Of a stretch of DNA of 38,721 nucleotides, positions 1 through 38,721 are shown in pieces (within the stretch, counting starts at the first letter, position 1; each line of letters begins with the position of its first letter). The stretch comes from an uncultured archaeon. Lineage in GTDB: Archaea; Asgardarchaeota; Lokiarchaeia; Sigyniarchaeales; SOKP01. A program made the position numbers and the translations under genes. The notes under the pieces were generated by a model, which worked only from the letters and a program-made list of their open reading frames with translations, did not search any database and was not told where the DNA came from. The stretch is taken from contig CAZGJX010000030.1 in the NCBI GenBank assembly GCA_964525635.1, positions 1-38,721 on the forward strand, given 5' to 3'.

Positions 1-54
1 GATAGAGAAGAAATGATATGGAAAAAACTTAAAAATTTAATGCGTTATAAATAA
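1..54 (+). CDS. 3' end of a CDS entering from the left edge (DREEMIWKKLKNLMRYK*)
   Basis: Frame 1 is open from base 1 to TAA at 52-54 and is followed by a long T-run (about 68-78), typical of archaeal termination. Too short to assign a product. Confidence 0.45.
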   Translation, partial: DREEMIWKKLKNLMRYK

Positions 55-228
55 TAGAATATCAATGTTTTTTTTTTAATCCGAAAATATTTTTCAATCC
101 TATTTCCAATTATTATTTATTTTTGTAAAAGAGAATATTAAAAAAAATTTCATTATTTTTATTAAATTAAATAATCAATAAGATGGATTTCTGATTTTGT
201 TCAAGGATACTCAATTTTATCAAAGCTT

Positions 229-351
229 CTATTTTCCTTTATCGGAATCAAACTCAAAAAACTCTGTATATTTTTGACAGTTTGGGCAATAATATTTTCC
301 AATTTCAGTTTCATCTAAGGATAATCCGCATTCTTTACATATGAGTGTCAT
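229..351 (-). CDS. 40-aa zinc-ribbon microprotein (CxxC...CPxC), not in the ORF track
   Basis: Hand translation: MTLICKECGLSLDETEIGKYYCPNCQKYTEFFEFDSDKGK*. It has two Cys-x2-Cys knuckles (CKECG, CPNC), an ATG at 351 and a TAG at 229-231. Confidence 0.8.
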   Translation of the reverse strand: MTLICKECGLSLDETEIGKYYCPNCQKYTEFFEFDSDKGK

Positions 352-661
352 AAATGATACTAAGAAATTAATGTATTTTAATATTAACGAAAAATTTTAA
401 GATTGGATTGTTATGAAAAAAAATAAAATTCTTTATATTCTGATTTTTTTTGATAATTGTTAATTTTTTTTACAATTTTTGGTAATTTTATAAAGAACTA
501 AATCTTTTTTTTATAATAATGAAATATTTATATGATTCTTGGAAATATATTAATTCAAATCCCAGAATCCTCCTTTTATTCTACAATTTTTAATTTCATC
601 AAGCCAATGTTGGTTTCTTATGGAATTTAAGTTTTATTGTAATTTTTCATTTTTCATTTTC

Positions 662-1834
662 TTACTTTTTGGAAATTAATAATTTTACTTTTTCTTTTAA
701 TTCCTCCAAATTATAATTTTTTAATTTATCCTTACATCCCAACTCTTTTAATTTTTTAATAAGTATCTCTTTTTCATTAATTAGACTCTTTTCTTTGAAC
801 TCTAAAAAGCTTAAATGATCGGTTTTAGCTCTTTTTTTATTTAGTTCTTCTTCTGGAACCTTTGATAATAATTCTCTAACATCATTTATTTTATTGAATT
901 TTTCTTTCATTTCTTTCATAACTTGTATTTGTCCACTCAAGATTTTAGGATCTTTATCACTTCTTAATACTTTTAGAGCATTACCATCAGTTAATGAAAA
1001 TTTATCGTTATTTCTTGATGGTGATTGTTGATTAGGAGGAGGATTTAAATATGCTGGATATCCCATCATGTTTTGGGGTGCCTGAAGATAAATTGGAGCT
1101 GAAGGACCATTGCTGTTTTTTAAAGCGATTTTCCTAATAGTTGAATTCAGTCTTTTTACATCTCGTTCCAATTGTTTTACCTTTTCATATCCTTCACGAA
1201 CTATATGAAACGTTGTTTCCCAAGATTTATCTTCTTTTAATTCAAGCCATTTCTCAAATTCACTATAATTTAATGAAATCGTTATATTTTTTCTGGTAGA
1301 TTTTTGTAAACTGCCCTTTTTTCCAACGATTTCTGTTTTTATATTCTTCGTTTTCACAATTTTTTGTTTTTGGGATTTTTGAGGATTAATTCTATTTAGA
1401 CTTCTTTTTTTTAAGGAATATTTTGTTTTTGTTTCAAATATAAGTTCTTCTTCAGTAATTTCAATAAGTTCCCCATCATTATAAGAAATTTCAGATAATT
1501 GGAAGGTTTTATTTAAAAATATATCTTCTCTATCACCAGAATAGTAAAAAATAGTTAATCGAATGACATTTATCTGTAATTTATTTAAATCAGAAAGACC
1601 TCCTAATTGAATTGAAAAAGAAATAATATCTGCCGAAAAATAAATATTTTTTATAGAAATTAAAAAAGGTTCTTGTATTATGTAAGGAGCTCTTTCTTCT
1701 TTTTTGGACAATTCATATTTTATATTAATACTCTTAACATTTTCTTGGATTAATTTTTGTTTTTCTTCGTCAATCTTTTTGAATTTAAAGATTAACCTAT
1801 TTTGATCCTCCCAAAACAATTGTAAGAGTTCCAT
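662..1834 (-). CDS. Hypothetical protein: N-terminal beta-rich region, basic linker, coiled coil, Pro-rich segment and helical C-terminus
   Basis: 390-aa ORF with a coiled-coil-like stretch (YEKVKQLERDVKRLNSTIRKI) followed by GPSAP...NPPPNQQSP. No family recognised with certainty. Confidence 0.8.
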   Translation of the reverse strand: MELLQLFWEDQNRLIFKFKKIDEEKQKLIQENVKSINIKYELSKKEERAPYIIQEPFLISIKNIYFSADIISFSIQLGGLSDLNKLQINVIRLTIFYYSGDREDIFLNKTFQLSEISYNDGELIEITEEELIFETKTKYSLKKRSLNRINPQKSQKQKIVKTKNIKTEIVGKKGSLQKSTRKNITISLNYSEFEKWLELKEDKSWETTFHIVREGYEKVKQLERDVKRLNSTIRKIALKNSNGPSAPIYLQAPQNMMGYPAYLNPPPNQQSPSRNNDKFSLTDGNALKVLRSDKDPKILSGQIQVMKEMKEKFNKINDVRELLSKVPEEELNKKRAKTDHLSFLEFKEKSLINEKEILIKKLKELGCKDKLKNYNLEELKEKVKLLISKK

Positions 1835-2093
1835 ATTATATTTAAATCCTATTTCTCCTGGATTTTACTAAAAAAAAATACTCTTAATTCTATATTTACA
1901 TTAAAGAATTTAAAATCCAATAGGGTACTAATTTTTTAATTTAAAAAACATAAGTTAGAACGCTCAAATATTGAATTAATAATATTAATCAAAAATCGAA
2001 GACAAAACAAGAATTCATCATTATAATTTTTAATTATTTGAATTTATTTAGACTAAAAATAAAAAAAAAAGAAAATAATTTTATATTTATAAA

Positions 2094-3074
2094 TTATATT
2101 AAATGACTCCAATCATAAGGTAATTCCAATTTGAATTCTAGAAACATACCTCCATACCAACAGCTAAAGTCTACAATTATATTAAGTTTAACATTTGTTT
2201 GTAACATTCCAAGTATATAAGGAGTATCTATTAGAATAGTAATATTTAGGGTGCTAGACTTTGAAAAGCTAGGAATATTTCCTAGTGAGGAATTTAAAAT
2301 ACCTCCAACTTTTGTATTTGCAATTAAAGCAGGAGGACTACTATTATTTAATGTCCAGATTTCAACATCTAGATTTATATCTCTTATAGCGTAAATACCA
2401 CCATTATCCATACTAAATAATATTGAGATACCTATATTATCATCACCATAAACACCTGGAGTTCCATTTTGATCCCAATAAAAACCAGCACTGGGATTTA
2501 AATTAGGTCTAAGTTGAGATCCACTAGCTAATAAACTAATTATATAAGCTAATAGGACTAAACTTGTGAGGGAACTAAATCCTTTGAAAACTCTGAACCA
2601 TTTAAATTTACCTTTGCGAGGTTCGCCAGCTTTATTTTGTTTATGAATTTCATATGCTTCAAATAAATATCTCAGACCATTAAAACAAGCATTTGCTAAA
2701 CATAAGTATGCAATTATTTTAACTCCTATTAATATGGTAATATCAATTGGATCTATAGATTTAGTTATACTAAAATTTCCTAAATCTACTCCTGGGTTAA
2801 ATCCACCAAAGAAATAGAAAAGAAAAATCCCTGAATATACTGTTATTAGGAACATTAATAAGCTATTAGCAACAGTATCTTTAGGATAAGCCACCTTGAG
2901 CATTGATATAACTATTCCAGCAATAGCAAAAGGAATCATCATATAAATGAAATCCATATTTAAAGCAAGTATACCATAATAATCAAGAGCAAATAAGACG
3001 CCATATGGTATGCCCAAATAGAAAATTGCAACTATGATTCCGTGAAGAATCATTTTACCAATTCGAATTTTCAT
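2094..3074 (-). CDS. Membrane protein with about 5 TM helices and a C-terminal extracellular beta-sandwich-like domain; paralog of 3237..4208
   Basis: Hydrophobic helices occupy aa 1-185. Motifs shared with the neighbour: MILHGII, YPKxT, YSGxxLFYFFGGF, LGNF, GVKIIA, NxGxYAI, NTKVG. Confidence 0.85.
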   Translation of the reverse strand: MKIRIGKMILHGIIVAIFYLGIPYGVLFALDYYGILALNMDFIYMMIPFAIAGIVISMLKVAYPKDTVANSLLMFLITVYSGIFLFYFFGGFNPGVDLGNFSITKSIDPIDITILIGVKIIAYLCLANACFNGLRYLFEAYEIHKQNKAGEPRKGKFKWFRVFKGFSSLTSLVLLAYIISLLASGSQLRPNLNPSAGFYWDQNGTPGVYGDDNIGISILFSMDNGGIYAIRDINLDVEIWTLNNSSPPALIANTKVGGILNSSLGNIPSFSKSSTLNITILIDTPYILGMLQTNVKLNIIVDFSCWYGGMFLEFKLELPYDWSHLI

Positions 3075-3236
3075 TTTGATAACATTTTTTATAATTAAGT
3101 TTATAATATTAGATAGAGATTTTTAATTAAAATCTATGTTTTATAATTTTTATTTCTTGAAATTAATGGGAAATCAGAATTATAATATAATTATAATCAT
3201 AAATAAGGAAATAAGTAGAAATATACTAAAAAATGA

Positions 3237-4208
3237 TCAAATCAAAGAATTCCATTCTGTTTGATAACAGAAAGTAAAATCAATATATATCCCCCCGAAA
3301 GTTCCACTAAAAATTATTTTTAATTGAAGAACTGCATCAGTAAGAACTAATCCAGGAACGTAGAGTGTATCAATCATTATAATCATTTGTTGATTAATTA
3401 TCTCAGAAAATGCGGGAAATTCATTGTAATGTATCTGAGATGTTTCTCCAACTTTTGTATTTTCAGGTAAAATTAAAGAATTATCCGTTGAAAGTGTACA
3501 TATCTCGAGTTTTAATTTGACATTCTTAATAGCATATACTCCTCTATTATTGAAATCGAAATGTATAGTAATATTCAATTTGTCATCATAAGCATCAAAG
3601 TATGTGCCATTATTGTTATAATCTAAATCATTAATTGGATCAATATCATATAATTTAGGTAAAATAAGAGATCCACTAATAATAAGGCTAAATATATAAA
3701 AAATAAGAATTAAATTAGCAAAAATTGAGCCAATTCTAAGATATTTACTTACTTTTTTTTTTTTTATCTCGATTCTAGTATTCTTTTTATAGAGTTGGAT
3801 GATTTTAATTAAATATTGAGAACTTTTAAAAAAAGTACCTAATAACAATAACCATGCAATTATTTTAACACCAAGAAGAATATTTGCTTGTTCTGTTTCA
3901 ATATGAAAGTTTCCTAATTCAAAACCCAGTTCAAATCCTCCAAAAAAATAAAAAAGATATAATCCTGAATATATTGCTATTATAAATCTAATTTGGTTAT
4001 TTCTTAGAGTATTTTTAGGATAAGAATATTTAATCATATTTATTCCAGTCCCTATACTTCCCATAATGACGAGAGTAATAATAAAATCAACGCTAAATGA
4101 AATAATATTGAATAAGTACAATCCATATAACATTATTATTGGGAAAATGATATAAAAAAAAGCATGTATAATTCCATGGAGAATCATACTGTGACTTTGA
4201 ATAACCAA
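3237..4208 (-). CDS. Membrane protein with about 5 TM helices and a C-terminal beta-rich domain; tandem paralog of 2094..3074
   Basis: Colinear motif matches with the adjacent gene over the whole length. Start uncertain (TTG at 4208 or the ATG of MILHG). Confidence 0.85.
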   Translation of the reverse strand: MVIQSHSMILHGIIHAFFYIIFPIIMLYGLYLFNIISFSVDFIITLVIMGSIGTGINMIKYSYPKNTLRNNQIRFIIAIYSGLYLFYFFGGFELGFELGNFHIETEQANILLGVKIIAWLLLLGTFFKSSQYLIKIIQLYKKNTRIEIKKKKVSKYLRIGSIFANLILIFYIFSLIISGSLILPKLYDIDPINDLDYNNNGTYFDAYDDKLNITIHFDFNNRGVYAIKNVKLKLEICTLSTDNSLILPENTKVGETSQIHYNEFPAFSEIINQQMIIMIDTLYVPGLVLTDAVLQLKIIFSGTFGGIYIDFTFCYQTEWNSLI

Positions 4209-4337
4209 TTTAAATTGTTTCTTATTATAGGGAGTATTTTTAAATTATTTATAAAAATATTCTCAATATTTAAAGTTTTGAGGTATAAATTTCCCCATAT
4301 TAAAAACATGAATATAAGCTAAAATAACTAAAAAATA

Positions 4338-4820
4338 TCATAATTCTAAATTAAAGAATTCAATAGCATTTTCCATGGTTTTCTCACTTACTGTCTTTTG
4401 AGAAACATTATATGAATATGCAATGGCTGTAGTAGAATATCTTACTTTTAATGGAACATTAAAAGGATCTCTTTTATAAGGATGTTGATAATAACTATCT
4501 ATTTCCGTTATTAATGATTCCAATGGTGCTTCATTTGTTATCTCTCTCCATCGCTTAAATCCATATGCCGAACTAGGCACGGATAATAGAAAGCCTTTTT
4601 CAGAGAGAATACGGCTACAATTTTTAGGACCAGAAAAACAATGAAACAATACGTTTCTTAGATCTATTTTAAAATCATTTATCATTCTAATTATTTCTTT
4701 TGTTGCACGATCATCTTGAATATATCGATGGTTGGGATTATTTTTATCAAGATCTTGATTTGAAGGATTTCTAATATGAAGAACATAAGGTTTATTTAAA
4801 TCTCTTGTTAATTTAAAAAT
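4338..4820 (-). pseudogene. 5'-truncated duplicate of the tatD-family gene (C-terminal about 160 codons only)
   Basis: Ungapped DNA match to 9174-9652 at a constant offset of 4830. The frame begins IFKLTRDLNKPYVLHIRN directly after an in-frame TAA (4821-4823). It lacks the N-terminal DxHxH and GEIGLD motifs, and ETD has become EID. Confidence 0.85.
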
Positions 4821-4822
4821 TT
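4344..4822. repeat. Direct repeat copy 1 (about 480 bp, tatD 3' half)
   Basis: For example, 4741-4800 and 9571-9630 differ at 3 of 60 positions (hand count). Confidence 0.95.
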
Positions 4823-4945
4823 ATCTTTCCCCCTCTTTTTTTACCTCCATACCATTTCAGCCTTATATTTTAAATTCTAATAATATAAATAAAGATTTTA
4901 ACTTATTAATGAATTAATCAATTACAAGGATATCTATAATTAATC

Positions 4946-7396
4946 TTAATCATAAGTTGTTCTTAGATGTAAAATCTTGATTCTTAAATCATCAATATCG
5001 ATTTTTATTTTTTTTTCAGTTCTAAAAGTAATTAATTTTTCTTGATTAGCTATCATAGTAAAACAATTCTCCTTAAAATGACCTTCTAAATTTTCTATTA
5101 ATAAGTAAATAAAAAACGCAGGTTTATTTGAATATAATTTTATCAATAAGTTGTAATTATCAATCCTAATAATATTTATATTGAACTCTGGCACTTCTAA
5201 ATTACAAAATTTAGGTCTTGTTAGTAAAAAACTATTAAATAGTTCTTCTCCAGCATTATTATAGGTTAAAAATATAAAATGAGTTGATTTATCAAATTCT
5301 AATGAGTCAAATGTTCGTTTAAAAAGTTTAATAGAGGTTTCTGGATGCAGAATTACATCTAAATCATCTTCTTTTATAATCTCTCCAGAGAATTTTATAT
5401 ATTTTATATTTAAAACTCCAGAACTTTGTTTAAATGTATCATTTATCCCCCAGATTTCAATATTTTTATTATCTTTAGAATATACTACAATATGAATTGG
5501 ACGAAAACATCTTTTTACAGTATAATGTAGTAATTTCCAATTTCCTGTGTACTCTATTGAAGACCAAGAACTTACTGGCCAATTATCATTAAGCTGCCAA
5601 TAAATAATACCCATACATCTAGGTCTCTGACTTCTCCAATATTCTATTGCTATTTTTAATCCATAAGCTTGTTGTATTTGACTTAGATACAATATTGCTT
5701 CAAAAGATTTAGGATTTCTAAAATAATTACTAATTGATTTAGAAATTATTTTGTTTCCTCTTTTATTCTTCTGGTGATGCTCCATATCTTTCGATTCTAA
5801 ATCTATTTGATTAACCTCCATAAATGTTTTTACTGTAGATAAAGAAGGATATGATTGATATCCAAATTCAGAACAAAAACGAGGGATAACCTCGTAATAT
5901 GCTTCAAAAGGTTTTTCTTCATGCCATACACTCCAATAATGCATATCACCCTTTCTATCATTGTGCCAATTATCAGTAAAATCATTCTCACCACCACATG
6001 GAGAACTAGGCCACCATATTCTTTTTGGATCTATTTTTTTAACTATATTTCCAATAAAATGATTTAATTTAAGATAATTTTTAACATAGATATCTCGTTT
6101 TTCTCTTGTAATTTCAAACTCTGTAAGCGCTCCAACATTTTCATTATCACCACACCATATCACAATTGAAGGATGATCTTTTAATCGTTTAATTTGGTGA
6201 ATTATTTCTTTTTCTACGTTATTCATAAATTCTTTTGTTGCAGGATATATTGCACAAGCGAACATAAAATCTTGCCAGACCAGAATTCCCCTTTCATCAC
6301 ATAATTGATAAAAATAATCACTTTCATATTGTCCACCTCCCCAAATTCTAATTATATTCATATTTGCTTCTATTACATCATCCAATAATAATTCATATCG
6401 TTCTGGGGTCTGAAGAGAAGGTAAAGCGTCAATAGGAATCCAATTCGCGCCTTTACAAAATATCTTTTTATTATTAATCTCAATAATAAAACTCATTCCT
6501 ATTTGATCTTCTTCATTTATTAATCTCAATTTTCTGAGACCAATTTTCTTTGAAATAATATCATCGAGAGTTTTAACTGTTAATTCATAGAGATTTTGTT
6601 CACCATATCCAAATGGCCACCATAATTTAGGATTTTCTATTATAATCTTTTCTCTAAATTTATTTAGACCTTTGGGTAACTTCTTCTCAATTATTCTTTT
6701 TTCATTTCCAAGATAAATTTCAATAATCTCTGAGATTATGCAAGGTGTATATAATTCAATATCTATTGTAATCTCACAAATGTCTTCATTATGTTCTTGA
6801 GATGTATGAATATATTCTATACGAGCATTATTATGTGCACCAATATAAATATCTCCATAGATCCCACTTACCATTAAACATGGTCCCCAATCCCATCCTG
6901 AATGACATTGGACTTTTCTAATTAAATTTCTGTGCATAGATTGAGTTGGATACATCGTATGTGGTAGTGGTATTGATAGATTTTTACTAAGTTCTAAAGC
7001 TTTATTTTCTACTGAAGTAAAATCAATACTTATTTCATTTTTTCCTTTAATAAGATATTTAGAAATATTTGCTCGAATTCTATTAAACATATTTTTAGAA
7101 CTATGAACTAAACATCTATTTATTTTAATATCCGCTATTGTATCTAAAGAATCTATATGAAGAAAAAGCTCTTTATCAGCAAGTAATTCTTTTGAAACAA
7201 TAAATGAACGATAACAGCTCCAATCTTTTTTACCAACCCATAAAATATCTAATTCATTAGTTCCTATATAAGGGTGTGGTATTTTTTTTGCTTCAATCAA
7301 CGCAGAGAATATATCTCCAGGGATATTAAATGGGATTGTTTCTTTTCTTTCATTTATATATAAATTCCAAGAACCGCTTAAATCAATTATCCTCAA
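4946..7396 (-). CDS. Beta-mannosidase, glycoside hydrolase family 2
   Basis: GH2 mannosidase motifs: RKVQCHSGWDWGP, KGANWIP, RIWGGGQYE, WQDFMFAC, WCGDNEN (acid/base Glu), SEFGYQS (nucleophile Glu), YWQLNDNWPVSSWSSIEY. No signal peptide. TTG start with an AGAGGA purine stretch upstream. Confidence 0.95.
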   Translation of the reverse strand: MRIIDLSGSWNLYINERKETIPFNIPGDIFSALIEAKKIPHPYIGTNELDILWVGKKDWSCYRSFIVSKELLADKELFLHIDSLDTIADIKINRCLVHSSKNMFNRIRANISKYLIKGKNEISIDFTSVENKALELSKNLSIPLPHTMYPTQSMHRNLIRKVQCHSGWDWGPCLMVSGIYGDIYIGAHNNARIEYIHTSQEHNEDICEITIDIELYTPCIISEIIEIYLGNEKRIIEKKLPKGLNKFREKIIIENPKLWWPFGYGEQNLYELTVKTLDDIISKKIGLRKLRLINEEDQIGMSFIIEINNKKIFCKGANWIPIDALPSLQTPERYELLLDDVIEANMNIIRIWGGGQYESDYFYQLCDERGILVWQDFMFACAIYPATKEFMNNVEKEIIHQIKRLKDHPSIVIWCGDNENVGALTEFEITREKRDIYVKNYLKLNHFIGNIVKKIDPKRIWWPSSPCGGENDFTDNWHNDRKGDMHYWSVWHEEKPFEAYYEVIPRFCSEFGYQSYPSLSTVKTFMEVNQIDLESKDMEHHQKNKRGNKIISKSISNYFRNPKSFEAILYLSQIQQAYGLKIAIEYWRSQRPRCMGIIYWQLNDNWPVSSWSSIEYTGNWKLLHYTVKRCFRPIHIVVYSKDNKNIEIWGINDTFKQSSGVLNIKYIKFSGEIIKEDDLDVILHPETSIKLFKRTFDSLEFDKSTHFIFLTYNNAGEELFNSFLLTRPKFCNLEVPEFNINIIRIDNYNLLIKLYSNKPAFFIYLLIENLEGHFKENCFTMIANQEKLITFRTEKKIKIDIDDLRIKILHLRTTYD

Positions 7397-7417
7397 ATTA
7401 AATTTCCTCTAATATAT

Positions 7418-7438
7418 CTTGAATATTAAATATTCAAG
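7418..7438. promoter_or_regulatory. Candidate operator palindrome upstream of the beta-mannosidase
   Basis: CTTGAATATT-A-AATATTCAAG: perfect 10-bp arms with a 1-nt spacer, about 22 bp upstream of the start codon. AT-rich, so it could be chance. Confidence 0.3.
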
Positions 7439-7676
7439 TAATTATGATAAGAATAATAAAATGAAATTTTATAAACTATATCCATAAATTTAATTTACTG
7501 ATAAACAAAGAAAAAAAATTTTTTATCAATGTTGATGTGAATGAAGTAAATAATACTATGAAAAAAGCATTCCCAAAAACAGTTTCTGGAAATGGGATAA
7601 AAATATTCGAACTAATACTACAAATAATTAGATAAATCATTGTTGATATTATTATTTGAAATAAACTAAGTATTAA

Positions 7677-8717
7677 TTAAGTTATTTTAATAATATTATC
7701 ATTTGCTTTCATCATTATAATTTTTTCATAAATTTTAATGTAATCCTTAACCATTCTATCTACATTAAATCTTTTTTCAACCCAATTACGACAATCTAAG
7801 CGATTAATTAATTTAATTGATTTTAAAACTTTAATAGCCTCTTTTTTATTATCAACTAAAAAGCCTGTTTTGCCATTGTTAATTACTTCTGGCATACTAC
7901 CCTTATTAAATGCTACTACAGGAGTTCCACAAGCCATAGCTTCAATAACTGATAGACCAAAAGGCTCATTAAAATTTATAGGATGAATTAAAGCATAAGC
8001 TCCTCCTAGATATTTATTTCTTATTTTAGGATTCACAACTCCTATATAATTAACATTTTTTTTATCAAGATGAGGTTTTATGTAATTATTGAAATATTTT
8101 TTATCTTGTATAATCCCTGCCATAATTAATTTCATCCCAAAATTATTAGCTATTTCAATTGCTTCTTTAGCACCTTTATCATGATGAATACGCCCTAAAA
8201 AAATAAGATAATCTCCATGTTCTGGACAAAATGAAAATTGATTTAAATCAATACCATGATATACTGTTCCAATATAATTTAACTCTGGAGCTCTATCAGC
8301 ATTACTTATTGAGACATAAAAACATTGTTTATTATATTTCTGATAGACTGGTAAAATTTTTGGAGTAGAAAAACCATGAATTGTGGTTAAAATAGGAGTT
8401 GATGTCATTTTCGAATATGTTAATGGTAAAAAATCAAAATGATTATGAATTATATCATAATTGCCAGCTTTCTCAAATAATTCTGAAATATGTAAACATT
8501 CCCACACTTTGGGTAATAATTCTTTATTTTCCTCATAACCTTCGGGACAAACTCCCACTAAATTTCCTTTAGTTAAAGAGTTTTTTGTTGCAAATAAAGT
8601 GACCTCAATTCCTTTATCAACTAATCCCTCAGTCAATAAAGAAACGACCAATTCCCAAGGACCATAGTTCTTAGGAGGAGTTCGCCACGCAATAGGTGCA
8701 AGCATTGCTATATGCAT
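7677..8717 (-). CDS. Glycosyltransferase family 4 (GT-B fold)
   Basis: Motifs: IAMLAP..PPxxYGxxE N-terminus, TTIHG, VYHGID, FLGRIHHDKG, EPFGLSVIEAMACGTPVVAF..GSMPEVI..GKTGFLV. ATG at 8717 preferred over the track's TTG at 8726. Confidence 0.95.
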   Translation of the reverse strand: MHIAMLAPIAWRTPPKNYGPWELVVSLLTEGLVDKGIEVTLFATKNSLTKGNLVGVCPEGYEENKELLPKVWECLHISELFEKAGNYDIIHNHFDFLPLTYSKMTSTPILTTIHGFSTPKILPVYQKYNKQCFYVSISNADRAPELNYIGTVYHGIDLNQFSFCPEHGDYLIFLGRIHHDKGAKEAIEIANNFGMKLIMAGIIQDKKYFNNYIKPHLDKKNVNYIGVVNPKIRNKYLGGAYALIHPINFNEPFGLSVIEAMACGTPVVAFNKGSMPEVINNGKTGFLVDNKKEAIKVLKSIKLINRLDCRNWVEKRFNVDRMVKDYIKIYEKIIMMKANDNIIKIT

Positions 8718-9170
8718 AAATTTCAACTCTTTAATGAATTATGTTTTTTATCAATTCAAATAATTTAGAAAGATAAAATATTGCAAAATCTATAGAATTC
8801 TTGGGACTTCAAAATCATATCCAAATTCAGGACATAACATATATAAAATCCTATTTTTTTCCAATGACCCTTTCTTATTATTCTTTGTTTAATTTTATAT
8901 TCAAATTTCTCACAATACATCTGCAAATATTTTTCCTCTTTATCTATTCATTAACCATACTTTTAAATAATGCTTGAATTACTTAAAACAATTTCTAAAA
9001 ATCAAAAAATCTTTAAACATATTCTTCATTGACATATTAAGTTTTATTATATTCTTTTTTTTGGGTAAATACAAAATTCAGTAATGTATAAAATCTAATT
9101 CCAAGCAATATTTTGATTAAAAATGATAAAGTATCTTTAAGGATTAATTTATAATTTTAAAATCAAAAGA

Positions 9171-10073
9171 TTATTTTAAATTGAAAAATCTAATAGCATT
9201 TTTGATTGTTTTTTTACTCACAATTTTTTGATCAATTTTATGTGAATATGCTATTGCTGCAATTGAATATTTAACATTTGTTGGAACATTCAATGGTCCT
9301 CTTTTGAAGGGATGTTGATAGTAGCTATCTGTCTCTGTTAATAATGATTCAAGTGGAGCTTCATTTGTTATTTCCCTCCATCGTTTAAAACCATATGCAG
9401 AACTAGGTACAGATAAAAGAAAACCTTTTTCAACTAGAATACGGCTATATTTTTTAGGACCAGAAAAACAATGAAACAATACTTTTCTTGGATCTATTTT
9501 AAATTCATTTATCATTCGAAGTATTTCTTTTGTTGCACTATCATCTTGATTATATCGATGGTCAGGATTGTTTTTATCATGATCCTGATTTGAAGGATTT
9601 CTAATATGAAGAACATATGGTTTATTTAAATCTCTTGTTAAATTAAAGATTTTCTCCAGTTCTTCTATTTGTCTATTTCGTTTTTCTAAAGATTTAGCAT
9701 GATGGAAATCAAGGCCAATTTCTCCTATTGCTAAATATTCTTCTTGATTATCCAATATATAATTTTTCCATTCTTCCCAGAATTTATTATAAATATCTTT
9801 AGATGTAAATGTTACTGTTTGGGGAGCCCAACCACAAGTAAAACCATAATTATCTCTGTATTTTTCTTTGAACTTTATTGTCAAGTTCAAAGTTTTCATA
9901 TCAATAGTGCTTGTTATTAAGTATAATCCTCCATTCTCGAAATATTCTTTAAATTGAATATCGTTTGATGGTAAGGAATCATTTTTCTTAGGTCTAGGAA
10001 ATGGTAGATGACAATGAACATCAATGAATTTAAGATTTTCTTCTGGTTGTGGTATTTTGTTTTTTTGTGACAT
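9171..10073 (-). CDS. tatD: TatD-family metal-dependent hydrolase/DNase
   Basis: Motifs: IDVHCH, AIGEIGLDF, VLHIR, FHCFSG, LLTETDS. The usual GxHP is GWAP here. ATG at 10073 preferred over TTG at 10085. Confidence 0.93.
   Translation of the reverse strand: MSQKNKIPQPEENLKFIDVHCHLPFPRPKKNDSLPSNDIQFKEYFENGGLYLITSTIDMKTLNLTIKFKEKYRDNYGFTCGWAPQTVTFTSKDIYNKFWEEWKNYILDNQEEYLAIGEIGLDFHHAKSLEKRNRQIEELEKIFNLTRDLNKPYVLHIRNPSNQDHDKNNPDHRYNQDDSATKEILRMINEFKIDPRKVLFHCFSGPKKYSRILVEKGFLLSVPSSAYGFKRWREITNEAPLESLLTETDSYYQHPFKRGPLNVPTNVKYSIAAIAYSHKIDQKIVSKKTIKNAIRFFNLK
9174..9652. repeat. Direct repeat copy 2 (within intact tatD)
   Basis: Matches 4344-4822 without gaps. Confidence 0.95.
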
Positions 10074-10335
10074 GATAAAAATCAATAAATGATATTGTAT
10101 ATTAGAGAATGATTTTTAAATTATAATTTTTATTTAAAATTTTTACACACAAATCAAAAGACTAAATTAGTAAAAATTATCAAAATTGAAAAGATTGAGG
10201 GCTATTTCATCAGTTTTCAGCTATCATTTTTAAACTTTAATTTTTAGTTATATTTATTAATGTAGATTTTTATGAGATTTAATGGGTATAAAAATTTGGG
10301 TTATAATAAGTAATAATTTACCTATATGAGGAGTC

Positions 10336-10584
10336 ATGAGTATATTTAAAAAATTCTATCTTGCAAAATTTAGAGGAAAATTGAGACAGAACCTAAGATT
10401 TGAGAATTTTTCTTTAGATGAGGCTTTACAAGAATTATTAGATCATATTCCTCTAAATGATGATGGTATAATTGAAGTATACAAAATAGACTTCTTTACT
10501 GATAAAAAAACTCTAATTAAAAAATTTGTACTAGTTAGTGAATTGTTCTTAACAGAAAGAAAATTAGAAACTCTTCTTGTTTAA
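10336..10584 (+). CDS. Small hypothetical protein (82 aa)
   Basis: GAGGAG ribosome-binding-like sequence just upstream of the ATG; protein-like composition. Confidence 0.7.
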   Translation: MSIFKKFYLAKFRGKLRQNLRFENFSLDEALQELLDHIPLNDDGIIEVYKIDFFTDKKTLIKKFVLVSELFLTERKLETLLV

Positions 10585-10683
10585 AATATTTGATATAGTA
10601 AAATACATATCATACATGTATTATTTCATTATTTATTTGACTTTGAAAAATCATTTTATTAATAATCATATGACTAAAATAAA

Positions 10684-10833
10684 ATGGAAATAATCGAATC
10701 TGATATAGAAATTGAAATTCTTAATTCTAAATTAAGATTGTTATCTTGGTTATATGAAGAGCTAAAATATTTCTCGGCAGAAATAAAACAAAAAATAAAA
10801 CAAAAAGGTCGAGAATTACCCCTTAATTTATAA
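10684..10833 (+). CDS. Putative 49-aa helical microprotein, not in the ORF track
   Basis: Hand translation: MEIIESDIEIEILNSKLRLLSWLYEELKYFSAEIKQKIKQKGRELPLNL*. Amphipathic, and co-oriented with its neighbours in an otherwise stop-rich region. Confidence 0.5.
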   Translation: MEIIESDIEIEILNSKLRLLSWLYEELKYFSAEIKQKIKQKGRELPLNL

Positions 10834-10994
10834 AAAGTTATATTTCGATAATATAACTTATATTAAAAATAAGGAATCACGATTTATTTTCTAAAATCAG
10901 CTTTAAATTACGTGCAAGTATTCGATTGTTTGGAAAAATAATAATTTAAAAATGATGATTAAAATTAATTTTATAAAATAATGCTGTAATAAAA

Positions 10995-11906
10995 ATGTCA
11001 GATAAAATTTCTTTATTTAATAAAAGGTTTCTTTTTCTTTTAATTTCATTTATTATATCATTTTTTTTTATTGGTTTGATAATTTTTCTAGCAAGTCCAA
11101 GTACAAAAGGAGTTTTATTTGGATTAGAAATGCCTCCAGAGTTTGTATCACATTTTATTAATCTATTACCAGGTCCTCTATGGACGGATATATTATTTTT
11201 ATATGGAGCTCCTATTTTAATGTTTATTATTATATCTTTTATCGCACCATATACTAATAAAGGATTTGTAAAAATACATCGTATTTTTTATATATTCAGA
11301 CAGAAACCATTCTATGGATTATGTCTTCCCTCGACAAAAATTTATGCTTCGAAATTAATTTTCCGTTCAATTATGGCAGGTTTTTTATCATTTGTCATAT
11401 CAGCTTATTTTGTACAGATAGGTTTAGGTCATTTATTTCGATATGGATATGCTCCATCTGAATTATTTGTTGCAGAAGCTACATTCTTAGGTACATTCTT
11501 TTTTCTTCCATTTGTCCTACTATTATTTTTTATTTTATGGGCTCTAGAAGACTCAGGAATTGTATCTTATAGAACATTTAAAGATAAAAGAAAAAATGTT
11601 GACATTAATGGAGTATATAAAATATATAAGGGATTTGTAGAATATACTGTAGGATTTTCAACACTGATTCTTTATTATGTCATTACAAATGATGCATTAA
11701 TAAAACATAATCCAGGAGATCCTGCATTCTTAATTCCTTTAATTTTATTTTTTCTACCATTTATTATATGTGGATTCTGTGCAATTCCTATATTTTTATA
11801 TGAAAAATACTTTGATAGAACATTAAAACGAGTAAAACTTTATCTTAAAAATCAGGGATATAATGAAATTAATATACCAGAATTTGAAAATATAGAGATT
11901 AGATAA
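10995..11906 (+). CDS. Uncharacterised membrane protein with about 6 TM helices; homologous to the C-terminal membrane domain of 22940..25561
   Basis: Six hydrophobic segments. WALEDSGIVSYR matches YLLDDAGIVYFR in the 873-aa protein. Confidence 0.85.
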   Translation: MSDKISLFNKRFLFLLISFIISFFFIGLIIFLASPSTKGVLFGLEMPPEFVSHFINLLPGPLWTDILFLYGAPILMFIIISFIAPYTNKGFVKIHRIFYIFRQKPFYGLCLPSTKIYASKLIFRSIMAGFLSFVISAYFVQIGLGHLFRYGYAPSELFVAEATFLGTFFFLPFVLLLFFILWALEDSGIVSYRTFKDKRKNVDINGVYKIYKGFVEYTVGFSTLILYYVITNDALIKHNPGDPAFLIPLILFFLPFIICGFCAIPIFLYEKYFDRTLKRVKLYLKNQGYNEINIPEFENIEIR

Positions 11907-12006
11907 TCATAAATGTAAGTAAATTATTTGAGTCAATCTTTTTTTTATAATATACAAAGATTTTAAAAAAAGTTAAAAAATAAAATAATTTGAAATAAAA
12001 AAAATA

Positions 12007-12423
12007 CTATTCTTCAGATTCAGCTGCCATAGCTTTTAGTAATTTTGATAATTGTTTTTCTATACCTTTTATCTCTTTATCAATAACTCCGATTCTTGAT
12101 TTCTTTTCCTTCTCGATATCATTTAATTTATTCTTAAGTGCTTTAGCTTTTTCTTTCTTTAATGTATCAACCTTTTTGGTTAAATCTTTAACGAGAGTAG
12201 TTAATTCTTTTTCTTTTGTATTCCATTCTTCCGCTTTTTGAGTAGCTTCATCTAAATTGCTTTGCTCAGTTTTTAGAGTATCCCTTGTAGTCTTAATCTT
12301 CTCATCAAAATCAGCTTCGATTTCTCTCTCTGCTGAAGCTTCTTTTTTGGTAATTTCTTCTTCTATTTTTGTTATTTCATCTTGTTTTTCACTAATTTGA
12401 TTTCTTAATTCTTCCTCAGACAT
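12007..12423 (-). CDS. All-coiled-coil hypothetical protein
   Basis: E/K-rich heptad pattern throughout. ATG at 12423 (MSEEELR) preferred over TTG at 12450. Confidence 0.85.
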   Translation of the reverse strand: MSEEELRNQISEKQDEITKIEEEITKKEASAEREIEADFDEKIKTTRDTLKTEQSNLDEATQKAEEWNTKEKELTTLVKDLTKKVDTLKKEKAKALKNKLNDIEKEKKSRIGVIDKEIKGIEKQLSKLLKAMAAESEE

Positions 12424-12569
12424 AATTATATCTACCTTTTTATTGATCAATTTAAGTTTTTTTAATTAAAGAATTATGAATATGAATATAATTAAATTGT
12501 ATTTATAATTTTTAATTATTCCTTTTTCAAAATTAATTGAATAAAATTAAATAAGCGCTATTATTTCTA

Positions 12570-13040
12570 TTAAAAGATATTGTTAAATATTACTTTATCA
12601 TAATCAGATTTATTTAATTCCAATAATTTAGCAATCCCTTTATTCTTAAGAATTTTATTAATCTTTATTGTATTGCTACTCAGTTTATTATAGAATTTTT
12701 CTTTTAATATATTTAATCCATCTATAGATAAATTAATTGTTTCAATAAAAAAGTCTTTTTCTCTAAATTTTGGAATTAATTGAGACTTTGCTTCTAAGTT
12801 GTGTAAACTGTTTAGAAACTTTTCCACCGTCTCAGGAACTTTCTTATACAGAACATCTGGGATATAATATTGTAATAATTTTCCAAAATCATTTCCAATT
12901 TGGTTGAATAATAAACTTAAATCTCCATTATTCACATCGATAGATAATTCTGATTTTTTACCAAGTATATCATCTAATATTTTAAAAATAGTTGTTAATA
13001 CATCATGATTAATACTATAGAAATAGCCTTTTTTCGTCAT
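12570..13040 (-). CDS. Hypothetical helical protein, translationally coupled to the upstream gene
   Basis: 156-aa ORF whose start overlaps the upstream stop (TAATG) at 13040. Confidence 0.75.
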   Translation of the reverse strand: MTKKGYFYSINHDVLTTIFKILDDILGKKSELSIDVNNGDLSLLFNQIGNDFGKLLQYYIPDVLYKKVPETVEKFLNSLHNLEAKSQLIPKFREKDFFIETINLSIDGLNILKEKFYNKLSSNTIKINKILKNKGIAKLLELNKSDYDKVIFNNIF

Positions 13041-13390
13041 TACAGAGTGGGCAAAACCACTATGTGCACTCCGCGTATATATTTGAATTTTTCAACCATT
13101 TGTTCAGAATTATCTAATAAAACCTTAATACTATTGAAGAAACTTAAATTTTCTTCATAAATCTTTTTTAAAGATTTTGATTTTTCAAATAAATTATCAA
13201 AAATAGTTACTAATTGATTATATTCTTCAATAGTAATTATGTTATCATTATTTATTATTTTTTCATATTCTAAATAATTTTCTCTTAATTCTTTTATAAT
13301 TTTATTTAATTGATTCAAGATTTCTAGATATTCATTTATTAAGATATATTCATTTTCTCTAAAATCATTAAAAAAATCAGTATTATACAT
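13040..13390 (-). CDS. Hypothetical helical/coiled-coil protein
   Basis: 116-aa ORF, acidic and Asn-rich amphipathic helices, with a TAATG overlap to the next gene. Confidence 0.7.
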   Translation of the reverse strand: MYNTDFFNDFRENEYILINEYLEILNQLNKIIKELRENYLEYEKIINNDNIITIEEYNQLVTIFDNLFEKSKSLKKIYEENLSFFNSIKVLLDNSEQMVEKFKYIRGVHIVVLPTL

Positions 13391-13536
13391 TTTAAGATTT
13401 TAACTCTTACATCGATTTTCTAATATATGATAATATAGTCATATCTTTAAAGCTTTGGTTTGATACAAATATTAATCTTAAATAATGATTAAATAGAAAA
13501 AGTTGTAATAATTAGAATTAAGACTTTATAAATTAT

Positions 13537-14052
13537 TTAATCTTCAAGTAAAAATTCCCATGCACAATAATAGTTATCAGGATGCTTATCAGGAGGGCAT
13601 GTTAAGCATTTCGTTTTTATTCTTGAATCTATGGTTTTAGCAAATTCCGAATATTCAATGATACCTACAGATTTACATGGAAAGTCAGGTAATCCCTTAA
13701 TTTTTCGAGCCGATTGTACTCGGCAATTATTCATCCTAAAAACACATCGATTTTTTGAAATTTCAATTATTTCTTGTTTGTTAATATTAGCATAAACTCT
13801 ATATTTTAAAGCTTTTATTAGAGCAGGAATGCCTTCTTTTTCAGGAATTTCAAATTTTTTCATAATCCGCTTGGCTTCTATAGGACTAAAAATCTTCCAT
13901 GATTCTTTATCTAATTGCATTGCAATATCGAGCCCGTATTTCTTTTCAACAGCAACAAACCATGTCCCATCTATGGCCAGCCAGTTTTTCGAAATATCTT
14001 CTATATATTCAATTAATTCTTCTTTTGAGAGTTTTTCTAAATCTTCCTTCAT
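13537..14052 (-). CDS. DUF6125-family protein (Cys-containing, ATC-hydrolase/V4R-like fold family)
   Basis: Motif pattern recognised from memory: KNWLAIDGTWFxAVE, CRVQxARxxKGLxDFPCKxVG, CxxCPPDxHP..YCAWEF. Confidence 0.85.
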   Translation of the reverse strand: MKEDLEKLSKEELIEYIEDISKNWLAIDGTWFVAVEKKYGLDIAMQLDKESWKIFSPIEAKRIMKKFEIPEKEGIPALIKALKYRVYANINKQEIIEISKNRCVFRMNNCRVQSARKIKGLPDFPCKSVGIIEYSEFAKTIDSRIKTKCLTCPPDKHPDNYYCAWEFLLED

Positions 14053-14240
14053 AATTAAAATTAGCTCTTTTCAATTCTATCTTGATTATTAATCTAATGA
14101 AGTAATCAATTATAATTAATAAAAATGAGCCAAATCCTATTAAATAAAAATTATTAACAACTCCAAGTTGAATTAAAATAAGTTCTAAAATTATTTATGT
14201 AATAATTTATATTTAACAAGATTAATTCTATGATTTAAAC

Positions 14241-15554
14241 ATGCATAATAAATATATTTTTCATATAATAATTGCAAATCTTTTTTGGAGTTTTGTTCCT
14301 GTATTAGTGTCTGGATTATTTAATTCTACATCAATAATTATGGTTGTTTTTTTAAGGTTTTTTCTTTCTGGAGTTATATTATTTTTATTATCAATAATTT
14401 TAATTTTTTATAATAATAAATTTACAGATAAAAATAAAATATCTATAAGACAAGTCCTTAAACATATATTAGAAAAGAATGAAGGTTTCTCAAATCTTAG
14501 ATATATTATATATTTTTTATTACTGGGTTTTTTTGGGATAATATTACATATTTTTGGATATTTTTTCGCATTAAAGATAACATCAATATCATTTGCCTTA
14601 ATAGGATTTCAATTAAGTATAATTATCATAGCTTTTTATGAACATGGAATAAGATTAGAAAGATTAGATATCTTTAAAACACTTTATCTTCTTATTCTAA
14701 TTTTTAGTATTTCAATTATTATATACATAAAACTTCAAGATCCAGTGAAATCAAGTATTTCTTCTTCATTTACAGGATGGTTTTATATTATTTTATTTGC
14801 TGTATGTGTATCTTTTTTACATATTGGTGTTAGGAAAGATATTTATACTCCTCTTGAAGTCAAATTAATTAACAAAAACGTTAATTTTAAGATGATCAGG
14901 ATGTTAATTAAGATCTCCCTTATTTTTCTATTGGGTATCGCTACATTATTTCCATTTATTATTTTAATGTATTTATTTCCTATTGAAAATAACTTAAATA
15001 ATGAAATAATCATTTTTTTCGAAGAATTTTCAAATATCTTCAATATATTATTTAGTTGGGATATGATTACATTAGTAATTTTCTCCACAATTATTCCATA
15101 TGTATTAATGTTTATTGCTAGTGTATATTGGAGCCCTTATAATTTAACATATAGTCAATGGATTAGCATTCTAACAGTTATCGAACCCACATGTGCATTA
15201 TTGATAGGAGTGATCTTTACTGGCGAATATTTTCCAGTAGAATTTCTTATTATTGTTATATTTTTATTAACAATCTCAATTTTATTTAGATATGCTCATG
15301 AAACAAGAAATAAAGTAAATGCATATATTTTATTAAATATTAGACAAGGATTACTAAATATTCTGCCAATTAAACTAATAAAACTTAATGGAGTATGTTG
15401 TGTACAATCTTTAATTGGAACCTATGATTTATTATTAAATATCAAAACTAATTCAATAAAAGATATTTATAATCTAATAAATAAAGATATAAGAAAAATT
15501 GATGGAATCAAGAAAATAGATATTTTATTTATTGATAAAATTAAAAAAATTTAA
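14241..15554 (+). CDS. DMT/EamA-family transporter with a fused C-terminal Lrp/AsnC ligand-binding (RAM) domain
   Basis: About 10 TM helices with EamA-like motifs (LFWSF.P, VFLRF..SG, SILTVIEP..A...G.IF.GE). The C-terminal AYILL...V.SLIGTYDLLL.I...IRKIDGI matches an AsnC-type domain. Confidence 0.85.
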   Translation: MHNKYIFHIIIANLFWSFVPVLVSGLFNSTSIIMVVFLRFFLSGVILFLLSIILIFYNNKFTDKNKISIRQVLKHILEKNEGFSNLRYIIYFLLLGFFGIILHIFGYFFALKITSISFALIGFQLSIIIIAFYEHGIRLERLDIFKTLYLLILIFSISIIIYIKLQDPVKSSISSSFTGWFYIILFAVCVSFLHIGVRKDIYTPLEVKLINKNVNFKMIRMLIKISLIFLLGIATLFPFIILMYLFPIENNLNNEIIIFFEEFSNIFNILFSWDMITLVIFSTIIPYVLMFIASVYWSPYNLTYSQWISILTVIEPTCALLIGVIFTGEYFPVEFLIIVIFLLTISILFRYAHETRNKVNAYILLNIRQGLLNILPIKLIKLNGVCCVQSLIGTYDLLLNIKTNSIKDIYNLINKDIRKIDGIKKIDILFIDKIKKI

Positions 15555-15575
15555 AAAACAAAAAATTGAACAAAA

Positions 15576-15821
15576 ATGACGATAAAAGCCCTTATATTTT
15601 GCAAAATATCTCATAAATCCATGTCAAATGTATTAAATAAGCTTAATCAAGTTCCAGAAATAAAAAAAGTATTTTCATTAACAGGAGATTATGATATATG
15701 TGCGGAAATTGAAGTAGATTCTATGGATATATTGTATAATTCTTTTGCAAAAAAGATTGATCCAATTGAAGGTATATTAAATACAAATACACATATGATT
15801 ATGAAAGAATTTATAAAATAA
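15576..15821 (+). CDS. Stand-alone Lrp/AsnC ligand-binding domain protein (no HTH)
   Basis: KALIFCKI...PEIKKVFSLTGDYDICAEIEV...IDPIEGILNTNTHMI; 81 aa; 21 bp downstream of the DMT gene. Confidence 0.9.
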   Translation: MTIKALIFCKISHKSMSNVLNKLNQVPEIKKVFSLTGDYDICAEIEVDSMDILYNSFAKKIDPIEGILNTNTHMIMKEFIK

Positions 15822-15874
15822 TCAATAAAAAATATAATCAATTTCTTTTCCTCTAACAAAATTCATGTTTAGAC

Positions 15875-16690
15875 TCATTCATCATTAAATATAGATATTG
15901 CTGGATTAATATCTAATTCAATAGAAATACCCGAATCTTGATTATGACTTGCATCTATTACTTTTTTATGTTTTTGATAAAATTTTTTGGTTGCAACTTG
16001 TAATTTTCGTTTTAATTCAATGGAATTATAATCACTAATCAAAATACCTGTTATTCCCTTATATGGTTCTAGTAAAATTGACCGTCTATCCTTTATCATT
16101 TGACGCATAGTTCCTGACTCCTTAATAATATGGTTTGTGATAATCGAAATAGAAGTTAAAGCTCCACCATAAATATCAATCAAATCTTTACTTATACCAT
16201 CCTCTATATTTTCTTCATATATATGTTTAGCAATAAATGTGCTATTAAAATTATCCATAAACAATAGGATCTGTGGTTTTGCTGGTTTAAAATAAGTATT
16301 GTTAAACTTCATAATATCTTTTGTAGAGACCACACCAACAGCTTTTCTATTTTCAGAAATTAAAACTCGTTTATAATTATTTTCTGTTAAAAATCTAATG
16401 ATCTTATCAATAGGGGTTTTAACATCGATTAATTCTACAGGTCCTTTCATAATATCCTTAATCAGTATTTCTGCCATATCCTCCTTATATAACCCCCCTT
16501 CATTAAGAAATTGAATAATATCTGTTTTAGTAATGATATAATATTCATTCTGCTTTTCATTATAGATAAAAATGGCAGATATTTTATGTATATCAAGTAA
16601 TTCAATAGCATCTTTTAATTTTGAATTTTTATCTAACATAATAACGTGTGGAGTCATAATCTCCTTAGCGACTGTAGATTCGATATCCAT
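15875..16690 (-). CDS. CBS-domain pair fused to a C-terminal longin-like domain
   Basis: CBS repeats: VAKEIMTPHV...IITKTDI and IKDIMKGPV...GVVSTKDI. The C-terminal about 130 aa has a beta-beta-alpha-beta-beta-beta-alpha pattern (DIYGGALTSI; SILLEP; GILISD; LKRKLQ..TKKFYQKH). ATG at 16690 preferred over TTG at 16702. Confidence 0.85.
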   Translation of the reverse strand: MDIESTVAKEIMTPHVIMLDKNSKLKDAIELLDIHKISAIFIYNEKQNEYYIITKTDIIQFLNEGGLYKEDMAEILIKDIMKGPVELIDVKTPIDKIIRFLTENNYKRVLISENRKAVGVVSTKDIMKFNNTYFKPAKPQILLFMDNFNSTFIAKHIYEENIEDGISKDLIDIYGGALTSISIITNHIIKESGTMRQMIKDRRSILLEPYKGITGILISDYNSIELKRKLQVATKKFYQKHKKVIDASHNQDSGISIELDINPAISIFNDE

Positions 16691-17016
16691 ATTATTCACC
16701 AAATTAAATAATGAAGATATTAATTTAAATTTAAGAACTAGAGAATATATATAAAAAAAATTATTTTAACTATTAATTTTTTAGCCATTTTAATGAGTTT
16801 ATTATTTAGAAAAGAAAAATAAATATAAATAAAAATTAAATTTATTATAACTAAGTTAGATGGTTATTTAACGTCCTTATTTATTCTTTATAGAATTTCT
16901 TTATTTTTTACTTAATTAATGTAAATTAAATTTATAGGTTTTTTATATTTCCAAAACAGTTCACTTTAGAATTGATAAATATATATTTATACTAATGATA
17001 AAAAGAGATGATAAAA

Positions 17017-17181
17017 ATGAATTTATTTTGTGAAGAATGTGGGAAAGAAATGGCTATTCCAGTTTGTTGTGATAAATCCATGATAATTAAAGATAATTAT
17101 TTATTATGTTGTTGTTCTAAAGAATGTGGATATCAATCAATCCCAGAATGTTGTGGTAAACCAATGCATTTAAATGAATAA
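17017..17181 (+). CDS. 54-aa Cys-rich microprotein with two desulforedoxin-like motifs, not in the ORF track
   Basis: Hand translation: MNLFCEECGKEMAIPVCCDKSMIIKDNYLLCCCSKECGYQSIPECCGKPMHLNE*. Ten Cys and an internal repeat. There is an alternative in-frame ATG at 17008. Confidence 0.85.
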   Translation: MNLFCEECGKEMAIPVCCDKSMIIKDNYLLCCCSKECGYQSIPECCGKPMHLNE

Positions 17182-17533
17182 TTGAAATTGATCTGAATCT
17201 AAATATTTTTTAAAATGAAGAAAAAAGGTTTTTTAATTATTTTATTTCTTTTTTATGTATATTTAAACCACAATTATTGAAATTCCTAACAAAAGACTAA
17301 AAGTTATAATTTAATATTCTAATAAAAATCAATCTTAAAAATTCAGAACTTATAGATCATTATACAAGTTAAAAAATCAAAACAAAAATCCTCATCAAAA
17401 TTATTATTTATTTGGCTTTAAAAATTTTTTATATTCCTATAATATTACTGCTAAAGTGATTTATAACATAAAATTTTATATATGATTAGCTTTTATTTTT
17501 AATATAATCCAATTATAAAAAATTGACAATAAT

Positions 17534-20134
17534 ATGAATACAAATAAAAAAAGAAAAATAGGTTTTTCAATTATTTGCACATTTTTAATAACACTTATAT
17601 TGCCTACATTACCTGTTGCACAAGTCACTAATCCTACTAATCTCAGAGAAGAAACTGTTATAAGCTCAGGTTATTGGAAAAGAGTTCAATGGGGTGGTAA
17701 TCCCTGGGATCCAAATCCTGTTTTTGGATATGCCCTAATGTTCGAACCTTTATTTGGTATGAATACTGTTGATAATGAGATAATTCCTGTTATAGGTACT
17801 TCTTATACTTGGAATGCTGATGGTAGTAAACTTATTATTTCTCTTAATCCTAATGCTAAATTCTCTAATGGTGAAAGTATAACTGCTACAGATGTAATCG
17901 CCAGTTATGAAACAGCAGCTAATCAATATAAATATAAAAGCGATTTTACGAAAATAGTCGATAGTTTTTTGATTATAGATACTAATACTATAAGAATTGA
18001 TTTAAAACCTAGTTTTAATTACAGTCGAAAAATAATAGAATTAATAACTACAGATATCCCAATTTTAGATAAGGATGTGTTAGATCTTGTTAAAGCAGAT
18101 CTATATGTGAGCGGAGAATATGATTATATGAACGGGGATTTATCTTTATGGCAACCTAACTTTTACGATCCAGCATATAATTCCGCCTATAAGGTCTATT
18201 CGGGCCCATATGAACCTTATTATTTAAATACTGATGGTACAGACGAGAGATTGAGATTAAGAGATGATTGGTGGGGATTTGGGAATATTTACCAGGACTT
18301 ACCCAATGCTCCAACTTCCTCTATTGATGGAATACCAAAATATATATCAAATCAAATATTTAATACTAATGAACTTAGAAATGAGGCATTACTTGCTGGT
18401 AATATAGATTTACACTCGACCTATTTCGAAAATGTAGTCTCTGCTTTACAAACTAATGAATACATTAATACATATTATGAAAGAAATCTTAATAAACCAT
18501 ATTTTCTTGGTCTAGGACCTGTTATTTCACTTGTACCAAATCAAATCAAATATCCATTTAATGAAAAATGGATAAGAGATGTTTTTGCTTATTCTATAAA
18601 TTATGATATCTATCCAGATTATTGTTTAGAGGGAGATTGGACTAGAGCAAGCCAAGGGTTCTTATCACCTGATAGTCCATCGCATACAAATGAATATGAT
18701 CCTGCTATCGATGCACAATATCAAATTTCTTATGATCCAACTATGGCTACAAAAATTTTGGAAAAACATTGTAAATGGAATGGTGCATATTGGTTTACAA
18801 GAACAAATCAATCTGATGGAGGAGGTACCCTTATAGGTAATTATGAAATCATTAACGTCCTAGGATGGACTGATATAAATGCAGCTACGGATTTACTAGC
18901 AAATGATTTGTATAGTATTGGTATCCCAACTGTAAGAGTTGATGTTAGTCAAGCTGATTGGGTAATACTAGTCAATGATCGAAATTTTGATTTAGCATTG
19001 CAGAACCAAGGTCCAGATTTACTTAAATCATCATTAAAAGTACTTGATGGTTTAAGAGGTGAACATTTACATAATAAAAATGCATCATCATGGCAAAACT
19101 CAAGTTATAATGATCTTTACAAACAATTTGAAGTTACAGCAAATGATCCTGTAAAAACAGCTTCTATTGTTTCTCAAATGCAAGAGATTTTAGCTAAAGA
19201 GAAACCAGAAATCCCTATTTGTAATAATGCATTTTGGTACCTTTATTCAACACAATATTGGAAAGGATGGCTGAATGTGAATAATCTTTATAATCAACAA
19301 GCAACCGTTTATACAGTCGATACAATGGCAGTAAAAGCACGATTATATCTTAATTTAAGACCATCTAATTCTCCCGATCCTACCCCAACTATACCAGTTC
19401 CACCAAATATTGATTCTCCTACAGATATTGATTATCAAATGGGAGATATAGGTAATTTAATCACATGGTCAGCAACAGATGATAATCCCACTGTTTATAA
19501 AATCACTCAAAATGGACTTTTGGTTTCCACCGGTTCTTGGAGTTCTGGGAATCCAATAACAGTAAATGTTGATGATCGTCCTTCTGGAATCTATATCTAT
19601 ACTTGTATCGTTAATGATGCTGATGATTCATCTAATTCAGATTCTGTCATTTTAACTGTGATTGGTCCACCAGTTATTATTGATAAACCTTCAGATTTTG
19701 AATATCTAGAAGGAGATACTGGTAATTTAATTACTTGGATTGCAACGGATAATAATCCAACAACTTATATAATTACTCGAAATGGTCAAACTATAGATTC
19801 CGGTTCATGGAGTAAGGGTAGTCAAATCAACATCAATGTTGATGATCTAACTGAAGGAACATACACTTTCACTTGTACAGTTTATGATGGAGATGAACAA
19901 ACAGATTCTAACTCTGTTATTGTGACTGTATATACATTTCATAATGGAGATGTAAATCACGATGGGGATGTCAATATTATTGATGCTCTTTTGACAGCTT
20001 ATTACTATGTAGCACTTGATCCTCAACCCTTTTATCCAGAAGAAGCAGATGTAAACAGAGACGGGTCCATTGATATTGTAGATGCAATGTTGATTGCTCA
20101 AGCGTATGTTGGATTGATTGATCTTCCACCATAA
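17534..20134 (+). CDS. Secreted ABC-type family-5 solute-binding protein with a Pro/Thr linker, two Ig-like repeats and a C-terminal dockerin
   Basis: Signal peptide (KKRK then hydrophobic). SBP5 motifs: MFEPLF, AKFSNGESITATDV, SGPY, YPFNEKWIR..AYSIN, MQEILAKEKPEIPI, STQYWKGW. Linker PSNSPDPTPTIP. Dockerin GDVNHDGDVNIIDAL...ADVNRDGSIDIVDAM. Confidence 0.92.
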   Translation: MNTNKKRKIGFSIICTFLITLILPTLPVAQVTNPTNLREETVISSGYWKRVQWGGNPWDPNPVFGYALMFEPLFGMNTVDNEIIPVIGTSYTWNADGSKLIISLNPNAKFSNGESITATDVIASYETAANQYKYKSDFTKIVDSFLIIDTNTIRIDLKPSFNYSRKIIELITTDIPILDKDVLDLVKADLYVSGEYDYMNGDLSLWQPNFYDPAYNSAYKVYSGPYEPYYLNTDGTDERLRLRDDWWGFGNIYQDLPNAPTSSIDGIPKYISNQIFNTNELRNEALLAGNIDLHSTYFENVVSALQTNEYINTYYERNLNKPYFLGLGPVISLVPNQIKYPFNEKWIRDVFAYSINYDIYPDYCLEGDWTRASQGFLSPDSPSHTNEYDPAIDAQYQISYDPTMATKILEKHCKWNGAYWFTRTNQSDGGGTLIGNYEIINVLGWTDINAATDLLANDLYSIGIPTVRVDVSQADWVILVNDRNFDLALQNQGPDLLKSSLKVLDGLRGEHLHNKNASSWQNSSYNDLYKQFEVTANDPVKTASIVSQMQEILAKEKPEIPICNNAFWYLYSTQYWKGWLNVNNLYNQQATVYTVDTMAVKARLYLNLRPSNSPDPTPTIPVPPNIDSPTDIDYQMGDIGNLITWSATDDNPTVYKITQNGLLVSTGSWSSGNPITVNVDDRPSGIYIYTCIVNDADDSSNSDSVILTVIGPPVIIDKPSDFEYLEGDTGNLITWIATDNNPTTYIITRNGQTIDSGSWSKGSQININVDDLTEGTYTFTCTVYDGDEQTDSNSVIVTVYTFHNGDVNHDGDVNIIDALLTAYYYVALDPQPFYPEEADVNRDGSIDIVDAMLIAQAYVGLIDLPP
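19400..19936 (+). repeat. Two tandem Ig/PKD-like repeats of about 89 aa within the SBP gene
   Basis: Repeat 1: P.D..Y..GDIGNLITWSATDDNPTVYKIT.NG...GSW. Repeat 2: GDTGNLITWIATDNNPTTYIIT.NG...GSW. Units start at about 19400 and 19667. Confidence 0.9.
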
Positions 20135-20649
20135 GATAATTGAAAAATAAGTAAAATTATCGAAAAATAGTATAATTAACAAAAAATTTTTTTTATATCT
20201 TAATTAATATTTACTCATTTTGTATTGATACTTCCATATTTAATGTAATCTTTTATTATAATTGAATTAGGAATGCCTTAATTATATTGCTTTAAAAGAA
20301 GATTATTAATATTCAATAAATATGTAAAAGAACGTAAAAACTAGAAAAATACTCATGTTTATGATGAATAATTTTATTAGATATTTTTTCATCATCTATT
20401 TATGTTTATTACTCCATTTAGTATTTTGTAATTATAATTAAAACTTCTAAATCTACGTTCTCATATTACACTAATTAGAAAATGGAAAATTAATTTGTTA
20501 TCAAGGATGTGTGTGTTTTGTATTAAAAAATATTAAAAAATCATGCTATATTTTAAGATATTTAACTTTTATTTATAGGAGATCATTTAAATTTCTTCTA
20601 TTTTAAAATATAAAAAAAAAATTTAACATTTAAGATTAATCCAAATAAA

Positions 20650-22233
20650 TTACCAAACTAAATCATTAATGACTTCTTGCGCTTTTTCTGATACTCTTTT
20701 ACCTAAAATCCTTTTTACGCGAAGATCACTAATGGCTTGCTCAAGTTGAGTATCTAGATTCTTAATTTGATCCATAAGATTTGACTTATCGCCTTCTTTC
20801 TCAACTAAATTAATAACTGGATTATATTTATTCATAAGATCTTCAAGTTTACTCCTAAATTTTTCTTTAACTTTAGTCGATACTATTTTCGAGTTATCAA
20901 CTAAAATAGGAAGGACAGGTACTCTTTTTGTTGTTCTTTTAGTGTTTGGATCTGTAAAATGAAATATAAATATAGGAATCCCAACCACAACATCTTTAGT
21001 TTTTAATTCTATTGTGTAGTTCTTAAGAAATTGTTGTACACCATTCATTTCCTGATCTTTTACATATTCTATATTGTCTAAACAAGCTTGTTTCACTCGT
21101 TTTATAGTAGTCACTATCTCTTCAGCAGATACAGTTTTACTGCTAAGATCACTATGCTTGTTTTCAATCTGCCTTTCGACATCAGCAATTTTTCTCTCTA
21201 AATCAGTAATTCTCATTTGATGCATTTTCTCTATATCTGAAATTTCTCGATCTATATTTCTGTGTAGCTGATTAATTTCATTTTGATATCTATTAATCGA
21301 ATTTCCCAATTCTGCATATCTCATATTTAATTCTTTCATTGCTTCATCAAGTAGAAAAAGCTCCTTTTTATCAACAGCATTTTTTACTCTTCCAATGGAA
21401 TTTTTAAATGAATCAATATTATTTTGAAATTCACCTGTTTTATCATTTATTTTATATTTACCCGATTTAATTAATTCTTCTGGAGTTGCATGCAAGTCTC
21501 TTTCTTTCTCTTGTTGCAATTCTTTATTTAATATGGCGAGTTGTTTTTCCTCTTCACTTGTATCGATCTTTGTATCCCTAAATTTATCAGCTTCTTGAGC
21601 TCCTTTTTTAACCCATTTTTCACACAATGAGATTATTATTTCACTATACTTATCAAGCATTTTTACATCCTTTTGCTCAATAAATTCATATATATCTTGA
21701 ACCATTTTTATCTGATTAACACTTTTAGAAATAGGATCTCCTTCTAATAAGAAATAAGAATTTGAAAAGGAACTTATATTATATTGATTTAGAAAAAAAG
21801 TTTTGAAATAATCAATATCAGCAGCAGTAAATAATGCCTCTTGAATTATTTTTCCTCTATTAAAATTAGAGGATTTACTTAGATGTCTTTTATTATAATT
21901 TTCTAACGATGTCAAAAAAGAAACTGGATCTGCCCCAGTTATTACATTATCTGGTTTTGGAGGAATTTTTTTAAATTTACCCAGATATAATGTTTCCTGT
22001 GTATTTAGAAGATAAGAGCATACGCAAGCACGAGTTTCATTTAAAGGAATCAACCGAACTGGCCAAAAACATGCTGTAATGTGATGAACTTTTCCAAGCT
22101 TTTTTAATTTAACACCATAAATATCAATCAATTCTACTAAACCCATAGCCATTTCATTTAAAAGTGTAGCTAGGGCCCTAGTAGGAATAATGTCCCCTAA
22201 ATTAATTAAATAAGGAATGACTCTATCTACCAT
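20650..22233 (-). CDS. Conserved-looking hypothetical protein with a long central coiled coil between globular termini
   Basis: 527 aa with heptad repeats at about aa 225-400. GGTGA ribosome-binding-like site upstream. No Walker A motif. Confidence 0.85.
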   Translation of the reverse strand: MVDRVIPYLINLGDIIPTRALATLLNEMAMGLVELIDIYGVKLKKLGKVHHITACFWPVRLIPLNETRACVCSYLLNTQETLYLGKFKKIPPKPDNVITGADPVSFLTSLENYNKRHLSKSSNFNRGKIIQEALFTAADIDYFKTFFLNQYNISSFSNSYFLLEGDPISKSVNQIKMVQDIYEFIEQKDVKMLDKYSEIIISLCEKWVKKGAQEADKFRDTKIDTSEEEKQLAILNKELQQEKERDLHATPEELIKSGKYKINDKTGEFQNNIDSFKNSIGRVKNAVDKKELFLLDEAMKELNMRYAELGNSINRYQNEINQLHRNIDREISDIEKMHQMRITDLERKIADVERQIENKHSDLSSKTVSAEEIVTTIKRVKQACLDNIEYVKDQEMNGVQQFLKNYTIELKTKDVVVGIPIFIFHFTDPNTKRTTKRVPVLPILVDNSKIVSTKVKEKFRSKLEDLMNKYNPVINLVEKEGDKSNLMDQIKNLDTQLEQAISDLRVKRILGKRVSEKAQEVINDLVW

Positions 22234-22360
22234 TTTTTGTTATTTCACCTTTGTTATATTATTCTTTAAAAAGGATTAATAATTAAGGTTTTCCTTTTGA
22301 GTTTTTTTGATTAACAAGCTGAATAATAATATTATAATTAATAATTTTTGTGGATATTAA

Positions 22361-22873
22361 TTATTCGGAATTTAATATTTTCAATTTGTCTTTAGGTAGA
22401 TTTGTGAAAAATTCAATTTTATTTTTCTCAATCATCTCCACGTTTAGATAAGATGGATAATAACCTGAGGATTGTAAATTGAATGGAGAGAACACTTGTA
22501 AAAGTTTTTTGGATCTACGAACAAGAAAGCTTATTAAAAGATATTGTGTGAAATCAAATTGACTTAATAATCTTATTGCTTTAAACAATTGTGATAACTT
22601 AACATTGAAAAAAGGTGGATCACATAGAATAATATCAAATTTTTCATCTATCCATACTGGTTTTTTAATATTAAATTTATGAAAACCAGAGATATTAGCA
22701 AATCTTGTATCTATATCTAAAATACTACATTTTAAATGTTGCCTTACACAAGCTTCACCAACTTTAGGTACACATAATATACAAGGATTAGTATATTGCT
22801 TTAAAAATTCAACAAGAATAGATATCGTTTGTTTGTTAAAAAAAAATTGCTCATTTTCATATATTTCATCCAT
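22361..22873 (-). CDS. Stand-alone SAM-dependent amino-methyltransferase resembling the ZCCHC4/EEF1AKMT1(Efm5) family
   Basis: Ordered motifs: EQFFF, CILCVP, ILDIDTRF, FDIILCDPPF, YxPxY, FFTNLP. Confidence 0.75.
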   Translation of the reverse strand: MDEIYENEQFFFNKQTISILVEFLKQYTNPCILCVPKVGEACVRQHLKCSILDIDTRFANISGFHKFNIKKPVWIDEKFDIILCDPPFFNVKLSQLFKAIRLLSQFDFTQYLLISFLVRRSKKLLQVFSPFNLQSSGYYPSYLNVEMIEKNKIEFFTNLPKDKLKILNSE

Positions 22874-22939
22874 TAATTGATTAAAATACCACTTAGTTTA
22901 AGAATTTAAAAAAATAAAAAAAAATAAAATTGATAGAAA

Positions 22940-25561
22940 TTAATCATTGTCTTCTTTATTTTTTATTGGTAACCCAGATGGATAGAGATTTGTTAATTTT
23001 TTAGGTTTTATAACGTATCCTTTTGTCTCCATCTTCTTATATAGCCGCTGAGTGTTATCTTCTAATGAAAACTCCATTATTTCTTGTGAAAGTAAAATAT
23101 ATGAAAAAGCAGTGAAAAATGGAGTTCCCCAAAAAATTACTATTACCATGAAAGTTCCAAATATTATCATTTCTTCTTGGAAAAATCCACTAAAATCTAC
23201 ATTTGAAAGAAATTGGAAAAAAGTTACTAAAGCAGATATTCCCGCTACTCCCTTAATCATTGATTGAGACCATACACTTATCGATTCAACATCTCCTGGT
23301 TTTCTATGTTTTTTTGATTGACGGAAGTATACTATTCCAGCATCATCCAATAAATAATTGCCAGCTATAAAAAAAGAAAATAAAATAAATGATAATATCA
23401 TTGGAAGTATACATAAAAGATTATAACCAACAATAAAATCAAAAAATTCTGTTGAACCAAACCTTGTAAATTTCATTGTATAACCAAGGATCGGAGATAA
23501 AGTATTATATGAATAGAATCCTATTGCAATTGATAGTAATAATGGTAAAATAACTCTTTGGATTTTAATTAACGTTCCAACATCTGTTCTGTTTTCCATA
23601 TCTAGTACAATAATATCATTGTGATATTTCTTTGAAATCTTGAAAAATAAATCACGCAATTTAATAAAAAAGAAAGCAAAATGAGGTGCAAAATGATTAA
23701 ATATAGCAGCTGTTAATGGTAACATTCCATACCATATAATTGAAACTGAAATAAATGCAACTGTAATATCGGTCATACTATATCCAGCAATAAGTATCTG
23801 ATTAAATATATTAATTTGTAAAAGAAATAGGAAAAATGTAATTGACATCAACATAATTGTCATAAAATTGACGAATATCACCAATTTGCTTTTTTTTATT
23901 TTTCTAAAGATTTCTTTTCGTCTTAGATTCAATTTCCTACTATTACGTATCAATAATAATATTCCAATAAAAATAAATGCTACAAATAATATAAAAAGAG
24001 GAATTCCAAATGGAAAGTCAGAAGAAAGCCATACAGCAACAGGGTTTTTAGTAGACAATATGGTAATTCTCTGCCATCCAATAATTAATAAATCCTTTTT
24101 GTTATCGTTATTAAAATCATCGATAGTCATTAAACGATTAACATCAGTATCGGTATCAATTATGACTAAATTATCATTTTTTATTACATTTTTAATGTAA
24201 AATCTTTTAATTTTATTAGGAGAGAGAAAAGGTTGGATTTCCTTAACCAAGACCAGCTCATTAATTTTATCACCATCTAGATCATCATCTAATGCGTAAA
24301 ATCTTATAGGCTGCTCTGTGATTTTTTGATACTCCCAAATGAGATCATTTGTACTTGCATCAATTTTATATACATATATCTCATTATAAACTCTTGTATT
24401 ATTATTTGAAGGGATTTCTTCATAATCGAAATTTCTAATATAAATATAAGCTTCATTAATATCCTCATCATATCCAATTTCCTTTAATTCTAGGCTTTCA
24501 GGTTCATAATTTAGTTGGAAATCAAAAGAATTTAAAAGTGTTCCGTCTATCCCTCTATATATATCAATAATGACATGTGTACCATTTTCTGTTAGAACAA
24601 AGATTTCAAAATTATCATCTGAGTCTAAATCTTTGATAATATCAAAGGACTGTATATTTGATGACATTGAAATATTATAAATTGGATCTGAATAACTTAA
24701 ATTAGCAGTATCTAAAAGAAGTATATTATTATTATCTTTAAATATTAATTGTTCCAATCCATTATGATTATACAACCTAATTTCAGGAATATCTTTTGGA
24801 TTGTTATACAAATTTTTATATTCTATCGTATTTCCAGTATATTTATTATATTTTTTTGTACCATCGATAAAATAGCTAGTTAAATTTACATTGAAAGGAA
24901 CATCAATGGTATTATTAGAGATTTCTAAACAAAAGAAATCTTCAAAGGATTCAGAGAGATCACTCAGACTAACACAATCAATAATTCCATATGTATCAAA
25001 ATTAGCATCTGTTTCGATTTTTGACCCATTATTACCACTTATAATAAAATTGTCAAATTGATCGAAATATATTAATGGTTCTTTATATGGTTTCCCATCA
25101 AACCCATATTTAATAACCCAATTTTCATCAACGGTTGCAACACTAACTAAATAATCCAATGTATTATCACTGTTTATATCTGCAATTGGGAAAACTTTCT
25201 TTACAGGCCCTTCAAATTCTTTATTCCAAATTTTAACTCCATTAATACTATTAAATGCAATAATACCTCCAAATTGAGGATTATTAGCGTGAGTTAATTC
25301 TTCTTCTTCATTTGAATCTAAAACTTCAATATCTAAATAAATAATTATATCATTAGTTCCATCTTTATCAAGATCATCAGCTGGTAAAGCAAAGACATCT
25401 ATTGGATATTGATCTTGAAAATCTGACCAAATCCAACCAGGTGTTGTTTCCATCTGAGTAATGAAAATTATACCTAGTCCTCCAAAAATGAGTAGAGAAA
25501 TAGATATAAGAACTAAATTGACAGGTTCAGATCTTATCTTTTTAAATTTTCGTAAATTCAT
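22940..25561 (-). CDS. Membrane protein with an N-terminal anchor, an extracellular FG-GAP/VCBS-type Ca-binding repeat domain and about 7 C-terminal TM helices
   Basis: Repeats: DDLDKDGTNDII, ADINSDNTLDYL, KDLDSDDNFEIF, DDLDGDKINELV, DDFNNDNKKDLL. Seven hydrophobic segments after about aa 515. Confidence 0.85.
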   Translation of the reverse strand: MNLRKFKKIRSEPVNLVLISISLLIFGGLGIIFITQMETTPGWIWSDFQDQYPIDVFALPADDLDKDGTNDIIIYLDIEVLDSNEEEELTHANNPQFGGIIAFNSINGVKIWNKEFEGPVKKVFPIADINSDNTLDYLVSVATVDENWVIKYGFDGKPYKEPLIYFDQFDNFIISGNNGSKIETDANFDTYGIIDCVSLSDLSESFEDFFCLEISNNTIDVPFNVNLTSYFIDGTKKYNKYTGNTIEYKNLYNNPKDIPEIRLYNHNGLEQLIFKDNNNILLLDTANLSYSDPIYNISMSSNIQSFDIIKDLDSDDNFEIFVLTENGTHVIIDIYRGIDGTLLNSFDFQLNYEPESLELKEIGYDEDINEAYIYIRNFDYEEIPSNNNTRVYNEIYVYKIDASTNDLIWEYQKITEQPIRFYALDDDLDGDKINELVLVKEIQPFLSPNKIKRFYIKNVIKNDNLVIIDTDTDVNRLMTIDDFNNDNKKDLLIIGWQRITILSTKNPVAVWLSSDFPFGIPLFILFVAFIFIGILLLIRNSRKLNLRRKEIFRKIKKSKLVIFVNFMTIMLMSITFFLFLLQINIFNQILIAGYSMTDITVAFISVSIIWYGMLPLTAAIFNHFAPHFAFFFIKLRDLFFKISKKYHNDIIVLDMENRTDVGTLIKIQRVILPLLLSIAIGFYSYNTLSPILGYTMKFTRFGSTEFFDFIVGYNLLCILPMILSFILFSFFIAGNYLLDDAGIVYFRQSKKHRKPGDVESISVWSQSMIKGVAGISALVTFFQFLSNVDFSGFFQEEMIIFGTFMVIVIFWGTPFFTAFSYILLSQEIMEFSLEDNTQRLYKKMETKGYVIKPKKLTNLYPSGLPIKNKEDND

Positions 25562-25859
25562 AATTAAAAATATAGTCTATTAATCTTATTTAATTCTAAG
25601 CACTTACAACTCAAATATAAAAACTTTTAATGTTTTTAATTTTTATAAAAAGTTATAAGGTTTAAATTAAATTATTTGTAATTATCAAAAGAAATAGTAT
25701 CAATTCTTATTTGAATATTTTAATTTAATACTTTATACTGAAAAAAATATAAATAAATCTAAAAGTAAAATATAATTTCATTAATTGAAATATTTTTTCT
25801 CTTTAATTAAGGAATATTTAATTTTAAATAAAAAAGGAAACTAATTGAGGTATTTGAGT

Positions 25860-26396
25860 ATGCACAATGATCACATTGATTATATGTATAAGGTAATATT
25901 AACAGGACCCGGTGCAGTAGGTAAAACTAGTTTACTTCATAGATTTATAACAAATACTTTTCAAACTAATTATAAAATCACAATTGGTGTAGATTTTATG
26001 AGTAAGACTATTGAAATTCACCCAAATAAAAAAGCTAAGATGACAATTTGGGATATCGGAGGACAGGATAGGTTTAAATTTCTCAGACAAAGCTTTTATG
26101 ATGGCGCTCATGGAGCTCTATTAGTATTCGATCTTACAAGAGCTGCAACTTTTTATGAAATGAAAACATGGCTAGGAGAACTCCATCAATCTCTTGGAAT
26201 AAATACTCCATTCATATTAATTGGAAATAAAATGGATTTAATTAGGGACATAGGAGAATGTATAGACTCAAATATAGCAAGGGATTTTGCTCAACGATAT
26301 AATAGTGTTTATATTGAAACATCTGCGAAAACAGGTATTCATGTGGAAAATGCTTTTCTAAGGTTGACTCATATGATGTTGAATAGAAATTTTTGA
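25860..26396 (+). CDS. Rab-like small GTPase (Ras superfamily)
   Basis: G1 GPGAVGKT, G2/RabF1-like TIGVDF, G3 IWDIGGQDRF, FYDGA.GALLVFDLT, G4 GNKMD, G5 ETSAK. No C-terminal Cys motif. ATG at 25860 (GAGGT upstream) preferred over TTG at 25845. Confidence 0.95.
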   Translation: MHNDHIDYMYKVILTGPGAVGKTSLLHRFITNTFQTNYKITIGVDFMSKTIEIHPNKKAKMTIWDIGGQDRFKFLRQSFYDGAHGALLVFDLTRAATFYEMKTWLGELHQSLGINTPFILIGNKMDLIRDIGECIDSNIARDFAQRYNSVYIETSAKTGIHVENAFLRLTHMMLNRNF

Positions 26397-26584
26397 AGAA
26401 CATCCATATAAAGTTAAAACGTCGTAAATAAAAACTATTAATTTTGAAAAGTATTCTTTATTGACAATTTTACCATAAAAATATATATTTAATAAATATA
26501 TTCGGTTAATTAAAAGTATATAAAATTTTTTTGTTATATTTTAGTTTCATTTCTAATAAAATAACAGAGAATTAAGGAAGAATC

Positions 26585-27382
26585 ATGCAAACTTATCCAG
26601 AATTAAAATTTCTGATTGTAATTTTAGGAATAATAACTTTATTTATTACTGTAATAGTTTATTTTAAACGTAAGGATTTAAAATATTATTTTTTAGTTTA
26701 TATTATATCTACAATTGGAACTTTTATTGATGCGGGAACAGAAATAATGGATCCTGGAGGAATTGGAAATTCGTTTAAGGATATATTCTATTTTTCAGGG
26801 GCTCTAATATTATTCGTTACAATCTTTAAAGAATATTTTGATATATTTCTCAAGAATAATTATTCTGAAGCCAAATTAAGATCAATTGGAATATTTTCCA
26901 TTTTTTCAAATCTATTTATTATTTTTTATGTACTTGAAGTAATTACATGCATATTCTTATCTATATGTGTTATTATGTTGTTAAAAATCTATTTCAAGAA
27001 AAAAACCATCACCCATGCCTTTATAAGTCTTTCTATTTTTCCTGTGCTGTTAGCGGGAATTTTAAATATATTTAAACAAGCACGATATAATAATTTAGAA
27101 GTATATGTTGTAGGTCTTAATATGATTTTTTATACTGTAGTTCTCACAACAGTTATTGTTGCATTATTAGATCAAAAACTTTTAGTTGCTAAAACTGAAA
27201 AACTCTATATGAAAGATAAGTATTCTCATGAGTTAGGAAATATTTTTCACACAATTTCTATGGCGTATGAACTTATGACAATATCAAATAGTAAAGATAG
27301 TTTACAGGATGAAATGGATATAATAATTAAAAAAAAAATCAATGAAGCATCTGAACTTGTTAAATTTATCCGAAATTTATGA
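26585..27382 (+). CDS. Membrane protein with 6-7 TM helices, ending in a HisKA-like H-box hairpin without an ATPase domain
   Basis: Hydrophobic aa 1-195, then KDKYSHELGNIF and a second helix (INEASELVKFIRNL), then the stop. Confidence 0.8.
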   Translation: MQTYPELKFLIVILGIITLFITVIVYFKRKDLKYYFLVYIISTIGTFIDAGTEIMDPGGIGNSFKDIFYFSGALILFVTIFKEYFDIFLKNNYSEAKLRSIGIFSIFSNLFIIFYVLEVITCIFLSICVIMLLKIYFKKKTITHAFISLSIFPVLLAGILNIFKQARYNNLEVYVVGLNMIFYTVVLTTVIVALLDQKLLVAKTEKLYMKDKYSHELGNIFHTISMAYELMTISNSKDSLQDEMDIIIKKKINEASELVKFIRNL

Positions 27383-27766
27383 GCTAATGACTTTTCACAG
27401 ATTTTAAAAAGTTATTAGTTTCATTTATAGTAAATTATATATATTTTAAATAAAATACTATTCTTTTAATACAATTAGTTAATTTGAATAAACCTTTTAT
27501 ATAATTTTTTTTTTTTTTCTGACCTAAGAATTAAAGCTTAGGTTTTGAAATGTCTTTAATGTTATTTCATTATATTCAATCCTAAAATAAAAATATAAAA
27601 ATATCAATCTTTTATTTTATCATTAATTCGAAACCTTATTTTTTAGAGGTAAATACTTAGGAATGAGAAATAATAAATAAAAGGAAATAAGGAATCTTTT
27701 AGAGTTTCTAAAGGATAATTCTGAAGAAGAACTATTAGAGATCTTAGAAATCCATTAAAAGGTTTA

Positions 27767-27982
27767 TTATTCCTTATTTGATTGGTTTTTTTTTGCTTCT
27801 TCATCTACAGCAGCCCCAATTGCGACTCCCCCACCAAATCCAACAGCCATACCTATACTTATACCAACAGCTATATTATTAAAAATTACTCCAAATACTA
27901 ATCCAAGAGCAGTACCAATCAGAGCACCTACTACCATTACAATACTTATTTTCTTTTTTATCTTATTTTGATTATTCTCCAT
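27767..27982 (-). CDS. Small glycine-zipper membrane protein (2 TM)
   Basis: GALIGTALGLVFG and GISIGMAVGFGGGVAIGA are GxxxG repeats; charged termini. Confidence 0.8.
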   Translation of the reverse strand: MENNQNKIKKKISIVMVVGALIGTALGLVFGVIFNNIAVGISIGMAVGFGGGVAIGAAVDEEAKKNQSNKE

Positions 27983-28157
27983 TTTCTATATCAACAAAAG
28001 AATATAAATTGTTATTTTAATCTATGATCTCAATTAATAACTCAATAAAAATTTCCTCTTTTATATAGTTTGTGCTGCTAGAGCTTTTTCTTCTTAGATT
28101 TTCATTTGAACTCTAATGAAAAGAAAAGAATAGATCCTTAAATTTTTTCATAGACAT

Positions 28158-28364
28158 TTATGAATTATTCGACTTTAAATCCTTTTTTTGGATGGATAGA
28201 TATCGTAATACCAAACCACATGCCGTATTAAAGAAAATCATAATAGAAATCATTAATAGAAGAATATCATAGATGATGAAACATAAGAAAGTTAAACATA
28301 GACCTAATAACAAAATAATAAAAACAATTTTTTGATAATCCTTGAATTTAATTTTTATGCCCAA
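28158..28364 (-). CDS. Small 2-TM hypothetical protein
   Basis: 68-aa ORF with a TTG start, 19 bp after the SNF2 gene; two hydrophobic segments with basic flanks. Confidence 0.5.
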   Translation of the reverse strand: MGIKIKFKDYQKIVFIILLLGLCLTFLCFIIYDILLLMISIMIFFNTACGLVLRYLSIQKKDLKSNNS

Positions 28365-28383
28365 AAAAGGTTTTATATCCTTA

Positions 28384-31300
28384 TTATTTAAAGTTTAATA
28401 AAGCAAAAGCTATTAACTTAGTATTTAATTTTCCTTGGTTTTTTTTTATCATATCATTTTTAAGATCAGTATAAAAAAAAGAGAGATTATCTAATTTTTT
28501 GTCTAATTTAATAATAATATTCTTCATAAATCGAATTTGTTCCTCTAATTCTTGTATTTGGTTTAACCGCTTTTGTCTTTGTTTCTCATCTTTTAAGCTA
28601 TTAATTCTGTTTAATTGTTTTTCATTTGGGAGATTATCAATTTTTCTTTTAAGTTTTATATTGAGAATATTTTTTTTCTTTTCTAACACTTTTTTTTTAT
28701 AATGATATAATTTCTCTTTTTTATTAATATCAAGGTTGAAAATTTTATCATTTAATGTTGTTATTTCATTTTTCCAGTTTAAGTTTTTTTTCTTTACCAA
28801 ATTCCTAGCTTTTTGACGTAAATCGATAATTCTATTTTTCCCAATATTAGGAAATCTTATATTTTGATTATTAAAATTGTATAATATATCATAATCTTTA
28901 ATATCTAATATGATCTCTTCAAGATTTTTAAGTTCAATTCCTCTTTCATCAACAATAATCGCAGTTATTACATTTTCTATAATATATCCATGAAATGAAT
29001 TGTTAAATACAAAAAGGAATAAAATATCATTATTATCATCAATAATAGTATTATTTTTGTTAATTACATCCTTATTTAAAGTTAGAATCGAGAAACTTCC
29101 TGAAAAAGTCTCCCCAATACAAAATTCAATAATAGAATTAATTAAAGGATGACCTAAAGCAAAGAAGTCTATTTCTTCCTTATTTTTAGCAATTTCCAAA
29201 TCAAAAGTACCATAATACTCTTCTAAAAGCTTTTGATAAGAATGGTTTTGTAAAACCTCTTTTAATACTATTTTTGATTCATAATTAATCGGATTTTCAT
29301 TATTTTTTATAGTAGAATTAAGGTTTTGAATATAACCAAATTTATTACTATTAAGATTAAAAAATAAGTTAATTAAAAGAAATAATTCATTATGACTTAA
29401 TTTGACATCTTCACATGAAGAAATAAATGAGATTAAATCTTTCATTTGAAATGATTTTTTATCAATTATAAAGTCATCAAGTTGCATTTCGATTTCTGTT
29501 AAATTTTTTAATTGATTTTCCAGATCAAAATTAAATTCTCTCAGTTTTCTCTGCTTTTGCTCAGGTTCAGAAAAGATTAGGTCCTTAAAATCCTTTTCAA
29601 TACTTCCAATAATAGGTTCAAGATAACCTATAGATTCCTCAAAGAGATTAATCCTTTTATTTAAAGCAAATAGTATATCTGCCTCGATAGTCCCCTCCAT
29701 AAAGAGATTATAAATATATAATTTCCTAGATTTTTGACCAATCCGATCAAGTCTCCCTATTCTTTGTTCGAGTTTCATAGGATTCCATGGGAGATCATAA
29801 TTAATAAGGACTCGACAGAACTGAAAATTTCTTCCTTCGCCACCTATTTCAGTTGAAAGTAAAATAGATAATTTTTCACTATTTCTAAATCGTTCTACAG
29901 CTTCATATTTTTCAATCTTATTTAATCCTCCATAAAAAGTCTCGATAGTATATAGATTATGATTTTTCATTAACAAATCCTTCAAATAAAGTAGAGTATC
30001 AACAAATTGGGTAAACACCAAGATTTTTTCTTCAGGATTGTTTTTATATATTTGATTAATAATCTCAAGGAATTTATCTGATTTTGAATCATATGGTATT
30101 GCAACTAATTTAGAATGAAATTCTCTAAGAATATTTTCTTGATTAAGAACATTCATAAAATTTTTATTAGTTCTAGCGGACTTTGGTTTTAAAATATCAA
30201 TTTTAGATTCTATATCAAGGTATTCTTCTTCTAATTCAGATTGAAAAAATTCAGGGTCATCATATTTGATATGCTTAAATTCTTCTGAAATGTTTTTTAG
30301 ATTATTAATTTGTTTTAATCTCCTTTCAAGGCTATTTAAAATAGCATATTTAGAACTAGTAAGTAGTTTCTGTAGAGTGGTTATTACAAAACCGATCCCA
30401 GGATTTTTATTACTCATAGCAGAATTATAGATTTTTGCTAAATATAGACGGATTTCATTATAAATATCTAATTCTTCTTTAGTAGGATGAAGCATTATCG
30501 TCTTTACAATTCTTTCATTCAATAGATCTTTTGGAAAGATATTTTTTTTTCTGTTTCTGATTAGAAATTTTGATAATGTATGATCCTTTTCTAAATTTCC
30601 AATTAAAAGAGATTTAGCATCTGAATTTTTAATATATTGAATTATTTCTTTATTTGATTGATTTTCATTTATATACCCAAATTCTTTTAATAATTTAATG
30701 GTATTTTTTAATTCAAATGTATTTAATTTATCAATTTGGTTTATATTTGAAGCTAAAAGATTAATAAAGGGTATATTCTTTCTAAAATGTTCAAAATCAG
30801 AAAAATTTCTAAATAATTCTGGATGAATAAGCTCTATTAATGAAAATAATTCAAATGAATGAAGTTGTAATGGCGTAGCAGTTAATAATAATAAACTTTC
30901 ACAATTTTCACTTAATTTTTTAGCCAAAGAAAAATTCATTGTTTCTCTATAATTACAAGTTGTTATATTTGTTGAATATCTTCGTAAATGATGTGCTTCA
31001 TCAAAAATAACTACATCCCATGAAATTTGAGATAATAAATCTCGATATTTAGGATTTCTGGCAAAGTGAAGTGAACATATAATAAGATTATCATAATAAA
31101 ATGGATTTTCTAATTGGTTTGAATATTTATTTGTTCCTTTTTTTTTAAGATTCTTATATCTTTTTCCATCATATATTATAAAATCTATATTAAACTTATT
31201 TTTCATTTCAAATTGCCATTGCTTTACCAAAGTAGCTGGTACAATTATCAAAATCCTTTCAACTAAATTCCTTGCAATCATTTCTTTCATATATATTCCC

Positions 31301-32004
31301 GCTTCAATAGTTTTCCCAAGACCAACTTCATCCGCTAAAATTACCCTTGGGAAAAATTCTTCTGAAAGTCTATGAGCTACATTAATTTGATGTGGCATTA
31401 AAGTTAATCTTGAATTGGTTATACATTTAATATGATGAGATTTATAATATGAATTAAATAAATTTGCCCAATATCTAATTAGGAAGTTTTTAGGAGGATC
31501 AATATCCTTTTCTATTAATTGGTTTTTTAAGTTGGATAAAGGTTTTAGGATGATTTCAGATTCATAAATTTGTGAAGTCTTTCCATTTGGTAATAATACC
31601 TCATAAGAAAGCTTACCATCTTTAATTAAGATTTCAGAAGAATTAATTATTCCATTTTGATTTTTAAATTTGATTTCTTCATTGATTCGAAATATATAAT
31701 GTATTAAATCAATAGGATGGATGATTTTAGAAAGATTATTTTTAAATTTTACTTTAAATTTAACAATGAAAGAGAGATCTTCCTCATCAAAGGATTTAGA
31801 AGTTGGGATTTTGATTTTTTTAACTATTTTCCCTATCCCAAAATTTGGATTTAATCTATACAAAACTAAATTATCTTCATTAAATTCTTTTCCATTACAA
31901 TATATGTTAAAACATTTAGAAAATCTCGAAATCAGACTATTATTACAAAAAGGACATTTATATTTTAGTTGAATATCAATTTCATTCTCAAAATCTTTAT
32001 CCAT
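28384..32004 (-). CDS. SNF2-family (RapA/HepA-like) ATPase with an N-terminal Cys4 motif and a C-terminal coiled coil
   Basis: Motifs: LMPHQ, ILADEVGLGKTIEAG, VPATL..QW, DEAHH, LLLTATPLQ, KILVFTQF, STEIGGEGRNFQF, NYDLPWNPMKLEQRIGRLDRIGQ, plus RapA-like GTF..GHPLI. Confidence 0.93.
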   Translation of the reverse strand: MDKDFENEIDIQLKYKCPFCNNSLISRFSKCFNIYCNGKEFNEDNLVLYRLNPNFGIGKIVKKIKIPTSKSFDEEDLSFIVKFKVKFKNNLSKIIHPIDLIHYIFRINEEIKFKNQNGIINSSEILIKDGKLSYEVLLPNGKTSQIYESEIILKPLSNLKNQLIEKDIDPPKNFLIRYWANLFNSYYKSHHIKCITNSRLTLMPHQINVAHRLSEEFFPRVILADEVGLGKTIEAGIYMKEMIARNLVERILIIVPATLVKQWQFEMKNKFNIDFIIYDGKRYKNLKKKGTNKYSNQLENPFYYDNLIICSLHFARNPKYRDLLSQISWDVVIFDEAHHLRRYSTNITTCNYRETMNFSLAKKLSENCESLLLLTATPLQLHSFELFSLIELIHPELFRNFSDFEHFRKNIPFINLLASNINQIDKLNTFELKNTIKLLKEFGYINENQSNKEIIQYIKNSDAKSLLIGNLEKDHTLSKFLIRNRKKNIFPKDLLNERIVKTIMLHPTKEELDIYNEIRLYLAKIYNSAMSNKNPGIGFVITTLQKLLTSSKYAILNSLERRLKQINNLKNISEEFKHIKYDDPEFFQSELEEEYLDIESKIDILKPKSARTNKNFMNVLNQENILREFHSKLVAIPYDSKSDKFLEIINQIYKNNPEEKILVFTQFVDTLLYLKDLLMKNHNLYTIETFYGGLNKIEKYEAVERFRNSEKLSILLSTEIGGEGRNFQFCRVLINYDLPWNPMKLEQRIGRLDRIGQKSRKLYIYNLFMEGTIEADILFALNKRINLFEESIGYLEPIIGSIEKDFKDLIFSEPEQKQRKLREFNFDLENQLKNLTEIEMQLDDFIIDKKSFQMKDLISFISSCEDVKLSHNELFLLINLFFNLNSNKFGYIQNLNSTIKNNENPINYESKIVLKEVLQNHSYQKLLEEYYGTFDLEIAKNKEEIDFFALGHPLINSIIEFCIGETFSGSFSILTLNKDVINKNNTIIDDNNDILFLFVFNNSFHGYIIENVITAIIVDERGIELKNLEEIILDIKDYDILYNFNNQNIRFPNIGKNRIIDLRQKARNLVKKKNLNWKNEITTLNDKIFNLDINKKEKLYHYKKKVLEKKKNILNIKLKRKIDNLPNEKQLNRINSLKDEKQRQKRLNQIQELEEQIRFMKNIIIKLDKKLDNLSFFYTDLKNDMIKKNQGKLNTKLIAFALLNFK

Positions 32005-32134
32005 AATGAGTTTTAGTTTATTTTAAATATCTAATGATTAAATTTTAAATTATTATTTATTATAAGTGAAGAATCCAAATGAAATGAATTTTATCCTTTA
32101 ATTAGTTAAAATTAGAATGATGAATTGATTTCAT

Positions 32135-32462
32135 TTATTTATTTAATAAAGTTGGTGTACCTTCTATATTGTATTGGTAAAATTTCTTATCATAAGGGAT
32201 ATGTATTTGAATTTGCTTAATATTTACCACTTGCTCTTATTGAACCAAAACTGTTTTCTGTTTTTATAAAGCTACAAAACTCAAAATTATTATTGTCTTT
32301 TATTTGATTAAATTTAGGTCGTGAAGTTTTGGTGCAGCACCAATATTTATTATTGTATGGAATTATGGAGATTATCCTTAGCTTAGGCTTATCATTATCT
32401 ATGGTAGCAAGACTTACTGTCTCAAGCTTGTTTAAAAAACCAAATATTTGTTGAACTTTCAT
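32135..32462 (-). pseudogene. Disrupted pyridoxamine 5'-phosphate oxidase-like (split-barrel FMN/F420-binding) gene
   Basis: The N-half is typical (VSLATID.DKP.LR, T....KFNQIK.N..FEF, IRASG) but stops at 81 aa. A shifted frame continues IKQIQIHIPYDKKFYQYNIE... to TAA at 32135. Confidence 0.65.
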
Positions 32463-32509
32463 GATAAATAATTAACTATTAAATTATAATTAAAAAGTAA
32501 AAAAATAGG

Positions 32510-33085
32510 TTATTTAAATTTTATATATTTTAAAATACGATATAATCCAAAACAGCCTATAAATATCATAAAGAAAGAAAAAGAAGTCCAGAGAATCACA
32601 TTAGAAGGTAATTCAGGATTTCTCAAGTTAAACCACAAAAGTGCATTATAATAGATAAGAACTAAATTACTTATAATAAGAGTGATAATTAAAGTTATTC
32701 TGAATAATTTTAAACTTGATGTGAAAGGATTCATTTTCCTTCCCATATAAAACAAAATTATAAACATCTCAGAAAAAAGAAAACCTTCAAGAAAAATAAC
32801 AATGGCAAGGTGTTGGAGCCAATTTCTTGCCTTACCAGGTCCTGCAGAAACAAAAAACTGATTAAATATATCTTCATGATAATATTGAAGATAAACAGTC
32901 CAAAAAAAGAAAATAATTCCAATAAGAGTAATTATTAGAGAAATAATAATCATTACTTTCAATAATTTTAATCCTGGTCCTAGTGGTTCTTTCTTTGGAT
33001 GGGAGTCTATTGTAGATTCATTTTTTATTTTCATTGAAAAATATCGACCTTTTTTATCATTAAAATTTTTAGTTAATCTAAACAT
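32510..33085 (-). CDS. 4-TM hypothetical membrane protein
   Basis: Four hydrophobic helices. Alternative start ATG at 33034. Confidence 0.75.
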   Translation of the reverse strand: MFRLTKNFNDKKGRYFSMKIKNESTIDSHPKKEPLGPGLKLLKVMIIISLIITLIGIIFFFWTVYLQYYHEDIFNQFFVSAGPGKARNWLQHLAIVIFLEGFLFSEMFIILFYMGRKMNPFTSSLKLFRITLIITLIISNLVLIYYNALLWFNLRNPELPSNVILWTSFSFFMIFIGCFGLYRILKYIKFK

Positions 33086-33400
33086 AATTATAATCCTATA
33101 TCTATATGTTTTTTATTATTATTATTTGGATATAATTAGATATATATTTTTTTAAATATTAAAATAATCAATAGACCAATTTTTATCTGTTACTTTTATA
33201 TTAAAATTGAGTTTCCACTATATCATTTCATTTAGACCTTATTATAATTAATTTCAGACAGATCTTTTAGATATGTAATTTTAATAATAATTAGATTAAA
33301 AATTAAACAACTATTTTTAGTAATAAGTATAAGGTTTTAAGCTTTAAAAAAAAATTTAATCATATCAGAAACATTAATTTATGAATAAGAGGTTTCTAAA

Positions 33401-34513
33401 ATGAATGAATCAAAAACTGAAAAAAAAAAAAAAATTATTAAAGTTTTTGTTAGTCTTAATAGAGAAATAATTAAGACCGAATTATGTTGTGCTTGTGGTG
33501 CTTGTGTTGCCTATTGTGATGGTCAAGATTTTAATGTAATTAAAATGGAAGATTTTACACCTCAATATAAATCTAATGAGACTAAGCGTAATTGTACGTT
33601 ATGTGGAATGTGTTATTCTATTTGTCCTCAAACAGATACTTTAAGGGAAGAATTAAATGAATCCTTAAAGATCAATAATGAAATAGGGCATATAGATAAT
33701 TTAGTAATAGCAAAAACAACAAATAGCTCAATTGAAAAGGTAGCACAGGATGGTGGAATAGTCACTACAACTTTACAATATCTATTCGATGAAAACAGAA
33801 TTGATGCTGCTATTGTGTCATTTTATGATAAAGATTTAAAACCTTCTCCAAAGATTATTTTCAATAAAGAAGCACTACTAAAGTCAGCAGGAACTCGTTA
33901 TTCTATATCTCCTCAAATTCTTCCACTAAAAGACTTAAATAAGATTTCTCAAGAAATTCTAATGGATAAAGGTATCAATGAAGTTGATCAGCTCAGAGTT
34001 GCTTTTGTTGGAACTCCTTGTCAAGCCAAAGCTGTAAGAAAAATGCAGTTTTTAAATCTTAAACCTGCCCACGTTATAAAATATATTATTGGACTTTTCT
34101 GTTTTGAAAATTTTCATTATGATAAACTATATGAATTGTTGGAAAAAGAAACAAATTTTAAACCTTCAGATATGAAACGTACATTTATTGATAAGAAATT
34201 CTTTGTTCAAACTAAAGATGATAAAGAATTTGAAGTACTATTAAAGAATTTAGATCCAGCTGTAAGAAAGAACTGTTTAAATTGTGATGACTTCACTGCG
34301 AAATATTCTGATATTAGTGTTGGATCTGTAGGGGCTTCAAAAGGTTATTCAATGATAGTTATTCGTAATAAAAAGGGACAAGAAATAATTGATGATCTTC
34401 TTAATAACAATTATATTGAAAAATCAAGCTCCCCGATTGAAGACATTAATGAATGGATTGAGAAAAAGAAATCTTTATTCAAAAGAATGATTTCAATAAA
34501 GAAGAAGAAATAA
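33401..34513 (+). CDS. Coenzyme F420 hydrogenase/dehydrogenase beta-subunit family protein (FrhB/FpoF-like) with an N-terminal 2x[4Fe-4S] domain
   Basis: Motifs: CCACGACVAYC, CTLCGMCYSICP, AQDGGIVT, SAGTRY, VAFVGTPCQ, IGLFCFENF, CLNCDDF...SDISVGSVG. Confidence 0.93.
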   Translation: MNESKTEKKKKIIKVFVSLNREIIKTELCCACGACVAYCDGQDFNVIKMEDFTPQYKSNETKRNCTLCGMCYSICPQTDTLREELNESLKINNEIGHIDNLVIAKTTNSSIEKVAQDGGIVTTTLQYLFDENRIDAAIVSFYDKDLKPSPKIIFNKEALLKSAGTRYSISPQILPLKDLNKISQEILMDKGINEVDQLRVAFVGTPCQAKAVRKMQFLNLKPAHVIKYIIGLFCFENFHYDKLYELLEKETNFKPSDMKRTFIDKKFFVQTKDDKEFEVLLKNLDPAVRKNCLNCDDFTAKYSDISVGSVGASKGYSMIVIRNKKGQEIIDDLLNNNYIEKSSSPIEDINEWIEKKKSLFKRMISIKKKK

Positions 34514-34537
34514 GGTTTTATCTAAACCTTATTTCTT
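34505..34537 (+). terminator. Perfect 14-bp inverted repeat across the stop codon of the FrhB-like gene
   Basis: AAGAAATAAGGTTT-TATCT-AAACCTTATTTCTT. A terminator or mRNA-stability role is inferred from position only. Confidence 0.45.
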
Positions 34538-34871
34538 GGAAAAAATAATAAAATAGGGGATCATTGGTATGCCCTCAAATGATTCTTTTTTTTATTATAT
34601 TTTTACAAGTATATATTAATTTTAATTTCTGAATATAAAAAAGATCTATAGACCAATTTTTAATTTTTAAAATTAAGTTTATTATGATATAGATAGAGGA
34701 GTTTAGAATTAAATTATACTATATTAAGATTTTATGGATTAATTTTTTAATACATACAAGATTTTAAATAATTATAGTTTTCCATTATTTCATATAAAAA
34801 AAAGGAAAGTTGAAAATCCTTTATATAGATAGATATAAGTCTAAAAATCAATCTTTTTAATATATCGAATA

Positions 34872-35087
34872 TTGGAATTTAAAATAACCCATAAAAAGAT
34901 AGCAGTAGTTTTAAAATTGATACTTATTATTATTATGATTATTGGTTTTTGTCTCATTTTGACTATAGGCACTTATTTCTCCTATTATTTTATCAAAAAA
35001 GTCATTTTAAAAAGAAGAAAAAAAAGAATTTTTTATGAAAATGAGATATTGAAAAGACAATATAATTATGTAAAAATTAGACTTTAA
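34872..35087 (+). CDS. Possible small single-pass membrane protein
   Basis: 71 aa, TTG start, hydrophobic stretch followed by a basic cluster (KRRKKR). Confidence 0.4.
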   Translation: MEFKITHKKIAVVLKLILIIIMIIGFCLILTIGTYFSYYFIKKVILKRRKKRIFYENEILKRQYNYVKIRL

Positions 35088-35147
35088 GAAAGATTCTTTA
35101 CAGAAAATAATGTTAATATTTTAAGTCATATTGTTGAAGAATCAAAA

Positions 35148-35849
35148 ATGTATAATTTTTCTAAAATTTATTCTAATGCTTTAAAATTATTAGAATTCTG
35201 TAAAGATATGAAAAAAATAACAGATTCCAATCTAAGGACTAAAACTATTTTTAAAGTTCTACAAGATGCTAAATATTTAACGAAAAAAGGAGATAAATAT
35301 TTTTTAAAGAATTCTTATTTAATAGCTATCGAATATTGGAAAGAAAGTATTAATATTCATAAATTTATATTAAGAGAATGTTCTATTCCTTCTGAAAAAG
35401 AAAGATTAGTCTATAGCTTGCTCTATCTAGAAAATAAGATAATATTTGCATTTTTAATAAGAAGTGAAAAATATTGTCTTTTAGCCAAAGAAGCAATAGA
35501 AAATGGAAATCTTCAACAAACTAAAAAAGATTTAACAATTTCAATTGACTCTTACCAAAATGCATTAGCAGAATTAAAGAAATTTAAATTATTTTTTCAA
35601 GAAAAAAATAGACAAATCCCATTGAGAGGTTCAGATTCAGCATTGAACAAATTCAATATATTTTTTCTTCCTCAGGGAATAAAAATTGTTCTCTTTAATA
35701 CAGTAATAATTCTTAAAAGTTCTTTTTCGTTAGAAGAGGAGGAATTACCTTTATCTATTGGCTTATGCTATGCATCCATAAAGAAATTAAAAGAACATCT
35801 AAATAGTCTGGAGTCTTCTGTAAATTATAAATTATTAAATTATAACTAA
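35148..35849 (+). CDS. Hypothetical helical (TPR-like) protein
   Basis: 233 aa with repeated A...W/Y..S/A helical patterns (AIEYWKESI; SIDSYQNAL). Confidence 0.6.
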   Translation: MYNFSKIYSNALKLLEFCKDMKKITDSNLRTKTIFKVLQDAKYLTKKGDKYFLKNSYLIAIEYWKESINIHKFILRECSIPSEKERLVYSLLYLENKIIFAFLIRSEKYCLLAKEAIENGNLQQTKKDLTISIDSYQNALAELKKFKLFFQEKNRQIPLRGSDSALNKFNIFFLPQGIKIVLFNTVIILKSSFSLEEEELPLSIGLCYASIKKLKEHLNSLESSVNYKLLNYN

Positions 35850-36099
35850 CCATTGAAAAAGGTAAATTAATTCTTGAATGAGTGTTAAAAATCTTTTATA
35901 AATAAATAAAAAACTCTTATAATTCTAGAATTGATTCTGAAAATTTTAGTTATTTTCTATAAATAATTAATAATTTTGTTTAATTATAAGGATCTTTAAA
36001 ATAAAGCTTAATGAACAAACTAATATACTCTCAATTTTTTATATAAATTGAGATATTAAGTTATTGATTAATAAAAAATTATTACAAGATAGTGATAAA

Positions 36100-38034
36100 A
36101 TGTCAAAAACTAAAAATATAACTATTCCTGATGATGTAGAAGGATATTCACAGACTAGAATAGACGTAGACTTAACAAAAGGTACAATAAAAGAAACTGT
36201 TCTATCAAATGATTTTGTTGCGAATTGGATAGGTGGTTATGGATTTGGTGCTAAAATCTTATGGGATGAATTAAAGCCAGGTGCTGATCCCTTAGGTCCT
36301 GATAATATCTTTATTTTTTCAATTGGCCCATTCCCTGGAACTATTTTACCTACTAGCTCTAAATATGGTGTTTTTGCAAAATCTCCACTCACTAATATGT
36401 TTGGAATGGCTATATCTTCGGGTTCTGTAGGTGCTCAAGCTAGACGTGCGGGAATAAATGCAATTATCTTTAAAGGTAAATCTCCTAAACCAGTATATTT
36501 GGTAATTGATGATGATGATAGATATTTGGTGCCATGTGAAAATACAGTATGGGGTAAAGGATGTTGGGATACTGAAGAGATTCTACGAGAGGAATTCCAA
36601 GATCATCGATTAGCAGTAATGGCAATAGGTCAGGCAGGGGAGAGAATGAGTAGAATGGCTTGTATTACTAACGATAGAAATAGACAAGCGGGAAGAACTG
36701 GTATGGGGGCTGTAATGGGATCAAAAAACTTAAAAGCAGTATGTTTTAGAGGAACCAAACCAATAAAAGTTGCTAAACCTAAGGAATTCTATCAAATAGC
36801 TAAAAAATTAATTAAAGTCGCAAATGGACCAGCAACTTCAAAATATCGAGATCAAGGAACTCCTGCAGGTTTAGTAAGTTATAATAAATTAGGAATGATG
36901 CCAACATTCAATTACCGGGAAGGAACATGGGAGAAAATTACCAATGGAGAATTTACAGGAGATACTTTAAATAATGAATGGGTTGTTAAGAAAGTCGCTT
37001 GTTCTCAATGCTCTATTGCTTGTGATCATTTAGCTAGAGTACCTAAAACCCATCCAGATTATCCTAACCTCGTAGCTAGTGTTGATGTTGAATTATTATA
37101 TGGATTTGGGACTGCCATTGGAAATGCTGATTGGCCAACTGTCTTTAAATGCATAACTCTATGTGATGATTTAGGTATAGACGCTATTTCAGGTGGAGTT
37201 ACAGCAGCTATGGCTTGTGAATTATTTGAAGATGGATTAATTACCAAAGATGATTTAGGATATGAATTACCATTTGGTTCTACTAAAAATCTTGCTAAAT
37301 TTACTGAAGAGATGATTCTTGGCCAAGGTTTTGCTGGTGAAATCTTTGGAGATGGAACAAGATTAGCTGGAAAGAGATTAGAAGAAATGGGAAGAAAGAA
37401 TGCAGGTTATTATGGTATGCAAATAAAAGGTCTTGAAATGCCTGCTTTTGATATTCATGGTATGACCTCTTTTGCTGTTGGAGAGAGTGTATCTATAAGA
37501 GGTGCTTGTCATCTTAGAAATGGCGCTTATGGTCTCGATGCTAAGGGTACATTCGATAGATTTGCATATGATAAACCACTTGAACGGGGTAAAAAAATTA
37601 TTGATTTGGAAGATGTTTATGCTGTAATTGATTCTTATATTATTTGTAAATTTACTCGGGGTATTTATGAAGATGATGATGAAATGGCTAAAGTTTATGA
37701 ACTTGTCACGGGTGTTAATCACACAGGTGATTCTATGAAGGAGAGAGGAACAGCAATCGTTACATTATCTAAATGTTTTAATATACGAGAAGGATGGACC
37801 CGAGCAGATGATCATCCTCCAGAAAAATTCTTTAAAGATGCCCATACTAAAGGCCCAGCTAAGGGTATTACTTTAAAAGAAGATGGATTTCAGACATTGC
37901 TAAGTGGATATTATGAAGCAAGAGGGTGGGATAAAGAAACAGGAATTCCTACTAATGCAACTTTAAAAAGTTTAGGTCTTGATTTTGTTATAGGAAATTT
38001 GGAACCAACCAAAAATAAAGGAGGCAAAAAATAA
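36100..38034 (+). CDS. aor: Tungsten-dependent aldehyde:ferredoxin oxidoreductase family protein
   Basis: Motifs: IGGYGFG, DPLGPDN, KSPLT, IGQAGE, AGRTGMGAVMGSKNLKA, CSQCSIAC, DDLGIDAIS, KGLEMPAFD, RGACH, FNIREG, YYEARGWD..GIP. ATG at 36100 preferred over TTG at 36064. Confidence 0.95.
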   Translation: MSKTKNITIPDDVEGYSQTRIDVDLTKGTIKETVLSNDFVANWIGGYGFGAKILWDELKPGADPLGPDNIFIFSIGPFPGTILPTSSKYGVFAKSPLTNMFGMAISSGSVGAQARRAGINAIIFKGKSPKPVYLVIDDDDRYLVPCENTVWGKGCWDTEEILREEFQDHRLAVMAIGQAGERMSRMACITNDRNRQAGRTGMGAVMGSKNLKAVCFRGTKPIKVAKPKEFYQIAKKLIKVANGPATSKYRDQGTPAGLVSYNKLGMMPTFNYREGTWEKITNGEFTGDTLNNEWVVKKVACSQCSIACDHLARVPKTHPDYPNLVASVDVELLYGFGTAIGNADWPTVFKCITLCDDLGIDAISGGVTAAMACELFEDGLITKDDLGYELPFGSTKNLAKFTEEMILGQGFAGEIFGDGTRLAGKRLEEMGRKNAGYYGMQIKGLEMPAFDIHGMTSFAVGESVSIRGACHLRNGAYGLDAKGTFDRFAYDKPLERGKKIIDLEDVYAVIDSYIICKFTRGIYEDDDEMAKVYELVTGVNHTGDSMKERGTAIVTLSKCFNIREGWTRADDHPPEKFFKDAHTKGPAKGITLKEDGFQTLLSGYYEARGWDKETGIPTNATLKSLGLDFVIGNLEPTKNKGGKK

Positions 38035-38577
38035 ATGTCATCTATAAAAAAGAAAAAAATCCATCAATTTATTATCGTTGACCCTGAATTGTGTACTGGA
38101 TGCGAGACGTGTGAATCAGTATGCTCAATGGTCCACGATGGAGTCTTCAACCCAATCAACACAAGAATTCATCGAGTTCGGGTAGAGCCTATATTTAATA
38201 TAGCATTAGCTTGCCAAAAATGTGAAGATGCTCCTTGTATACGTGCCTGCCCAGAGAAAGCACTCGATAAGAATGATGAGGGTTGTATTGTAGTAAATAA
38301 TGATAAATGTAATGGATGTGGATTCTGTATTAGAGCTTGCGATTTTGGAGTGATTTCACTTCATTTGGATTCACAAAAAGCCTTGGTATGTGACCTATGC
38401 GAAGGAATGAGAGAGGAATTTATAGATCCCGCCGTTGGAAAAAGAGAGCCACAATGTATCGTCGTCTGCCCCAAAGAAGCCATTTCCCTAAAAACGGTAG
38501 AGCAAATCGGCGAAGAGACGCGTCTTGATGCTATAAAGCGCTTATTTTCAGAGCAACTTCAAGAATATGAAAGTTAA
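38035..38577 (+). CDS. 4x[4Fe-4S] ferredoxin-like electron-transfer subunit (DmsB/HydN/AorA type), partner of AOR
   Basis: Motifs: CTGCETCESVC, CQKCEDAPCIRACP, CNGCGFCIRACDFG, CDLC...PQCIVVCP. The start immediately abuts the AOR stop, with GGAGG upstream. Confidence 0.93.
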   Translation: MSSIKKKKIHQFIIVDPELCTGCETCESVCSMVHDGVFNPINTRIHRVRVEPIFNIALACQKCEDAPCIRACPEKALDKNDEGCIVVNNDKCNGCGFCIRACDFGVISLHLDSQKALVCDLCEGMREEFIDPAVGKREPQCIVVCPKEAISLKTVEQIGEETRLDAIKRLFSEQLQEYES

Positions 38578-38721
38578 AATAGTTATACTTATTTTTCTTT
38601 ACTTTTTTTTATACATATCTTAATTGATAATAAGAACTTCTTATTCTAAAAAAAAAAAGTTATAAATCTTAAGTTTACAAGTTAGGGATAGTAAAAAGAT
38701 TTTTTCGTGATATACTCCTCG

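Follow-up and report, generated by a model that had tools for sequence, protein, structure and literature searches.

The window, a stretch of 38,721 nucleotides from an uncultured Asgard archaeon that was analysed as a whole, harbors at positions 17534-20134 of the forward strand a gene for a secreted protein of 866 aa, which is constructed from a family-5 solute-binding protein (SBP), a linker, two Ig-like repeats and a dockerin. The gene is monocistronic, with both neighbours on the opposite strand, and all of the following features lie on the forward strand. The N-terminus is basic and then hydrophobic, forms a helix at residues 3-25 in the predicted model, and represents a signal peptide of about residues 1-30 (17534-17623) with a KKRK n-region, a hydrophobic core and a following ...PVAQ; the motif ...LPVAQVT is common to this protein and its paralogue C42. 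The family-5 (cluster C) solute-binding domain (17624-19357), whose nearest relatives are binders of beta-oligosaccharides, was matched by Pfam SBP_bac_5 (PF00496) over residues 82-496 with 102.9 bits against a cut-off of 32.4 (E 2.7e-29). It is followed by a Pro/Thr/Ser-rich linker, evident from the sequence at residues 609-625 (19358-19408), and by two Ig-like repeats of the K319L-like PKD type at about 19406-19669 and at 19670-19933, both recognized by sequence comparison (56% identity to each other over 84 aa, E 4e-33) and the second also by Pfam (K319L-like PKD match at residues 758-799).

The very C-terminus is occupied by a type I dockerin with two Ca-loop/helix repeats (19946-20131), which was identified by Pfam Dockerin_1 (PF00404; residues 805-856, 41.6 bits against a cut-off of 22.9) and by alignment, and which scored 46.1 bits at 19946-20101 in a whole-genome scan. 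Its tandem loop-helix repeats of the form DxNxDGxxxxxD, DVNHDGDVNIID and DVNRDGSIDIVD, were aligned with the 24 other dockerins of the genome, and both Ca loops are complete. Neither a lipobox nor a C-terminal hydrophobic stretch was seen in the 866-aa sequence. The sequence-only reading of this DNA had proposed the same architecture, from signal peptide, family-5 SBP and Pro/Thr linker to the two Ig repeats and the C-terminal dockerin, and had noted that a C-terminal TM anchor and a lipobox were missing; Pfam and sequence bear out the former, and the sequence the latter. Residues 489-866 were recovered at 100% identity on an independent JGI contig of 1616 b, which excludes an assembly chimera at the SBP-Ig-dockerin junction. 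In the full-length AF2 model, the Ig-dockerin tail was of low confidence and was left out of use.

The gene interrupts an EamA - CBS - coiled-coil block that is otherwise syntenic in three sister species, where the stretch corresponding to 17182-20649 is missing. On the left it is flanked by a CBS-domain gene (15875-16702, reverse strand; 73% identity to the sister-species counterparts) and on the right by a gene for a coiled-coil protein of 527 aa (20650-22233, reverse strand; 78-79%). Judging from these gene orders, the SBP gene would be either a lineage-specific insertion or a gene lost in the sister species. Its presence in only two of the four genomes of the genus implies that it is dispensable. 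The GC3 of the gene (0.167) equals the genome median, a raised GC (0.33) being confined to codon positions 1-2, and a recent foreign origin was therefore rejected in favor of a resident gene. A scan for bacterial-type promoters and terminators was uninformative, the host being an archaeon. The same window also contains a GH2 beta-mannosidase-like gene (4946-7396, reverse strand; Pfam), whose Pfam match starts from residue 10 and so leaves no room for a signal peptide.

The SBP had been described as an orphan, which holds locally and fails genome-wide. Neither a BPD_transp_1 permease nor, by tblastn, an OppD/F-like ATPase was found on the window contig, while on contig C165 the 3' end of an SBP gene of the same clade is located directly upstream of OppBCDF, the ATPases of which carry oligo_HPY. 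In relatives, too, the SBP gene is followed by OppB.

How the protein came by its dockerin can be read from its family. SBP homologues were hand-picked from an exhaustive search, the top list of which was dominated by the widespread Ig repeat; a word-indexed protein search with the single protein or a 15-sequence profile returned 4-5 matches, which gives no basis for counting architectures, and a related-locus search with the window protein as query found no match. Most full-length Asgard homologues end in a TM helix or in an Ig repeat plus an IPGY-TM anchor. Dockerins are carried by two of them, the window protein and G003:C545 of a sister species, which fall into separate clades; the former has the TM-anchored paralogues C42 and C242 as its sister group (100*), and monophyly of the two dockerin forms was rejected (dlnL 224, p-AU 3e-56). 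Of four dockerin loci from other Asgard lineages, the one at G133 and one at G084 do not encode SBPs as judged by their N-termini, and a motif scan of the loci at G090 and of a second one at G084 gave no match. The same subfamily includes TM- or Loki-CTERM-like-anchored SBPs from Lokiarchaeota and Hodarchaeota MAGs (for example P0071 = MBN1803464.1, P0155 = MBN1215525.1, P0001 and P0118; the gene contexts of P0107 and P0118 were taken from genome-search loci), which are 30-38% identical to the window SBP, compared with 53-59% for the paralogues of its own genome. They share the style of signal peptide and, in some cases, the Ig repeats, but at the position of the window protein's dockerin they have a hydrophobic helix and a basic tail. 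The earlier proposal that the dockerin takes the place of a membrane anchor is thus upheld by homologues that end in TM or Ig plus IPGY-TM at this very position. As far as predicted architectures can tell, this comparison has shown that an ancestral C-terminal membrane anchor of the SBP was replaced by an Ig-dockerin cassette, and the same kind of swap appears to have arisen independently in the sister species (G003:C545).

At least five SBP paralogues are present in the genome itself, among them C42, C96, C155, C165 and C242, which run into contig edges. The family is in flux, as C42 reads as split frames and several copies break the assembly at such edges. Together with the insertion absent from the sister species, this might suggest a non-functional or drifting duplicate, in which shuffling of domains within an expanding, unstable paralogue family would have added the dockerin by chance. 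Such an origin is barely credible, given that the 866-aa frame is intact, the family-invariant residues are kept, neither Ca loop is degraded, GC3 lies at the genome median and a swap of the same kind is found independently in a sister species.

The cassette itself is closest to those of GH9 and GH5 cellulases. Compared with the dockerins of two GH9-CBM3 enzymes and one GH5-CBM3 enzyme, that of the SBP shows 71-74% identity; the entire Ig-dockerin cassette matches the tails of two GH9 cellulases at 64-66% identity, and the SBP dockerin groups with those of cellulases rather than with those of peptidases. A profile scan of the whole genome disclosed 25 dockerins, that of the SBP and 24 others, whose bearers include GH9-CBM3 enzymes (three), GH5 enzymes (five), a GH16 enzyme, four proteases, S8 and C25 peptidases among them, and a chagasin-type inhibitor. 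For all four docked GH5 enzymes tested, the nearest solved structures are endoglucanases, and no docked mannanase, which would have backed a link to the beta-mannosidase, was found among them.

The putative partners of these dockerins are encoded in the same genome. Thirteen cohesin modules were detected, ten of them on four scaffoldins (3, 3, 2 and 2) and three on a C25 peptidase. Their Pfam matches are weak (24-32 bits), and a cohesin profile search against PDB sequences found no cohesin, so that the identification comes from the fold search only: the modelled module (pLDDT 88.6) retrieved cohesins in 45 of the 46 top listed PDB fold matches, with TM-scores of 0.6-0.78 and with 1g1k, 2vn6, 6kgf, 1ohz and 1aoh among the top matches. 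The cohesin identity behind the weak Pfam scores is accordingly confirmed by fold, at the level of a predicted structure. The scaffoldins possess a signal peptide and a C-terminal GGGEIPGY-TM-RKRRQ tail, whose IPGY, hydrophobic helix and RKRRQ segment scored 15.9-17.3 bits against NCBIfam Loki-CTERM (NF033507), below the cut-off of 19.9; a Pfam search of the genome for exosortase or archaeosortase gave no match. Cohesin and PKD-like domains are all that Pfam detects on the scaffoldins; a CBM is not among them, the CBM3 and CBM4_9 modules being situated on the docked enzymes. A check for cohesin-like partners and further dockerin proteins, cellulases included, had been advised by the sequence-only reading, and both are present; the cohesin-based surface scaffold at which it had hinted finds its counterpart in these multi-cohesin proteins with their predicted C-terminal anchors.

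The ligand class of the SBP was approached through sequence and fold. The model of the domain has a pLDDT of about 90 over most of residues 40-610, and the best PDB sequence matches, namely 2o7i, 4jsd, 4pft and 1vr5 (E 1e-16 to 2e-15), are tmCBP and TM1223 of Thermotoga maritima, whereas NikA and peptide binders follow at 1e-6 or weaker. The top 17 Foldseek matches are all oligosaccharide binders (E 1e-34 to 1e-27), with peptide and Ni binders starting from about 2e-25, and the matches to 4pfu, 4pft, 1vr5 and 2o7i reached prob 1.00 and target TM-scores of 0.72-0.88. The nearest solved relatives by both measures, tmCBP, TM1223/TM1226 and the Vibrio chitin binders, bind beta-linked oligosaccharides, which supports the former suggestion of sugar binding, even though the window SBP shares about 20% identity with any of the solved ones. 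Mannoside binders narrowly head the list of fold matches, and the prediction therefore extends to the ligand class and not to a particular sugar.

A GWTD motif and three pocket tryptophans that align are common to the window SBP and the Thermotoga proteins tmCBP/BglE TM0031 (2O7I, 4JSD) and TM1223/TM1226 (4PFT, 4PFU, 1VR5), as are partner permeases and ATPases of the Opp type; the Thermotoga proteins are periplasmic and untethered and lack the Ig stalk and the dockerin, both of which the window SBP has. tmCBP binds cellobiose and laminaribiose (PMC3850815, PMC8050422) by means of a pocket containing Trp15, 380, 383, 426, 510 and 535 (PMC3850815). Three of these six are aligned, W48, W445 and W568 corresponding to Trp15, Trp380 and Trp510. 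Trp383 is opposite I448, Trp426 meets a gap, and the alignment does not extend to Trp535.

A role as receptor for oligopeptides (or metal chelates) in a proteolytic arm, in which docked S8 and C25 peptidases would release the peptides, must be weighed at this point. NCBIfam gave weak N-terminal matches to NikA, GsiB and OppA, four dockerin peptidases and the chagasin-type inhibitor belong to the docking set, an abundant family-5 SBP of a cultured Asgard archaeon was read as peptide-related (PMC11284389), and the dockerin SBPs of ANME archaea are annotated as NikA/OppA. This function is nevertheless improbable, as both sequence (E 1e-16 versus 1e-6 or weaker) and fold place the domain nearest to solved oligosaccharide binders, and the SBP dockerin sides with those of the cellulases. 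Moreover, the genome encodes three GH94, one GH1 and two GH3 enzymes, yet no other sugar-type SBP was found, SBP_bac_1 and SBP_bac_8 (family-1/8 SBPs) yielding none in the genome.

Taken together, the gene is best explained, with somewhat better than even confidence, as an accessory receptor of an Opp-type ABC importer whose anchor was exchanged for the Ig-dockerin cassette of the cellulases, from which we infer docking and sugar hand-over. The dockerin would plug, with Ca2+, into the cohesins of the scaffoldins with two or three such modules, beside the GH9, GH5 and GH16 enzymes. On its flexible stalk of linker and two Ig repeats, the SBP could then capture beta-linked oligosaccharides on release, most likely cellodextrins or other beta-glucan oligomers, and would hand them to the OppBCDF translocator of C165, after which cytoplasmic GH94 phosphorylases and GH1/GH3 glycosidases would consume them. 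Sugar capture and cellulose digestion would probably share one surface scaffold. Several points weigh against this explanation: once docked, the receptor might be out of reach of the permease; the SBP gene adjoins no transporter and is dispensable within the genus; the tmCBP pocket tryptophans are aligned in part; and the cohesin modules have weak Pfam scores.

A docked SBP that feeds no transporter would instead be a non-catalytic sugar-binding module, which could direct the complex to its substrate, remove inhibitory products (cellobiose, for instance) or keep oligomers close to the cell. This role is unlikely though worth considering: the gene is solitary, far from any permease and dispensable in the genus, the protein sits on a long stalk, and the scaffoldins have no CBM in Pfam. 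Set against it are the full-length, conserved domain with its invariant residues, from a family otherwise operon-linked to OppB, the CBM3 or CBM4_9 modules that the docked enzymes already have, and the fact that closed-form SBPs bind soluble oligomers and not polymer surfaces.

It is highly improbable that the SBP acts as a sensor, which would inform a membrane signalling protein of released oligosaccharides and in this way control the expression of the complex instead of mediating import. SBPs can serve as signalling receptors (PMC8050422), and the paralogues C155, G001:C153 and P0089, with a TM helix and a conserved cytoplasmic tail of ~130 aa, hint at signalling variants of the family; however, no partner sensor was identified, the gene neighbourhood contains nothing regulatory, and the window protein itself has neither a TM helix nor a cytoplasmic part.

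The accessory importer receptor is the preferred explanation. A broader reading is offered more tentatively, at somewhat less than even confidence: the scaffold of this Asgard genus may be a joint hydrolysis-and-uptake machine, in which the SBP, as receptor of the only oligosaccharide-type ABC importer detected, would be docked on the same anchored row of cohesins as the cellulases, and a Loki-CTERM-like anchor would have been exchanged twice within the genus, on both occasions for the Ig-dockerin cassette of the cellulases. If this is true, products would be caught where they are made.

Dockerin-bearing SBPs of the NikA/OppA and TroA types, along with multi-cohesin scaffoldin-like proteins, have been described in ANME archaea (Chadwick et al. 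2022, PLoS Biol, PMC9012536). Both systems combine an archaeal family-5-type SBP carrying a dockerin with a genome encoding multi-cohesin proteins, and in both the role would be tethering of one protein to another at the cell surface. The present case differs in its phylum (Asgard/Promethearchaeota), in an SBP nearest to sugar binders, and in a TM-anchor swap that is traceable among paralogues; furthermore, the occurrence of the same dockerin type on GH9, GH5 and GH16 enzymes makes the scaffold cellulosome-like, not a transporter rack as in ANME. The caveat that the architecture might already be described, raised beforehand, does apply, as dockerin SBPs of the OppA/NikA type were published for ANME (PMC9012536). 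Novelty is limited, the new element is the pairing of a dockerin SBP with cellulases, and the finding carries moderate weight because fusions of a dockerin to a binding protein have already been reported from other archaea.

Bacterial cellulosomes with simple scaffoldins (CipC of Ruminiclostridium cellulolyticum, CipA of Clostridium acetobutylicum and CipA of Acetivibrio thermocellus) likewise employ type I dockerins with two Ca-binding repeats, and have the cohesin fold and the GH9-CBM3 and GH5 cargo in common with the Asgard system. Their hosts take up cellodextrins through an ABC system and then cleave them by GH94 phosphorolysis, as is proposed here. Unlike them, the Asgard scaffoldins are devoid of CBM and bear an IPGY-TM tail instead of SLH or sortase signals. 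In the literature searched, the cellodextrin SBPs of these bacteria figure as extracellular subunits of a transporter in their own right and a dockerin is not mentioned (e.g. CauA, PMC6628489), and no description of a docked SBP in a bacterial cellulosome was found.

Cells that bear cellulosomes make better use of released sugars than they could with free enzymes, and the products are usually captured by separate lipoprotein receptors. Docking of a receptor on the enzyme scaffold, if true, would couple digestion to uptake directly at the molecular level. For the Asgard archaea, which attract attention in connection with the origin of eukaryotes and with carbon turnover in sediments, it would add functional detail to an apparent cellulose-degrading surface system, and its traceable paralogues show how a membrane anchor can be swapped for a docking module.

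The open reading frame at 17534-20134 (+) runs uninterrupted across 866 codons, and the architecture proposed for its product, a solute-binding protein (SBP) with Ig-like repeats and a C-terminal dockerin, was confirmed by Pfam, repeat comparison and a whole-genome dockerin profile scan. SBP_bac_5 covers residues 82-496 (E 2.7e-29), the Pro/Thr linker (residues 609-625) lies directly after the SBP domain, the Ig-like repeats share 56% identity along a stretch of 84 residues (E 4e-33), and a K319L-like PKD domain was matched at residues 758-799. Dockerin_1 was identified at residues 805-856 (41.6 bits vs a cut-off of 22.9), and the profile scan placed the dockerin at 19946-20101, in keeping with the sequence-only reading. 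At the N-terminus a basic n-region leads into a hydrophobic core, and inspection revealed no lipobox; at the other end only ten residues follow the second dockerin helix, and they form no hydrophobic tail; both the lipobox and the C-terminal transmembrane (TM) anchor are thus missing, as the sequence-only reading had it. An independent 1616-b JGI contig encodes residues 489-866 with 100% identity, therefore the fusion is not an assembly artefact and a chimera was ruled out as its source. The Ig-like repeat of 19409-19933 (88 aa) is itself very widespread: the exhaustive protein search that picked it up returned 579 proteins in all at E <= 1e-30, with proteins of up to 6801 aa matching in up to 23 stretches.

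The window is the whole of one contig of a 4.45-Mb genome (245 contigs, 26.8% GC). For its aldehyde:ferredoxin oxidoreductase gene, counterparts in Promethearchaeota and Hermodarchaeota MAGs show 77-89% identity, and the relatives of the SBP bear Lokiarchaeota and Hodarchaeota names; the label "Asgard-like" is therefore right. The gene order EamA - CBS - coiled-coil is kept in sister species, where intact genes are 69-79% identical at the protein level and the gap from CBS to coiled-coil measures 460-600 bp, in contrast with 3.9 kb in the window, where it holds the SBP gene. In the sister genomes searched, no SBP exceeded 37% identity to the window protein. The GC3 of the SBP gene is 0.167 vs a genome mean of 0.172, therefore the raised local GC reflects amino-acid content, and recent import was ruled out. 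Two further window frames, of 873 aa (22940-25561, -) and 303 aa (10995-11906, +), gave no Pfam match at E <= 0.001.

The absence of a cohesin partner from the genome had been named beforehand as the finding that would count against a docked SBP, and the proposal withstood this check. A Pfam scan returned 11 cohesin matches. When six cohesin-bearing proteins were searched iteratively, 13 cohesin-like modules were resolved, distributed over four scaffoldins (one on contig C10 with three modules; three on C110 with three, two and two) and a C25 peptidase, itself ending in a dockerin, with the remaining three. The profile built from these modules matched nothing among PDB sequences; when one module was modelled with AlphaFold (pLDDT 88.6), solved cohesins filled 45 of the 46 top listed Foldseek ranks (probability 1.00, TM-score 0.6-0.78), including those of C. 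cellulolyticum, C. acetobutylicum, A. thermocellus and Archaeoglobus. The scaffoldins carry signal peptides and terminate in an Ig repeat, GGGEIPGY, a hydrophobic helix and RKRRQ. This tail (e.g. C110:2913-5243 and C10:4303-6618) aligns over the full length of the 27-residue Loki-CTERM sorting domain (NF033507), below its cut-off (15.9-17.3 vs 19.9 bits), and a Pfam profile search of the genome found no exosortase or archaeosortase homologue. The Ig repeat of the window protein also serves as the spacer between scaffoldin cohesins, and on C110 and C10 the scaffoldin genes adjoin GH9-dockerin and GH5-dockerin genes.

The other dockerin-bearing proteins were listed from a profile scan that gave 25 matches above cut-off in the genome. 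By Pfam, GH9 accounts for three of them, joined to CBM3 and fn3, and GH5 for five, some of which also bear CBM3, CBM4_9 or PKD; a single GH16 enzyme has F5/8C. The set further contains two peptidases each of families S8 and C25, an inhibitor of the chagasin type, a propeller protein, very large LamG proteins and a number of small ones. Solved endoglucanases are the nearest relatives of all four GH5 enzymes checked, with no mannanase among them. In the chagasin-family (I42) inhibitor (C22:34569-36032) the dockerin lies towards the N-terminus (residues 124-174) instead of at the C-terminus, and this protein may regulate the dockerin-bearing C25 and S8 peptidases. When all 25 dockerins are aligned, the closest to that of the SBP are those of two GH9-CBM3 enzymes (74% and 73%), followed by a GH5-CBM3 (72%) and the GH16 dockerin (70%). 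The last Ig repeat and dockerin together are 64-66% identical to the two GH9 tails and 60% to the GH5-CBM3 tail, a closer match than the SBP domain has to its best own-genome paralogues (53-59%). Judged by this kinship, the SBP dockerin is a member of the cellulase set.

The suggestion that the dockerin stands in for a membrane anchor was supported by the homologues. Across genus, family and order, most full-length SBP-domain homologues have a C-terminus made up of a linker, a hydrophobic helix and a basic stretch. Four (P0118, P0150 and proteins on G001:C75 and G003:C187 of related genomes) carry between one and three copies of the window protein's Ig repeat and then IPGY, helix and basic tail, the ending they share with the scaffoldins; that of P0118 likewise aligns along the whole of Loki-CTERM, just below the cut-off. 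A dockerin occurs on just two homologues, the window protein and P0107 of sister genome G003 (contig C545; SBP, three Ig repeats, dockerin). In a maximum-likelihood tree, the former clusters with its TM-anchored own-genome paralogues on C42 and C242 (support 100), and the latter falls in a separate well-supported clade amid Ig-TM and TM forms. Constraining the dockerin forms to one group, defined after tree inspection, cost 224 log-likelihood units (p-AU 3e-56), a large margin; anchors have therefore been exchanged for dockerins at least twice. Other paralogues (C155:3-629 (+), loci L072 on G001:C153 and L073 on G003:C339, and P0089/P0155) continue past the TM helix into a conserved cytoplasmic tail of ~130 aa (...EEMYSFTPQERMEIILDILDKSE), a layout that suggests a receptor or signalling variant and not a plain anchored SBP.

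A dockerin search of 41 relatives (E <= 1e-5) gave matches in just five genomes: all four of the genus, with 25, 18, 11 and 14, and a single one from a different family, with 23. Cohesins of the same type occur in all four other dockerin-rich genomes. At E <= 1e-9, dockerins were detected in 8 of 400 genomes of the phylum (5 of 85 genera); of four dockerin loci fetched from other lineages, two are not SBPs, and a motif scan found nothing in the remaining two.

That the SBP might bind sugars accords with its closest solved relatives. The top PDB sequence matches are Thermotoga maritima tmCBP (2o7i, 4jsd; E 1e-16), which binds cellobiose and laminaribiose (PMC3850815; PMC8050422), and then TM1223 (4pft, 1vr5; E 2e-15), with NikA and peptide binders at E 1e-6 or worse over short stretches only. 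For the modelled SBP domain (pLDDT ~90 over most of its length), Foldseek ranks 1-17 are all oligosaccharide binders (E 1e-34 to 1e-27), namely TM1226/TM1223 with mannobiose or mannohexaose, tmCBP with cellobiose and Vibrio chitin-oligosaccharide binders; glutathione, nickel and peptide binders come later, from ~2e-25. W48, W445 and W568 align with three of the six tmCBP pocket tryptophans, two others having no aligned counterpart and one lying beyond the alignment. Sequence and model favour beta-linked oligosaccharides as the probable ligand class, and we infer gluco-oligomers to be most likely because of the docked enzymes.

The description of the SBP as an orphan holds locally, since the claimed absence of ABC transporter genes was borne out by a profile search for permeases and a homology search for OppD/F-like ATPases on the contig, but fails genome-wide. 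Relatives have an OppB homologue directly 3' of the SBP gene, and contig C165 begins with the last 58 codons of a TM-tailed same-clade SBP (C165:6301-6474), whose TVDTMAVKARLYL segment is nearly identical to that of the window protein; OppB, OppC, OppD and OppF follow ~600 bp beyond, the ATPases with oligo_HPY domains. Other same-clade SBP ends occur at the starts of C96 (3-233), C155 and C242 (2-736 and 1523-1687), and with a further copy on C42 there are at least six such paralogues in all. Contig ends interrupt these genes at five places; the family evidently breaks the assembly, so that the copies and operon links counted here fall short of the real number. The closest full paralogue (C42:30877-33122; 53-55% identical, TM tail) is spread over two frames that overlap (31178-31981 and 31887-33122), and another, third SBP-like fragment lies upstream of them; either a pseudogene with a frameshift or a faulty assembly might account for this. 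A second OppB-like permease is apparently divided between two contig ends (C117:207-458 (-) and C62:24692-25375 (-)); downstream of the C62 portion, OppC, OppD and OppF are all lacking. Profile searches of the genome found no SBP_bac_1 or SBP_bac_8 protein; searches for glycoside hydrolase families gave GH94 (three phosphorylases), GH1 (one enzyme) and GH3 (two). Opp-type oligosaccharide import would thus be the simplest route found from the docked cellulases to the cytoplasm. The proposed capture module docked on a cohesin scaffold is supported to the extent that genome data allow: we infer that the dockerin would bind the genome's cohesins and that the SBP would hand its ligand to OppBCDF.

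Dockerin-bearing SBPs of ANME archaea have been described, in addition to proteins with up to five cohesins (Chadwick et al. 2022, PMC9012536), and the nearest ESM Atlas cluster, mostly Bathyarchaeota, has SBP_bac_5 in all 105 members and Dockerin_1 in 14%, a lead only; the SBP-dockerin fusion as such is therefore not new. Our literature search found no description of a dockerin-bearing SBP within a cellulase-carrying cohesin-dockerin system. The cellodextrin SBPs of R. papyrosolvens and R. cellulolyticum are regarded as separate extracellular transporter subunits (e.g. CauA, PMC6628489). What is new is the pairing of an SBP-dockerin with cellulases, together with a traceable double swap away from a Loki-CTERM-like anchor.

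Follow-up and report, generated by a model that had tools for sequence, protein, structure and literature searches.

A stand-alone PF10237 methyltransferase with a ZCCHC4-like core in a Lokiarchaeia genome, and the RNA-repair setting of its bacterial relatives

The closest described relatives of the protein considered here belong to the PF10237 family of methyltransferases (MTases), the substrate of which cannot be read from sequence, being an RNA adenine in ZCCHC4 and a protein lysine in EEF1AKMT1. Human ZCCHC4, the 28S rRNA m6A4220 methyltransferase, flanks its target adenine with Y173 and requires GRF, C2H2 and CCHC zinc fingers for activity, its action on RNA being lost without them (PMC6834594). 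A 2022 survey described ZCCHC4 as confined to Amorphea, with no prokaryotic ancestor traced (PMC8868631). EEF1AKMT1 (N6AMT2), Efm5 in yeast, is the sole proven stand-alone member of the family and trimethylates K79 of eEF1A (PMC10238732), with N6AMT2-like proteins being regarded as protein methylases (PMC8885841). The DPPF/Y motif cannot distinguish RNA-adenine from protein-lysine enzymes (PMC6954407, PMC10238732). In addition, DAMT1-3 of the oomycete Phytophthora, PF10237 proteins with DPPY or DPPF, have been reported to make 6mA in DNA (PMC6211444). A further system of relevance is the Rtc operon of RNA repair, represented by rtcBA/rtcR in E. coli and rsr-yrlBA-rtcBA in Salmonella (PMC7790460), into which the accessory gene RlaP may be inserted (PMC12776372).

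The window, as the whole analysed stretch of 38,721 nt of Lokiarchaeia DNA is called here, encodes a 170-aa protein matching PF10237 (N6-adenineMlase) with 58 bits against a gathering cut-off of 23.2 (E 1.3e-15), over profile positions 4-152 of 166 (Table 1). The motifs QFFF (9-12), ILCVP (32-36), LDIDTRF (52-58), DPPF (85-88), YYPSYLN (138-144) and FTNLP (156-160) follow one another along the translation, in which no GxGxG motif I is found, exactly as the original prediction had read them. The translation, Pfam and AlphaFold agree on a single domain without GRF, C2H2 or CCHC zinc fingers; NCBIfam and PADLOC returned only DPP-motif matches below threshold. This is a real gene with vertical inheritance within its genus, present once in its genome. 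Homologues in three same-genus genomes are 58-59% identical, dN/dS against these is about 0.2, the flanking genes having the same dS, and GC3 is 16% compared with 17-18% for the neighbours. The closest homologues, at 59-60% identity, are in Promethearchaeota/Lokiarchaeota genomes.

Table 1. Features of the window and arrangements of repair-linked bacterial loci (MTase, PF10237 methyltransferase)
Feature	Position	Strand	Basis or remark
Stand-alone PF10237 MTase (P0001), 170 aa	22361..22873	-	ATG start; Pfam, AlphaFold, structure search, purifying selection
Cofactor loop Q9-F12 (ZCCHC4 Q172-F175)	22838..22849	-	6UCA alignment, conservation
C34-V-P-K37, glycine-poor substitute for motif I (ZCCHC4 T200-R202)	22763..22774	-	6UCA alignment
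L52-F58, with D53/I54 (ZCCHC4 D225/I226)	22700..22720	-	SAH ribose and adenine contacts
Catalytic DPPF 85-88 (ZCCHC4 D276-F279)	22610..22621	-	Invariant; 6UCA alignment
R119-R120 basic pair	22514..22519	-	Conservation, 6UCA alignment
Y142-x-N144, equivalent of regulatory loop (ZCCHC4 Y340/N342)	22442..22450	-	6UCA alignment, conservation
873-aa membrane protein	22940..25561	-	66 nt upstream of MTase, co-directional
Rab-like GTPase	25845-26396	+	Pfam Ras, 164 bits
527-aa coiled-coil protein	20650..22233	-	Downstream of MTase
Family-5 solute-binding protein with PKD/Ig domains and C-terminal dockerin	17534-20134	+	Pfam
Divergent rtcR, then Ro60/TROVE (rsr), YrlA, rtcB, MTase, rtcA	L035
Ro60 and tRNAs, MTase, rtcA	L040, L051
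rtcB, MTase	Chloroflexia loci
tpt1, MTase	L011, L060
tRNA array, vWA protein (possibly Ro60-like), rtcB, DUF6847, MTase-Tpt1 fusion	L178:57-7083		Bacteroidota

The surroundings of the gene in the window offer little by way of partners. The 873-aa protein carries weak FG-GAP-like repeats according to Pfam and its gene is divergent from that of the Rab-like GTPase. The three remaining genomes of the genus (L001-L003) have a 239-aa opposite-strand gene without a Pfam family that separates the MTase from the 527-aa gene, and this is missing from the window at 22233-22361. The 873-aa protein, the 527-aa coiled coil and the GTPase were considered as functional partners and rejected, as they recur next to the MTase only within the genus. 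Rfam yielded no RNA in the window, and a promoter scan gave chance-level results.

Structural comparison places the protein nearest to ZCCHC4. The AlphaFold model (pLDDT 92) retrieved human ZCCHC4 (PDB 6UCA) as the top solved structure in Foldseek (E 5e-9, TM 0.74), and in the VIA structure search with the same model ZCCHC4 reached Z 18.4 (rmsd 2.6 over 164 residues, 23% identity) with the next entry at Z 12.4, ranking 6 Z units over all other solved methylases. The ordinary DNA or RsmD-like enzymes named as a possible outcome by the original prediction fall far behind. DNA N6 methylases were absent among the top rows of the fold search, an absence still compatible with an enzyme of that kind. 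Against the ESM Atlas, clusters of Efm5 and of ZCCHC4 are equal at TM 0.80, and the protein's own, mostly bacterial cluster stands at 0.89. A PDB search with the single window sequence gave no significant match, 6UCA being reached only by the broad family profile, which HMMER aligns to it over profile positions 6-165 (E 4.6e-6); this alignment bears out the ZCCHC4 motif series given in the original prediction. The seven-beta-strand fold, a glycine-poor motif I and DPP[FY] are all present in the window protein as modelled.

Residues were mapped to their roles in ZCCHC4 (PMC6834594) through the HMMER alignment of the profile to 6UCA. Equivalents of the SAH contacts Q172, F175, D225/I226 and N243 are Q9, F12, D53/I54 and N68 of the window protein, and Y173, DPPF 276-279, Y340 and N342 correspond to F10, 85-88, Y142 and N144. 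Most of these positions are near-invariant across the family: D53, D55, R57 and F58 are 100% conserved in every group, and Y142 reaches 100% in the Asgard group, in the main bacterial group and in the two eukaryote-type groups. The position of F10 is occupied by Tyr in 92% of bacterial homologues. EEF1AKMT1 has Glu and His at the positions equivalent to LDID-x-R and Tyr340 of ZCCHC4. Two patterns, E-x-x-x-x-Q-[FY]-[FW] at the N terminus and N-E-[FI] at the C terminus, presumably recall EEF1AKMT1. The R119-R120 pair is invariant in the prokaryotic subfamily and missing from ZCCHC4 in the alignment, suggesting a possible phosphate contact, and the net charge of the domain in bacteria is approximately neutral. 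Judged from these residues, the window protein holds a complete catalytic core of the ZCCHC4 type. Together with the Pfam match and the structural searches, this upholds the proposal of a stand-alone prokaryotic PF10237 member with a ZCCHC4 core and no zinc fingers.

The bacterial relatives provide a functional context. An MTase gene was counted as linked when it lay within 400 nt of rtcB, rtcA or tpt1 on the same strand, with partner identities checked by Pfam. Linkage was found at 11 of 62 bacterial genome loci (10/61 without L044, which derives from the unpublished genome G440), at 14 of 80 metagenome loci and at 2/8 loci of an independent, fresh Planctomycetota sample, compared with a chance expectation of about 0.1 linked loci in 62, calculated from genome size and the number of partner copies. 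An unbiased Pfam tally ranks RtcB first upstream (15/97; next family 4) and RtcA first downstream (8/85; next family 2). YrlA and tRNA genes occur within the same repair units (Table 1). The linked RtcBs split into three groups of 27-40% mutual identity, three types of partner are used, and the linked state switches at least 8 times on a tree in which many loci are kin, so the association with repair genes is not a single inherited gene order. About 80% of bacterial loci have no repair context, and none of 12 Asgard loci, the window copy included, adjoins rtcB, rtcA or tpt1; the window genome carries these genes on separate contigs (C119, C50 and C17). At two other loci (L126:4476-6098, L214:655-2148), the MTase is followed by an uncharacterised gene of 280-300 aa and then a ThiF-type gene. 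Prokaryotic PF10237 proteins are already present in databases under automatic names, so that they are in themselves no novelty. In the literature covered, outside of which lies the likeliest source, Burroughs and Aravind (2016), no paper was found that connects the family with Rtc operons, and a prior mention is therefore possible.

In terms of distribution, the species-level genome loci (n=66) comprise 4 archaeal and 62 bacterial ones, the bacterial hosts being Chloroflexota, Planctomycetota, Myxococcota, Abditibacteriota and others, with 34-53% and mostly 43-53% identity to the window protein. Identity is about 30% to stand-alone eukaryote-type proteins and about 20% (17-23%) to ZCCHC4. Among 400 Asgard genomes, 8 contain true members, 7 detected by the family profile and one divergent fusion by Pfam. 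All 8 fall within the order of the host, where the host genus accounts for 4/4 and the remainder are scattered genomes. A further 14 Asgard matches to PF10237 (E about 1e-6) were discarded as other methylases, being partial, mostly confined to the motif region and within frames of 320-500 aa. Sampled bacteria carried the gene in 0/250 Chloroflexota and 9/250 Planctomycetota. On other Lokiarchaeia contigs the MTase occupies differing, unrelated loci, and at L197, L198 and L199 it is inserted between genes which are adjacent in the window's genome, the pattern of a lone gene moving laterally. One of these copies (L197:2949-3464) lies directly after an rpl11-rpl1-rplP0-rpl12 operon, at a site which is empty in the window's genome. 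The distribution is best explained by a compact prokaryotic subfamily of 165-175 aa, rare everywhere and laterally mobile as a single gene.

More remote stand-alone relatives (about 30% identity) occur in a fern, a diatom, a pelagophyte, Panagrolaimus nematodes and giant viruses, the homologues recorded being P0239, P0252, P0250, P0300, P0167, P0273 and P0147 together with L147-L149, and the viruses including Yasminevirus and Fadolivirus. On one IMG/VR contig of 619 kb, rtcB lies 2.7 kb upstream of the MTase copy. A second bacterial subfamily of PF10237 includes Syntrophus, and its domain also forms the end of a 3673-aa NRPS (P0121; L212:3001-14022), following the thioesterase, where it reads as an unusual tailoring domain. 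In a Lokiarchaeia genome (G154), an ORF of at least 925 aa (L186:585-3362) has a divergent PF10237 domain fused between a P-loop kinase and an HD hydrolase, and this is a third prokaryotic type of the domain. Looking specifically for homologues of greater length or with fusions gave none, a weak result given that these fusions surfaced by other routes.

The fold, SAM pocket, DPPF and selection show an intact SAM-dependent amino (N)-methyltransferase core of the ZCCHC4/EEF1AKMT1 fold, in a subfamily that recurs within bacterial RNA-repair units; its target is probably an amine on some component of damaged translation machinery. The reading favoured here, tentatively and with somewhat less than an even chance of being correct, is that these enzymes serve RNA repair in bacteria and act on an RNA adenine. 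SAM would be held in a closed pocket, with Asp85 orienting the amine for methylation and F88 and F10 stacking on the target. The likeliest target would be the N6 position of adenine in a translation RNA that is damaged or has just been repaired (tRNA, Y/YrlA RNA or an rRNA break), presented by the repair partners in place of the zinc fingers which ZCCHC4 requires, and the methyl mark may stabilise the repaired RNA or protect it against re-cleavage. Lokiarchaeia would have gained the gene without the operon and, since rtcB, rtcA and tpt1 of the genome are on other contigs, the window copy may act as a solitary stress-type modifier. An RNA adenine is preferred because of the RNA-end partners, the equivalents of the adenine-flanking aromatic residue and Tyr340 of ZCCHC4, and the added invariant RR pair. 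Against it, gene association names no substrate, the stand-alone form and the TM of 0.80 to Efm5 suit a lysine enzyme equally well, the window and the other Asgard loci as well as most bacterial loci lack a repair context, and the charge is near-neutral. A bolder form, doubtful at present, sees in the subfamily an unrecognised 'modify-after-repair' enzyme that would place m6A on tRNA, Y RNA or rRNA once RtcB, RtcA or Tpt1 has acted on it, and a functional prototype of the eukaryotic rRNA m6A writer.

A close rival, itself somewhat unlikely, is an EEF1AKMT1/Efm5-like protein-lysine methyltransferase co-induced with RNA repair in bacteria, the target of which would be a protein of translation or of repair, such as EF-Tu/aEF-1alpha, a ribosomal stalk protein, or RtcB, RtcA and Tpt1 themselves. 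It stands close because the only proven stand-alone member modifies a lysine, that of eEF1A K79 (PMC10238732), and DPPF/Y is non-discriminating; the small stand-alone domain, the Atlas similarity to Efm5 equal to that of ZCCHC4, and the Lokiarchaeia copy behind the ribosomal protein operon all fit. However, LDID-x-R and Y142 agree with ZCCHC4, the recurrent partners are RNA-end enzymes with no translation factors among them, and the ribosomal placement is a single insert. Methylation of a small molecule or nucleotide (a repair by-product, nucleotide or peptide amine) is improbable: the small domain with its closed pocket, the NRPS fusion in the sister bacterial subfamily and the kinase-HD fusion of the distant Asgard homologue are in keeping with it, but both fusions come from other subfamilies, and that of the window goes with RNA-end enzymes. 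Still less probable is an orphan DNA N6-adenine methyltransferase, for which DPPF, mobile and patchy occurrence, homologues in giant viruses and the 6mA activity reported for Phytophthora PF10237 DAMT proteins (PMC6211444) may be cited. PADLOC, the neighbour Pfam tally and protein domains revealed neither restriction or defence neighbours nor a target-recognition domain, GxGxG/FxGxG motif I is missing, ZCCHC4 outranks the other solved methylases by 6 Z units, and N6AMT2-like proteins are seen as protein methylases (PMC8885841).

Least probable of the readings is that the gene was inherited through Asgard archaea and is ancestral to eukaryotic ZCCHC4/EEF1AKMT1, its product methylating helix 81 of 23S or else aEF-1alpha. 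The Asgard host and the ZCCHC4 fold are in its favour, as is the tree (49 rows, IQ-TREE, LG+C20 PMSF, root assumed, without ZCCHC4 and EEF1AKMT1 sequences) in so far as nine Lokiarchaeia sequences cluster (85/91). This cluster lies within a mainly bacterial assemblage, which a branch of 98/95 parts from a plant, protist and giant-virus clade, and a tenth Asgard copy is placed elsewhere. Nesting among bacteria, which the original prediction had set as the finding that would remove an ancestral interpretation, is therefore what the best tree shows, but AU tests leave other placements unrejected, both for Asgard joined with one or both of the eukaryote-type clades (p 0.06, 0.46 and 0.09) and for bacterial monophyly (p 0.27), in a tree whose composition bias draws low-GC rows together. 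The argument against ancestry of the Asgard gene hence relies on distribution (8/400 genomes, none beyond the host's order), on lone insertion at unrelated loci and on identity (43-53% to bacterial homologues against 17-23% to ZCCHC4), the tree agreeing without proving it. The earlier suggestion that the gene, as an Asgard inheritance, could shed light on how the family arose is accordingly not supported. As a eukaryotic signature the gene does not qualify, having no broad vertical presence in Asgard archaea and being closer to bacterial homologues; it is a displaced copy and no evidence of Asgard ancestry for the eukaryotic enzymes. The idea of helix 81 as target is weakened as well, since on this substrate ZCCHC4 depends on its zinc fingers (PMC6834594); the genome's 23S ends at a contig end before the helix 81 region.

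The weight of the finding is thus carried by the bacterial context and not by the window copy, the recurrent rtcB-MTase-rtcA slot and the Tpt1 fusion pointing to methylation as one of the steps of RNA repair. A small, soluble and well-folded prokaryotic version, as predicted, with a full active site makes the question of the substrate easily testable. In comparison with human ZCCHC4, the window protein keeps the equivalents of the cofactor loop, D225/I226, N243, DPPF and Y340, but is only 17-23% identical, has shorter loops and an added RR motif, and is prokaryotic and patchy in occurrence; as it has no zinc fingers, without which ZCCHC4 is inactive, it is not an orthologue and helix 81 is no safe guess. 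With EEF1AKMT1 and Efm5 it shares PF10237, stand-alone size, DPP[YF] and the Atlas TM of 0.80, differing in its ZCCHC4-type LDID-x-R and Tyr142 and in the RNA-repair context of its bacterial relatives. The oomycete DAMT1-3 have the PF10237 domain and DPPY/DPPF in common with it, but are eukaryotic and reported as DNA 6mA enzymes. Among the Rtc operons, bacterial homologues fill the slot of RlaP, rtcB-[ ]-rtcA, with rtcR, Ro60 and YrlA upstream (L035, L108-L110), whereas the window copy stands outside any such unit.

Follow-up and report, generated by a model that had tools for sequence, protein, structure and literature searches.

An unannotated Asgard family of membrane proteins, with a β-propeller-capped member encoded beside a Rab-like GTPase

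The locus described here raises the question of whether a receptor-like membrane protein of the Lokiarchaeia signals to the small GTPase encoded next to it. It lies in a 38,721-nucleotide stretch of contig CAZGJX010000030.1 (hereafter, the window) from an uncultured archaeon of the Sigyniarchaeales. A first-pass annotation had described three ORFs, and ORF calls returned all of them in place: an 873-aa membrane protein gene (22940–25561, minus strand), a Rab-like small GTPase gene (183-aa ORF, 25845–26396, plus strand), and a gene for a 265-aa membrane sensor and DHp protein (26585–27382, plus strand). The first two were said to be head-to-head about 300 bp apart; with the GTPase starting at its likely ATG (25860), 298 bp separate the divergent starts. 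The analysis assigns the 873-aa protein, with its propeller cap, to a large Asgard family of membrane proteins that lacks annotation; a three-gene signalling locus is not supported.

Asgard cells have many unidentified surface proteins and adhesive protrusions, by which cultured Lokiarchaeia crawl (PMC9834061 and PMC13716822, in the text available). The route by which their tail-less GTPases reach membranes is described as an open question in the accessible part of PMC10933270. The 6-TM family described below is a concrete candidate here. Widespread in the phylum, with a dozen paralogs and an optional, putatively Ca-binding propeller cap, it has a confident model for which the PDB gave no match, and a small conserved cytoplasmic patch amenable to mutation.

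Architecture of the 873-aa protein

The 873-aa gene was characterized by ORF call, hydropathy, models, and an alignment of 47 distinct full-length orthologs. Its ectodomain (residues 39–505; 24047–25447, minus strand) carries seven N-glycosylation sequons. The at least five Ca-loop repeats claimed earlier within about 470 aa were recovered as five DxDxDG-type loops (residues 63, 128, 311, 427, and 482) in an acidic stretch of 485 aa (87 D/E versus 36 K/R). Shuffling the region 10,000 times gave at most two such loops, a favourable control in that the pattern was derived from these very repeats. Residues D311, D315, D427, D431, D482, and D490 are at least 95% conserved in the ortholog alignment, and the sequence of the loops suggests that they bind Ca. 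The earlier reading of the repeats as a propeller also holds: models and structure searches agree on a closed β-propeller fold, which places the region among the β-propellers, and each of the five loops connects strand A of a blade to strand B. With only modest scores for the full-length model (pLDDT 68.8, pTM 0.54, alignment of 8 sequences), the count of about eight blades rests on the strand pattern and structural matches, by which the propeller looks eight-bladed.

Hydropathy places an N-terminal hydrophobic helix at residues 16–34 and seven further hydrophobic segments after the ectodomain, with alternate loops basic. These are the N-terminal anchor and roughly seven helices of the first-pass annotation, whose total is corrected here to eight TM helices. 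The N-terminal helix (TM0, residues 13–36; 25454–25525, minus strand) is preceded by a basic tail. Its mean conservation across the 47 aligned orthologs is 0.74, which equals that of the other helices, versus 0.48 for the variable propeller ectodomain; the best-conserved region is the cytoplasmic TM5–TM6 loop, at 0.85. Propeller-less relatives retain TM0 and TM1, joined by a short loop. TM0 is probably kept as a membrane helix rather than cleaved as a signal, which would leave the ectodomain looped out between TM0 and TM1. By the positive-inside rule the propeller would be outside the cell; the region is acidic, 7 of the 8 sequons fall within it, and the basic loops lie on the other side. Hydropathy and charge pattern support the receptor-like topology proposed earlier.

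The labels "integrin-like" and "adhesion-GPCR layout" apply only loosely. A Ca-loop propeller, here putatively extracellular, is shared with the integrin alpha head (Foldseek E about 1e-5). Integrins are nevertheless absent from the 50 best propeller structure matches (VIA rows), and integrin alpha has seven blades with an FG-GAP/cage motif, whereas the 873-aa protein has about eight, and no GAP/GSP motif was found on aligning its ectodomain. It also has no leg domains and no GFFKR, and its propeller, tethered at both ends, runs straight into TM1 of an eight-TM protein. By structure, the propeller comes closest to BamB, EMC1, and WD40 scaffolds, none of them adhesins; Foldseek matches also include Bap1, KICSTOR, and YesX. 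In VCBS/FG-GAP-like Ca-blade propellers (PF13517; Bap1, YesW/YesX, and FAM234/ITFG-type), too, a DxDxDG loop links strand A of a blade with strand B, as far as the available text of PMC8023676 describes them. Weak Pfam matches to FG-GAP_3 occur in 8/8 homologs, to CGLA in 3/8, and to FAM234A/B in 2/8, while the 873-aa protein itself scores below the Pfam cut-off. Unlike in those systems, its propeller is looped between two TM helices and followed by a 6-TM module that they lack.

Adhesion and class C GPCRs likewise combine a large ectodomain with seven helices, TM1 running out-to-in, and GPCRs fill the weak Foldseek lists for the TM module (best E 0.51). The 873-aa protein has a conserved TM0 with a basic N-tail, and the unit conserved across its family is six helices. 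GPCRs and adhesion GPCRs are marked by GAIN/GPS, DRY, NPxxY, and CWxP motifs, none of which was found in the 873-aa protein. With eight TM helices and a looped-out ectodomain, the "propeller plus 7TM" likeness is superficial.

The 6-TM module and its family

The last six helices make up a module with a cytoplasmic three-stranded sheet (residues 559–860; 22982–23887, minus strand), delimited by model and family profile. The model is confident (pLDDT 90.7, pTM 0.85). The module has no match among Pfam or NCBIfam families, and the TM-domain fold search suggested in the first-pass annotation turned up neither a transporter nor an enzyme of known fold in the structure libraries searched (PDB and BFVD). 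A family signature, Y/W-L-L-D-D-A-G … W764 … K-G-x-A-G, was located by alignment at residues 736–774 (23240–23356, minus strand), where TM5 and TM6 end on the cytoplasmic side. Across 207 weighted members, D740 is conserved in 96%, L738 in 90%, G742 in 87%, and G771 in 86%. Rather than docking an intracellular partner, the conserved R669, D740, and K770, together with an acidic residue at position 830, might just as well make up a site for a lipid or small molecule.

Searching 161 genomes of the class returned, besides full-length orthologs, many weak matches to residues 530–860. These are open frames of about 290 aa, standalone proteins that share the family motif, and 34 divergent members, compared profile to profile with the aligned orthologs, gave a probability of 99.3 over 274 columns. 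The family profile retrieved 581 clusters at 50% identity, the best 150 of which were inspected. All named family matches inspected are Asgard-labelled or within the phylum. Matches occur in at least 214 of 332 genomes of the phylum (six candidates scored per genome), compared with one marginal match in 101 genomes of the one bacterial phylum sampled. This genome alone encodes 13 members that are 190 aa or longer, including a standalone 303-aa paralog in the window (10995–11906, plus strand; family profile E 6.1e-17, motif aligned).

Three architectures were observed: six TM helices alone; eight TM helices with a short TM0–TM1 loop (430–500 aa); and eight TM helices with a large ectodomain within that loop (830–1430 aa). 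In a midpoint-rooted FastTree phylogeny of 168 of the 207 members, with close orthologs thinned, all eight-TM forms constitute one clade (support 0.915). The propeller-less ones are nested inside it, which makes propeller loss the simpler reading. Since most family members have no large ectodomain, the core activity would be independent of the propeller.

The propeller, the GTPase, and the kinase fragment are of already known kinds; the membrane module and its architecture count as new within the scope of Pfam, NCBIfam, PDB, BFVD, and the literature searched. No description of the family was found in the literature searched, which covered articles without their supplements, and it probably already figures as a cluster of unknown function in Asgard catalogues that have been published. 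Among the Asgard–eukaryote clusters mentioned in the accessible part of 10.64898/2026.10.28.762692 are some with the annotations class C GPCR, 7TM proteins, and uncharacterised membrane family, with which the 6-TM family may overlap. The terms propeller, receptor, and GPCR do not occur in the available text of PMC12962969.

Neighbouring genes and their synteny

The neighbouring GTPase matches Pfam Ras (E 3.8e-48, 163.6 bits, cut-off 21.6), aligns at the G1, G3, G4, and G5 motifs, and ends in MMLNRNF, without a Cys tail for prenylation. This agrees with its earlier description as a Rab-like GTPase, with the earlier remark that Asgard small GTPases lack prenylation tails, and with the tail-less Asgard Rabs described in the available text of PMC10933270. 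Its partnership with the 873-aa gene is another matter. A small GTPase was found at 0/29 ortholog loci within 1.5-kb flanks, and at 0/38 ortholog loci outside the genus, where flanks of up to 6 kb (at least 3 kb upstream at 32 loci) totalled 373,400 bp; about 3.3 would be expected in that length at the density of this genome (39 short GTPases). The linkage across Asgard genomes on which the earlier proposal depended is thus missing at these 38 loci, an outcome that the first-pass annotation had itself named as a refutation. Within it, congener G037 has a GTPase ortholog (75% identity) 2.3 kb upstream, separated from the 873-aa ortholog by a GH3 gene; in G036 the GTPase ortholog is at the start of a contig that could join that of the 873-aa ortholog; and in a third congener the locus is cut by a contig end. 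Linkage of the GTPase to the 873-aa gene is therefore confined to the genus. Among 18 more distant loci (L031–L048), one (L043), encoding a distant propeller form, also faces a GTPase.

The conserved neighbour of the GTPase is an SNF2 helicase rather than the 873-aa gene. The subfamily of the window GTPase has as many as six copies in one genome (genomes hold 34–85 GTPase matches). An SNF2 helicase is tail-to-tail with the GTPase at 13 of the 27 top-ranking loci outside the genus, and likewise in both congeners, G036 and G037, where it comes directly after the GTPase. In the window, its ortholog is the SNF2/RapA-like helicase at 28384–32004 (minus strand; identified by Pfam and synteny), again tail-to-tail with the GTPase.

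The 265-aa protein was described earlier as a membrane protein with an isolated H-box, and this holds. It has five hydrophobic segments, and its His215 aligns to the H-box of full-length kinases; it has no Pfam HisKA match of its own, and the ORF stops after DHp helix 2, without a HATPase_c catalytic domain. Alignment with membrane histidine kinases of 433–446 aa shows that it ends where the DHp hairpin ends, as do all four truncated copies aligned, and it is 23–30% identical to longer proteins, those inspected being kinases of 433–474 aa. It shares homologous sensor helices and the H-box with membrane histidine kinases (HisKA + HATPase_c), from which it differs in ending at the hairpin. Six copies across four genomes of the genus mark it, by alignment, as a stable truncated form of such a kinase, and it might serve full kinases as a phospho-acceptor or inhibit them as a partner. 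It is present at the 873-aa locus in this genome only, and in 3/3 congeners it lies on contigs other than that of the receptor.

A dedicated three-gene signalling unit, with the neighbouring GTPase as the receptor's target and the kinase-less HisKA protein in an accessory role, draws on the head-to-head arrangement in this genome, the nearby or possibly adjacent GTPase orthologs in two congeners, and L043. It is nonetheless very improbable and largely refuted by synteny, given the 38 loci outside the genus, the intervening GH3 gene, the tracking of the GTPase subfamily with the helicase, and the absence of the HisKA gene from congener loci. The GTPase and truncated kinase genes look like chance neighbours of the 873-aa gene. 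Genome rearrangement would have brought the GTPase–helicase block next to it in the genus, and the kinase-less gene would have been inserted into that block in this genome. Lack of synteny is compatible with binding to some GTPase, since GTPase genes of MK-D1 are generally outside operons with their regulators (available text of PMC10933270).

Candidate functions

We consider it about an even bet that the 873-aa protein is a surface binding protein coupled to a cytoplasmic partner, that is, an adhesion or sensing receptor. An eight-bladed, Ca-stabilised β-propeller would be displayed extracellularly as the TM0–TM1 loop of an eight-helix protein, and the variable propeller would most likely bind a surface ligand, whether glycan or protein, on a partner cell or substrate. 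The last six helices would be an ancient Asgard membrane module, with conserved residues clustered on a cytoplasmic face that may dock an intracellular partner, and through which the protein could signal. In favour of this reading, the alignment of 207 weighted members has no conserved mid-membrane charge and no His/Cys metal set.

That partner might be a GTPase at the level of the family, the 6-TM cytoplasmic face recruiting or regulating tail-less Rab-like GTPases and the propeller form being a ligand-gated version. Of 60 standalone loci examined, 22 have the arrangement Vps4 < Snf7 > PfkB > 6TM, some genes being beyond the cut-out edges; 17 of the 22 include a small GTPase and five do not. 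It is directly upstream of the 6-TM gene at nine loci, with gaps of 116, 2, 1, and 12 nt at four where this was measured, and between Snf7 and PfkB, two genes upstream, at eight. In a sister group, a different GTPase type directly flanks the 6-TM gene, upstream (12 nt in L266), downstream, or on both sides; together the two groups form one standalone clade (FastTree support 0.994, 32 tips) accompanied by three GTPase types that differ from one another in alignment. PfkB is not mentioned in the main text of the ESCRT study PMC10936438, as far as available. In this genome, 2/13 members adjoin a short GTPase, against 63/3468 genes (1.8%) and 11/374 multi-TM genes (2.9%), and the absence of a Cys tail from Asgard Rabs also fits. 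The ESCRT loci are close kin, however, and so count as a handful of events in genomes rich in GTPases; only 4/42 family sequence clusters include a member next to a GTPase (many loci with 1.5-kb flanks only), and the propeller orthologs outside the genus have none in their flanks. The signal is no more than suggestive, and this coupling seems rather unlikely to us. More specifically, and less probably, the 6-TM module would be an Asgard-invented fold that docks or activates these GTPases, some at ESCRT sites, with the propeller form as a ligand-gated receptor; if true, the closest relatives of eukaryotes would have evolved, independently and without a GPCR, their own counterpart of receptor-to-G-protein signalling.

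Two further readings dispense with a GTPase. The module could be a transporter, channel, or lipid scramblase of new fold, with the propeller capturing substrate, for example as a Ca-dependent lectin for polysaccharide fragments. Many paralogs, as in this genome, are common for transporters, some polar positions within TM4–TM6 are conserved, a GH3 gene adjoins in one congener, and DxDxDG propellers include lectins and sugar-acting enzymes (available text of PMC8023676). We regard this reading, too, as rather unlikely. Alternatively, the protein could be a membrane-protein biogenesis or quality-control helper, its propeller serving as a chaperone platform like those of BamB or EMC1, which are eight-bladed. 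BamB and EMC1 propellers are not known to have repeated Ca loops, and their β-barrel or insertase partners were not seen in the 873-aa loci; such a role appears quite unlikely. Against the preferred surface-receptor reading, besides the many family members without a large ectodomain and the non-adhesin structural matches, speaks an HSP20-like gene present at 27/38 ortholog loci outside the genus and head-to-head in those inspected; it could point to envelope stress, although the loci are close kin.

Genes flanking the propeller gene

The gene directly downstream of the propeller gene, in the same orientation, encodes an N6-adenine methyltransferase (22361-22873, minus strand). This neighbour is retained in all three congeners (loci L122, L123 and L160), and it was not seen beside the propeller gene in other genera among the loci inspected. 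A 527-aa coiled-coil protein of no clear family is encoded at 20650-22233 (minus strand), and across several genera its gene stays close to that of the propeller protein (L122, L123, L125, L050, L159 and L160). In two genomes of genus g13, the propeller-8TM gene itself is duplicated in tandem (L049:6739-12072 and L158:244-4620). Elsewhere in the window, three consecutive ORFs of 390, 326 and 323 aa (662-4208, minus strand) had no Pfam match at E 0.1.

Other 6-TM family members and their neighbourhoods

The window also carries a standalone 6-TM family member of 303 aa (10995-11906, plus strand) with an adjoining TatD gene; a TatD-like neighbour is repeatedly present at its relatives (L069, L207, L211, L213, L216, L219 and L224). 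Another member is broken into two ORFs of 204 and 81 aa (genome G000, contig C54:12020-12928). Whole loci of family f1 share the conserved gene order Vps4 < Snf7 > [GTPase] PfkB [GTPase] 6TM (L237, L238, L241, L244, L247 and L256), with the 6-TM gene followed by genes for a 280-aa protein that carries a CxxC motif near its N-terminus and for a membrane protein of 159 aa. The genome studied here appears to have this arrangement divided between two contig ends, one of C56 and one of C166. Because the gene neighbourhoods and phylum draws of L206 and L209 are Asgard-type, their record labels, Deferrimicrobium and Bathyarchaeia, are probably wrong.

GTPase-helicase arrays and truncated sensors

In genus g11, two or three paralogous small GTPases lie in tandem, tail-to-tail with a SNF2/RapA-like helicase (L285, L286, L291, L292, L295 and L296); the corresponding GTPase and helicase genes of the window are at 25860-26396 and 28384-32004. 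The membrane sensor + DHp proteins form a small genus-level family (26585-27382; G000 contig C33:26331-27131; L101-L103 and L106), whose members end C-terminally where the HATPase domain would start.
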